A stretch of 49,752 nucleotides of DNA from IMG/VR virus record IMGVR_UViG_3300025530_000155, positions 1 to 49,752 of that record; one strand, 5' to 3'. This DNA is from a virus. Lineage: Duplodnaviria; Caudoviricetes. A program made the position numbers and the translations under genes. The notes beneath the pieces are model-generated. The model did not search any database. It worked only from the letters and a program-made list of their open reading frames with translations, and was not told the DNA's origin. Shown in pieces: positions 1 to 49,752 of this stretch. Positions within the stretch are counted from its first letter, which is position 1. The number at the start of each line of letters is the position of its first letter.

Positions 1-2
1 TG

Positions 3-623
3 ACCATCTCGGGGAAAGCTCAACTCTACATCACGAAAGACAATGGAGAGCAAATCCCCATCGGAGAGACGCAGGACATGACAATTGAGTTCACGACCGA
101 GGAAGAAGCGCCTCGCCGAATCGAAACCCTTGAGGACGCCGCCCGGTACGCTTACGGGCTGGCCGAAACACGCAAGGAGATCGAGAAAATTCAGGATGTT
201 GCGGCCAAAGAGATCGCCAAGTGGCAGGAAAAGATTCAACAAGTTGAGGAATGGCAAGCCGAAGTCCTAAAGCCCCTGCTTGAAAAGGTTGAATACTTCT
301 CGAACCTGCTGATGGACTACCACATGCGGGAGTATTACAACGCTCCAAACGACAAGGCCCGCGCCAAACTCAAGTCCATCAAACTACCCTATGGCGTCAC
401 GTTGGCGTCGCGTGAAATGCAACCGAAGCTTGAAATCTCCGACGAGGCCGCCCTGCTCAACTACGCAAGGGAAAACGGCTTCGTGGAAGTGGTGGAGAAG
501 GCTAAGTGGGCTGAAATCAAGAAGCAACTTACGACCAATGGAGACAAGGTTGTTGACAGCAACGGCGAGCAACTGGAGTTCATCAAGGTTGTGCCGCAGG
601 AGAGAAAGTTCGAGGTGAAGTGA
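3..623 (+). CDS. Gam-like (Mu Gam family) host-nuclease inhibitor; probably 5'-truncated by the window edge
   Basis: Coiled-coil N-half followed by KSIKLPYGVTLASRE..PKLEISDEAALL, typical of the Gam family. The frame is open from base 3 to the track's ATG at 78, so the true start may lie at or before the window edge. Confidence 0.75.
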   Translation, partial: TISGKAQLYITKDNGEQIPIGETQDMTIEFTTEEEAPRRIETLEDAARYAYGLAETRKEIEKIQDVAAKEIAKWQEKIQQVEEWQAEVLKPLLEKVEYFSNLLMDYHMREYYNAPNDKARAKLKSIKLPYGVTLASREMQPKLEISDEAALLNYARENGFVEVVEKAKWAEIKKQLTTNGDKVVDSNGEQLEFIKVVPQERKFEVK

Positions 624-1612
624 TGACCGCTGAGGAACGCTACCTTAAACTAAGGAAACCCGGCGTAAGGGACATGCACAACACCGAACTGCTCAAGGCT
701 TGCCGGGAGGATAAACTTCTTCTCGAAGAATTTCTCAAGGCCAATAAGGACTTTATCTTCTCCATCATCATCAAGTACAAAGGAAATATCGAAGACCTGA
801 AAGCCAAATTCAAAGTCGAGGAAGAAGAAATCCTACAACATGCGTTCATCGGAGTCATCACAGCGCTCAGGGATTTCGATTTCAGCCGCGGGACGAAGTT
901 CACCACCTACGTTGTCCGCCCCATACTTTGGGAAATCAACCAACTTCTGTACAATGATTCCCGGCTCGTTCGTCTGAGCCGTGGAGCTATTGACCTTATT
1001 AAAAGGATGAAGGAAGTCGAGGACACTTTAGGCTACGCCCCGTCCGAGGACGAGTTGGCACAGATTCTAAGGGTTCCGGTTGAACGAATCAACGAGATTG
1101 TGCGGTTCACGAAGGAGCTTGAACACATAGACGGCATGGAAAACTTTGAGCTACGTGACGGCTCTCGGGACTCAGAAGACGCTGTTGTAAACCGGATTTA
1201 CGTAGAGCAACTCCTTGAGCAATCGAACCTCAACGACTTCGACCGGAAAATCGTGGAGTACATTATGGAAGGCTTAAACAACTCCCAAATTGCCGATAGG
1301 TTGGGCGTCTACCCCATGACGATCAACCGGGCCATCAAGCGCATTAAGGACAAACTGAAGAACTGCGACCTTGATGAACGTAGAACCTCCAAGTACGAGA
1401 AGGAGATTGAGATTGTCGCAGAGGAAATGAAGGAACTAGGTACAATCATTCAGATCGACGATATGCAAGACCTGCTGGATGTCTGCGGGTTCGATGTTTC
1501 CGACTACACCCCGCGCATCCTCTACTACATCCGGCAAAAGGCCCTTCAACGGGTCGGACCCTACCTAGAAAACCTAGAAAACCAACAGGAACAGGAGGAT
1601 ACCAATGGCTAA
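623..1612 (+). CDS. RNA polymerase sigma-70 family factor (SigF/SigG-like) with C-terminal extension
   Basis: Region 2 (FDFSRGTKFTTYVVRPILWEI), region 3 (PSEDELAQILRVP) and region 4 HTH (NNSQIADRLGVYPMTINR). ATG at 623 overlaps the upstream TGA; RBS GAGGTG at 612-617. Confidence 0.9.
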   Translation: MTAEERYLKLRKPGVRDMHNTELLKACREDKLLLEEFLKANKDFIFSIIIKYKGNIEDLKAKFKVEEEEILQHAFIGVITALRDFDFSRGTKFTTYVVRPILWEINQLLYNDSRLVRLSRGAIDLIKRMKEVEDTLGYAPSEDELAQILRVPVERINEIVRFTKELEHIDGMENFELRDGSRDSEDAVVNRIYVEQLLEQSNLNDFDRKIVEYIMEGLNNSQIADRLGVYPMTINRAIKRIKDKLKNCDLDERRTSKYEKEIEIVAEEMKELGTIIQIDDMQDLLDVCGFDVSDYTPRILYYIRQKALQRVGPYLENLENQQEQEDTNG

Positions 1613-2321
1613 AACCGTCGTGGTCGGAGGAAGATACTTCGATAAGGAAACCGGGGAGTATATTCTGATCGAACAATTCACCGATGATGTCATTGTCTAT
1701 GTCTTCGAGTCGGATGGCGAGTCCGATACGTGGGATGCTAGGGACTGGAAGAACTTTGCTTCCGATCTCGTTCCCGCCAATGACATTGCTGTCGCGGCTG
1801 AACGTGGAATGGAGATCAAGATCAAGAAGCTCCATGAGGACGCCATCATCCCGGAATACAAGACCATCGGGGCCGCTGGCTTCGACCTTCATATCACGGA
1901 GGATGTTACCATTCCGGCCAACCGCGTACTTGTGCAGTACGTAGGGGAGGGGAATGGCGAAGATTCCCAATTTGACATGAGTAACTTCGAGTTTGTACTG
2001 GCTAACGACAACCATGCTGTAGTAGGCACTGGATTAGCATTCGAGATTCCGGCGGGCCATGAATTGGAAATCCGTAGTCGTTCTGGTCTTGGCTTCAACC
2101 ATAAAGTAATGGCGTTTAATGGCACTATTGACAGTGATTACCGTTCGGAAGTGAAACTTCTCATTACCAACCTAGGTAAAGAACCTATTACATTCAAAAA
2201 AGGAGATCGTGTAGCACAGGGAATTATCAAACGGGTTGAGCAGGTAAACTTCATTGAAGCTGATGAGCTATCTAAAACAGAGCGTGGAGAAGGTGGCTTC
2301 GGAAGTACGGGCTTATCGTAA
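1605..2321 (+). CDS. dut: Trimeric dUTPase with N-terminal extension
   Basis: Motifs AGFDL, RSG, GTIDSDYR, RVAQ and RGEGGFGSTG are all present; RBS AGGAGG upstream. Confidence 0.95.
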   Translation: MAKTVVVGGRYFDKETGEYILIEQFTDDVIVYVFESDGESDTWDARDWKNFASDLVPANDIAVAAERGMEIKIKKLHEDAIIPEYKTIGAAGFDLHITEDVTIPANRVLVQYVGEGNGEDSQFDMSNFEFVLANDNHAVVGTGLAFEIPAGHELEIRSRSGLGFNHKVMAFNGTIDSDYRSEVKLLITNLGKEPITFKKGDRVAQGIIKRVEQVNFIEADELSKTERGEGGFGSTGLS

Positions 2322-2381
2322 GAAGAGACTATTTAAGACTAGTCATGTTGAACGAACTCCTGAAACTGGAAGTAAAGACAT

Positions 2382-2415
2382 AAAAACAAAGGCTACCCGA
2401 AAGGGTAGCCGTTTT
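2382..2415. terminator. Bidirectional intrinsic terminator between convergent dut and lysis genes
   Basis: GGCTACCC-GAAA-GGGTAGCC (2391-2410), with an A-tract on the left and a T-tract on the right. Confidence 0.85.
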
Positions 2416-2417
2416 CG

Positions 2418-2702
2418 TTAATCTAGGGGTTTCAGTACACCCACACGCTTGAGGAAATCGTGCAGGTAGTTGGCTCCACGGGATGCCAGCAGACCTGCGG
2501 CAACCGTCGATACATACGCCGCCGCCCCTGTCAGACCAAACGGATTCAGGCCGAACGCAAACGCAAGCACGACACCGACCACAATCGACGTTGCGAACGT
2601 TGCCTTGTCCTTGATCTTTTCCGAGAACAGGGCTTTGATGATTTCCGTAATACCCTCCGTCAGAAGGGCAACCAGTAGCCAAGCAGTAATGAACTCCGCC
2701 AT
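2418..2702 (-). CDS. Holin-like membrane protein (about 3 TM segments)
   Basis: 94 aa, hydrophobic, with a holin-like tail (GLLASRGANYLHDFLK); directly after the endolysin. Confidence 0.75.
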   Translation of the reverse strand: MAEFITAWLLVALLTEGITEIIKALFSEKIKDKATFATSIVVGVVLAFAFGLNPFGLTGAAAYVSTVAAGLLASRGANYLHDFLKRVGVLKPLD

Positions 2703-2703
2703 G

Positions 2704-3378
2704 TTACTTCACCGTCCTTGACAGGATTGCCATGTTCAGGATTGCGACTTCTCCTGCCGTAATTGTTCCGTCATTGATCTTCTTAATCCAAGTGTCAGGG
2801 CTGTTGATGACAGGCTTGCCGTCAACCCCGTTGGTCTTGCTGAACTTCCTCACGGCGTCGATCAGCAGACTCTTTTCCCAGTCAGCAAGTTTCATAGGAG
2901 CATCGTCCTCGCTTTCCGTCTTTTCCTTTTCTTCCTTCGAGTAGAAGTCGATAAGGTATTGGGTCGGCTCGAAGCATTGTGCTTCGCGGTTGGAGTTGTA
3001 GCCGTAAGACGGGGACGACTTCTTGCGTACCTCGTAGTGGAGATGGGAACCGGTGCTTACGCCGGTGTTACCCTGCTTCCCTACTTCCTGACCCTTCTTG
3101 ACCTTATCCCCAACCTTGACCGACACGCTGTCCAAGTGAGCATAGACATGGTTGTGGCCGTACTTATCAACCACGCACACAACGTTACCCATTCCACCTA
3201 GCCCCGTGCCATCTTTTGCAAACCCTGCAAAAATGACCGAGCCATCCGTGAAGGCTAGGATAGGAGCCTTGTGTGACTTAACCAAGTCAATACCCGTATG
3301 GAACCGTCTTTCCTTGTAGACCGGGTGAATCCTCCAACCGTAAGGAGAGGTCACCCTGTATCCTTCAAACGGGTTCAC
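2704..3378 (-). CDS. Endolysin, M23 metallopeptidase
   Basis: HTGID, YAHL and HLHYE zinc motifs. Start reassigned to GTG at 3378, behind AAGGAGG. Flanked by membrane-protein genes. Confidence 0.88.
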   Translation of the reverse strand: MNPFEGYRVTSPYGWRIHPVYKERRFHTGIDLVKSHKAPILAFTDGSVIFAGFAKDGTGLGGMGNVVCVVDKYGHNHVYAHLDSVSVKVGDKVKKGQEVGKQGNTGVSTGSHLHYEVRKKSSPSYGYNSNREAQCFEPTQYLIDFYSKEEKEKTESEDDAPMKLADWEKSLLIDAVRKFSKTNGVDGKPVINSPDTWIKKINDGTITAGEVAILNMAILSRTVK

Positions 3379-3392
3379 TTGATGTCCTCCTT

Positions 3393-3692
3393 TCAAGGTA
3401 GCCTCGTCTCGTCCTCATTATAGGAAGAATCATCAGATTGTAACTTGGACTGCGAATTGGAACGGAACTCCTTGATGCCTTGCAGACCGAACACCCCGCC
3501 GACGATAGTGATAATCACGCCATCTAGAGAACCAATGACAGATAGCGTAGTGGACGGTAGGACATCCACAAGGGAAACGACGAAGGCAGTTACGACCATA
3601 AGAAGAAAGACGGTGCCGAATGACACCATCAGGAAGTCCTTCGCCGAGAATCCATCCTCGTCATTAAGGAAGCTCTTGAATTTCTTCTTCAT
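3393..3692 (-). CDS. Holin-like membrane protein (2 TM segments)
   Basis: 99 aa with two hydrophobic segments and charged termini; RBS AAGGAGG; lysis context. Confidence 0.65.
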   Translation of the reverse strand: MKKKFKSFLNDEDGFSAKDFLMVSFGTVFLLMVVTAFVVSLVDVLPSTTLSVIGSLDGVIITIVGGVFGLQGIKEFRSNSQSKLQSDDSSYNEDETRLP

Positions 3693-3708
3693 TCGGCACC
3701 CCTCCTTT

Positions 3709-4074
3709 TTATCTCTCGGCTTTGCGCCTCCTTCTCAACTCGCCTTCCAACTCATTGACGCGCTGTACGAGCTTTTCGTTCTCCTTAGCGAGAACTTCGT
3801 ACTTCTCTTTCCACAACTCAACCTCTGCTTGTAATCGGACGTTGGTCGTGGCGAGACTGTTCATTTGTTCTTCCAGCTTGTCGTATTTGGCCCGCCAGTA
3901 GTTCAGTTCCTCCCGCATTTCCTTACGGAAATCTTGTTGCTCCTTCGAGAGTTGTTGGCGATCAGTAATGAAGATGTCCTTCCGAGCGTTGTGGCGAGCA
4001 GTCATGTACGTGATGAACGCTGTTACAACGGCTACGCCTGCGCTGATTAGTGCTGTCATGATGGTCGGTTCCAC
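3709..4074 (-). CDS. Lysis-associated protein with N-terminal TM helix and coiled coil
   Basis: Hydrophobic residues ~5-24 followed by heptad-rich charged sequence; first gene of the lysis cassette. Confidence 0.6.
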   Translation of the reverse strand: MEPTIMTALISAGVAVVTAFITYMTARHNARKDIFITDRQQLSKEQQDFRKEMREELNYWRAKYDKLEEQMNSLATTNVRLQAEVELWKEKYEVLAKENEKLVQRVNELEGELRRRRKAER

Positions 4075-4113
4075 GCCTACTCACCTACCTGCTTAATCCT
4101 TTATAAATCCCTC

Positions 4114-4142
4114 TTGACTGTTCTCATAATACATGATATAAT
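4114..4142 (+). promoter_or_regulatory. SigA-type promoter of the recombinase gene
   Basis: TTGACT (4114-4119), 17-bp spacer, TATAAT (4137-4142) with extended -10 TG. Confidence 0.85.
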
Positions 4143-4174
4143 TGGGTTACGAGAACAAGACAGGAGGAATAAAA

Positions 4175-5044
4175 ATGGATTACATAAAGAGGTTTGAAAC
4201 GTATCTACTCACTGATAAGAATGCTTCTCCCGCTACGATCAGAGGTTATGTATCCGACCTCAAGAACTTCGTGAACTTCAAGGGAGAAGACTTGACCGAC
4301 ATCACACCTTCCGATATTCGTGATTTCGTCGCCCACCTGACCAAAACGGGGCGCAAGCGTAGCTCCATCAATCGCGCCGTATGCGCTCTCAAGGCTTTCT
4401 TCAAATACATGAAAGAAGTGGAGAAAGTCTTTCAGGAATCGCCTGCCGAGGAAATCAGAACAACAAAGAAAGAAAAATCCCTTCCCAAGTACATCCACGA
4501 GCAGGAGATTCAGGATATATTGGTCGCCGCCTCAGAGTCGTCAACTCGTGACCGGCTCATCATCGAACTCCTGTACGGCTCGGGCGGACGTGTTAGCGAA
4601 ATCGCACAACTGAGAGTGGAGGACATCGACTTCGACGAAGCCTTCGTCTCCTTGTTCGGTAAGGGTTCCAAAGAACGGAGCAACCCGATTCACGAGGGAT
4701 GTGTAGAACTCATTAGGCGGTACATGGAAGAATACGGGATTACGTCGGGTTACCTGTTCCCACATCGGGGCGACCCCGCCCGCCACATCACGAGAGAAGC
4801 CATTGGCAAGATCGTCAAGCGCGTTGCATCCAAGGCCGGAATTGACCCGAACAAAGTAAGTCCTCACGTCTTCCGTCACAGCTTTGCTACTCACCTGATC
4901 GACAATGGTTGCGACATGGCTCAGGTACAAGAACTTCTCGGGCATGAGGATATTGCAACCACGAAGATATATGCACGTATTACAAAGAAAAGCAAACAAG
5001 CGACCTACGTCAAATTCCATCCTCTCGCTACTAAATCAGTATAA
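4175..5044 (+). CDS. XerC/XerD-like tyrosine recombinase
   Basis: N-terminal SAM-like domain (SPATIRGYVSDL). Catalytic residues R (GRVSE), K (GKGSKER), HxxR (HVFRH), H (LGH) and Y (TKIY). ATG at 4175 behind AGGAGG. Confidence 0.95.
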   Translation: MDYIKRFETYLLTDKNASPATIRGYVSDLKNFVNFKGEDLTDITPSDIRDFVAHLTKTGRKRSSINRAVCALKAFFKYMKEVEKVFQESPAEEIRTTKKEKSLPKYIHEQEIQDILVAASESSTRDRLIIELLYGSGGRVSEIAQLRVEDIDFDEAFVSLFGKGSKERSNPIHEGCVELIRRYMEEYGITSGYLFPHRGDPARHITREAIGKIVKRVASKAGIDPNKVSPHVFRHSFATHLIDNGCDMAQVQELLGHEDIATTKIYARITKKSKQATYVKFHPLATKSV

Positions 5045-5061
5045 GTCTGTAAGAAACAAGG

Positions 5062-5096
5062 ATAGCCTACCCTGTGAATGGGTAGGCTGTTTCTTT
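5062..5096. terminator. Terminator between the convergent recombinase gene and appendage operon B
   Basis: AGCCTACCC (5064-5072) / GGGTAGGCT (5080-5088), followed by GTTTCTTT. Confidence 0.8.
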
Positions 5097-6855
5097 ACAT
5101 TATGAAGACGAAGATTTCATCGTCATAGTCATCTTCCGGGATTCGGACGTAAACCGATGACGGCAGGACGCATGATATTTCGATTTCCAACTCCGTTAGA
5201 ATGTCATACGCTCCGACCACCCTAGGTATAACCGTGCCCGGAGTGTCGTACTCCCCGCCGACCCTTATCTTGATGGTGGATGGCAGGTCGTCGTCTTCCG
5301 GTATCCGAGGAATAACCGTACCGTCAAGCTCATGGAAATCGTGTGCCCGGATAATGAAGCTGGAGTCAATGTCCTCATCGTTCGTCCTTCTAATGTGAAC
5401 CACAGACTTGATGAACTCCGACCTGATGAATATGGTGGACGGAATTTCATCGTACTCCAAGGCCCGCGCCACAACACTACCATCAATGTCGCCGTAGAAC
5501 CTGACGTAAATGGTTCCTTCACGTTCGGTAGCATTGATTACTACGCTAGAAGGCAGTTCTTCATTGACTTCCAGTCTCGGAACCACAGAACCCGGCAGGT
5601 CGCCATAATAACGAACCTCAACCGAACCTTCAATCTCAGGTCTGTTGACGACAACATGACCGTAGATTTCGCTGTCCACGTCCCCGCGGACAACCATTGT
5701 TCCATCAAGGTCGCTGTAATACCGGACGAAGATGCAACCTTCAATCTCCGGCCTGTTGACCCGCACGTTGGAATCAATGTCATTACTGTCGGTATGACGG
5801 ACTTTCACAAGGCCATCAATGTCGCCCTCTCCTACGCTAACGACAAACACCGTAGAAGGCAACTCGCTCTTGATAATGACAACTGATGCCGGAAGATCAT
5901 CGTCAACAGGGGCCATAGGGTCTCTTACGGTAACGTGTCCTTCAAGGTCGTCGTCATCCACATAGCTGTTGACGACTACGGAACCCGGAAGATCGTCCTC
6001 CCCTACAGCGTAGATAAACACGCTACTCGGAAGATCGTTCTTCTTGTGACTGTAGATAGTCGGGTCGTAATACTCTATCTCAAGGTAAGGAGGGTGGTCA
6101 CCCTCTCTTGTACCGTACTGCTTGTATTTCCCTAGACTTTCTAGTTCATCGAGCGCCCGGAGCATGAATCCATTGTGCGACCGCCCGCCCTCGTACCACT
6201 CTGACACGTAAGAGGTGAGGTCTATCTCGCTCGTTCCGGGACGCACTCCGCTGTCATACGTCTTTATCAGGGTGCCTTGAGTCGGTTGGTTATCCCACGT
6301 AAGACCGTACTCCGTCCACTCCTGTCCATGTTGGATGTCGTAGACGCCGACGATGTTGGACTGCCTTGTGTTAAGCCTACTGAGGACGAGCGTGGCCCTT
6401 TTGATTTTCTTCCCTTCCGGGATACTGTCTATGACAAACCGAAGGAACGAGCGGTACTTGATTCCGTTAGAGTTCACACCTACGAACATATCGTGGTCGT
6501 GCCCGTAGTTCAGTTTCGGCATGTCATCGCGGGCGTAAGTGTCCTCAACAGGATTCAGACGAACGGTGATCGTAGGGGGCTCTACAACCTCTACGAACCC
6601 GGACATCTTATTGTGCGGACGTACAAACACGCTCGATGGAATGTCGTAGGAGATTGCAGGTTGCACGAACGACGGGAGATCACTGTAATCAGAATATGCA
6701 ATAAATACAGAAGAAAGAAGGTCGGTGTCCTCCGCCGCCCGAACAACCACAGAAGAATCTATATCAAACGGGAAGTTGATTATCAGAATTCCCGGTAGAT
6801 CATGCTCGTTGGCTCCAACAACGAAGACTTTTCCTGTGAACTTGTTTGTTAGCAT
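5095..6855 (-). CDS. Virion appendage protein, operon B: DNRLRE/CBM96-like domain plus beta-strand repeats
   Basis: DTY..NYG..RSFLRF..WTEYGLTWDNQP..PYLEIEY signature, followed by many (D/E)LP(S/G)SVxV-type repeats. Paralogue of the C-terminal part of 12285-15788. Confidence 0.75.
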   Translation of the reverse strand: MLTNKFTGKVFVVGANEHDLPGILIINFPFDIDSSVVVRAAEDTDLLSSVFIAYSDYSDLPSFVQPAISYDIPSSVFVRPHNKMSGFVEVVEPPTITVRLNPVEDTYARDDMPKLNYGHDHDMFVGVNSNGIKYRSFLRFVIDSIPEGKKIKRATLVLSRLNTRQSNIVGVYDIQHGQEWTEYGLTWDNQPTQGTLIKTYDSGVRPGTSEIDLTSYVSEWYEGGRSHNGFMLRALDELESLGKYKQYGTREGDHPPYLEIEYYDPTIYSHKKNDLPSSVFIYAVGEDDLPGSVVVNSYVDDDDLEGHVTVRDPMAPVDDDLPASVVIIKSELPSTVFVVSVGEGDIDGLVKVRHTDSNDIDSNVRVNRPEIEGCIFVRYYSDLDGTMVVRGDVDSEIYGHVVVNRPEIEGSVEVRYYGDLPGSVVPRLEVNEELPSSVVINATEREGTIYVRFYGDIDGSVVARALEYDEIPSTIFIRSEFIKSVVHIRRTNDEDIDSSFIIRAHDFHELDGTVIPRIPEDDDLPSTIKIRVGGEYDTPGTVIPRVVGAYDILTELEIEISCVLPSSVYVRIPEDDYDDEIFVFIM

Positions 6856-6873
6856 TCATGTCCACCGTCCGTT

Positions 6874-6886
6874 CCATTGTATTGGA
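6874..6886 (-). repeat. 13-bp motif TCCAATACAATGG, copy 1
   Basis: Exact match to copies at 11203, 15802 and 18077; here extended to GTTCCA-TTGTAT-TGGAAC on the + strand. Confidence 0.95.
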
Positions 6887-6895
6887 ACCAACCCG

Positions 6896-9337
6896 TCAGG
6901 TGGGGTCGGCTTTGACGAACACGTCAAAGTCGCCCTGCCCCGGTTGACCGTTGATCTGAGTTACAACGCGAACGTAGAACGTAACCTCGTCGTTGTACTG
7001 TAGCGGAGTGTCGAACTCAAGCAGATCAACGGGAACGAAAGGTGTTTCCGTCTTGCTGATCTGAACCTCCGCACTCGGAGGAAGGTTCTTCCTGTCCTTC
7101 CATAGTTGAATGTTGGTTACGGTGAATCCGGTCTTGTTGATGAGGCGAACAGGGTACGTCTCTGATATTTGCCCCGCCACCAAGATTCCTACATCGAGGT
7201 ATTGAAGGACGTTTCCCAAGTCATCGGAATAAAATTCACCTGCTTCATCGGCAAACATGAGACCTGCGTATTCGCCAATAAAGTTCAGTGTTACCGTACT
7301 TTCTTTTCCAAACTGGTCTTGTGCGATTATCGTAACGGTGTTGTCGGAGCCTACATTGACTTCGTTACTACGGAACAGTTTCGAGAATGTGACGGTCGGC
7401 GGCGCCAAGTCAGTGAACTCTTTAGTTTGGTCATCAGGATGCACCTGCGTCCCGTTAAGTAGAACTCTGAACCTTACACTGTCACTCTCCGGGTCTCCGA
7501 TAGACACATCAAGCCTGTTGCCCGTCATTGACGCAGTAATTGCCGGTGCTTGACTGTCTAAGGTTACCGATGTAACCCACGTACCTACGTCACCTTTACT
7601 ATTGACCATCTCTATTGTAATTCGGTTATAACCTAACACAAACCTGCTATTAGGAATAGTATAGCTTATAGAGATGGGAGGCGGCGCTAATGCAGTAAAA
7701 CCAGTCTCAGGATATACTTGAACACCGTTTACAAGAATCCTATATTGAACATCCAAGTTTTCATCTTCTGTAATTGTCCCCGATAAAATTACGTTTTCAT
7801 TGTGAATTGTAGTTTTGTCTAATGATCCTTCAAATTTTATTGACGGTAAAAATTCAATCAATAATACAGGACGAAAACCAAGCGGTATATTCGAAGTACC
7901 TGTAGGTAAAAAATAAGAAACATTATTATTTCCTCTAGTAGCCCTGCTTGAATCAGTTGTACTTACTGTAGTAGAAGTCCAAGATCTTATTCCACTCCAA
8001 TTCCATACATTATTATCCCCTGCTGTAATCGTTCCATTTAGAGTAGAGTTGACAATGTATTTATCCCATTCGTTATCTTTGTCTGTTGAAGATACGCCGC
8101 CTGTAAGTAGACGAATGGTGTATCGTGTTTTATCAACATACGTAGATTCAACTTTTTGCTCGAACAGCAACTCACCGATACCTGTATTAATACCTCCGAA
8201 ATTATCAGTTACCACTATCCTATAATACCTGAACGCTTCTTTGTTAGGGTTGATTAAAAACGTCTTTCTACCTTCATACGAATTTTCTATACTCGCGTTA
8301 TGAAGAATAACCTGCTCCCCTGCAAAATCTCCTGTATTAGATGCTTGCAACGTCCAGTTTTTCGGGGAGTCTCCGGGGCGGCCTACCCTACCCCACAACG
8401 AATACCTACTTATACTAACTGGTCTACCCATATCAATCTGAATCCAACCACTCTTGCCCGTAAACAGCCAACAGTCGCTAGACGATGTATTACTACCATT
8501 GAATGCCTTATAGGCTTCATACGAACTTGAATCCGCGCTAGAACGAGTAATTCTATAAGTATAACCGTTCGCGACCGCCGTATCACTAGAGAATATAGGA
8601 ACGTCTGAATATAAATAAGGGTCAATCTCTACCCCACTTCCACTTGCTATACCTTCACTATTCAAAGTATCCCAACTAATTGCATGTTGGATATTCCTGT
8701 CTGCTATTAACTTCCACCGACCAAGAGAATCTCTGTCTACACAGATAAAGTAAAAGTCTCCTTTCGGAGTATTTGAACTGGACGCAGGAATAAAGTCTCC
8801 TGTTTCTTCCCCTAGTCTACCTAACAGTCCGACCGTATTTTGACTTATAACATTGTAGTTACAACGAATACGTTTACCGATGTCTAAATCTTTAATATCT
8901 GTTACTTCATCAGGATGAAGAAGGCGGCCTGTATCATCAATATCTATAGCATCAATTTGTACATTATTTGCACCAATATCAGATGGAACTATAATTTCAA
9001 CACTATGCTCTGTATTAGATAATCCAGTTTTTTCATAAAGAAGTATTTGTGTTTGATTATATCCTATTTGACTAAATGTTTCGGTTTGTCCATCAATGAT
9101 AATAGGTACATTTGCATGTTTGTTAGTACTTTTAGGACCAATAACTCGCAACTTTGTTCCTTTAAATATAAAAGATATTTTTGCACCTGCTTGATTAGAA
9201 TATCTAGATGTATTTGCATAATGGAGATAATTATCGTCATTATTCCAAGTACCGATATATTTAAATACAGGATCTTTATCGTCATACCTCTTCCACCCCG
9301 GCTCTGGAGCAGTCAATTGATCCCCTACAGTAGCCAT
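6896..9337 (-). CDS. Multi-domain adhesin / receptor-binding protein, operon B
   Basis: N-terminal galactose-binding-like sandwich, a CLec-like domain with a discoidin (F5/8C) insert (SPKNWTLQASN, FRYYRI), Ig-like repeats, and a C-terminal domain shared with 15826-17475. Confidence 0.7.
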   Translation of the reverse strand: MATVGDQLTAPEPGWKRYDDKDPVFKYIGTWNNDDNYLHYANTSRYSNQAGAKISFIFKGTKLRVIGPKSTNKHANVPIIIDGQTETFSQIGYNQTQILLYEKTGLSNTEHSVEIIVPSDIGANNVQIDAIDIDDTGRLLHPDEVTDIKDLDIGKRIRCNYNVISQNTVGLLGRLGEETGDFIPASSSNTPKGDFYFICVDRDSLGRWKLIADRNIQHAISWDTLNSEGIASGSGVEIDPYLYSDVPIFSSDTAVANGYTYRITRSSADSSSYEAYKAFNGSNTSSSDCWLFTGKSGWIQIDMGRPVSISRYSLWGRVGRPGDSPKNWTLQASNTGDFAGEQVILHNASIENSYEGRKTFLINPNKEAFRYYRIVVTDNFGGINTGIGELLFEQKVESTYVDKTRYTIRLLTGGVSSTDKDNEWDKYIVNSTLNGTITAGDNNVWNWSGIRSWTSTTVSTTDSSRATRGNNNVSYFLPTGTSNIPLGFRPVLLIEFLPSIKFEGSLDKTTIHNENVILSGTITEDENLDVQYRILVNGVQVYPETGFTALAPPPISISYTIPNSRFVLGYNRITIEMVNSKGDVGTWVTSVTLDSQAPAITASMTGNRLDVSIGDPESDSVRFRVLLNGTQVHPDDQTKEFTDLAPPTVTFSKLFRSNEVNVGSDNTVTIIAQDQFGKESTVTLNFIGEYAGLMFADEAGEFYSDDLGNVLQYLDVGILVAGQISETYPVRLINKTGFTVTNIQLWKDRKNLPPSAEVQISKTETPFVPVDLLEFDTPLQYNDEVTFYVRVVTQINGQPGQGDFDVFVKADPT

Positions 9338-9442
9338 TTATCTTACACCTCCTTGTATTCTTTACAGAACGTCCTTTTTCTGCGTTTTCTGCCTCTACAA
9401 AATGCTTAATATTCTCCAGAGGCACCTTTCTGTTAGGTGTAG

Positions 9443-10570
9443 CTATTCCTCCATAAACTCTAAGACTGGTCTAAATCCAACTGTGGTATCTGTAGTAGTA
9501 GTAGATGTCAGGTAACTAAAATTATTCGTTCCTGTCGTGCCGCCCCTTGTCACCCTGTTCGTGGCGGCGGCAATAGAAATAATAGGAGTATCTTGCGTCC
9601 AAGTTTTTACTACATCATGGTGAAATACATCAAATAATGTATATCCTTCTTGAACTAACTCTTGTGGAAATCTTAAAATATATTTATCAAATTCATTATT
9701 TGTGGGCCACCCACCGTATCCTTGATCTGTTGTTGAACTATTTCCATTTGCGTCTGCATATGCTACACCGCCTGTGAGGGAACGGATTTTTCCACTGTAT
9801 AACCTATCGTAAAGTCCAATCTCACTAATAATAGTCCACCTTTTATTTGACGTCCTATTATTGTCAAGAATATAAACTCGGTAAAACCGATATTGGGCTT
9901 GGTTATTGAATGAGTAATATCTAACCTCTCCGCCAGCCCAGTTGGTCTCATTGCTTCTATTATCAAGGTCTACCCATACAACTCCATCCACACTTCCTTG
10001 AAATACCCAATCTTTAGGCATAGCAACAGGGTAATCAGTAGAAGACCCTAGAGAATACGCAATTACTTTCTTTTGGTTTCCTTCACCAAAATCGTACTTT
10101 ATCCAAACAGGAGGATCGCTGTTGGATGTCCACGATGACGTGTAGACTGAGATCACCCCATCAAACGCTCGGTATGCTTCTCTCCCCGCCTCATATACAC
10201 TGCTTGCACTTACCGTCCCGAAAGGTTCGGTATCGCTTGTCATAGCCGGAACTAAAGAAAATTCCTTAGTTAATCCTTGAATAAGCTTTCCTGCATTCAA
10301 CGTATTCCAACTAATACTGTGTTGGATAACTCTGTCTGCTACTAGAAGCCCTCCGTATCCGGGCACTTTATCGACCATAACGAAATAAAAGCTTCCGTTA
10401 GGGGCAGCCTCCCCAGTTACAGGTATTTCTGTTCCTGCGGGGCCGCCGAGGTTGCTAAATGTTCCAACCTCCCCGCTTGTTGATGCTTGATATTCACAAA
10501 TAATATAATCCCCTATCTCCATATCTTCAATTCTTGTTCTTAACTGTCCCTTAGTCGCCGGAACTGGCAT
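9443..10570 (-). CDS. Discoidin-containing adhesin, operon B
   Basis: F5/8C motifs (AYRAFDG, MPKDWVFQGSVDG, YRFYRV) inside a domain homologous to the middle of 6896-9337, ending GFRPVLEF. Confidence 0.72.
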   Translation of the reverse strand: MPVPATKGQLRTRIEDMEIGDYIICEYQASTSGEVGTFSNLGGPAGTEIPVTGEAAPNGSFYFVMVDKVPGYGGLLVADRVIQHSISWNTLNAGKLIQGLTKEFSLVPAMTSDTEPFGTVSASSVYEAGREAYRAFDGVISVYTSSWTSNSDPPVWIKYDFGEGNQKKVIAYSLGSSTDYPVAMPKDWVFQGSVDGVVWVDLDNRSNETNWAGGEVRYYSFNNQAQYRFYRVYILDNNRTSNKRWTIISEIGLYDRLYSGKIRSLTGGVAYADANGNSSTTDQGYGGWPTNNEFDKYILRFPQELVQEGYTLFDVFHHDVVKTWTQDTPIISIAAATNRVTRGGTTGTNNFSYLTSTTTTDTTVGFRPVLEFMEE

Positions 10571-10585
10571 GTCTTACACCCACCT

Positions 10586-11191
10586 TCACCATCTAATATT
10601 CCATTTCAGTCTCCCGCCGACTCCTGCCCTGAGAGGGGCATGGAACTCAGCGATCTCTGTTCCGTTTTTCTTAATAACAAGACAACCATCCAAATCTCTA
10701 TCAGCAACCAAAGTAATGTCAAAATAAGCAGGTTTATTATAAGGAATCGAAACAATAGGTTTAAAATTAAACTTAACCCCATCTACTTGCAATTTTACTT
10801 TGTAGCCAAAGTTGTAAGCCGTAATACGTGATGGGAACTTCGTCTCGTCCGATCTCGATAGATTAGCCCACGCCTCAGCATCCTTATAGGTAATTACGTC
10901 GTTATACGGGGCAAACTGGCCCGTGAGGTAGTACTCCTTTCCGTCCGACCTGTAGACAAGTTCGTAGACTTGTCCATTCAATTTAAAAAACCCTCCGCCC
11001 ACTTCGTAGTACAGTTTCATCCCGTGACCTACAAGACCGAAGCGCACGAGCTTGTTTCGCTGGAGGGCGTAGAAGTCTTGGCGCTTTTTCGTCTCAAAGT
11101 CATATTCGGGCAGGCAAGTACCGTCGATATACTCGCCCACCCAAATGAAATCCTGTTCCACGAAGGAGTAAGGGTTCATCGTTGTCAACAT
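10586..11191 (-). CDS. Hypothetical protein, operon B; paralogue of 17476-18066
   Basis: Shares WV(G/A)EYI(D/N)GT, LVRFGLVG, YND(V/I)ITYKDAE and GYKVKL with the paralogue. Confidence 0.8.
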   Translation of the reverse strand: MLTTMNPYSFVEQDFIWVGEYIDGTCLPEYDFETKKRQDFYALQRNKLVRFGLVGHGMKLYYEVGGGFFKLNGQVYELVYRSDGKEYYLTGQFAPYNDVITYKDAEAWANLSRSDETKFPSRITAYNFGYKVKLQVDGVKFNFKPIVSIPYNKPAYFDITLVADRDLDGCLVIKKNGTEIAEFHAPLRAGVGGRLKWNIRW

Positions 11192-11202
11192 ATGTCAAAC
11201 CT

Positions 11203-11215
11203 CCATTGTATTGGA
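11203..11215 (-). repeat. 13-bp motif TCCAATACAATGG, copy 2
   Basis: Exact match; its final GG begins the GGAGG RBS of 10586-11191. Confidence 0.95.
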
Positions 11216-11225
11216 CGTTTTTTTG

Positions 11226-11771
11226 TTACACGTATTGATAAGTGACGCGGGTTCTGAAATTCACAGCGCCCGCCGAAGCATTGCCCGGAACCCGGCAGTG
11301 TAGAGACACTTTGACGTAGTTGCCTTGGGCGTTCTCAAGCGTACCGTCGTTCTTGACGCCTAGAATACTGATCTCTCCGTTCTGCGTCGTGTGCGGAGGA
11401 ACGTTAGGTGTAAACGTACCGTCCTCGTTGGTCGTGCTTCCGAGCGTCTTAATCGGACGAGACACGGCTTGGTTGGTGTCAACGTCCCAGCCGATAGGAT
11501 GGAACGTGGTATCAATTTGGTCAACCTTTACTTCAATCCATTGACCTTCTACCAGTTCACCGGTGTTGCCGCCCCACTCATCCTTCGTCATGATGACTGC
11601 ATTTTGCATGTCAGGAACATCTTCCGTTCCTTTACGGTTGTTCCAAATCAGGAACGTAAAGTCCTGAGACACCTGAGAGGCGTCAACAATACCCAAATCC
11701 CATCTTGTGACTTGCTCGTCGTCACCGTTCGTTTCCGCATACCACGACACGAGAGGTTGAAGAACAGACAT
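11226..11771 (-). CDS. Putative virion fibre subunit, operon B; paralogue of 18134-18601
   Basis: Shares VSWY, GIVDA, TFLIWNNR, GGNTGE and RV(T/A)YQY with the paralogue. Confidence 0.75.
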   Translation of the reverse strand: MSVLQPLVSWYAETNGDDEQVTRWDLGIVDASQVSQDFTFLIWNNRKGTEDVPDMQNAVIMTKDEWGGNTGELVEGQWIEVKVDQIDTTFHPIGWDVDTNQAVSRPIKTLGSTTNEDGTFTPNVPPHTTQNGEISILGVKNDGTLENAQGNYVKVSLHCRVPGNASAGAVNFRTRVTYQYV

Positions 11772-11784
11772 ACTATCGACTCCT

Positions 11785-12192
11785 TTACGTTAGTTGTATA
11801 ACCAACTCGACCGATGCTTTGGTTGCGCCTCCCACCCGGAGCCACTTCAACCTAAAGTGGTCATTCTCGTTGACAGGAACCTCGACCTCAGATTTAACAG
11901 ACTTTCCGCCAGCGGCAAGGATAATCCCGTCGGTTACTTCTTCCCATGAAGGGTCTGTATCAAAGTCGTCCTGAGAACAGCGCTCTACCACCAACTCCGT
12001 CTCCCCGGAGCCGGACGAGACGCAAGATATGTAGACCTCTCTCAAGACCCCTTCATAGGGAAACCTGATTTCGGCAGGAGATATTCCGACATTCGGATTA
12101 GGTATAGAGAAGACGATGACCTTCTCCTGCACCGCCCTCTTTTTCGCAAGGTTATAGGCATCCTGTGCCCTGTCTAGTGCTTTAATGCTCAT
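11785..12192 (-). CDS. Small beta-rich virion protein, first gene of operon B; paralogue of 18616-19056
   Basis: RFPYEGVLREVYISC..SGETELVVE aligns with QFPHDGKIVGVSVFC..SGDTEIIIE. Confidence 0.75.
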   Translation of the reverse strand: MSIKALDRAQDAYNLAKKRAVQEKVIVFSIPNPNVGISPAEIRFPYEGVLREVYISCVSSGSGETELVVERCSQDDFDTDPSWEEVTDGIILAAGGKSVKSEVEVPVNENDHFRLKWLRVGGATKASVELVIQLT

Positions 12193-12224
12193 AAATACCC
12201 TCCCTCCCTCCGCTGTCAGTAGCC

Positions 12225-12253
12225 ATTATAAGTAGGTGCCACCAAACAACAAC
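12225..12253 (-). promoter_or_regulatory. Candidate phage late promoter for operon B
   Basis: GTTGT-N16-CTTATAAT directly after a terminator; same pattern as four other sites. Confidence 0.55.
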
Positions 12254-12255
12254 AG

Positions 12256-12286
12256 GAAAAGGGAAAGCCTACCCGTAGGTAGGCTT
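12256..12286 (-). terminator. Terminator ending operon A
   Basis: AAGCCTACC-TACG-GGTAGGCTT (cUACGg loop), then TCCCTTTT. Confidence 0.8.
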
Positions 12287-15200
12287 ACATGATGAACCCG
12301 TATGACCCCGACACCGACACAATGATCGTCACCGTAATGTCTTTTTCGTCCTCTTTCCTGATCGTTACCTCTGATGTCACATCCTTGTCGTCGGACTGCC
12401 TTACCGTTATACTGGATTCTATACTGCTTGCTTGTATGACTTCGATGTAAGTCATCTTGTCCGAAGCATAGCGAATCCTGACATTGATTCTCGTCGTGAG
12501 GTTCTTGTCTGCCTTGTAAGGAACAACGATGCCCGACAAGAGGTAGCCCGACCTTGTGGTTATTGTGGAGGGCAGGCCGGAATTGCTCCAAACCTCGATG
12601 TCGGAGTCGATGTTGCTGTCGTCGGCCTGTCTTACGACAATATGCGACCCGATTGTGTCTCCGTCTTTCTTGATGACTTGGATGTTACCTTCAATAGCGC
12701 TGGAGATGTAGACGACGACGGAGCCTTCTACCGTGTCTCTCGTTATACCTAGCTGAGTCAGGATAACGTCGTCCTCGGTTCTACGGATGGTGACTTCCGA
12801 ATCTACCGTGTCTTCTTCCGTTCTTCTTGCAATCACCCCGCCGAGCATGAACGGCCTGCTGACGCCAATGAAGGACTCGTTGTCATTCGTTCTACGAACC
12901 CTTACCGTTATGTCACTGCCAATACTGTCGTGGTCAGACTGCCGTACCACGACTCCGCCCGGAACTTCGGGCTTGATGATGGTAAGGAACGATTCCCTCA
13001 TATCTTGGTTGTGGACTTTCATGTAGCTCGGGAAGTTCTCGAATCCCCAATCGCTTTTGACCGTTCCTTTGACGACCAAATCAGCGTACCTTAGTTGGCG
13101 AACCGTAATTCCAGTCTCCGCGTCAAGGTAACCGATGCTCTTGATTTCCGGGTCATAGTATTCAATCTCAAGAACCGGAGCCTCTGTCTCCGCACCCTCT
13201 TTAGTGGAGAAGCGCACATACTGTTTCGTTCCTTGGTCAAACGGCACAAGGTAAAGGCCTTTGTTTTCCTTCTCTCCCTTGTACCACTTGTCTACGATTC
13301 CCATGAGGTCGATAGTCACGAGTCCCTTTTCCCTTCCCACGAGGCGGAAGGCGACTTCCTCTCCGGGCATCGGCCTATTGGCCCACGTAACCCCTAGTTC
13401 TGTCCAGTCCTCGTAAACCTCGTGGACACTCAGACCGATGGGGTCTTCGTTCTCCTGTTTGTTGTATAGCTTCAACTCCGCCCGCACTATCCTCATCCCT
13501 TGAGGGATTGAAGAAATGTCGAAGTAAACGAGCGAATAGAACTTCTCCCCATCGAAGCCCTCGCCGACGACCATCTCTCCATCTACACCATAGTTCAGTC
13601 GAGGAACGTTCTCTCGAACGAAGGCATCCATAATAGGAGCGAATTTCTCCGTTATCCTTGGCGGAGGAACAACATCTAACACAAGCTCCATTCTGTTGTG
13701 CGGCGGAACCGTTATACCGCTGAACACGTTCGACGTGTTCTTGACGGATATCGTCGTCTCTATGTTCTCATGGTAGATCGGAGCCACCTGAGCGGTTGCT
13801 TCCATGTACCCGTTAGGGTTGACGTATATATGAGAAGCCATGTCGCTTCTGTAAGGGATATACACGTATGACTTTACCTGATAGGCTCTTTCCACATGGT
13901 AAGAGAAAAGTTCTATTTCCCCTACAGTTAATTGTTTCCTTGACCCTCCACCTATGTTGTACAGTTGCCACCTATAGTATAGATAAGGCTCTGTAGGATT
14001 ATCGAGTACGAACGTTCTTTTCTCTTGGGCACTCCATACAGACTGTCCGTCAACTCTATGAATCTCGACCCACGTTGAGCCGTCGTTGCTTCCATACAAG
14101 AACCAGCTTTCCGGTGTCGTTCTCCAGTCATTGCCACCTACCACAGCGGGCGCGTGTATAGCATAACCTATAATTGAAACGGGGCTGTTCAACTGTATCT
14201 GTATCCATCCTGACTCCTGCCCGTCTGCGGCCACCCACCTATCTGCATCAACGCTGTTCTTGTGGTCGAACGCTTTCCAAGGGGCGAATGTACCACTATA
14301 CTGAGACGAGGCACTCACTACCTGACCGCTGGATGAGTTTGCGGTCATAGGTAGGGTTACGTCTTCATCCCAATCATAAACGTCGTACTCTATCTCGTTC
14401 TTAAACACAGAGATGGTAGTACATACGTCAAAGTAGGGACTGACCTGAACGCTGGCCTCGATCTGATGTGCATATCTTGTATTCGCCCAAGAATACCGTC
14501 CTCCATATACCCCTATATCGTCGTATCCTCCGTCAGGGGATATTCCGGTTCCTCTCCACTCAACGTCCCCAATGATGTTGAAGCCCTCATCCAATTCCGG
14601 GGTGTCGGTGATGATGTTTGACTGAAAGTCCCAATTCTCTCGCGTAGTGCCGTACCCTGAACTAAACGCACCATAGCAGTTAATAAGTCTCAAGGTTCCA
14701 TGGGTGGTTCTGAGCATATTTCGTGAGGGAGCGTCTTTTACGCAATTCCTCATTACCTTTGTGCCGCCGTTAATGTAGGAATAGTCATTGTCGGGGATGT
14801 TGGTGAAAGCTACGTTGTACCATTCCCAAATATTGGCCGCCGTTATAAAGTTATGTGCATACGTAACATTGTCCTTGTCACCGTCCCAAACCAGTCTGTA
14901 GAAATAAAAGCTGGTCACGCTGTTGTTGGTTCTGTTGGAGTAAATTCCTTCTATGTTCTTTAGTATGGTTTTACGTCCCTGTCCGATAATAGCTACTTTA
15001 GGGCTTTGGGTGGTTTGCGTAAACATGCCGAAGTTATATACTCCCTCGCCCAAAATGACGGCGTAGCTTTTGTTCGACATCCTACTGAACGCAAATTCCA
15101 TCGTCTTGTACGGAAGACTTTTAGTGCCGTACCCTTCCCTGTCCTTTCCGTACTCAGAGTCAATATAAACTACCTCATCGTACTCGCTTAGATCGAGACG

Positions 15201-15788
15201 TGAAGGGGATTCGTCTTCCTTGACGTATCGACTATTGATGTAGACATCCGTGTATAGTGTGAACTCGAGTTCTACTTCGTAGTAGAACTCTACCTCGTCT
15301 AGAGATACGCCCCAGCTTCCGTTCCTAGTCAACTCGAACCTGATATACGGGTAGCCTTCTTCTATGTCATGGGTTACGGCTGTGCCGAACGGCATGGATG
15401 TGTTTACCGTCACCCACGGAACTATTTGCGTATAGCTTGACCCATCAGACGACACGAGTATTCGGTAGTTTGACGTGGCGTCGTTCCTTGTGCGAGGATA
15501 TACCACTATCCTCCTTATCTTCTTGTACACACTCGATCCGATAGCGGTAAAATCAAAGGTAAGGGTTTGGTTTCCGCTGGAACTGGTCATCCAATACCTT
15601 GTAGCTTGGTTGTTCGCGTCAGCTATGGAGCCGTTGAACAGATACTCCATGTAGTAGTAGTTTGAGTTGTTATAGGTATTGGCCGAGCTTGTTACAACAA
15701 CGCCGTTAGGGGCGGTATAGACCCTTTGGTTGGCCCTACCGCCCGTTCCTCCTGACAAGTCTATCTTTTGAAGCAAGGCTTCCGACAT
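12285..15788 (-). CDS. Large virion appendage/adhesin protein, operon A: two discoidin-like domains, a beta-helix-like region, a DNRLRE domain and beta-strand repeats
   Basis: Discoidin motifs (PWKAFD, PESWFLYGSNDG), DSEYGKD..GTKSLPYKT motif, DNRLRE motifs (DAFV..NYG, WTELGVTWANRP, PVLEIEY) and a repetitive C-terminus ending GFIM. Confidence 0.75.
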   Translation of the reverse strand: MSEALLQKIDLSGGTGGRANQRVYTAPNGVVVTSSANTYNNSNYYYMEYLFNGSIADANNQATRYWMTSSSGNQTLTFDFTAIGSSVYKKIRRIVVYPRTRNDATSNYRILVSSDGSSYTQIVPWVTVNTSMPFGTAVTHDIEEGYPYIRFELTRNGSWGVSLDEVEFYYEVELEFTLYTDVYINSRYVKEDESPSRLDLSEYDEVVYIDSEYGKDREGYGTKSLPYKTMEFAFSRMSNKSYAVILGEGVYNFGMFTQTTQSPKVAIIGQGRKTILKNIEGIYSNRTNNSVTSFYFYRLVWDGDKDNVTYAHNFITAANIWEWYNVAFTNIPDNDYSYINGGTKVMRNCVKDAPSRNMLRTTHGTLRLINCYGAFSSGYGTTRENWDFQSNIITDTPELDEGFNIIGDVEWRGTGISPDGGYDDIGVYGGRYSWANTRYAHQIEASVQVSPYFDVCTTISVFKNEIEYDVYDWDEDVTLPMTANSSSGQVVSASSQYSGTFAPWKAFDHKNSVDADRWVAADGQESGWIQIQLNSPVSIIGYAIHAPAVVGGNDWRTTPESWFLYGSNDGSTWVEIHRVDGQSVWSAQEKRTFVLDNPTEPYLYYRWQLYNIGGGSRKQLTVGEIELFSYHVERAYQVKSYVYIPYRSDMASHIYVNPNGYMEATAQVAPIYHENIETTISVKNTSNVFSGITVPPHNRMELVLDVVPPPRITEKFAPIMDAFVRENVPRLNYGVDGEMVVGEGFDGEKFYSLVYFDISSIPQGMRIVRAELKLYNKQENEDPIGLSVHEVYEDWTELGVTWANRPMPGEEVAFRLVGREKGLVTIDLMGIVDKWYKGEKENKGLYLVPFDQGTKQYVRFSTKEGAETEAPVLEIEYYDPEIKSIGYLDAETGITVRQLRYADLVVKGTVKSDWGFENFPSYMKVHNQDMRESFLTIIKPEVPGGVVVRQSDHDSIGSDITVRVRRTNDNESFIGVSRPFMLGGVIARRTEEDTVDSEVTIRRTEDDVILTQLGITRDTVEGSVVVYISSAIEGNIQVIKKDGDTIGSHIVVRQADDSNIDSDIEVWSNSGLPSTITTRSGYLLSGIVVPYKADKNLTTRINVRIRYASDKMTYIEVIQASSIESSITVRQSDDKDVTSEVTIRKEDEKDITVTIIVSVSGSYGFIM

Positions 15789-15801
15789 AACCAGTCACAT
15801 C

Positions 15802-15814
15802 CCATTGTATTGGA
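15802..15814 (-). repeat. 13-bp motif TCCAATACAATGG, copy 3
   Basis: Exact match, 13 nt before the ATG at 15788. Confidence 0.95.
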
Positions 15815-15825
15815 ATATTTGAACC

Positions 15826-17475
15826 TCAGTTTCGAGGTACGGCCTTCGCCATAATCGGGAAGTTTCCTCCAGCCACAGCCCCTTCCTCAGTGGCTATCCT
15901 CACAAAGAACGACACGTCTTCGTCCGGGTCGAGAACAACGCCGTCAAACACAATATAGTCCTCGGGCACGAAGGGGTTGTTGTACTTACTTATCTGTATC
16001 TGAACACCTGATGGAGAAATGGAATTATCAACCCGTACTGATACGTTCTCCACTTCAAATGGGGACAGGTTCCTCAAGTAAACTCTTTGCGGCAACGAAG
16101 TTTGTCCTGCGATCAGCGTACCGAAATCGAGATACTTGAACACGTTGCCCGCGTTGTCCGAATAATACTCACCTTTCCCATCGTGGAACGCCAGTGCAGG
16201 TTTGATGACATATTGCACAGTTAAGACAGGTGAGTTTTCAGGACTATCGGGAGGGACTTGAAAATCTATATATGCGTGTCTAGGCGATACCGGATTTCTC
16301 CTGAACGCTATACCTGTTGTTCTTCTGTCTTTGAAAGGTCTAGTCAAATCTAACTCTATCCACTTCCCCGCCAAGCTTTCCCCTACATCGGGGTTTCCAA
16401 AATACCTTGTTCCCCTATACGGGGTAGAATATATCAAGTAATCGTCTTGTTGCGGTCTCGTAGCATATGTCACAGTCTCATCCCACTCAGTAACTGTAGC
16501 GTAAACCTCCATTGTTATTCCGTCATATCCTAAGTCAGACACGCGACCGTACCCGTCCCTATTAACTTTGATACGCAGAGTGGCTTTACTTACCTCAACT
16601 TGCTCGTTTTTCACTATATCTCTGATTATTTCGGGGTAAGTCAACAAAGAGAATACTTCTTCGTAATTAGAGTATCCGGGGTCATAGGGCCCAACGTACA
16701 TCCTCCCTAGCGCGGCATTGTACCTTGTCCCCGCTATACTTAGATTTTTCCATACGTACCATCCCGTTATAGAGACTGTGGGGTCTACGTATACAGGGTA
16801 CTCTGCGTTTTCCAAGAATTCCTCATCCTCAATTAATACCTTTAGGACGTAGAATTCCCCGTCATGTCCGGTCTCGTACCTTACGCCGTAGCTTATCTCT
16901 CCTGCGGCATCTACCATATAAGGCTTCTCTATTTCCCAAACCGTCTTTCCTGTCTTTTCTTCCACGATGTAGATTTCTTCGCCTTCCTGTTCAACGGATA
17001 CCCCGCCCATCTTCAACGTGTAAGTAAACTCCCTAATGTCCGTCTTACCGTTTAGGATTATATTCTCTTTCAGTTTGTCAGGGTTGGCTACGTACTCAAC
17101 GTCCACTCCTTCAAAACAGTTCTTGAAAACGAACGTCTCCTGACCTTTTTCGGCTTCTGTGGGATTGGCTCCTTTCAGTTTATAATTAAGCCATAATTCG
17201 TCCCCGTCCTCATTTACAAACTCTATTCCTACAAGGTGCTTATTTTCACTGGTCAGGTCTTGAAAGTAAGCCCTATAAACGTTCTCCGTAAGTGCATGGG
17301 AAAACTCCCAACTCTTTCTCTCTTTAATATCTAGGTTAACTTCCTCCCACGTTCCATCTTCCGTCTTGTAGTGGATAGGGTAGGACATTACCCTAGTTTC
17401 AAACTTTCCGCCGCCGAGGTCGAAAGTCTTTGAAGTCATTGTTCTCTTTTTTATTACCTCTATCATATCCCCCAC
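15826..17475 (-). CDS. Adhesin-like protein, operon A: WapA-like N-terminal domain, DNRLRE-like domain and conserved C-terminal domain
   Basis: RTMTSKTF..PIHYK..W, LKENIIL, KPYMVDA and YPVYVDPT; then WDETVTYATRP. C-terminal YSDNAGNVFKYLDFGTLIAGQTS matches 6896-9337. Confidence 0.7.
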   Translation of the reverse strand: MGDMIEVIKKRTMTSKTFDLGGGKFETRVMSYPIHYKTEDGTWEEVNLDIKERKSWEFSHALTENVYRAYFQDLTSENKHLVGIEFVNEDGDELWLNYKLKGANPTEAEKGQETFVFKNCFEGVDVEYVANPDKLKENIILNGKTDIREFTYTLKMGGVSVEQEGEEIYIVEEKTGKTVWEIEKPYMVDAAGEISYGVRYETGHDGEFYVLKVLIEDEEFLENAEYPVYVDPTVSITGWYVWKNLSIAGTRYNAALGRMYVGPYDPGYSNYEEVFSLLTYPEIIRDIVKNEQVEVSKATLRIKVNRDGYGRVSDLGYDGITMEVYATVTEWDETVTYATRPQQDDYLIYSTPYRGTRYFGNPDVGESLAGKWIELDLTRPFKDRRTTGIAFRRNPVSPRHAYIDFQVPPDSPENSPVLTVQYVIKPALAFHDGKGEYYSDNAGNVFKYLDFGTLIAGQTSLPQRVYLRNLSPFEVENVSVRVDNSISPSGVQIQISKYNNPFVPEDYIVFDGVVLDPDEDVSFFVRIATEEGAVAGGNFPIMAKAVPRN

Positions 17476-18066
17476 CTACCTTAATTCCCAATTAATACTT
17501 CCGCCCACTTCTTTCTTTAGCGGAGCGTCAATAACGCCAACTTCTCTATTGTTTCGGTAAATAACCAACTTACCATCCAAGTCAACGTTAGACACGAGCC
17601 TGAACTCAATCCTAGCTCTTTGCTGTAGAGGAATCTGACAGATAGCCCGGAAGTTTAACTTCACATCATCAAAGTCCAGTTTCACCTTGTATCCGACATT
17701 GAACTGCGTGATTACGTTGTACCCGGAGCCTGCGACCTTCGGGTCAAACAAAAATTCAGCATCTTTGTAGGTAATGATGTCGTTATACAGTATAGGTCTG
17801 CCAATGATCGGGTACGCCGTGTCTCCGACAACATACTTCGCCGTAATCATTTGACCGGCAATCTTGAAGATGCCGCCCAAGACCTCGAAGTAAGCGCTTA
17901 CTCCGTCGCCCACAAGACCGAAACGAACAAGCGAATTTCGGTCTATGTCGTAGAAGTTGTTTTCCTGCTTCGTAACGTAGTCAAACTCCGACAAGTAGGT
18001 TCCATTGATGTACTCCGCCACCCACGAGAACGGTTGTCTTGTTGGAGCTTTTGGATTCAAGAACAT
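17476..18066 (-). CDS. Hypothetical protein, operon A; paralogue of 10586-11191
   Basis: Full-length similarity to the paralogue is visible by eye. Confidence 0.8.
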   Translation of the reverse strand: MFLNPKAPTRQPFSWVAEYINGTYLSEFDYVTKQENNFYDIDRNSLVRFGLVGDGVSAYFEVLGGIFKIAGQMITAKYVVGDTAYPIIGRPILYNDIITYKDAEFLFDPKVAGSGYNVITQFNVGYKVKLDFDDVKLNFRAICQIPLQQRARIEFRLVSNVDLDGKLVIYRNNREVGVIDAPLKKEVGGSINWELR

Positions 18067-18076
18067 AACCTTTCCC

Positions 18077-18089
18077 CCATTGTATTGGA
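18077..18089 (-). repeat. 13-bp motif TCCAATACAATGG, copy 4
   Basis: Exact match, 10 nt before the ATG at 18066, overlapping the G-rich RBS. Confidence 0.95.
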
Positions 18090-18095
18090 CGAATT

Positions 18096-18127
18096 AAAAG
18101 TCATCCCCGCACAGTAAGTGCAGGGAT
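18096..18127 (-). terminator. Terminator/attenuator after the 155-aa subunit gene
   Basis: ATCCCTGCAC-TTACT-GTGCGGGGAT, then GACTTTT. Confidence 0.65.
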
Positions 18128-18133
18128 ATTGGA

Positions 18134-18601
18134 TTACGTGTATTGGTAAGCCACCCGTGTCAGGAAGGTGAAATTACCAGCCGTAGCCGTTGCAGGGACG
18201 TTTGCGTGAAGCGTAACCTTCGCGTAGTTTTGCTCTGCGCCGAGCGAACCGTCGTTTGCAGAGCCTTTGATCTTCCCTGCGTCGCCGCCCGACAGCCCTT
18301 TGGCTTGGATGGCTTTGGTGGTCGTTCCGCCAATCGGCGTGAAATCAGTTTCATCCATCGAGTCAACGCGGGCCTCAATCCACTTGTTCAGGACGATCTC
18401 GCCCGTGTTGCCGCCGAGGATGTCCTTGGTCGTGATCGTGCAGTTGGTCATATCCGACAGGGCTTCCGAGCCGCCACGATTGTTCCAAATCAAGAACGTG
18501 GTGTCGGGTGACACGCTACCTGCATCGACGATGCCAATTTGCCAATCAGTCTTTTGCTCAGTGTTGCTGACATCGTACCACGATACAATCGGAGCCGCCA
18601 T
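18134..18601 (-). CDS. Putative abundant virion fibre subunit, operon A
   Basis: 155 aa, Gly/Ala/Thr-rich beta protein. Codon style resembles the capsid gene by eye, and a hairpin follows. Paralogue of 11226-11771. Confidence 0.75.
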   Translation of the reverse strand: MAAPIVSWYDVSNTEQKTDWQIGIVDAGSVSPDTTFLIWNNRGGSEALSDMTNCTITTKDILGGNTGEIVLNKWIEARVDSMDETDFTPIGGTTTKAIQAKGLSGGDAGKIKGSANDGSLGAEQNYAKVTLHANVPATATAGNFTFLTRVAYQYT

Positions 18602-18615
18602 TTCCCATCAACCTT

Positions 18616-19056
18616 TCACTCATAGATTTTTACGGTCAGTTGAACCGTGAAGCCCTCAGCACCCTCGCTGACGGCAGGAACGTTCAATCTGATATAGTCG
18701 AACCTGTTAATCGTTTCATCAGACACGAGACTAACGTCTGCCGTGCTGGTCAGTTCGTTGGCAGGGATAACGGCAGGGGAGCTTAGAATCTCCGTCCACT
18801 CCCCGCCTGTGTATCCATCGACAGGACTCTTTTCAATGATAATTTCGGTGTCTCCGCTTACCCCCGCCTTAGAGCAGAAAACAGAAACGCCGACTATCTT
18901 CCCGTCATGGGGAAACTGAACAACAAGCGACTGCGCGCCAAGGTTCGTAACCTTCGGCAGAACAAGCACGATGGTCTTCGTGTCCGCTCCGCTTTCAAGG
19001 AACTGGCTCAGTTTATTCGCACTAAGCACCGCCTTGTTGTAGGAGAGGATGTCCAC
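18616..19056 (-). CDS. Small beta-rich virion protein, first gene of operon A
   Basis: Paralogue of 11785-12192; RBS GGGAGTGG. Confidence 0.75.
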   Translation of the reverse strand: MDILSYNKAVLSANKLSQFLESGADTKTIVLVLPKVTNLGAQSLVVQFPHDGKIVGVSVFCSKAGVSGDTEIIIEKSPVDGYTGGEWTEILSSPAVIPANELTSTADVSLVSDETINRFDYIRLNVPAVSEGAEGFTVQLTVKIYE

Positions 19057-19069
19057 TTAGACCACTCCC

Positions 19070-20056
19070 TTACTGCGTGACTTTCTTGTACTTAACATAT
19101 AGAACGTCCGGTACTCCGTTCACGACCTTGAGCGTATCCGGCGCAAAGTCGAAGCCGATAATGTTTCCGTTACCGTCCGTCTTGTACACGAAGTTTATTC
19201 CCGGAGCCTGAACCGCACCGTTGATGAACAGGAGAACCGAACCCGGACGGGCAACGCCTTTCACGAGATCATATTCCGTCTCGTCCCCCTCGGCCTCGTA
19301 GACTTCTTCCTCATCCTCATTTTCAAGAGTAGTAACCCGTTCCTCAAGATCGGAAATATCAGACCCGACATCTCCTATAGCTTCCTCGACATCTGCAATC
19401 TGATCTACGATAGACTTTGCAAGGTTCGCATTGCCGTCGTTATCAAGCGACCCGCCACTACCGTAAATGTCCTTCATCAATTGGATGAGGTTCATGTAAG
19501 CCCTAGCGTCAGTTGCGCCCTCTACGAATCCTGCGCCGCCCTTAATGATAGAGTCAACAGGAATCACGGACAGGTTGGTACGAACAACGAAACGGTAGTC
19601 GATGTTACCTGCACCTGCGTCGAAAGTGTACGGCTGTTCCGTACCTCCCGCGATGGAGTAGAACTTGAGTGTATATACGCCTGCGTTTTCTTCCAAACGA
19701 CCGTAAACTACATCGGAATCATCATCTCCGATTGGGCTATCCGTTCCTGTAGCGCGAATCTGCACCTTCTCGGTCAGTACGACACCTTCAACGGAAGTGC
19801 CAGTAGACACTGGGCGACCGCCGACATCATCAGTAACATCGAGTTCACTCAGACCTGCGACAGCGACATCGTTCACTTGAACGAAAACGTCGATTTTGGT
19901 GTCTTCAAGGATTTCGCGGTGATTGTGCCACTGGATGTTTACCTTGTCTTCACCGATCTTATGGTCAGAGTCGAAGTGGTAGTCACGCAAAACACCTGCG
20001 CGAATCTGTTCGCCGCGAAGACCAGCGATACCACGAGTACCCGCCATCCTTACCAC
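19070..20056 (-). CDS. Virion structural (fibre/collar-like) protein
   Basis: Central coiled coil (IADVEEAI..LEERVTTLE) and a C-terminal small beta domain (VLLFINGAVQAPG). Confidence 0.6.
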   Translation of the reverse strand: MVRMAGTRGIAGLRGEQIRAGVLRDYHFDSDHKIGEDKVNIQWHNHREILEDTKIDVFVQVNDVAVAGLSELDVTDDVGGRPVSTGTSVEGVVLTEKVQIRATGTDSPIGDDDSDVVYGRLEENAGVYTLKFYSIAGGTEQPYTFDAGAGNIDYRFVVRTNLSVIPVDSIIKGGAGFVEGATDARAYMNLIQLMKDIYGSGGSLDNDGNANLAKSIVDQIADVEEAIGDVGSDISDLEERVTTLENEDEEEVYEAEGDETEYDLVKGVARPGSVLLFINGAVQAPGINFVYKTDGNGNIIGFDFAPDTLKVVNGVPDVLYVKYKKVTQ

Positions 20057-20063
20057 CCCTTTA

Positions 20064-20113
20064 TAAAGAAATTTCCCCTACATTGAGTATAGTTCGTAGG
20101 TAATGTAGGGGAA
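20064..20113 (-). terminator. Long hairpin, possible terminator or processing site
   Basis: 12-bp perfect stem TTCCCCTACATT/AATGTAGGGGAA (20073-20084 and 20102-20113), 17-nt loop, then ATTTCTTT. Confidence 0.6.
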
Positions 20114-20117
20114 CCGA

Positions 20118-21755
20118 TTAACGTAGAGTCTCGGACAAAACTCGCTCAATTCTTCCTTGGGAGTTGTAGGTGTAAGTCTTCACCGTTACCCGCCCGTCTC
20201 GGGTCACTGTCTCCTTCGTGATTTTGCCGAGATCGTTGTATTCGTATTCTTTTTCTATCCGGTAATCTCCGCTTACGATCTCCTTGACTACGTTTCCTTC
20301 ATTGTCGTACTCGAAGATAATCTCGTAGTCTCCCTCGCCCAACAGATAGTCAAGACCTTTTTGCAAGGTACTTGCCAGCGTGTAGGCAACGTCCAGCTTG
20401 TCTCCGTACTCTACAACAAAGACGCCGGACACTACGATTTCGTTGTCACTGTAAGCATAGGTCTTCGTGTACTCCGTGTCCCCGATTCTAGCCGTCTCTA
20501 CTGAAATCAGGCCATTTTCATACTCGTAGTCAATGTCGTAAACGAAGCTACCGGTTATCTCCTGTCCTGTAATGTTTCCGTCTTGGTCTACCCCGTACAG
20601 TACGTCCTTGCGGTACAGCGAGCATACTGCCCGACCGAATGCTGAAACCAATTCCATTGAATACCCTGTTTCGCGGAACAGATTTCCATTTTCATACAGG
20701 TATAGCTTCTCGTAAGTCTCACCAAACACGTTCAGGGTTTCCTTGGTAACTAATCCGTCAGTGTATTCGTAGGTCTTGACGTACTCGACCTCGCCCTTGG
20801 ATACTTCCTCCACCACGTTGCCCGCCGAGTCCAATAGGTATTCCTTGTGTACGTAGTACCGGGTAGGTCGGAGGTAATTGTGGAGCGTCAAGGTAGATAG
20901 CCAGTCTACCTTGTTTCCGTACTCCCTGATCTTATTCCCGTCGCTGTCGTACTCATAGGTACAGACATAGGAGGCTCCTTCAAACACGGTCACTTCCGTC
21001 AGGAGCTTGTTCGTAATCGGGTCGTAGACAAACGTCTTGGTGTACGGAAAGTCGCCCGTGGCGATCTCTTGAATCACGTTACCTGTGTTCGGGTCTAGAA
21101 TGTACCGTATTTCAGCATTGTAGGTTAGCGGCTGTCTAACTGCTTCTCCCGACCCGCCGCGAGAGGCCAAATCCTCAATGTAATCCAGCCGGTCATCGAG
21201 AGTAGGGAAAACACTACGGGCGTCAGACAGTTCCGTTTCGATATTTTCAATTCGTTCAAGCAGATCGTCAGGAATCGGGGCCGACCCTTTCAACTGGTCG
21301 ATTTCATCCTGCATGAAGTTCAACCGACTGCGTAGGTCGGGGAACACGATCTCGTCGTCCGAATAGTTCCTAGCCTTTCGTACTTCTATCTCAACGGCTG
21401 TCAGCCGACTGTTAAGTCCGGTCGGACTGTAAATAAGGGAATCGGAATTGAACCATTCCTTAATGACGATTTCATCCCCGACCTGTAGAGTGGCCGGGAC
21501 TTGGTTTCCTTCGTCGTCATAAGTCCTGATGTCCAAACGGATGTGGGTATCGTCTACTTCCTCGTACCCGCCGCCCTCCGTCAACCTATTACCATTCAGG
21601 TAGACATCAAGGACTTTCTTCCCCATCTCGTAGGGGTATTCAAGTGTGATAAGGTTGGGGTCATCGTGTTCGGACAAGTATTCTTCGGTGACGATGATTT
21701 CTTGGTAGCGCCAGTTAAGCGCTTGTGTAGGCTTTTTGACCCTGAAATCCAGCAC
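20118..21755 (-). CDS. Tail-associated protein with coiled coil and YD-like repeats
   Basis: LDVYLNG domain, DAR..FPTLDDRL motif, and repeated YEYDxxGNxxxE units. Confidence 0.65.
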   Translation of the reverse strand: MLDFRVKKPTQALNWRYQEIIVTEEYLSEHDDPNLITLEYPYEMGKKVLDVYLNGNRLTEGGGYEEVDDTHIRLDIRTYDDEGNQVPATLQVGDEIVIKEWFNSDSLIYSPTGLNSRLTAVEIEVRKARNYSDDEIVFPDLRSRLNFMQDEIDQLKGSAPIPDDLLERIENIETELSDARSVFPTLDDRLDYIEDLASRGGSGEAVRQPLTYNAEIRYILDPNTGNVIQEIATGDFPYTKTFVYDPITNKLLTEVTVFEGASYVCTYEYDSDGNKIREYGNKVDWLSTLTLHNYLRPTRYYVHKEYLLDSAGNVVEEVSKGEVEYVKTYEYTDGLVTKETLNVFGETYEKLYLYENGNLFRETGYSMELVSAFGRAVCSLYRKDVLYGVDQDGNITGQEITGSFVYDIDYEYENGLISVETARIGDTEYTKTYAYSDNEIVVSGVFVVEYGDKLDVAYTLASTLQKGLDYLLGEGDYEIIFEYDNEGNVVKEIVSGDYRIEKEYEYNDLGKITKETVTRDGRVTVKTYTYNSQGRIERVLSETLR

Positions 21756-21772
21756 GTCCTAACCCACCACCC

Positions 21773-22867
21773 TTACCACACATTGATAACGAAGTCAAAC
21801 AGGTAGTCGTCTACCATTACCGGGACGGAGCTTCGTGTTATCCTAGCCCAAAAGAACACGCTTCCGCTGGCCGGTACTTGACTTATCATTAGGGATTTTT
21901 GGAAGTTTCCGCTCGGAACGCCGTTCACGTCTTCGCAGATTTCGACCCATTCCCACCCGAACTCATTCATGTATTGCTGAATAGCAATATTTACATTGTC
22001 GTGCGGAATGTTGCTCATGTTCCTGAGTTCGAGTCTGAAATCTTTGTAGAACGAGTCTATGTACCCGAAGTCATTTTCGTGAACATCCAGCGGCTCCCCG
22101 TTGTAGTACACTTCAAGGAAGTTTCCGCAGTGGAACACATCCCCTCCGAACACGTCGTCGTGAACACCCTGAGCCGTCAGGTTACCTTCTTCGTCGTACA
22201 CTTTGACTTCGATCTTGAGCGGCATGACGTACTCGAACACGCTCAAGTCTTCTTCGTAGCCACAGTCTTCGAGGACTGCAATCAGCACCGGGTCTTCCTC
22301 CCGGATGTCGTAAATCTCGACCCTTGCGTTCTTAGGGAGCGCCCTAAAGCTTATCTTCGTGTCCTCGTAGACGGAGAGGGTATGAATCTTTAGCGTCTCC
22401 CCCTCGTCTCCCTCAAGCTCGACGCCCCACAGGGTCGCATTGGGAAACTTAATGGAGCCGCGAATGTCCCAATCCTTACCATTCTCCGAACCGTAGCCCT
22501 CGTACTCGTCTCCCTTCTTCACCATCCGAACATACGGATACGATAGAGTTGTCCCGATTTCTTCGTTGTAATATTCCAACAGTTCCAGCTTCTCCGAGTC
22601 TGTGATGTACGCGACGAACCCTCCGAAGTCCTTGGACATTATAGGATTGTACGTGTTACGCATCTCAAGAACAGCGTTCGTCGGCAACTCTCTAAGGAGA
22701 TAAGCAGGGAACTTGCCATGAAGGAGGTTGAGAGTACCGTCAGTCAAGTCTATATAAAACCGATCAGTGGACGGGTGCATCTGCCACCCGTCCGCGATCA
22801 GGTCAATGCTATTGCGAAAGTCCTCGTGGACAATCTTCCCCGACTTGACACGCTTGACGTGAATCAC
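21773..22867 (-). CDS. Virion protein with ConA-like beta-sandwich and C-terminal Ig-like domain
   Basis: YVRMVKKGDEYEGYGSENGKDW lectin-like motif; C-terminal DFG..LELRN..VFFWARI. Confidence 0.6.
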   Translation of the reverse strand: MIHVKRVKSGKIVHEDFRNSIDLIADGWQMHPSTDRFYIDLTDGTLNLLHGKFPAYLLRELPTNAVLEMRNTYNPIMSKDFGGFVAYITDSEKLELLEYYNEEIGTTLSYPYVRMVKKGDEYEGYGSENGKDWDIRGSIKFPNATLWGVELEGDEGETLKIHTLSVYEDTKISFRALPKNARVEIYDIREEDPVLIAVLEDCGYEEDLSVFEYVMPLKIEVKVYDEEGNLTAQGVHDDVFGGDVFHCGNFLEVYYNGEPLDVHENDFGYIDSFYKDFRLELRNMSNIPHDNVNIAIQQYMNEFGWEWVEICEDVNGVPSGNFQKSLMISQVPASGSVFFWARITRSSVPVMVDDYLFDFVINVW

Positions 22868-22878
22868 AATAGCACCCC

Positions 22879-25800
22879 CTACTCAATAATCCATATGTTG
22901 CGCTCCCCTTTACATCCTTGGTGGTGCCTTCGATAGTATTCGAGGAGGTTTTCGATCAGGAGCTTTACAGCCATGTGCCCGCCGCACCCGATAAATTCCT
23001 CCACCACTTCCGCCCCTACTACCTTCATGCCCTTGACAACGATGTTGTCAACAAAGGATGCGTCCTGAGATTCCGAGGTCTCCGTTCCGATCTTCTTAAA
23101 GACCCACTTGGCTTCATGCTCACCTTCCAGTATAGGAAAAGAGTAAGCTCTTTTAGTTTCCGCCGAGTAATCTTTAACCCGAGGTACGCTATCATTGTCC
23201 AAATAGAAGTCAATGGCGTACTTCGGTTTTTCGACCGGAATCACGATAGCGGGTGCGTCTACTATCACGTTGTCAATGTACGCATCAAACCGTGGTTTGC
23301 CTCTGTATTTTGCGTTTCGGAACGAGGACTTAGGGTTGGAGAAGGCCATCAGGCCGCTCGCCCCGTGTCCCCAACCGCTAGGGTCGGTGACATTAAGGTA
23401 CTGCCTTCCGTCAATGTAAATGGTGAACCTGTTACCCCTCACGACAGCGCGTAGCTTGTGCCAACGACCGAGTTGGAATCGGAAGTCAGGGTTGATCGTC
23501 CACGTCGGCGACCACGGGCTTCCTTGCTGTTGCCCGTTCACTACCTTCAACAGACCGCCCGGATTCTGCGGGTCAAGGTGGCTCCACGTACCGAAGGCGT
23601 AGTAGTTGTTCGGGTCGCGGTAGTTCAGGACAACGCCAATCCAGTCAATCAAACCGTAGTTCTCCGGGATGTCCTCCGTCTTGAACTCTACCTCGAACTC
23701 ATACTCGCTGTCCTGAACCCACTGCGGGTTAATGACCATAGCGATTTCCGGGGTGTTCTCGTCTTCGTAGATGACGTTGCCCTCGACCACCCACTGCGTC
23801 TGATAGCCGACCTTGCGCCACTCAGTTTGAATCTGTTGGGCCGAAAACAGGATTTCAGCCATGTTGTTACCTTCGGCCTGCGGCACCCTTACCTCGAAGT
23901 AGTAGTCTCCCGGAGCGACATTGTTCAGACGTATGTTGGAGTATTGGGTCACGCCGACCGACCTCCAAACAACCGTACCGTCCGTGCGCTTCAAGAGCAG
24001 GTTGGTTTCCATGTTGGTATCGATTCCGTAGGTAAATTGGATGGCCGGAGTCTGTGCATTGGTTGGGACGTTGAACGTATTCGTTCTGTACGTCTTCACC
24101 CGCGCTGGATTCTCTACCCCTAGTCCAGTACCGCCCTGTGTCGGAACCGGAACCCACCCGTCACCTTTGATCTTGAAGTTGTCAGGAAGTCCCTCGAAGT
24201 TCTCCGAGAACAGGATACCGCCCGGCAGAATTTCAGGAGGCCTGTCGGGAACGACGTTCCCTACCTCAAAGCTGATCGTAGACGAGCGAGTCTTCTTCGG
24301 CAACTCAAAGTCTAAGTATGCCTTGTTCTGCTCTGTCTGCACAACCGGATGCCCTTCAAGTACCCAACCGTATCCGGGAACGTACTTGCGAGACGAACCC
24401 TCCGTCCGAATAAGTTCAGAGAACGGATAGACCTCGAACTGCTCCACGAAATCTCCGTAGGTGTACACGATCTTTACGCGATAGAACCTGTTCGTGATTC
24501 CCAGCGCCATCCACCGGATGAATCTGTAAATCCTCCACAGTTCGTCCGGCGTGTACTCCTTCGATTCGTCCCACTCCGCCACAAGCTTTTCGACCTGCTC
24601 GTACAGCATGTTCATGACACGAGAAATTGTGTCAATCGGCGTAGAGCCTTGGAACCTCGTCTTGTAAGCATCGTAAATTTTGACGATGTACTCAATGAAT
24701 GAATACAGGTTACAAGGGTTGATCGCCATTGGCTCTTTTCCGCCCACGTCCGCGCCATTGCTGATCGGCTCGTTGAGAACCGAGTACGGAGGAAGGACGT
24801 AAGGGTCACCGTTATCGTCCGTGTGTCCGGTCGGGAAGTACGGTTCCCACGTAACAGGGTCATAGAAGCCATCCATGTTCGGGTTCTCGAAGTTGAAGTC
24901 CTTGAGCGGAACAATCAACCAGTCGTCACACACGTACCCTTCCGTACATACCCACTCAAACAGTGGGTCTTCCGGCTCAGGGTCAGGTTCAAGGTCGGGC
25001 CGTCTACGGTATTTCAGGTCAGGTGGCCCACTGCAACTTAGGACTGCAATGTCGTAATCCGTGTCCTCCATCCCCACGTCAGGGAACAGTTTGACACCGA
25101 TCACAAGCTGGTCGGTTTCCGGCCTTTGGACTTCGGGGTCATTCGCAAGCTCGCCCCACATCTCCTGATAAACGCTAGGAGCAAGAACGTCATCCTCACT
25201 GACCAACTCGCCCCACATCTCCATCGAATAAGACGGGACGAGAGGTTCGGACTCGCTGACAAGCTCGCCGAACAATTCGACCTCAAAAGTTTCCGTAAGC
25301 TCTACTTCCGGGCCAACGATTTCAGCGAAGATGTCTTCGTCCGGTACGAACGTAATAGGTTCTTCCTCGCTCGTCAACTCAGCGAAGATAAACTCGTCCT
25401 GAGTGTCAGAGAACACTGGACTGTCAATGTTCCAAAGCTCCCCGTGTTCTGTAAACAGTTCCGTGAACCGCTTGTTGTCGTACTTGATGAAGTGTAGTTC
25501 TTCCAGTACGTTCGTGTTGTCCCTGTTCACAGAATCCCGACCGAAAAGGGAATCAAGGATTACTGCATCATTACCGTACTCTCCGATTCCGTAAAACTTC
25601 GGTTCCAGTTCCTCTGCTTGCTTGGAGAACCTTACGAAATCGTAATATAGCTTGTCGAGAAGCGACAGGTAAGTCTTCGTATCCTCTGCCTTAACCTCGT
25701 GGTCAAACTTGATCTCAACAGTCGTCGGATGGACCTTCGTACCTTGAACCTTTTCCTCGATCTCCTGTCCCGCCCGGATGACATTCCTGTCAAACTCAAG

Positions 25801-26814
25801 AGACGATTCCTCTCGCATTTGCTTGAGGACGTAACGAACAGCCGCAAGCTCCCCGTTTTCCTCCCCTTTTCGGAGTACGTTGCGTTGCAGTTCCTCAAGC
25901 ACTTCCAAGACAGTACGGTAGCTGACGCTGTTGCCTTTAAGGATTTCACGATAAGCGTCATGTACGATCTTGCTGTATTCGGAGTCCTCGTTTACGAGCA
26001 GGTAATGAGCGAGCGCAACTTCCCTGTCCGACATTCGTGACAACTCGGGGAGATAATTGACCAGCGCCTTTTTGCTCCACCTCTCAATCGTCCCTAGAAC
26101 CTCAACAAGAATGTCGGCCTGACGGGTTATCTCTGCTGTGACATTAGGGTCAGCAATAAGGATTGTGTTGGAACGTAGGTTATGCTTCGCCAGTTCACGG
26201 TTCAGAAGTTCTTCTGCCATCCTGATCTTTGCGATTCCGGTCATACCGTACATGAAGGAGGCTCTTTTACCTTCGACCTTGCCCGCCGACAATATAGGAA
26301 GGTCAGCCTCGAACAGACGCTTCTCAAGATCAACAACCTCAAGGATTCCGGCTTCCTTTAGGTCGTTAAGGTTCTTCATTAGATGTTGCTCTGCCTCGTT
26401 CCCTATATGGGCTACCTTGTTCGACCTTATCTCGTTCATGACAGAAGCTAGTCGTTTCAGTTCAGAGGAAACCAAACCCAAAACCGAGGCAGGAGAAACA
26501 ACATCCAGCCTCTGGGCATGTACAGGGTTTCCTCCCAACGATTCCAGTATCAAGGACTCGCTGTATTTATCAGGAGTCGCCAAATAGTCATCTACCCGCT
26601 CAGTCAGGCTCGAATGACGAACGATAACAGCATGTAGAATATCATGCTCGATGGTGGCTCTGTACGTCCCAATACCGAGGAAATTGATGTGATACAACTT
26701 GTTAAGGTAATGTCCGTAAGTTCCCTTCCTCTTGGTATTGAGCCGGGTAGAAAAAACCCCCTTGTATAGAAGGGGGATACCGGAATGTTGGGGGATATTT
26801 ACACAGTTGTCCAT
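22879..26814 (-). CDS. Large tail/baseplate-associated protein with internal repeats and lectin-like (DUF1080/ConA) domain
   Basis: 1311 aa; acidic ~19-aa repeats; WHKLRAVVRGNRFTIYIDG lectin motif. Confidence 0.65.
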   Translation of the reverse strand: MDNCVNIPQHSGIPLLYKGVFSTRLNTKRKGTYGHYLNKLYHINFLGIGTYRATIEHDILHAVIVRHSSLTERVDDYLATPDKYSESLILESLGGNPVHAQRLDVVSPASVLGLVSSELKRLASVMNEIRSNKVAHIGNEAEQHLMKNLNDLKEAGILEVVDLEKRLFEADLPILSAGKVEGKRASFMYGMTGIAKIRMAEELLNRELAKHNLRSNTILIADPNVTAEITRQADILVEVLGTIERWSKKALVNYLPELSRMSDREVALAHYLLVNEDSEYSKIVHDAYREILKGNSVSYRTVLEVLEELQRNVLRKGEENGELAAVRYVLKQMREESSLEFDRNVIRAGQEIEEKVQGTKVHPTTVEIKFDHEVKAEDTKTYLSLLDKLYYDFVRFSKQAEELEPKFYGIGEYGNDAVILDSLFGRDSVNRDNTNVLEELHFIKYDNKRFTELFTEHGELWNIDSPVFSDTQDEFIFAELTSEEEPITFVPDEDIFAEIVGPEVELTETFEVELFGELVSESEPLVPSYSMEMWGELVSEDDVLAPSVYQEMWGELANDPEVQRPETDQLVIGVKLFPDVGMEDTDYDIAVLSCSGPPDLKYRRRPDLEPDPEPEDPLFEWVCTEGYVCDDWLIVPLKDFNFENPNMDGFYDPVTWEPYFPTGHTDDNGDPYVLPPYSVLNEPISNGADVGGKEPMAINPCNLYSFIEYIVKIYDAYKTRFQGSTPIDTISRVMNMLYEQVEKLVAEWDESKEYTPDELWRIYRFIRWMALGITNRFYRVKIVYTYGDFVEQFEVYPFSELIRTEGSSRKYVPGYGWVLEGHPVVQTEQNKAYLDFELPKKTRSSTISFEVGNVVPDRPPEILPGGILFSENFEGLPDNFKIKGDGWVPVPTQGGTGLGVENPARVKTYRTNTFNVPTNAQTPAIQFTYGIDTNMETNLLLKRTDGTVVWRSVGVTQYSNIRLNNVAPGDYYFEVRVPQAEGNNMAEILFSAQQIQTEWRKVGYQTQWVVEGNVIYEDENTPEIAMVINPQWVQDSEYEFEVEFKTEDIPENYGLIDWIGVVLNYRDPNNYYAFGTWSHLDPQNPGGLLKVVNGQQQGSPWSPTWTINPDFRFQLGRWHKLRAVVRGNRFTIYIDGRQYLNVTDPSGWGHGASGLMAFSNPKSSFRNAKYRGKPRFDAYIDNVIVDAPAIVIPVEKPKYAIDFYLDNDSVPRVKDYSAETKRAYSFPILEGEHEAKWVFKKIGTETSESQDASFVDNIVVKGMKVVGAEVVEEFIGCGGHMAVKLLIENLLEYYRRHHQGCKGERNIWIIE

Positions 26815-26844
26815 GTTGTATATCCCCCTTTATTTTCGTATTGA

Positions 26845-28473
26845 TTACAACGTAACCAGTCCAGCCGAGATCGGTTCAGTGCGTGCTCCTGCCAGTTCCG
26901 CCCCTTCCGGTACTGCTCCGATTCCCGTCCAACTCGTCACGCCGCGACCGGACACGATGTCGTAGGACGTGTTGAATTTAATGATCTTACTATCGTCCAC
27001 TTCCATCTTGATTGCGATACCAACACCTTTGTAGGTGTCCTTGACACCGAACGATTTCAGGAAGTGGTTGTTGGAAGTCAAGCGGTAATACTTGTACTTC
27101 TCACGCTTCCAGTGTTGGTGGTATTCCGGGTGATCGATGTCTTTCGGGTCAATCGGGTCACCGTTGGTGTCAACCGGACAAGGGTTACAATCGCTGACAG
27201 GACGAATGATCTCGAACTCGTCAAGGTGTAGTACGCCTTGCTTGCTGACCGCCAACGTATTTTGCAGGAATCCCCGCTTGCCGTCCGTTGGGTGGTAGAC
27301 GTAGACAGGACTCAGGTGGAACATGCCCGTCCACGAAGACGGCTGATACAATTCCGACTTCCGGGTATCTCCGGTCGGGTCGTCGTAGATGACCGAAGCG
27401 TAGTGGTTTTGCCACAGCAGGCCACCGTAGGTGCGGTACATCGCAATAGACGTTACACCGTTAGACGTTTGGTCACCGTAGCGCTCGCCGCCTGACGGGT
27501 TTTCAGACGAACCGGCTAGTGCAAAGTTGCCGCCCACGTCCAGTTTACCTTCCTTGAAGGATTGAATCTGACCGCAGTAGACATGAGATACCATACCGAA
27601 CCCGTCAGTCGTCAGAGAAGGCTCGCCTTGGAACACGAGAGAGAAGCTGTCTCGGGAAGCATATCCCCAAATGTTGACCGGGATGTCCAGCACGTTCGGA
27701 ATCGAGTTGCTTACGTCGTCGGAGATGAAGTCCACGTCCACCGGGTACGTTGGCAACTCGGCCAGCTTGTACAGACCGTTCAGTTCGTACAGAACGTCAT
27801 TTTGATTCGTGTCGGGAGTCGAGCCGATAAGGTTGCTGTCGTAGTAGTAATAGTTCGGCGTCAGCTTGAACTGAATGCGTTTGAAGTTACCGCTGTTGCC
27901 GCCCGGATAGTTGACGTGAGACAGCACAAGGAACATTTCACTGAACGCCGCTTGACCGTTCTCGTCTTCGACAGGAGTCGTAACGGTTTTCAGGATGTGG
28001 GTAAACTCGTTGACGTAACCTTCCTCGTTGACCTTTGGGGGAAGCGTCTCCACAAACTTCCAACCTGCCTTACACAGAATCGTAACCAAGTCCCAATGAA
28101 GGTTACGAACGCTGGAACGTACTTCAACGTAATACCCGTTTCCTTTCGGTTGTTCCTTGTAGTAAGACAGGGAAACCGTTCTCGTTTCCTCGCCTGCTGT
28201 GTATGTCACCTGAACGGTTGCGTCACCGGTCAGGACGAGTTTAGGAGACTTGTCGCTTGCGGCGTTGCCCGTTACATAGAACGTTCCCTCAAACTTCCTC
28301 GTGGAAGCATTGTACGCCAGCGAAACCGTAATAGAGTTGGAAGGGCTTGACCCGTCCTCAAGAACAGTGACCGTAGGATTGTCTGCACTTTGCAGGTCGT
28401 CGTCCGAGAGCCTGATCTTGATTGCCTTATCGTCGCCCCACGCCAGCGAAGGGTATAGTTCAAGGTTAACCAT
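26845..28473 (-). CDS. Virion structural protein
   Basis: 542-aa ORF with strong RBS AAGGAGG, within the tail cluster. Confidence 0.6.
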   Translation of the reverse strand: MVNLELYPSLAWGDDKAIKIRLSDDDLQSADNPTVTVLEDGSSPSNSITVSLAYNASTRKFEGTFYVTGNAASDKSPKLVLTGDATVQVTYTAGEETRTVSLSYYKEQPKGNGYYVEVRSSVRNLHWDLVTILCKAGWKFVETLPPKVNEEGYVNEFTHILKTVTTPVEDENGQAAFSEMFLVLSHVNYPGGNSGNFKRIQFKLTPNYYYYDSNLIGSTPDTNQNDVLYELNGLYKLAELPTYPVDVDFISDDVSNSIPNVLDIPVNIWGYASRDSFSLVFQGEPSLTTDGFGMVSHVYCGQIQSFKEGKLDVGGNFALAGSSENPSGGERYGDQTSNGVTSIAMYRTYGGLLWQNHYASVIYDDPTGDTRKSELYQPSSWTGMFHLSPVYVYHPTDGKRGFLQNTLAVSKQGVLHLDEFEIIRPVSDCNPCPVDTNGDPIDPKDIDHPEYHQHWKREKYKYYRLTSNNHFLKSFGVKDTYKGVGIAIKMEVDDSKIIKFNTSYDIVSGRGVTSWTGIGAVPEGAELAGARTEPISAGLVTL

Positions 28474-28494
28474 TTATGCTTGACCTCCTTTAGA

Positions 28495-28959
28495 TTAAGC
28501 ATCAACAACATTGAGTATAAGCGTGTCTGAGTCGGCAGGGGATACAAGAAGCTTCAAGTCAATCCACACCTGCTTGGACGTTCCTGAGTTATTCACGAAA
28601 TCGAATCTCATTGGTGTGTTCTTCGCTATCGGGTAGATCATCGACATCATGGTTCCCGAATATATCGTCTGCGGCAACTCTTTGGTGTAGACCGTCTCGA
28701 ATACTTTGTACGACCCGACCGTAAACTCCCAGTAGTCGGGGTGCAGGTATCCCGATGCCGCCAATGATGCGTTGACGAACTCGACATCCTTGTTTGCCGT
28801 GATGATTTTCGAGTACACGCCAACGTTAGGAGGTACGTCAATCCAAATACCCTTGACCTTGGGAACTGTCTTGCTAGGAAACTGCGGGTGAGGAAGCGCC
28901 CTGACTTTACCTACACTATCCACGTCACCGCCAAAAATGATTGTTCCGTAACCTGACAT
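28495..28959 (-). CDS. Hypothetical virion protein
   Basis: 154-aa ORF with RBS; tightly packed in the operon. Confidence 0.6.
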   Translation of the reverse strand: MSGYGTIIFGGDVDSVGKVRALPHPQFPSKTVPKVKGIWIDVPPNVGVYSKIITANKDVEFVNASLAASGYLHPDYWEFTVGSYKVFETVYTKELPQTIYSGTMMSMIYPIAKNTPMRFDFVNNSGTSKQVWIDLKLLVSPADSDTLILNVVDA

Positions 28960-28972
28960 TCACCCGCCCCCC

Positions 28973-29398
28973 TTACGTGTAGGTCAGTTCCAACTTTTGA
29001 ATCCTTCCGTAACCGTTCTCACGCACCAAGCTCCCCTGTACCGTCCGGCTTCCGTAATCGGAAGCAAATTCCACAACGAACCCAGTAATCAGGACATTGT
29101 TGATAAACTCGTGGTCATCGATGGTAGAAGGTACAGGAGGGTTCGCGCCGCGAATAAGGGTGATCGTCTCGGTCGAACCGTCTGCGTAAGTCGTCACGAC
29201 GGAATCTATGACATCGGGGTCATACGGGTTGCTTCCACGGAACAACTCAACCGACCGCACTTCATCGGAGGTCCCTGAAAATTCACTAGGTTCGGAGATC
29301 ATGTAGTTCCGGTTGCTCTCGAACTGGCTCCTTTTGATCTCCCGACGAATCATCTCCAGTATGGGGAAGACATCGTTCGCATTGAGAAAGTTCCTCAT
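28973..29398 (-). CDS. Hypothetical virion protein
   Basis: 141-aa ORF with RBS AAGGGGTGG; follows a candidate promoter. Confidence 0.6.
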   Translation of the reverse strand: MRNFLNANDVFPILEMIRREIKRSQFESNRNYMISEPSEFSGTSDEVRSVELFRGSNPYDPDVIDSVVTTYADGSTETITLIRGANPPVPSTIDDHEFINNVLITGFVVEFASDYGSRTVQGSLVRENGYGRIQKLELTYT

Positions 29399-29423
29399 GG
29401 TTCCACCCCTTATTTCTTCTCTA

Positions 29424-29451
29424 AGTATAAGGAGATACCGTAAAGATTAAC
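29424..29451 (-). promoter_or_regulatory. Candidate phage late promoter
   Basis: GTTAA-N15-CTTATACT directly after a terminator. Confidence 0.5.
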
Positions 29452-29453
29452 TA

Positions 29454-29497
29454 GAAAGAGGAAATGGTGCGACATCACCAAAAGAGAATCGCACCAT
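29454..29497 (-). terminator. Terminator after the tail hub gene
   Basis: ATGGTGCGA/TCGCACCAT stem, then TTCCTCTTT. Confidence 0.6.
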
Positions 29498-29502
29498 ACC
29501 TG

Positions 29503-32500
29503 TCATGCAGGCTCGCCCCATGTCAATTCGAGACGGTTTATCATGCCGTTACTGTTCCCCATGAGTGTGTTGCCTTTAATGATGTAATAACCCATCGTGG
29601 ACGTGTTTTCGTCATAGACGTAACAACCGTCAAGAACCTCAATGAACGGGTTGCCTTTGACGACAACCTCTTTAGTCCTTGCCTGACGCTTCATGTCGAA
29701 GAACAGCTTTTCGGCTACGATTTTCTTGGCCCCGTAAGTGGACGCCCCGTCACTCTCATCAATCCACGGACATTCTACCTGTGCCGTCCTGATGTGGCCC
29801 TTCGTGGCAACCAGCAAGTCCTTGTCAAAGAAATGTTCCTTGTTGCCGTGGGAACCTACGACGATGATGTGGTTCCTGACCCGAGAATAATCCGTAGACG
29901 AGTTCAACGAGTACAAGTTCTCTCCGCTTCGGAAGTTCCACCGCATATTGTTCTCGAAGTCCAGCCGGTGCATGACAAACGTTCCATACCGGTTGACATA
30001 GACACGGAAGTTGATCTCATCCACGATGCGCCTGATACAGTCGGAAACGCGCTCGCCCGGATTGAACACGATGGCCTCGACGAACGGGTTCTTGTATCCG
30101 TTCGGAGTCTTCACGTTCAATGTGACTTCCTCAAGAACACCTTTGGAGTTAAACTTCATGAAGGTGTTGTTCTTTTGGTTGATGTCCGTGTAGTACGTTT
30201 CCTCGATCACGAGGTCAGGGTGCAAAAGGTCTTCATAAACGTACCGCCACCCTGTCATGCCTGCGTGGTTCGCTAGAGCCTGAACAATACTTGACTTGAG
30301 CCACGGCCTTGGTGTTGAGTCTCCTGCGAAAGACTCGGCAGGCGGGAAGCTCATCTCTTTCAGGAGGATACATTCCTCAAGCAAGTCGAACCTGTCCACG
30401 CAGTTGAAGGTTATTGTACGGGATTCAGAGTCTTCCTCGATCTCCCCTTTAATCATCCCCGTGAACACACGAACAATGTGATTGCCGTACCCTGCGTAAA
30501 TACGAACAGGCGTGTACTCACTGATGACGTGTCGGACTTCCCCTTCCTCGTAGTAGGTGTAAGGATTCTTCCTCTTGTTCTCCGGGAATATTGTATTTCG
30601 GACATACTCAGGGGAATAGAGTCCGTGGCTGTTGTTCAGCGTAACCCGCGCCGTGGACGAAGACATATCAAGGTGAGTAGTGACTTCCCACTCCATAATG
30701 TCATCCTCGATATAGAACGTCTCATCGTACACGAACCCGCCGAGGTCATACCACTTTGGTGTCACCTGCATTTCCGTGGTCGTCGTGGTGATCGGCGTAC
30801 TGGTAGCGTAATTCTTGTTGACGTACTTCACTTCATCCACATAGACAATACCGGTTCCCGATTCCGTGGTGCTGATCTCCACGCGGTTGTCGGAATCATT
30901 GAACGACTCGGGACTCAGGCCGGTGTCCGTCCACCCTGAAACACCCCTGACGAAGACGCGCATTTTGTTCTCGTTTTCGGCCACCAGCATGTATTCCCGC
31001 CATTCCGTGTTGTCAACATTGTAAGCCCTCGTGCCGTCGGACACATTGCCTTTCGTGAACATAACACGGAAAGCCTTGCTTCCGTTGGACACCGTTACAC
31101 GTCCCATATGAGTGCTGTCTGACATCTTGGTCTTGAACTGCATAGTGAACGGGTAAGCTACGTCCCCGCGCCGAACGATACCCTTAGCGGAAGACGTATC
31201 ATTGTCGGAGAAGTAGATGTACTCCCCGCCCGGATAGACCGTCGTACCGCTCAACGTAGACCAGTCGCTTGCGTCCTCCATACCATCCTCGAAATCCCAA
31301 ACCGTGCTTCTGTACCCGCCGCTGGAATCTCCGCTAGAAGACGGTATGATGATCTGCTCCCGAATCTCAGCGAACTCGACAGCCTTGACGGTCATGATGC
31401 CGAACATAGACTGAGAAGCTGTCGGAGGCGTGGACGTGTTTATCATGGAGAACTCGAACGTGTGACTCCCTGACGGAACCGTGATGGGAGTTGGGTGGAC
31501 GATGCCATTCGGGAGTTGATCTCCCCTAGCCGACCACACTACCGTGCCGTCCATCTTCAACTGAATGAGGTCGCCCGGAGTCAGTCTCTTGTAGAAGCAA
31601 GAGAACGATAGGTATCCCTGATGGAACCATTGGTGCGTAAACGTAAACGACTTCCGGTATCCGGGAGAAGGGAGCCTGTTGAACCCCAACACACGCTTCG
31701 ACCCTTGCGGAGTCGAGGCCGTGAAGTAGTCGCTGTTGTTAATACCGAACTTGGAATCCGTTCCTTGGTGCAAGTCCTTGTAGTAGGAAGTTCGTTCCTC
31801 TGTCTTGGTGATCGTGGTCACGCTTCCTGTACTTCCTCCACCGCCCGGCGAAGTCGTCACTCCGTTCAGGGTAATGGAGCCGTTCAGAACCTTCTCCGGG
31901 TCGATGTCAACGCCGTCCTTCCAAACCTCGAAGTGAAGATGGGAGCCGTCTCCGCCGCCTGACGGGATAACGCTACCCGTATTTCCTCCTAGACCAATAC
32001 GTTGCCCGGCCTTTACGATCTGTCCCACCTTGACCAAGTTTGCATCAAGGTGAGCATATCTCGTCCTGACGCCATTTCCGTGGTCGATGGTCACGTAGTA
32101 ACCGTACCCGCCAGCGTTGTAACTGGCCTCTACGACTGTACCGTCCCACACAGCCACAACCGGGTCGCCTTTTGCCAAATCAAGGTCAAGGCCTTTGTGT
32201 TTCGGCCTCGAAGGATTTACCGTTCTGTGCCTTGACGTAATCACCATGTCACTTAGGCTGGACTTTCCTTCAAGCGGCATTACGGGTGCATTGGAGTAGA
32301 ACGTCCCGCCACTCTCGTCAGGGACGACCACGGAAACAACGTTCGTCGTCGTCTCTTTGGTGATGTACTCTATCACATCAAACTTCTTTTTCAGGCCCCG
32401 GACGTAGACAAACTTGTCAAGCTCAACGATCACTCGTGGAGCATGACCGAACGCATTGACTTTACGCATGAGTTCGTTCAGCGCGTGTCTGCTAGGCCTG

Positions 32501-32523
32501 TCAGAATTATTGAGAAACATCAC
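29503..32523 (-). CDS. Tail hub / tail-associated lysin with M23 peptidase domain
   Basis: HKGLD, YAHL and HLHFE motifs; inserted beta-sandwich domains; C-terminal hub-like region (RVFTG, VKGNPFIEVLD). Third gene after the tape measure. Confidence 0.85.
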   Translation of the reverse strand: MMFLNNSDRPSRHALNELMRKVNAFGHAPRVIVELDKFVYVRGLKKKFDVIEYITKETTTNVVSVVVPDESGGTFYSNAPVMPLEGKSSLSDMVITSRHRTVNPSRPKHKGLDLDLAKGDPVVAVWDGTVVEASYNAGGYGYYVTIDHGNGVRTRYAHLDANLVKVGQIVKAGQRIGLGGNTGSVIPSGGGDGSHLHFEVWKDGVDIDPEKVLNGSITLNGVTTSPGGGGSTGSVTTITKTEERTSYYKDLHQGTDSKFGINNSDYFTASTPQGSKRVLGFNRLPSPGYRKSFTFTHQWFHQGYLSFSCFYKRLTPGDLIQLKMDGTVVWSARGDQLPNGIVHPTPITVPSGSHTFEFSMINTSTPPTASQSMFGIMTVKAVEFAEIREQIIIPSSSGDSSGGYRSTVWDFEDGMEDASDWSTLSGTTVYPGGEYIYFSDNDTSSAKGIVRRGDVAYPFTMQFKTKMSDSTHMGRVTVSNGSKAFRVMFTKGNVSDGTRAYNVDNTEWREYMLVAENENKMRVFVRGVSGWTDTGLSPESFNDSDNRVEISTTESGTGIVYVDEVKYVNKNYATSTPITTTTTEMQVTPKWYDLGGFVYDETFYIEDDIMEWEVTTHLDMSSSTARVTLNNSHGLYSPEYVRNTIFPENKRKNPYTYYEEGEVRHVISEYTPVRIYAGYGNHIVRVFTGMIKGEIEEDSESRTITFNCVDRFDLLEECILLKEMSFPPAESFAGDSTPRPWLKSSIVQALANHAGMTGWRYVYEDLLHPDLVIEETYYTDINQKNNTFMKFNSKGVLEEVTLNVKTPNGYKNPFVEAIVFNPGERVSDCIRRIVDEINFRVYVNRYGTFVMHRLDFENNMRWNFRSGENLYSLNSSTDYSRVRNHIIVVGSHGNKEHFFDKDLLVATKGHIRTAQVECPWIDESDGASTYGAKKIVAEKLFFDMKRQARTKEVVVKGNPFIEVLDGCYVYDENTSTMGYYIIKGNTLMGNSNGMINRLELTWGEPA

Positions 32524-32526
32524 TCA

Positions 32527-33567
32527 TCACCTGAACCTTTCCAAAGCCCACTCAATGAACCTGTGTAGGTATGTCACAGCCTCCGCCCGCGTAATGCACC
32601 CGCTAGGGTTGAAAGTTCCGTCTGCATACAGAGGGAACACATAGCACCCGTCAAGGTACTTTTCATGAAGGATGTCCATCAGGTCTTCCGTCCACCACTG
32701 ACCGTCCGGGATGTCGGGAATGTTGCGCTCATTGACGGCGTGTGGAACGTATTCCCGATCAGTGAAGCGGCGGTACAGGTTCAATCTCATCCGTTGCAAC
32801 AGAACCATAAACTCGCCGCGCATGAGGTTTACCTTGGGGAAGAACCTGTCGTTCCATGCCACAGCCTCGGATGTAGGGATGACGGTTTCAGCGGTGTGTA
32901 AAATCTGACCGTTCGCTCCCTTGTAGTTGTACTGCACAGTGACTGGTATATTCCAGTATTCGTAGGAAGTGTAAAGAACTCCGTCAACGATGGTAAATAC
33001 GTTTCGGTCGTAGCCGACCTGTCTACGCATAGCCTCCTGAACCGTCTCGCCCGGATAGCGCTCAAGCTCGATGCGTCTCAGTTTTTGGCCCATAGCCGTG
33101 GCAATCTCGTTCAGACTGTAGTTGATGTCGAACGTGTACTTGCTCTTATGCGCAAGCTCCGCCGATGGGTAGATGCCTGCCTGTACAAGAACAGGGGCCT
33201 TGCGGCACGTATCTGTCTCATGGTACGGTACGCCCATCGCCATGACCACGACTTGCAGACCCGCCGAGATAGGGTTCGGAAGATAAACCTTGTCTACGTC
33301 CGTATCTACGTTGACAGGTACTCCGTCCACGTAGCAGTAGACTGGATTGTCGTCGGATGGAACGTATCCCGGCAGAGGAAATTCTATCTGATTTTCCGTG
33401 CTGATATAAGATCGAACAATCCTCTCTTTGCCCGTGACGAACTTGTTGTACGGGACACTGTTGAACAACGTCTCCGTGTCCGACTGATCGGCGCTCAGAT
33501 ACAGCCTCGCGGCGTCCAGCACGTCACGGTAATACCAGTCGTATGGACTGACATCTATCCAACGCAT
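32527..33567 (-). CDS. Tail protein with SLH domains (one split, one intact)
   Basis: WIDVSPYDWYY ... FFPKVNLMRGEF (split) and PDIPDGQWW..DGTFNPSGCITRAEA (intact). Confidence 0.75.
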   Translation of the reverse strand: MRWIDVSPYDWYYRDVLDAARLYLSADQSDTETLFNSVPYNKFVTGKERIVRSYISTENQIEFPLPGYVPSDDNPVYCYVDGVPVNVDTDVDKVYLPNPISAGLQVVVMAMGVPYHETDTCRKAPVLVQAGIYPSAELAHKSKYTFDINYSLNEIATAMGQKLRRIELERYPGETVQEAMRRQVGYDRNVFTIVDGVLYTSYEYWNIPVTVQYNYKGANGQILHTAETVIPTSEAVAWNDRFFPKVNLMRGEFMVLLQRMRLNLYRRFTDREYVPHAVNERNIPDIPDGQWWTEDLMDILHEKYLDGCYVFPLYADGTFNPSGCITRAEAVTYLHRFIEWALERFR

Positions 33568-33568
33568 A

Positions 33569-34189
33569 TCAGTACCCCCTTAGAAGTTTGTCGATGAACC
33601 GGAAAGTCCGCATGAGGAACGCCGCCCCTTCGCCGCGAGTCAGGTGATCTTCCGGTCTAAAGTATTGAACCGGGTCACCGTTGTAATCGTAGACGGAGAT
33701 CAGACCTCTCTCCTGCATGTCCTTGATGTACTGCTCCGCCCAATGTCCGCTAATGTCAATAAACGGAGAAATGCTTCTGTAGTCGAAATCCTGCTTCCTG
33801 ACAAGCAGGAGATTAACTGTCACAAGGTATTTCGACTCTTGTTCGACTGCCCGTATGTCCGGCTCCCCATTTACAATACCGATGTAAATGGTGCCTTTTT
33901 CGTCGTAGTATTTATGCTCCGCCCCGATGAACTGTAACCAGTCCGCAAACTCCTTCTTGGAGTAAAAGAGCAACGTGAGGGTCGTGGTGTAATGACTGGT
34001 TCCTCCTTGCACCAGCCCCGCCGAACCGTTCAGCGTGGCATTGGCGTGCGACTTCATAACCGGAGCAGGAGGTTTGTAGTCGTTGACTATACGTCCCTTT
34101 ACTTCGACATAACGGAGGCCGTTATCGTAGAACAACTTCTTTTTGTACATGTTGTCTTCGCTAAAGAAGGCGTTTTGCTGAGTCATCAT
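33569..34189 (-). CDS. Distal tail (Dit-like) protein with C-terminal SLH domain
   Basis: Located directly after the tape measure; FIDISGHWAEQYI..GLIS..FRPEDHLTRGE. Confidence 0.75.
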   Translation of the reverse strand: MMTQQNAFFSEDNMYKKKLFYDNGLRYVEVKGRIVNDYKPPAPVMKSHANATLNGSAGLVQGGTSHYTTTLTLLFYSKKEFADWLQFIGAEHKYYDEKGTIYIGIVNGEPDIRAVEQESKYLVTVNLLLVRKQDFDYRSISPFIDISGHWAEQYIKDMQERGLISVYDYNGDPVQYFRPEDHLTRGEGAAFLMRTFRFIDKLLRGY

Positions 34190-34200
34190 ACCCCTCCTAA

Positions 34201-34229
34201 GAAAGAAGCCCCACCTTTTCAGATGGGGC
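34201..34229 (-). terminator. Terminator after the tape measure gene
   Basis: GCCCCATCT-GAAA-AGGTGGGGC, then TTCTTTC. Confidence 0.75.
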
Positions 34230-34234
34230 GAGAT

Positions 34235-37200
34235 TCAGAAGCCACGGTATCCGAACGGATTGGCTTGCTTCTGTAGACGCAAGCTTCTTCCATCGCTCAA
34301 CCCTTGCCCAATCGCCCGACCAATCTCACGAATACGCTCGGTTGGCGTGTTGCCCGTGACGTTCGGCAGGGAGATAGTTACATGAACGTCTCCCCCTTGA
34401 ACAGTATAGGTCGTGTGGGTGTTGTTTCGCGTGATGTATTCGTAATAACTCATGGCTTTTACGTTGTCCGGCAGGTTGAACGTGCCTCCGGTGTTCCTCA
34501 TTTCTTCGAGGATTCCCAACTGAGCCTGCAAGGACTGGCGTTGCAAATCCCTGATCTCGCGTTGGATTAACTTCTGTTCCTCAACGTCCGACGTTCTTCC
34601 AAGCCTGTCTTTTAGCTCGGAAATAAGCGAGTCGAACATCGTAATCTGTTCGTTATACTGTTTCAGCCTCATGCTCCTGAGTGCAGGATTGTTTTCGTCA
34701 AGACCCATGACGCCCATGTTTACTCTTTCTTGGAGATAGGAGTTGCTCATCTCAGCCAACCTGTCTTCCAAATCCTGACGGTAGGTGGTTACGCGAGACA
34801 GCCTCAAATCCCTGATCGCTACACGCTCACGTTCGATCTGCAACTGCAACTGAGCAATTTGCTCATCAATCTGTTGCTTTTGATCTTCCGTTACAGGTGT
34901 GCTTCTCAGTTGCTCGATCTGCGTCATCCATGTATTAATTCTCTCGTTGGAGATGCCGATTGCGGCGTCGATATATTCCTTGCTTCCTCTATCCATCGTC
35001 AGTTCGTTGATGGCAGACTGGATAGCAATGGAGTCTTCCGCAATCCTTGCCGCCCGCTGGATTCTCGACAGAGCCGCGTCGAAGGCAATTTGCACCATCT
35101 CTTGCTGAATCTGTCTAGCCTTTGTCTCGAACTCAAGCTCTGCCTCGCGCAAGTTGCGTTCCCAACGAGCGATTTCTTCTCTTTGTTCGTTGATCTGTTC
35201 TTCCGTATAACCTTCGCTACCGAGCATCATTTCCAACGTAGTCTTAGCGTTGGTAATGTAATCGTTAATCCTCGTAAGCTCGTCGTTATAGAGGGCAACC
35301 ATCTCGTTCATCTTCTCCTGACGAATTCTGACGTATTCCTCGGAATCCGTGGCGTACCCTTGGCTTATTGCCCTCAACTGCTCCAACATCATAGAAGATT
35401 CGATTTTACCTATCTCCCGCTGAATGCTTTCTCTGACCGTATTCAAATCATAGATTCTGTAAGTACCTTTCAGAAGGTTCTCACGAATCCTATCCTCGAT
35501 GGCTTGATTCATACGTTCTCGCAGGCCAGCCATCTCTTCTTCCTCAAGTCGAGCCTTATCCATAGACTCTTTATAAACGGCTTTCCTAGCTTCCATCTGA
35601 TCTTGAATTAATCCTGTCGCGCGAGCAAATTCTTCGTACACTTCATCTAGGTTAAGGTTATTCTCTCTGATGTATCCAAGAACATCATAGGTTCCGAAAC
35701 CTTTTTTCAGGTTGGCTCCGTACCTCTCGTTCAGGAACTCCCCAAGCTCTTGAGCCAATGCGTCAAGCTCGAAGCCGGAAGTGTACTTGTCGCCCGCGAC
35801 AAACAAATCAAGGCCTCCAAGAAGGGTGTGCCATAGAGACAAGGCTCCCCTCTCAACCAAGTTGGCATCTTGGAACCTTTTCAGAGCGTCAATGTCCTTC
35901 ATCCTCTTGTCGGCGATCTCCAATTGCTTTTGCGCTTCTGTTTGCGCTCCTTGCGACGTGAATTGGGTCACTACCTCACCGACACCTGCGAACAACAACA
36001 TTTGAAGGCCGAACCCTCTAGCCGTCCTAGCAAGGTTTGCCATAGACGAGCCTAGACCCCTAGCCTTTTGACTAACCTTTCCAAGCACGTTGTCTAGGTT
36101 ATTCAGCCCTCTGACAAAGCTTGCGCTGTTGAGAGTCCTCGAAAGCTTGTCTACGCTGTTGCCGAGTGCAACAAACTGAGGGTTAGTCCTTCTGACTTCT
36201 TCTCTATTCCTGACCTGCGCCGCCGTGTACGAGTCAACAGCGTCGGCTAGACTGTCGAAGTCGTTAATGACCTTTCCGGTGTTTCTATGAATGTCCTCAA
36301 GGTGCTTCCTGAACTCGGGCAGTTCTTGGTCACCGAGTCCAGCCAAGAAGGAGGTTACCCTCATCCCCTTATCGGACTTACTGATCTCGTCGAACCTTGA
36401 CCGGTTTTGAAGCTCGACAGCCAACGTCTTAGCGAAGTTCTCGTCGATACCACGCATACCCTTGTCGTACAGTTTGCCTGCCGCATACTGAGCGCCGCCC
36501 CAACGTCTCTCGTCGGTCATGTCCTCTTTGGCACGGTAACCGCGAGATTCCTCGACCGCATAAAGGAGGTCTTTCACATCATTGACAACAATGTTGTTGT
36601 CACGGATGTATCCCCTTAGTTCCTTCATACGCTCATCGCTGTTATTGGTAAAGTCCTTGATTACAGGGGCGATAACGGGGTCAGTCAGAGCCTTGCTCAT
36701 GAACGCCCTGTTCTCTTTGGTGTTGGCGAGCAGAGCTTGGTTGACAGTAGGAAGGTCTGCCAATGCCTGCAACGCTCCTTGAGTTGTCCCGCGACCGAAT
36801 GCTCCACGATTACCGTACAAGGCATCCAGCATAGCAACCCTCGCCATAGGGGCCTGAACAGCGTTTGAACGATACATGGCTCGCATTCCGTAAACGGAAG
36901 CGAAGCCGATAAGGGCATCCCCTAGGAACTGGATAAGGTCAGCAATCTTGTCACTGTTCTCGCGGATTCCACCTGTTAGGTTGGTAATGGCGCGAGACAC
37001 GTCCGTAATCACAGGCGTCAGTTCTTCCATTACGGAAGTGAACGCAAGGATGGTAGACGTTCCCGCCCTCTCCAGTTCCATGATAGGGGTCGTGAGATTA
37101 TTGGACAGCAGGTCGTCCAAATCCTCCAAGTTGAAGTTCTCAATCGCCTTTGCAAGCTCTACAGCAGTGAAAAGCTCGTCAAGGGTCGTGGCACCTTTAG

Positions 37201-39448
37201 CGCTTTGGTAAGTACCGAATAGAGCCATGATGGTGTTACGAGCGTTTTCATCGTCAATCCTGTCATACAGATCGGCAACATCTTTCATGATCTCCATAGC
37301 GCTTCTTACGCGCTTGATGCCGTCTTCCTCAATGTACACATCTACTCCTAGAGTCTCAAGTTGAGACAGAGCTTTAGGAGACTGTAGACGAGGAAGGATG
37401 GACTTGTAGAAGTTACCTATATTCTCACCGGACAATCCAGTGTACTGGATGGAAGTTGCAATCATAGCGATTGCTTCCTCCGGCGACACGCCCGCCGCCT
37501 TGAACGAAGAACCCGAACGCATCATGGCGTTCATGATAGCTTCGGTCGTAGCGTTGGTCATGTTGGTTGCAACCGCCAACGGAGCAACGACCCGTCTTTC
37601 CAGTTCACCGATATGGAGGTCGAACTGACCCATGAAGGCTTCAAGACCCGATGCGATGCTTCCAACCGGGTCGCCCTCGCGGTCAATGCTGTAGATTTTA
37701 CCGACCAAATCAGTGAACATCTTGACAGAAGCCGCGTCATCCAGCAACCGAGAACCTACGCTTGCTACAGCGGACATTGTACCGTAGTCCATAGCATATG
37801 CTACAGCAGATTCTCGGACAAACGGCATGATATTTTGAATCGTTTGGGTAGCTACCTCAGAAGCCGTCCGTCTATCACCCTCCGCCGCCCGCTGTGCAAA
37901 GTCCGCCTGAGCCTTCGCGTAGATGTTGGAGAACATTTTCAACTGCTCAAGCTGAGACGTTCTATACTGCTCGAATGCGCGATACAGGAGCATCAGCGGA
38001 GTACCTACAATGGAACCGGCCAAGATGTGACGAACCGTGTTGACGACGGCCCCCTGCAAACCGAACTGGTTGAAGTAATTATCACGACGAGCATAAGGGT
38101 CGTTTACAAGGGTAGAGGTCGCGGCGCTGGTTCTGCGTTCACGAGCCGTCTCACCTTCTACCTCAACCTGACCCATTTGCCGGATTCGGCGCGCCCGGTT
38201 AATATCTTTCGGAGAAACCTGTACCCCTGCTATCTCTGCCTTCATGTGAGCGAATTGAATGTCAATTTGCTCACGAATCTTCTTGACGATCTGATTGTTA
38301 ATCCTTTCGATTTCACGAATCAGATGGTATCCGAGAGAAGGCGAATACCTGATCTGTACAGACTCGATGGCGTTGACCATTCTCCGTACTTCCTCGTTCA
38401 GCCCGCCGCCTATTTTTCTGTTCAGGGCTTGCTCCAAACGGGAGAATTGACGACGAAGCTCCGCCGAGTACAGTTCGCCGGAAGTAAACCGGTGGTTGGA
38501 GAAAATCCGATTGAAGCTGTCAAGATCAACACCAAGCTCCCGAGCCATGAACCTTCTCAGTTGCGTAGACAATTGGTTCAGTGGACGCTCGAATACGCTT
38601 TGGCTCATGGAGCGTATGCCAGCCGAAACCTCTCGAATGTAACGTTGAGCCGCATCGTTCACAGCATCTTGGATGCCTTCGATGCTCGGAATCCTAGTGG
38701 AATCGCGACTCGTCCTCACCTGACTGATAGCGTTGTTGAGCGCTTCCGTGACCCTGTTCCTGATAGAGTTGAAGACCCTGTTCATATCCCGTTCCGTGAT
38801 CTCGAACTCTCCGCCCGAGGCCACGTTGGGGTTCAGCATAATCTTCTTTACGTGTTCTTTGACCCTGTTGATGATCTGCTGAACAGTGTCCTTTCCGATG
38901 TGGAATTGCAGGGACGCAAGGTCTTGAGCAGAGATCAAACCTGCTCCGTGTTTATTCAGGGCCGCCACAAGGTTGTTTAACTGAACACGGACAAGGCGAG
39001 CAATGGCCTTGTTTACCTCATCAAGATCGTCCTTGGAGATCGGGACTTTGCCGACTTGCAGGTCAGGGTTAATGTCGATGACGATGTTGGCGTATGCCTG
39101 AGCAAGCTTCTCATTCAGCGCCTTATCAACCTTGGAGAAGATGTTTTGGACGGTACGAGCGTTGATCTTGAGAGCCTTTCCGCCGTACTGTGCTACCGCG
39201 ATTCCGTTGGCTTCGATTAGGTTATTGATCTCACGTTCAATGTTGCGCCGTAGGTTTTGCCCCGTTCCCCTAGAAACCTCAGCGGACAAAGAACTCATAG
39301 ACGCCCTCATGGAGTCGATGCGCCGTTCCATGTTGAGGAACTTATCGTCGAGCCTTTCCAGCGCTTCGCCGAACAACGTGAGATTGTTTAGGGATTGCTG
39401 AAACTCAAGGACTATATTCGCGCCAAGGTTTGGTAGCTCGTTAGCCAT
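34235..39448 (-). CDS. Tail tape measure protein
   Basis: 1737 aa, helical, with a TP901-type core (RSGSSFKAAGVSPEEAIAMI..SGENIGNFYKSI); follows the tail chaperones. Confidence 0.93.
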   Translation of the reverse strand: MANELPNLGANIVLEFQQSLNNLTLFGEALERLDDKFLNMERRIDSMRASMSSLSAEVSRGTGQNLRRNIEREINNLIEANGIAVAQYGGKALKINARTVQNIFSKVDKALNEKLAQAYANIVIDINPDLQVGKVPISKDDLDEVNKAIARLVRVQLNNLVAALNKHGAGLISAQDLASLQFHIGKDTVQQIINRVKEHVKKIMLNPNVASGGEFEITERDMNRVFNSIRNRVTEALNNAISQVRTSRDSTRIPSIEGIQDAVNDAAQRYIREVSAGIRSMSQSVFERPLNQLSTQLRRFMARELGVDLDSFNRIFSNHRFTSGELYSAELRRQFSRLEQALNRKIGGGLNEEVRRMVNAIESVQIRYSPSLGYHLIREIERINNQIVKKIREQIDIQFAHMKAEIAGVQVSPKDINRARRIRQMGQVEVEGETARERRTSAATSTLVNDPYARRDNYFNQFGLQGAVVNTVRHILAGSIVGTPLMLLYRAFEQYRTSQLEQLKMFSNIYAKAQADFAQRAAEGDRRTASEVATQTIQNIMPFVRESAVAYAMDYGTMSAVASVGSRLLDDAASVKMFTDLVGKIYSIDREGDPVGSIASGLEAFMGQFDLHIGELERRVVAPLAVATNMTNATTEAIMNAMMRSGSSFKAAGVSPEEAIAMIATSIQYTGLSGENIGNFYKSILPRLQSPKALSQLETLGVDVYIEEDGIKRVRSAMEIMKDVADLYDRIDDENARNTIMALFGTYQSAKGATTLDELFTAVELAKAIENFNLEDLDDLLSNNLTTPIMELERAGTSTILAFTSVMEELTPVITDVSRAITNLTGGIRENSDKIADLIQFLGDALIGFASVYGMRAMYRSNAVQAPMARVAMLDALYGNRGAFGRGTTQGALQALADLPTVNQALLANTKENRAFMSKALTDPVIAPVIKDFTNNSDERMKELRGYIRDNNIVVNDVKDLLYAVEESRGYRAKEDMTDERRWGGAQYAAGKLYDKGMRGIDENFAKTLAVELQNRSRFDEISKSDKGMRVTSFLAGLGDQELPEFRKHLEDIHRNTGKVINDFDSLADAVDSYTAAQVRNREEVRRTNPQFVALGNSVDKLSRTLNSASFVRGLNNLDNVLGKVSQKARGLGSSMANLARTARGFGLQMLLFAGVGEVVTQFTSQGAQTEAQKQLEIADKRMKDIDALKRFQDANLVERGALSLWHTLLGGLDLFVAGDKYTSGFELDALAQELGEFLNERYGANLKKGFGTYDVLGYIRENNLNLDEVYEEFARATGLIQDQMEARKAVYKESMDKARLEEEEMAGLRERMNQAIEDRIRENLLKGTYRIYDLNTVRESIQREIGKIESSMMLEQLRAISQGYATDSEEYVRIRQEKMNEMVALYNDELTRINDYITNAKTTLEMMLGSEGYTEEQINEQREEIARWERNLREAELEFETKARQIQQEMVQIAFDAALSRIQRAARIAEDSIAIQSAINELTMDRGSKEYIDAAIGISNERINTWMTQIEQLRSTPVTEDQKQQIDEQIAQLQLQIERERVAIRDLRLSRVTTYRQDLEDRLAEMSNSYLQERVNMGVMGLDENNPALRSMRLKQYNEQITMFDSLISELKDRLGRTSDVEEQKLIQREIRDLQRQSLQAQLGILEEMRNTGGTFNLPDNVKAMSYYEYITRNNTHTTYTVQGGDVHVTISLPNVTGNTPTERIREIGRAIGQGLSDGRSLRLQKQANPFGYRGF

Positions 39449-39471
39449 TGTCTCACCGCCCTTATGAATAA

Positions 39472-39510
39472 GGCTCCTGCACCCTCCCTAGAAGGAGCAG
39501 AACAGGAGCC
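39472..39510 (-). other. Intergenic hairpin before the tape measure gene
   Basis: GGCTCCTG/CAGGAGCC 8-bp outer stem with additional inner pairing; weak U-tract. Confidence 0.5.
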
Positions 39511-39514
39511 GAAG

Positions 39515-40299
39515 TTACAGTAGTTTAGCGAGCCATTCCATATCTTCTTCCGTAGCAACCTTGTAGCCGTCGATGTACTCTGTACCGTCTTCCATCTTGC
39601 CGGTGAATCCTGCCGGAACACCGTCTTCGTTGGTAGGTGCCCCACCTCCGCCAAACATGGAAGCAAACCCCATCGTGGATACCTTTACAGTGAAGTCGAT
39701 ATGTTCATGGCATTGTTTAAGGTAGTAATTCAACTGCGGAAGGGTCAATTCCCAAACTTGGTGCTTATCCAAGTTGCAGTAATGGGCCAGCTTGAAGAAG
39801 ATGTTAGACCAGTCTATGACCCTGTTAGGGTTACTGTCGTAAGCGGCTTCTTCCTCCTTTGTGTTTACAAAGACTTTTTTAGCCCATTCAACCCGATCAT
39901 GCAGTCGATAATTTGCTTGGCGATCACGAGATCGACATACTCCGCAAGGTAGTCTACCGTGATGTGCGGGTAGTACGGTTTGAATGCCATAAGCAGGACT
40001 TCCATCAGTTCATCATACCGGTCGTCATCCTCGCCCTCCATTACAATGAGGTTGGAGATGATAATACCGGTGTCGATGGTGTTCAGGAGCTTCATGAGCT
40101 TCCGAGCGTCTTTCAACCCCAAAGGAGGGATGCGGTACGTCTTTCCGTCCCGGAGACGAACTGCTTCATCATCCTCGAAGAACACCTTCTCAATGAAGTC
40201 TGCTTCCTCCTGAGAGATCGGCGCGGGAGTCTTGTTCGTGTTTTCTTCCTTAACCTCGCCGCCGCTCTTAGGAATGGCCATATTCCGATCTTCACTCAT
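39515..40299 (-). CDS. Tail assembly chaperone, long (G-T) form via programmed -1 frameshift
   Basis: In-frame A AAA AAG at 39880-39874. The -1 frame is open (VFVNTKEEE..IDWSNIFFKLAHYCNLDKHQVWELT) and runs into the 39515-39772 ORF. Confidence 0.85.
39865..40299 (-). CDS. Tail assembly chaperone, short (G) form
   Basis: 144 aa, between tail tube and tape measure, ending GLKKSL across the slippery site. Confidence 0.85.
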   Translation of the reverse strand: MSEDRNMAIPKSGGEVKEENTNKTPAPISQEEADFIEKVFFEDDEAVRLRDGKTYRIPPLGLKDARKLMKLLNTIDTGIIISNLIVMEGEDDDRYDELMEVLLMAFKPYYPHITVDYLAEYVDLVIAKQIIDCMIGLNGLKKSL

Positions 40300-40398
40300 T
40301 CTTTATTCCCCCTGTTTGTTTTCTTCCCCCTTGTAGTAAAAATAGTGAGCGCAAGCAGGGGGAAGGGTACTTACGCTCACGACAGATAGTTACTGTCA
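40300..40398 (-). ncRNA. Structured leader RNA or small RNA with C-rich loop
   Basis: Hairpin GACAG/CTGTC, then a 12-13 bp stem with two G-U pairs, loop CCCUUCCCCC and tail UAUUUUU. The loop is complementary to two downstream AGGGGGAA words. Confidence 0.55.
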
Positions 40399-40404
40399 TA
40401 CACT

Positions 40405-40433
40405 ATGATAAGGTGATGGTGCCCAACAATAAC
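40405..40433 (-). promoter_or_regulatory. Candidate phage late promoter
   Basis: GTTAT-N16-CTTATCAT directly after a terminator. Confidence 0.55.
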
Positions 40434-40443
40434 CGATAAAGTG

Positions 40444-40472
40444 AAAAGAAAAGACCCTCCGTAGAGGGTCTT
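40444..40472 (-). terminator. Terminator after the endonuclease gene (probably the original tail-tube terminator)
   Basis: AAGACCCTC-TACG-GAGGGTCTT, then TTCTTTT. Confidence 0.88.
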
Positions 40473-40477
40473 ATCCA

Positions 40478-41641
40478 TTAGCAGATGTCCGCAATATTGT
40501 TGTTTGCAACCTCGTCATTAACAACATGTGACCAGTTCCTACCGTGCTTTATAGAGTACAGGGCTGATAGAGACACACCATATAATTCGGAAATCTCTTT
40601 TGCCGTTTTACCTTCCTTAAACATCCTTTTTATGTTGACTACATCTTCTTCCTTTAATTTAGACTTGCTTCCATTTTCCCCCCTATGTTTATCTGAGTTA
40701 GATTTTATGGCGTTTTCCTTCGTTTCCTTGGAAATGTTGATGCACTTCTCTATCAGATCGTGTAATTCCTCTGTGGACTCGTTACCGGTAACTTCCACAT
40801 GACTCCACTTTTTACCTTTTTTGATATTCAGTATGAGGGTAGGGTTGACACCGTACAACTTAGCGATAGAGCTTTGAGTCACTTTTCCACTATTGAGCAA
40901 CAACTTTATCATTACAACATCTTCTTCGGTAAGCTTGGAGTTACCGTTTTTAGAGCCTCTGGAAGCCAGTCCTATTTTCATTTTAGACTCTTCCGTATGC
41001 CCATGCTTCTTCATATGGTTGTTTTCACTTATTTTCCTTCTTGTTTCCTCTGACATCTTTTTACCTTTAGTTGGGTGGCTATTATTTCTTTCCCACGATT
41101 CTAATATCTTCTTTGTGACCCATTCCGGCCTCTTTTTCCCTGTTTTAATCAACCTTAATTTCTCTCTTGTTTCCTCTGATACTTCTTTACCTAAGTGCGC
41201 CTGTCTGATTTTTTCTTTGGTTTCTTCTGATAAGCACTTTCCATAGTTCGGATTACCTTCTCCAGAAAACCTATCACTTAATTTTCTCTTAGTCTCTTCT
41301 GACACTGTTTTACCAACCCCTCCGTCAGTCGGAGTAGCTACTATATTAAATCCTTTATCGTTGTGCAGAGAACTGTACTTGTTTATATAATATTCCTCCC
41401 TTTCTAGTAATCTATCTACCTCACATTCCTCAATTACAGAAAAGGTAAAGTTATCTATACCGTATTTGTTAAATGCTCTCTGTAAATGGACATTATGGTG
41501 CTTACCCTTTAATAAAAAGTGTATGTGTTGGTGCAGTCTTGCCCTCAAATTCACTGAGCTACCTACATACACTCGTTTGTTAGGGTTACATGTTATTTTA
41601 TAAATACCTGAACTTTTTGGGATGTGTGACAAGTCCACCAA
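40478..41641 (-). CDS. GIY-YIG homing endonuclease with NUMOD3 repeats and two C-terminal HTH domains
   Basis: SGIYKI..VYVGSS..R and E..YI motifs; SEET(K/R)xK(L/I) repeats; two SKLxEEDV..YGV..IKxGxxWSHV units. Confidence 0.92.
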   Translation of the reverse strand: MVDLSHIPKSSGIYKITCNPNKRVYVGSSVNLRARLHQHIHFLLKGKHHNVHLQRAFNKYGIDNFTFSVIEECEVDRLLEREEYYINKYSSLHNDKGFNIVATPTDGGVGKTVSEETKRKLSDRFSGEGNPNYGKCLSEETKEKIRQAHLGKEVSEETREKLRLIKTGKKRPEWVTKKILESWERNNSHPTKGKKMSEETRRKISENNHMKKHGHTEESKMKIGLASRGSKNGNSKLTEEDVVMIKLLLNSGKVTQSSIAKLYGVNPTLILNIKKGKKWSHVEVTGNESTEELHDLIEKCINISKETKENAIKSNSDKHRGENGSKSKLKEEDVVNIKRMFKEGKTAKEISELYGVSLSALYSIKHGRNWSHVVNDEVANNNIADIC

Positions 41642-41674
41642 AAACGCCCTCCTTGTAAATTAGGTCTCTGAGTC

Positions 41675-41703
41675 AATATAAGTAAGTGCTATTTCAGTTT
41701 AAC
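41675..41703 (-). promoter_or_regulatory. Candidate phage late promoter for the endonuclease
   Basis: GTTAA-N16-CTTATATT, ~20 nt upstream of AAGGAGG. Confidence 0.55.
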
Positions 41704-41714
41704 AAAAAAAGCAG

Positions 41715-41745
41715 AAAAAAAAAGACAGGCTCTTTAAGCCTGTCT
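41715..41745 (-). terminator. Terminator after the tail tube gene
   Basis: AGACAGGCT/AGCCTGTCT stem followed by a long T run. Confidence 0.88.
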
Positions 41746-41754
41746 CTAGTAATA

Positions 41755-42813
41755 TTAGCAGATGTCCTCCGTGTTCGGGTTGAACACTTCGTAGCGCTTG
41801 ATTGTGCCGATTTTTCCCGAAGGCAATTCAGGGTCGATGACCGTCAGCGTGACGCTGTGCGTCGAAGCTTGCTGACGAGCGGCGTCGAGCGTGAAGTTCG
41901 ACTTCACGCGACAAGCGTACAGTTCCGTTTGGAAGCCTTGGATAGAGCCGTCTTTTTGCTCGAACAGACCGTCGTGGACAACCGTGACGGTCAGCGGGAA
42001 GTCCTTCGTCGAGATGTCCAGCACGTCAACGACTTCTGTACGCTTGTAGTTCACGTACACGTCTGCGCCTTCCATGTGCGGGTTGAACGTAACGACACCT
42101 TCATCGGTGATCGTGTATTCGTGTTCAGCCGGGCTGTTGGCTACACGCTTCAAGAGCTTGTTGTCTTTCAAGGTACGGATGGAGACGTGCTTCACCTTGC
42201 CGTTCGTACCGCCCTCGTCGAACAGGGTAGCACCGAAGCCAAGCGTGATCTGACCGTTCTTTACCGTGTGCCGTTCTTCAAGAACCCACACATAGCCATC
42301 CGGGTCAGCCGTCGAAGCGACAGCGTATGCTACGAACACCGTGTCCCCGTCGTCAGCGCCCGACACAACCGTCAGCGTATTGGCTCCAACATTGTGCGTG
42401 ACCGTGACCAGCGTGCCTTCGGCGTTGTCCTTGCGGACGGTAGGTGCAGGAGAAGCGATGGATTGTTGGCTCAGGCTGATCGTCGTACCGTTTACCGTAG
42501 CCGTTTCGTAGACCATCTTATACGTTGCACCGGAGACGCCTTCGCGCAGTTTCGAGCCGAGAACAAGACGTACCATGTTCAGGTCGAACTTAGCGTCTTC
42601 CGCCGTAATGTCGATGGTCTTTTTCCGCAGGAGCGTATCCAGCGGTACAGACGAGTCGCCGCCCTCGATGTCCTGCATGTCAAGCTGGATGTCCAGCCGC
42701 ATGTTGTTCATCGTACCAAGAGTGATAAGCTCGTCACAGCCCGGAATCTTAGCCATGAACTTGCCCGCACCCTTGATAATCATTTTCTTGTTCTTGTTGT
42801 TGGTGTGCGACAT
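41755..42813 (-). CDS. Major tail tube protein with inserted beta domains
   Basis: Located between the tail terminator and chaperone genes; IIKGAGKF start, beta-rich, biased codons. No sheath gene lies nearby. Confidence 0.8.
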   Translation of the reverse strand: MSHTNNKNKKMIIKGAGKFMAKIPGCDELITLGTMNNMRLDIQLDMQDIEGGDSSVPLDTLLRKKTIDITAEDAKFDLNMVRLVLGSKLREGVSGATYKMVYETATVNGTTISLSQQSIASPAPTVRKDNAEGTLVTVTHNVGANTLTVVSGADDGDTVFVAYAVASTADPDGYVWVLEERHTVKNGQITLGFGATLFDEGGTNGKVKHVSIRTLKDNKLLKRVANSPAEHEYTITDEGVVTFNPHMEGADVYVNYKRTEVVDVLDISTKDFPLTVTVVHDGLFEQKDGSIQGFQTELYACRVKSNFTLDAARQQASTHSVTLTVIDPELPSGKIGTIKRYEVFNPNTEDIC

Positions 42814-42818
42814 TTAGG

Positions 42819-43262
42819 TCACCCCTCTAACCCGATAGTGAATAGAATTTGGGTGAAGAACTTGTAAACGTCCTCTTGGTCAGTCTCGACCTCACCCATT
42901 GTAAGGAACATGCTTTTGAACGAGTTGACGCACTTCAAGCCGATGTACTGTTCCTCGAAGATTTCGTTAATCCTGTCGGCTAGGTTGATTGCTGTTTCTT
43001 CGTCTCCACTGATGACGTAGATGTCGAAGTCGAACGCAACCATATATTCCAAGTGGTTCTCACCACGGACGCCGGGATTAGCGTAGAAGGAAATGATCGG
43101 TAGGTTCGGCTTTACAAGCTCCGTGGGCCGTCGTTTCTTCTGAATGCGCCGCGCATATTCCTCCAGCGTCGTGGAGTTATCGAAACCCATGAGTTCACGA
43201 ATCACGGCATCTTCACGAAGAACGGTATGGATGTAAGCGTACAGGTCTGACATCCGTAGCAT
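42819..43262 (-). CDS. Tail terminator / completion protein
   Basis: Size, synteny and LPIISFY..FDFDIY..LADRINEIF pattern. Confidence 0.65.
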   Translation of the reverse strand: MLRMSDLYAYIHTVLREDAVIRELMGFDNSTTLEEYARRIQKKRRPTELVKPNLPIISFYANPGVRGENHLEYMVAFDFDIYVISGDEETAINLADRINEIFEEQYIGLKCVNSFKSMFLTMGEVETDQEDVYKFFTQILFTIGLEG

Positions 43263-43266
43263 CGCA

Positions 43267-43878
43267 TCACATCCTTACCCTGATGTCTCGTAACTTAATA
43301 TAAGCAGTGATTGGCACGTTTTTAACGGCTTGCAGAATTAGCCTATCCAAGTTACGGGTGCCCGTCTTTAGAGCGTTTCTGAACCAAAATTGAGCGCGTA
43401 TTGGGTGTCCGAAGATGCTTTTCCGAGGAATCTTTTTCTTGACTCCTACCTTGACTGACCCCTTATGCACGTTTCCGCCCAAGTCCGTCCATTCCCTATC
43501 ACGGTAGTAGATTGGCGCTCTAAACTGAGCGGGACGTTGTGGGTTCCACCCATACCCTCCCGGACTCCATCCAACCGGAGGTCGCATGTTGATTCCCGTA
43601 CCGTACTCATAGTAGAGCGCACGGAAAGACTGGTTCGGTGTCGAGTTATCCATGTAGAGACGAGACACAAACCTTGAGGTAGCCTCTTTGTTCGTAAATT
43701 TCAAGGCGGCGGGGAACGAGGTCACGTACTTAGCGTCTACTTTCCGCACCTTGAGTTGTGCGAGGTTTACTAAGGCGGCCTTGTAGACTTCTCCCGTCAC
43801 AGCACCAAGAGCCTCCCGGATGCTCCGCTTCAACGCTTGTTCGTAGCCGTTGCGATCAAATTTGATAAAGTCCGCCAT
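43267..43878 (-). CDS. Neck / tail completion protein (HK97 gp10-like)
   Basis: Basic protein with ALYYEYGTG and RAQFWFRNAL motifs. Confidence 0.65.
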   Translation of the reverse strand: MADFIKFDRNGYEQALKRSIREALGAVTGEVYKAALVNLAQLKVRKVDAKYVTSFPAALKFTNKEATSRFVSRLYMDNSTPNQSFRALYYEYGTGINMRPPVGWSPGGYGWNPQRPAQFRAPIYYRDREWTDLGGNVHKGSVKVGVKKKIPRKSIFGHPIRAQFWFRNALKTGTRNLDRLILQAVKNVPITAYIKLRDIRVRM

Positions 43879-43882
43879 GCAA

Positions 43883-44500
43883 TCACTTCCTCACGTCACT
43901 GCAAACTTCCAATACCAACATCTTCGGGAAGGTGTCATAGTCCGTAGCAGTGACTTTGAAGGTTTTTTCCTGACCTTGGATTACGAGCGCTACCTGATCG
44001 GTTTCCTTAACAGACAAGGCCGTCGTATAGACTCGGTATTCGGTATCAGGGTGGATACCTGCCTCTATCTGACGAAGATCGCTGGTAACCTTCTCTACGA
44101 AGCAAGGGATGCCCTGAACCTTGACCACCAGTTCGTTCTTCAAGTTGCCCCGCGCGTCTGCCACTTTCTCCAAGCTCTTGATCGTCAGTAGGTGGTTACA
44201 TTTCAGGAGATTACAAACAACGGACAGGGTTGTATTTTTGAACGGCTCGAAGTGCGTCCCGCTGACGACATAGTTCTCGTCCTGCGAGTGGTTGCGTACA
44301 AAATCACCGCTATCTATGTCAACATCGGGAAGAAAGATACCCTCCTTGAAACTCTCCAACTGCTTCATGTTGGTGACGGCCTTGTTCATTCTCCCGATGA
44401 GTGCTTTAGTATCGTAGGACGTAGGGATTCCGTTGACGTACCTAGTTACTGTTACGTCATTCCCTTGTCGCCGGATGATGCGGGCCTTATGATTCATCAT
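43883..44500 (-). CDS. Head closure (stopper) protein
   Basis: Synteny; two beta-barrel-like halves. Confidence 0.55.
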   Translation of the reverse strand: MMNHKARIIRRQGNDVTVTRYVNGIPTSYDTKALIGRMNKAVTNMKQLESFKEGIFLPDVDIDSGDFVRNHSQDENYVVSGTHFEPFKNTTLSVVCNLLKCNHLLTIKSLEKVADARGNLKNELVVKVQGIPCFVEKVTSDLRQIEAGIHPDTEYRVYTTALSVKETDQVALVIQGQEKTFKVTATDYDTFPKMLVLEVCSDVRK

Positions 44501-44927
44501 ACTGCTCCATCACCGCCCTTTTAGAAGGTGCGATAACGAACACTTTAGAGTCTCCGCCCACACCAAACCCTTCAAGCAAGTCCATAGCCCTAGACATCAA
44601 AGTATCGGCCAACTCAGCGTAATCCACAGCCTTGCGTTTCCATGTCACGTCAATGGTCTTGACTTCGATGTCTACACGGCTTGCCATCGACGGGCATAGC
44701 ATAGAAGCGATGATGTAAATGGCGGCAAGGCGAACTTTAGCCTTGTCTACGTCAGGCATATCATAGTAGTTCGGAACGAGGTCGAGGACTTGGAACTCTG
44801 CTACATCGAGAATAGCAGGGTCGTCTATATCTTCATTTGGCAAAATGTCCTCATCGACCCCGCCAAGCAACCGCCTGACAGAATCGTAGAATTGCGTATC
44901 TTGAGCAGGGTCAATGATTAGAGCCAC
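44487..44927 (-). CDS. Head-tail adaptor protein
   Basis: Helical 146-aa protein (VRRLLG..LPNEDI..RLAAIYIIA); synteny. Confidence 0.65.
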   Translation of the reverse strand: MALIIDPAQDTQFYDSVRRLLGGVDEDILPNEDIDDPAILDVAEFQVLDLVPNYYDMPDVDKAKVRLAAIYIIASMLCPSMASRVDIEVKTIDVTWKRKAVDYAELADTLMSRAMDLLEGFGVGGDSKVFVIAPSKRAVMEQYDES

Positions 44928-44940
44928 GACGAACCCTCCC

Positions 44941-45396
44941 TTACAGGACTTCGAGAATCTGCAACACAGGCTGGCTTGCAGAGACGAAGCAAATCTTCTC
45001 TACGCCTTCAAGCTCCGTCGTTTGACCAAAGATCAGACGTTTGGACTTACCGACAACAGCAAGACCGTCCTCGCTGTAATAAATGTCTCCGTAGCCTAGA
45101 TTCTCAATGACCACGGTAGCATTGCGGTTTCTGACGTTGTAGATGTAATCGCTGTAAATTCCCATCTGATGGGAAGTCTCTCGGACTACCTTACGCTCCG
45201 TTGAACGTTCTTCCTTCGGATGTTCCGCCACCGGCTCTTGTGCCGGTTCTTCAACAGGAGTCTCGTCAGCAAGGAAAGACTCCGCCTTAATCTTCGCAAG
45301 CATGGCTTCCAACTCAGCGTTTTTCAGCCCCTTGATCTCAGCCTCGTCCACGCCAAGAGAAACCAGTTCCGCGATCATCTCTTTCTTGGATGCCAT
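44941..45396 (-). CDS. Hypothetical head-associated protein
   Basis: N-terminal HeH/Rho-N-like helices, a linker and a small beta domain; follows the capsid gene. Confidence 0.6.
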   Translation of the reverse strand: MASKKEMIAELVSLGVDEAEIKGLKNAELEAMLAKIKAESFLADETPVEEPAQEPVAEHPKEERSTERKVVRETSHQMGIYSDYIYNVRNRNATVVIENLGYGDIYYSEDGLAVVGKSKRLIFGQTTELEGVEKICFVSASQPVLQILEVL

Positions 45397-45429
45397 CGAC
45401 TTTTCCCCCTTTTGAGGATATAATAAGTG

Positions 45430-45465
45430 AAAAAGGTGGGAGGGATTTCCTCCCTAGCCCACCTT
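45430..45465 (-). terminator. Terminator after the major capsid gene
   Basis: AAGGTGGG..GGGA-GGAAA-TCCC..CCCACCTT, then TTT. Confidence 0.75.
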
Positions 45466-45476
45466 AGTCATTCCGA

Positions 45477-46496
45477 TTAGCCCGAGATCGGCGTCACGAT
45501 GTCAGGCAGAACTACTGCCGAAACCTTGGACACGACCTTCTGAGCGAACCATTCTTCCGTCTCAATCCACAGCGTCTTCGATTCTTCGCTGTAATATTCG
45601 CGGGTCTTTTGGTTACCCACGACATTTGCCGCGGGGTTCGTCCACTGGAACGTGTATGCGGCGGCCGGAACATCGCGGCCCGGATTCGACGGCAGGTACA
45701 TCAGTACGGCGTTGTTGCCCCAAATGTAGTTCGTCATGCCGCCTTCTCCGACCCGGCGTTGAGCAGACGTAGCCTTACGCGCGTTCGCAACGATCAGGTT
45801 GTCCACTTGAAGCAGGTCTTTGATGGCCTCGTCCGAAACGAAGTCCGGCGACAGCCATTCGTTGAACCGGGTCTTGAATTTCGGGTGCATTTTCAGGATG
45901 TTGTAGACCGGCTTCGACAGAACCAGCGTGTTCAGGTTCGGAGCGCCAAGACGCTCGGCCTTTTCACGAAGCTCGAAGATGTCCCGAATCGGGTTGGAGT
46001 TCTCGAAGTCGCTCCACTTCACGATGTCAGGGTTCGTGTTGGCTTCACCGACCGTCACCCGCAGGTCTTCGTGGAAGTTCAGCGGGTTCGTCAGAAGTTC
46101 AGCCGACTTGATTTCCTTGTTAAGAAGGAGCTTCGCCTTGACTTGCTTCGCCGCCATCTCCTTGAGGTTGAAGATACGGTCTTGGTCAGCGTTTGCGATT
46201 TCTTCGTCGTACAGAGCGTAGCGCTTTGCGTACCCTTCGCAGAAGTACGCATCGTCGCTCCATCCAGTACGCATTTCGCTGGCGACCGTACCCGGAGCGC
46301 GACGGATGTCGTCGTCGGCGATCATATGGTCTTGGTAATCGAAGACCATGTAGCGGTCAGACTGCTTGTCAACCTCTACGACCGGAATAACCCGTTCGCC
46401 GATATATACACCGTTCTCCTGATATGCAACGGAGATATTCGTTAGGTATTGGTCGTAGTGGGTGTTCTTAATGTGATGTTGTGGATACGTTGCCAT
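45477..46496 (-). CDS. Major capsid protein (HK97 fold)
   Basis: DQYLTNISVAY, RRAPG, KWSD..SNPIRDI and YIWG motifs; strongly biased codons; followed by a terminator. Confidence 0.88.
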   Translation of the reverse strand: MATYPQHHIKNTHYDQYLTNISVAYQENGVYIGERVIPVVEVDKQSDRYMVFDYQDHMIADDDIRRAPGTVASEMRTGWSDDAYFCEGYAKRYALYDEEIANADQDRIFNLKEMAAKQVKAKLLLNKEIKSAELLTNPLNFHEDLRVTVGEANTNPDIVKWSDFENSNPIRDIFELREKAERLGAPNLNTLVLSKPVYNILKMHPKFKTRFNEWLSPDFVSDEAIKDLLQVDNLIVANARKATSAQRRVGEGGMTNYIWGNNAVLMYLPSNPGRDVPAAAYTFQWTNPAANVVGNQKTREYYSEESKTLWIETEEWFAQKVVSKVSAVVLPDIVTPISG

Positions 46497-46522
46497 GCGT
46501 CAGAACCTCCCCTTTATTACCC

Positions 46523-46942
46523 TTATTGGCCGCTCGCCGGAATGGCGTAGACCTTCGGACGAATCAGGACTTGCACCTTCTGACCGGCAACAGCGCTGTT
46601 TTGTGCTTCGCCAAGAACGTAGGCAACGTCGCCTTCGCTCAGGCTTGAAACACCCTTCGCCTTGCCGCCAGCGGCAACAATGACGTCTTCGCCGAATGCG
46701 ATGTTGCCAGCGGCTTCGATCTCGGCAATACGATCAAGCTGAACAGCTACCGTACTGCCATCACGATCTTCATATTGATACGTGACAACGCCCACGCACG
46801 GGAGGTTATCTTGCTCGGGAACCTCCACTTCACGCGGAGAACCTTCAACGTACTTGACGGCTTGGTCAACGCCGACGGTCTTGTACGTTTCGTTAGCGCG
46901 GAACGTGAACGGGCGCTGGAAACCAGTAACATTACCCGCCAT
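46523..46942 (-). CDS. Capsid cement / decoration protein (DUF2190-like)
   Basis: IEAAGNIAFGEDVIVAAGGKA..LGEAQNSAVAGQKVQVLI; located just upstream of the capsid gene. Confidence 0.75.
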   Translation of the reverse strand: MAGNVTGFQRPFTFRANETYKTVGVDQAVKYVEGSPREVEVPEQDNLPCVGVVTYQYEDRDGSTVAVQLDRIAEIEAAGNIAFGEDVIVAAGGKAKGVSSLSEGDVAYVLGEAQNSAVAGQKVQVLIRPKVYAIPASGQ

Positions 46943-46958
46943 TGTTTGTCATCCTCCT

Positions 46959-48377
46959 TTATTGCGCGGCCTTGGCTTCGAGTTCAGCCAGCGCTTGCTT
47001 CGTCAGTTGTTCAAGGTCGCCGCCCTCTTTCTTGAAGCGAATCATAGCGATTCGAGCGGCTTCTTGACGCATTTCTTCCTTGCTCAGAGTAACAGGAGCC
47101 TCGTCCTTCTTGGCTTCGACTTGTGCTTCCGTGACCTGAGCCGCCGCCTCTTGCACAGCGCCGGAGAACTCTGCCTTCATAGCGGCCAGTTCTTCCTTGA
47201 TTTCATCCACGCTCAGAGTGCGCAGATACTTTTCATAGCGCTCTGCATTGAAGGCGTTTCCGCGAGCCGCGATACCGGCCTTCACCGTGTCTTGAATCAG
47301 GTCTTCGGTAAACTGGTCAGCCAGTTGAGCCTTGGCCGACAGGGATTCAACCTGCTCGTTGGCCTTTGCCAGTTGATCTTCCAGTTCAGAGACACGAGCA
47401 AGAGCCTCTTTCAGTTCGCTGTCCTTTGCCGCAAGAGCCGCCTCATGTTCGCTCTTTGCGACCATTTCTACGGTCGGCTCCGTAGCCGACAGCTTCGTGT
47501 CAGGAGCAACTTGACTCATTTCTTCACGCCCTTTCAGGAACTTTGTGAAATCTCTACGCTCGGAAGTGGTCGTAAAGAGTTGCAGATTTCCTTTCGAGAG
47601 GAAGCAGAATAGCTCTGCACCCATCGGAAGATTCTTAACATCGTCTACAGTATAGAGTTCCATATCTCCGTATTTAACGGGCTTTTGTAGAGACTCTGCT
47701 TGACTGCGACTCAGTTGCTGAGAATCTCCGTCCGTAGACGCCTTTTGAATCAGCGCCCGGTTGACCGCCCCGGCATAGACTAGACTATTCTCGACTCCTT
47801 CTCCGTCTTCGACAATCAGGTCGCAACGGACTTGCTCCCCGTCTACATCATAGGTAAGTCCGGGGATATGTTCACACTTCTCGTAATCCCGAATGCTGTT
47901 CTTGCAGATAGAACATTTCGGGTCATGGATGGCAAAGCCTATAGAAGTGTCAAATACGTGGCCTACCTCGATGTGGTCTGCGATCTGCTGGTTAGTCATG
48001 CCGATCTCAGTGGCGAGTTCTCGCCGTTCTCCGTCTTCGCCGACCATGTGCGTGACGATGTAGTGGTCAATGTAGAGCGTCTTCACGCTCTCTCCGTCAA
48101 CTTCGTCTGCTTGGATTTCAGCATCGAACGTTCTACCGAACGGTAGCCTGCTGTTGTCGTGAGATGCTAGAAGGCCGACACCTTTTTGGTAGTCCTTCTT
48201 GAGTTTTTGAAGCATCTTCTCGGTCAGGTTGATGCTATATTCACCGAACCAGCCCCACCTAGAAATCGGCAGAGTATCGGCAGACAAGCTACGGAAAACG
48301 TACACTTGATCTTCCTTTAGCTCCGTGTGAGAAAGCTTGTTGATCTTCCTCAACTGTGCCGGAGTTGGACGCGGCAT
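46959..48377 (-). CDS. Prohead protease-scaffold fusion
   Basis: LLASHD, DTSIGF, CSIC..CEH and ENSLVYAGA motifs, then a coiled-coil C-half. ATG at 48377 behind AGGGGG. Confidence 0.8.
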   Translation of the reverse strand: MPRPTPAQLRKINKLSHTELKEDQVYVFRSLSADTLPISRWGWFGEYSINLTEKMLQKLKKDYQKGVGLLASHDNSRLPFGRTFDAEIQADEVDGESVKTLYIDHYIVTHMVGEDGERRELATEIGMTNQQIADHIEVGHVFDTSIGFAIHDPKCSICKNSIRDYEKCEHIPGLTYDVDGEQVRCDLIVEDGEGVENSLVYAGAVNRALIQKASTDGDSQQLSRSQAESLQKPVKYGDMELYTVDDVKNLPMGAELFCFLSKGNLQLFTTTSERRDFTKFLKGREEMSQVAPDTKLSATEPTVEMVAKSEHEAALAAKDSELKEALARVSELEDQLAKANEQVESLSAKAQLADQFTEDLIQDTVKAGIAARGNAFNAERYEKYLRTLSVDEIKEELAAMKAEFSGAVQEAAAQVTEAQVEAKKDEAPVTLSKEEMRQEAARIAMIRFKKEGGDLEQLTKQALAELEAKAAQ

Positions 48378-48415
48378 GTGTACACCCCCTAGCACAAATT
48401 ATCCTATCTTCTCGC

Positions 48416-48445
48416 ATTATAAGAGTATGCGTAAGCCCTCTTAAC
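48416..48445 (-). promoter_or_regulatory. Candidate phage late promoter for the head genes
   Basis: GTTAA-N17-CTTATAAT. Confidence 0.6.
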
Positions 48446-48459
48446 AAAGATGGCGTACA

Positions 48460-49752
48460 TCACGTATTGGAAGTGCTATCAGACGACTGAGGGTCTTGCG
48501 GCTGTCGCTCGTCCGGCGCGCCCTTCGGGTCTACCTTACGAACACCAAGCATCTCCCTATCCGGCTCCCCGACAGCCTTATGTCCTGTGATTTCCTCCGC
48601 CGCCTCGTCTTGCGTAATCCAGCCGTTGTCGCGCTTGCGTTGAGCGTTTTGGATTGCAATTTGCTCGAAGTTGACCTTTTCGAGTTCGGTGCGGATTTCC
48701 GTGTCGTTGAACTTGAAGAACACGTACCCCTGCATACCTTTTATATTCAGGTACTTCGTAAGCGCTCTCGACAGAATAGACTCGATCAGACGTTGGATGC
48801 GATGGACAGACTTCATGAAGATTTTGATTTCCATTTTCGCGTACTGCTCTGTCTGCCCGGTGCTTCGCCGCCCCATAAGGGTGGAGAACTGCTTCAAAGC
48901 GTTGTTCATCATCGCGTCAATGACGGCCATGATCTTTTGAGGGTCAACCATAGCCTTGGATGCTTCCACCATGTCAACCTCGACAGAATCGAAGTGAACG
49001 AATGCGGCGTCGGGGTCGAGCTTCGAGTACATGTCAATGATGAGTTGTAGCTGTTGATTCAGCCACTCCTGCTTCTTTGCTTCGTTGTTGCGAATGCTGA
49101 TCGGCATACGCTTGAGCAGAACTTCCTCGATGATCTTGATGTCGTACTTTCCATACCCCTGATTGTGGATGATAGCCTTCAAGTCTTCCAGCACCTGCAA
49201 GTGGAAGGCAATCGTCTGAATGACCGAAAGGAACGGAGAGGTTCCATAAGGGTCGGTCGCCGTTTCGTCAAGACCTTCGTAGAAGAACGTCGGAATGTCA
49301 AGCTTTATCTTTCCTGTAGAAGCGTTCTGATACGGAATCAGACGACCATTTTTACGATCAAACATGATAGTGTCCGGGTCTACAGCCGTAAAGTACAGAA
49401 CGTCTTCAAAATTCCTGTCCATGACCATTTCAATAGCTGTGGCCCCGCGAATCAGCGCGTGTTCGATCAACTCATCGGCAAGCTTGTCGATGCTTCTCGT
49501 CTTCTCGAACCCCTCACTGGAGTAGTAATCCAGCCGAAGAAGAAAATCGTCGATCAACTTTTGGCCGGACTTGTGTTCCGTCTTCCCGTCCAGCAGGGTG
49601 ACCTTTACGCGGTATCCTGAGTTCCCGATAATCTTGAAGTTCCAAACTGCCTGAGACACGTCAGGATGGTTGTTCTTCAAAATCTCAAGGATTTTCTTCG
49701 GAGGATATCGCTTCAAGGTCTGTTCTGTGATTCTCATATATTTGGTCGGGTT
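48460..49752 (-). CDS. Portal protein (5'-truncated by the window edge)
   Basis: VDPDTI, DPYGTSPF and GWITQDEAAEEI motifs; the frame is open to the window end; upstream of the protease. Confidence 0.85.
   Translation of the reverse strand, partial: NPTKYMRITEQTLKRYPPKKILEILKNNHPDVSQAVWNFKIIGNSGYRVKVTLLDGKTEHKSGQKLIDDFLLRLDYYSSEGFEKTRSIDKLADELIEHALIRGATAIEMVMDRNFEDVLYFTAVDPDTIMFDRKNGRLIPYQNASTGKIKLDIPTFFYEGLDETATDPYGTSPFLSVIQTIAFHLQVLEDLKAIIHNQGYGKYDIKIIEEVLLKRMPISIRNNEAKKQEWLNQQLQLIIDMYSKLDPDAAFVHFDSVEVDMVEASKAMVDPQKIMAVIDAMMNNALKQFSTLMGRRSTGQTEQYAKMEIKIFMKSVHRIQRLIESILSRALTKYLNIKGMQGYVFFKFNDTEIRTELEKVNFEQIAIQNAQRKRDNGWITQDEAAEEITGHKAVGEPDREMLGVRKVDPKGAPDERQPQDPQSSDSTSNT

Follow-up and report, generated by a model that had tools for sequence, protein, structure and literature searches.

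The 49,752-nucleotide stretch of DNA analysed here (the window) belongs to a Bacillales phage and carries, in tandem, two distantly related, paralogous versions of a five-gene cassette that is common to many unrelated phages. The cassette is shown to be a conserved, self-contained unit adjoining the tail genes in most phages, whatever their tail type, and it very probably encodes a virion adhesion module. Its small subunit is likely a strand-deficient immunoglobulin-like (Ig) domain that needs a donor. Our preferred reading, which we put forward tentatively, is that each cassette makes a virion adhesion appendage in which subunits and lectin adhesins are threaded on a repeat protein by pilin-type strand complementation.

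Two cassettes and their expression signals

All 11 open reading frames were reproduced with the coordinates and lengths in Table 1, and all lie on the minus strand. Pairwise BLASTP pairs the partner genes of cassettes A and B in the same order at 27-46% identity: A146 with B135 (27%, E 2e-7), A155 with B181 (46%, E 3e-39), A196 with B201 (45%, E 5e-53), A549 with B813 (32%, C-terminal part only, E 7e-22) and A1167 with B586 (27% across 540 aa, E 2e-48). The gene-for-gene correspondence of two tandem paralogous operons, proposed in an earlier sequence-only reading, is thereby borne out. By BLASTP, B375 has no counterpart in cassette A and resembles residues 146-497 of B813 (E 5e-33). The A+B junction is spanned by a contig of a separate study (run X2, record 10, window 11052-13520), so the tandem arrangement is not an assembly artefact.

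Table 1. Cassette genes and associated sequence features in the window
Feature	Positions	Strand	Description
A146	18616..19056	-	Putative base/adaptor domain (phrog_11315/34854), by inferred role
A155	18134..18601	-	Small Ig-fold subunit, predicted acceptor-only
A196	17476..18066	-	All-beta; always adjoins subunit gene; putative assembly factor/adaptor
A549	15826..17475	-	Adhesin; variable N-terminal part and C-terminal subunit-like Ig domain (residues ~425-549)
A1167	12285..15788	-	Two discoidin (F5/8) domains, CBM96/DNRLRE, ~22 strand repeats; proposed string/scaffold
B135	11785..12192	-	A146 paralogue
B181	11226..11771	-	A155 paralogue
B201	10586..11191	-	A196 paralogue
B375	9443..10570	-	Passenger lectin (discoidin domain), without Ig anchor domain
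B813	6896..9337	-	Adhesin; CE2_N-like, discoidin, Ig-like spacers, C-terminal subunit-like domain
B586	5095..6855	-	~27 strand repeats split by CBM96 domain; proposed string/scaffold
364-aa protein	21773..22867	-	Outside cassettes; C-domain related to adhesin anchor domain
AGCCTACC terminator-like hairpin	12265-12286	-	Closes cassette A
AGCCTACC terminator-like hairpin	5064-5088	-	Closes cassette B
TTATAATG / CTTATAATG	12224..12231	-	Candidate late-promoter -10 for cassette B; putative function
Terminator-like hairpin	18102..18128	-	Directly 3' of A155 gene
TCCAATACAATGG motif	18077..18089	-	Just 5' of A196 ribosome-binding site
TCCAATACAATGG motif	15802..15814	-	5' of A1167
TCCAATACAATGG motif	11203..11215	-	5' of B201
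TCCAATACAATGG motif	6874..6886	-	5' of B586

Apart from the two AGCCTACC hairpins, the minus strand of the window has no GCCTAC...GTAGGC hairpin, in agreement with the related terminators that had been noted at both operon ends. Cassette B does have a promoter-like site of its own, as had been suggested, though CTTATAATG at 12231 is not listed by a sigma-70 scan; the same word recurs at 48422 and at intergenic sites of Jenst-like relatives.

A terminator-like hairpin follows the subunit gene in 13 of 30 cases, against 0/26 for the base, 0/31 for the 196 and 3/41 for the adhesin genes, and in the genome set in 6 of 25 (base 0/23, 196 0/24, adhesin 3/36); B181 has no terminator-like hairpin behind it. 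The frequent terminator behind the subunit gene suggests a high copy number. In NNC codon use A155 ranks fourth to fifth of 34 window genes, after tube and capsid. The codon use of B181 is ordinary (0.59), and only 18 of 28 loci show stronger codon bias in the subunit gene than in the 196 gene, and 15 of 24 a stronger bias than in the repeat gene (p 0.19). The terminator and the A155 codon use are signs of high subunit expression.

The CAATACAATG motif occurs only before the 196-aa and repeat genes. A promoter -10 is an unlikely role for it, since it directly adjoins the ribosome-binding site and no conserved upstream element accompanies it; a coding uORF was also rejected, the motif being in frame with A196 and not with B201.

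Predicted folds of the cassette proteins

The AlphaFold model of A155 has a pLDDT of 96.4 and no beta-pairing at all in residues 17-29. FimA, FimG, TasA and CfaB head the PDB rows of a Foldseek search with it, none of them a strong match (best E 1.8e-3, TM 0.34-0.45). In VIA alignments, model residues 1-5 through 153-155 cover whole pilin bodies (FimA 18-159, FimH 158-279, PapA 19-163, PapG 194-316). The best VIA scores, Z 7.1-7.6 (rmsd 2.2-2.7, ~90-100 aligned) with none at Z 8 or above, go not to pilins but to ASH/PapD-like/MSP Ig domains of ciliary and centrosomal and other proteins (CEP192, HYDIN, VAP), which have in common with the subunit what we take to be an LDFG-type motif. Unlike the subunit these domains are complete, and the alignments halt 16-28 residues before their ends (HYDIN 5-96/112, MSP 4-96/124, VAP-A 11-102/126). 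From these alignment ranges and the DSSP string of the model, the subunit is predicted to be a PapD/pilin-type Ig sandwich that ends at strand F, without strand G.

Of 120 subunit homologues, 115 have Gly at -14 and 108 have Tyr or Phe at -2, a C-terminus also found in 5/5 E. coli Fim subunits. In 108 of 109 distant, fully aligned homologues the C-terminus lies within 4 residues of Tyr152. At the other end, the W8-equivalent is at most 12 residues from the N-terminus in 108 of 109 and at position 8 in 103 of 120, and a donor extension before the first body strand is absent in 108 of 109. The missing strand would therefore have to come from another chain, and a classical head-to-tail pilus becomes doubtful. 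The profile score between subunit and Fim subunits is marginal (19.1 against a shuffled maximum of 16.6). No match to the subunit, 196 protein, base or anchor domain was found in Pfam, NCBIfam or PDB sequences, nor a Pfam match to Peptidase_M73 (TasA) in 117 subunit-family members at E up to 5. In the ESM Atlas, A155 falls only into unnamed, mostly viral clusters and A196 finds nothing.

Likeness between the small subunit and the adhesin C-domain, undetected by BLASTP, emerges in profile comparison (E 4e-4; score 25.1 against a maximum of 16.5 in 25 column shuffles), more weakly with a second alignment pair (E 0.003 over 37 columns), and the A155 model matches five adhesin models at TM 0.50-0.55. 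The resemblance of free subunit and adhesin C-domain thus stands, and the shared Ig-like fold that had been named as a check on it was found in the predicted models. For the 364-aa protein, too, the weaker kinship seen earlier is recovered: its C-domain matches that of the adhesins (probability 87%, E 4e-6) and the small subunit only at E 0.02.

The adhesins carry their lectin at the N-terminus and their anchor at the C-terminus, where 56 of 58 end within 3 residues of the anchor model end; the anchor domain keeps the equivalent first strand, within the fused chain. Both the fusion architecture and the variable lectin tips of the sequence-only reading are supported. In the Perkons cassette a DGR targets a passenger gene, with 32/32 TR/VR mismatches at adenines and the RT adjacent; no DGR was seen in the window cassettes. 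Cover in runs X2-X4 extends over the conserved parts and is sparse or absent over the lectin parts (~16180-17447 and ~8570-10470), which is only consistent with tip variation, as a hole in cover proves nothing.

The A196 model (pLDDT 93.9) has beta-supersandwich sheets as its best structural matches (Z 9.7, rmsd 2.8, 128 aligned), with no PapD among the top 50 and no Pfam chaperone match; Foldseek against viral models returned one uncharacterised homologue. The A146/B135 domain is usually fused, in relatives, to the C-terminus of a tail-region protein, and A146 has no PDB match. For 1167/586 and the other cassette proteins there is no Pfam tail-fibre or chaperone match. A crude hydropathy scan gave no transmembrane-strength segment or signal-like N-terminus in the cassette proteins and no transmembrane helix in the 196/201 proteins. 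LPxTG is missing from the last 60 residues of 12 proteins, no sortase was found among 30 proteins scanned, and there was no match to the outer-membrane usher family.

The last gene of each cassette encodes periodic D-L-x-S/G-x-I-x-V strands (~22 in A1167, ~27 in B586, 22-55 across the family), spaced 11/12/14 residues and with one hydrophobic/small face, and a conserved Y-x-F-I-M end (YGFIM in A1167, FVFIM in B586). These repeats probably form the structural core. The 1311-aa protein was rejected as a second string, having 0 repeats with the same matrix.

Distribution and origin

The cassette order is kept in sipho- and myophages, including phage G (gp360-367), SP-15, Jenst and c-st, and the order subunit, 196, adhesin(s), repeat protein recurs in nearly all of 58 further loci. 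In the 34 viral and 24 genome loci, which include near-duplicates and where most missing genes are at locus ends, the 196 gene after the subunit is present in 33 and 23, an adhesin in 31 and 23, and the repeat protein in 29 and 22, respectively. Among 50,697 phage records the subunit occurs in 15, and the 196 family (15 records), the anchor domain (13) and the repeat region (10) occur only within those 15.

In the tree, cassette A clusters with L005-L008 (support 97/97 and 99/97) and cassette B falls outside that group, so the two are not each other's closest relatives. Together with a DNA identity below 60% between the cassettes and a GC3 of 0.34-0.35 in the B lectin genes against 0.5-0.7 elsewhere, this argues against a recent tandem duplication; judged from sequence, cassette B was likely acquired from another phage. 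Three relatives (L045, L046, L047; 94-97% identical) have lost A, each by a different deletion, and kept B alone. The cassettes therefore appear interchangeable, in keeping with the earlier view of two self-contained units. A is dispensable in these near-identical relatives, so the tandem pair may be a two-receptor state or a stage of cassette replacement.

Proposed architecture and its alternatives

We propose that many 155/181-aa subunits and few lectin adhesins, all with Ig domains short of the last strand, would assemble on donor strands supplied in series, each repeat spanning ~37-47 Å when extended, roughly one Ig domain. That the D-L-x-S/G-x-I-x-V repeats are these donors is a suggestion we make with reserve: with its small residue second, the motif reverses the V-x-F-x-G-x-V pattern of pilin donors, and the 11-residue spacing is short for one domain. 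The result would be a thin fibre, as long as the number of repeats dictates, along which CBM96, discoidin and other lectins are displayed. The terminator behind the subunit gene would give subunit excess, the common CAATACAATG element may limit both the 196-aa factor and the string to similar, low amounts, and the 146/135 domain may attach the fibre to the tail-region protein that a given phage carries.

The earlier proposal would amount to a pilus-like shaft of 155/181-aa subunits joined head to tail, each swapping its own N-terminal strand (residues 3-10), with the anchor capping the tip. It draws on the pilin-like fold and C-terminus, the same fold in the adhesin anchor, the high-expression signals, the conserved P4, W8 and N13 and a weak V6-V150 coupling from a mean-field analysis (Neff 92) that recovered some expected strand pairs and did not place strand 4-10. 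We consider it rather improbable and a shaft of strand-donating subunits not borne out: 108 of 109 homologues have no extension, model residue 1 aligns past the donor segment of TasA and TLP-1b, the anchor retains its first strand inside a fused chain, and the obligatory repeat protein is left without a role. Against the preferred reading, residues 4-10 of A155 could fill the slot of the missing strand. The claim that the appendage is not trimeric is not established, because the 22-27 strand repeats could equally form a trimeric beta-helix. Here the repeat protein would be an intertwined fibre with its own lectins, the 196-aa protein a chaperone or cap at the Y-x-F-I-M end, and subunit and anchors low-copy tail-tip adaptors. 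Triple beta-helices are compatible with such regular spacing and a hydrophobic/small face, and the conserved C-terminal aromatic motif, the upstream motif common to the repeat and 196 genes and the usual tail fibre gene position also fit. We hold this unlikely, since it offers no donor for the strand-deficient Ig domains of subunit and adhesins, gives no reason for the terminator behind the subunit gene or for the repeats never being found without the subunit, and meets a polarity (variable N-, conserved C-terminus) opposite to that of usual tail fibres.

Release of the cassette products by lysogens or at lysis, as an adhesive of spore coat, biofilm or host surface, appears very unlikely. In its favour, genomes of Paenibacillus and Brevibacillus contain many of the carriers as prophages, the phage G cassette lies ~160 kb from the tail genes, and fibres go unmentioned in the available portions of TEM descriptions of Jenst/SecTim467/Sundance, Perkons and LIS04. 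Against it stand the absence of export signals in the crude scan, the position of the cassette, which tail and lysis genes flank in most phages, among them LIS04 (lytic, according to the available part of its description), the fusion of the base domain to tail-region proteins and the DGR target in Perkons. In addition, the available part of a phage G particle proteomics study reports gp365, which lies inside the cassette (PMC12484599); the same part lists many non-structural enzymes and does not mention gp361.

The cassette has partial parallels in several known systems. Pili of the chaperone-usher type (type 1 Fim, P pili, CFA/I) have the Ig body to strand F, Gly(-14)/Tyr(-2), lectin-N/pilin-C adhesins and, in fim/pap operons, a leading gene for the abundant subunit that is followed by a stem-loop; they differ in that the phage-encoded cassette is without N-terminal donor extension, signal peptides and usher, and they have no counterpart of its obligatory repeat protein. 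TasA fibres and TLP-1 fibrils, for which donor-strand exchange is described in the consulted part of PMC11494351, align with the subunit model over the longest stretches: 130 of 155 residues for TasA 41-233 (rmsd 3.8, Z 5.6) and 133 for TLP-1b 15-237 (rmsd 4.0, Z 6.6). Their Z is only 5.6-6.6 and the alignments do not reach their N-terminal donor segment; with no SipW-type peptidase found in the cassette and no signal peptide, the likeness to TasA/CalY is one of fold only. An acceptor-only design of this kind is also described for the Pam pilus of CPR bacteria, whose PamT is, in the part of PMC13278184 available, a single truncated Ig without donor strand, with PamR as the proposed source, in trans, of an N-terminal strand. 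That pilus is described there as secreted, membrane-anchored, reported from CPR only and growing head to tail; it has two-domain pilins with an internal linker strand and membrane-anchored PamC/D, whereas the cassette subunit is single-domain and its acceptor-only unit seems the abundant one.

In the tandem beta-zipper of FnBPA/SfbI repeats on fibronectin F1 modules, one extended chain likewise adds a strand to each of several small beta domains; there, however, the modules are complete, the strand adds at their edge and the contact is one between host and pathogen, with no self-encoded structural assembly. Trimeric tail fibres and spikes with Tfa/gp38-type chaperones are alike in genomic position, lectin domains, DGR diversification and periodic beta repeats, and unlike in that the cassette polarity is reversed and a free Ig subunit homologous to the anchor is present. 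In the non-subscription literature we found no description of a pilus-like or donor-strand phage virion fibre, nothing on phage G gp361 or an SP-15 helical tail fibre and, by title and abstract, no donor-strand phage appendage by cryo-EM.

A fuller version of the preferred reading, possible in our view and carrying more doubt than confidence, is a portable appendage of new architecture: a ruler-like chain of 22-55 donor strands that would string dozens of acceptor-only pilin domains and the lectin tips into a fibre whose length is fixed genetically, a swappable base fitting siphophage or myophage tails, and an RNA operator of its own, CAAUACAAUG. Under it, gp361/gp367 and gp173, a homologue whose lack of an adjoining repeat gene counts against the preferred reading, would be the phage G fibres or outer coil, whose genes are stated as unassigned in the available text of PMC8570332.

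As the cassette is unannotated in the cultured model phages G, SP-15 and Jenst, its role is testable at once. Among the natural relatives, those with A+B, with B only and with swapped tips offer a ready-made example of receptor modules in the course of being replaced. Should the model be right, phages would use pilin chemistry for host attachment in a different assembly logic, with donor strands provided in trans on a length-setting string, and the cassette would be a programmable scaffold for multivalent display.

The cassette and its genomic setting

At about 40% completeness, the window is a linear viral record; it covers the structural arm of a Jenst-like siphophage of Bacillales, with a capsid 68-70% identical to those of Jenst and EZ-2018a. 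Portal, capsid, tape measure and tail-tip genes lead into the two cassettes, A and B; then come an oppositely oriented tyrosine recombinase gene and the lysis genes. The sequence-only reading had paired A and B gene for gene and proposed a AGCCTACC hairpin for each and a promoter for B; all five gene pairs, both hairpins and a promoter-like word before cassette B were found at the locus, and a contig from a separate study spans the A/B junction.

A search of 50,697 phage records with A155, the small subunit of cassette A, gave 15 matches, with several phages filed twice: G, SP-15, LIS04, Jenst, SecTim467, Sundance, EZ-2018a, c-st, Perkons and LC76P1. From the available text of the cited papers, carriers include myophages (LIS04, PMC12160530) and siphophages (PMC4909266, PMC13245101); phage G is also a myophage. 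The order base, subunit, 196-aa protein, adhesin(s) and repeat protein is seen in G (gp360-367), SP-15 (gp59-64), Jenst and c-st. Nearly all loci of two larger sets, 34 viral and 24 from bacterial genomes, keep it too; the sets share a few near-identical loci. Each cassette encodes one to four adhesins with differing N-terminal domains and a common C-terminal anchor. No record without the subunit was found to contain the 196 family, the anchor or the repeat region; a full profile search for the subunit returned 315 clusters at 50% identity. The cassette is a real, conserved phage module, undescribed in the open-access literature searched, and is pilin-like in predicted fold and layout, yet fails membership of every named pilus family.

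Several neighboring and related features were recorded (see table). An intron search at the GIY-YIG-type endonuclease gave no match. Homologues of the 1311-aa protein, 884 to >1400 aa long, share a conserved C-terminal W-x-W-K-K-T-R tail, which is missing from the window copy.

Features of the window and of homologous loci (L-numbers)
Feature	Position	Strand	Remark
CTTATAATG word, likely late-promoter -10 element	12224-12231, 48415-48422	minus	Recurs in intergenic sites
CAATACAATG element	6874-6886, 11203-11215, 15802-15814, 18077-18089	minus	Before RBS of 196-type and repeat genes
XerC/D-type recombinase	4142-5044	opposite to cassettes	Directly after cassette; same arrangement in Jenst
GIY-YIG-type homing endonuclease	40478-41641		Between putative tail tube and tail chaperone genes
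364-aa protein	21773-22867		Third anchor-like domain; co-occurs with 1311-aa protein in Jenst-like phages
1311-aa protein	22879-26814		Co-occurs with 364-aa protein
SP-15 gp61	L037:11120-13672		Only adhesin type with 122-residue Ser/Asp-rich tail beyond anchor
Phage G gp173	L040:12148-12690		Stand-alone structural homologue of subunit; just upstream of neck and sheath genes
Perkons RF00028 match	L051:12756-13028		Group I intron-like, at 3' end of subunit gene
Perkons DGR	L051:16196-16554, 16718-17794		Targets passenger gene at position of B375 (passenger lectin of B)
Orphan subunit gene	L067:10001-10492		In degraded, IS-interrupted element; then second copy of own 3' end

Predicted subunit fold and proposed assembly

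The AlphaFold model of A155 (pLDDT 96.4) matched, among predicted viral structures, its SP-15 orthologue, phage G gp173 (TM 0.75; HMM E 1.4e-5) and five cassette-family adhesins (TM 0.50-0.55), and these last matches support, at the level of models, the proposed kinship between subunit and adhesin anchor. gp173 is a candidate for the outer coil of phage G. Solved structures gave nothing strong: FimA, FimG and TasA led in Foldseek (E 1.8e-3 or worse) and ASH/PapD-like domains in VIA (Z 7.6). The aligned ranges span whole pilin bodies through their last residues and begin past the donor segments of TasA and TLP-1b, while alignments to complete HYDIN, MSP and VAP domains end 16-28 residues early. 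Residues 17-29 of the model have no beta partner. The family C-terminus has the Gly(-14)...aromatic(-2) arrangement of all five Fim subunits checked, and distant members keep Gly at -13 to -15 in 125/140 and the aromatic residue at -2 in 117/140. On these grounds, the predicted subunit is read as an Ig sandwich without strand G, the strands being named from general knowledge. In Perkons, the RF00028 match scores 38.2 bits (gathering score 50; E 4e-8), and the annotated subunit product ends a few residues short.

Where could the missing strand come from? Donor-strand exchange is described for TLP-1, TasA, CS17 and CupE in the available text of PMC11494351. A classical pilus would have the subunit polymerise with itself, as the sequence-only reading supposed for its shaft. 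However, of the 109 among 150 listed distant homologues that align at both ends, 108 lack an N-terminal extension and 108 a C-terminal one; with no extension to donate, strand 4-10 itself would have to be swapped. This tells against a classical pilus, which we consider unlikely. PamT, as presented in the available text of PMC13278184, has an acceptor-only design, and the subunit here likewise lacks a donor of its own.

The repeat proteins offer another source. An iterated matrix finds 27 repeats in B586 and 22 in A1167 (adhesins mostly 0-2, maximum 6; other window proteins 0-3), with consensus D-L-x-S/G-S-I-x-V-R, spaced mostly by 11, 12 or 14 residues (90, 208 and 224 cases) in an array broken up by CBM96 domains. 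The array reaches 53-55 repeats in homologues, most of which have Y-x-F-I-M at the C-terminus. Because the cassette has no other obvious free strands, and because these repeats are invariably inherited together with the acceptor domains, we propose that the repeat protein would act as a string whose strands complement Ig subunits and adhesin anchors, as beads, in trans. Counting against the repeats as donors, their motif mirrors the pilin donor pattern. Their periodicity is also compatible with a trimeric beta-helix fibre bearing adaptors, an unlikely arrangement that we place above the classical pilus; complementation in trans on the repeat scaffold is, tentatively, the leading candidate mechanism.

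The 196 gene adjoins the subunit gene in 33/34 viral and 23/24 genome loci, and from this invariant adjacency we infer a putative assembly factor or adaptor. The predicted A196 fold (pLDDT 93.9) is all-beta and twisted; supersandwich sheets are its best match (Z 9.7), and PapD is not among the best 50.

Expression signals

For the hairpin, codon, tree, repeat and promoter-element analyses, seven of the 34 viral loci were dropped as near-duplicate or truncated (L017, L026, L027, L030, L033, L036 and L038), as were L001-L003 (repeats of L009, L037 and L018), and c-st and the window were added. A terminator-like hairpin lies 3' of the subunit gene in 13/30 cases (base 0/26, 196 0/31, adhesin 3/41, last gene 12/21), and in 6/25 of the genome set (base 0/23, 196 0/24, adhesin 3/36, last gene 13/16); none follows the gene of B181, the subunit of B. 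Codon bias lends modest backing to high subunit expression.

The CAATACAATG motif, which the sequence-only reading had overlooked, immediately precedes the ribosome-binding site of the 196 gene in 20/31 viral and, with a slightly looser pattern, 19/24 genome cases, and that of the repeat gene in 21/28 and 21/22; other gene classes have 0-2 each. Matches in 583 kb number 59 forward vs 3 reverse, and 8 of 12 in five whole genomes fall at 196 or repeat gene sites (reversed control, 2). The element is cassette-specific and conserved from phage G through c-st, and an Rfam search gave no match at gathering level. Our guess is an RNA operator that would balance the output of the two genes. CTTATAATG also occurs at intergenic sites of Jenst-like relatives.

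Probable receptor role and the two cassettes

The cassettes contain discoidin, CBM96 and CE2_N-like domains. The Perkons diversity-generating retroelement (DGR) lies within its cassette; all 32 VR/TR mismatches fall at TR adenines and the reverse transcriptase adjoins. The available text of PMC12484599 reports phage G gp365 as a particle protein, which is weak evidence because the data set lists many enzymes too; it names gp361 only as 'hypothetical'. The available TEM accounts of four siphophages and LIS04 do not mention fibres. Since SP-15 has no 146-type base, the gp61 tail may provide its own strand or a baseplate link.

Neither tree places A and B as sisters and the lectin genes of B have foreign composition, so B is likely, on this sequence evidence, to be an acquisition. 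Besides the window's own contig, five metagenome contigs carry a B181 relative. Three of them share 94-97% identity with the window but have no A, each with different breakpoints (18869 to 12335, 19059 to 12525 and 20108 to 12410). L045 retains a 5' stub of A146, the base gene, and the terminator of A; L050 has a different block before B181; L049 is too short to judge the presence of A. Within the 10 kb fetched, the only other tandem pair among 58 loci, an independent one, is in Desulfocucumis palustris (L064); in L008 the duplication is limited to adhesin and repeat genes. Each cassette thus appears sufficient alone, and dual specificity of A and B together is a plausible hypothesis.
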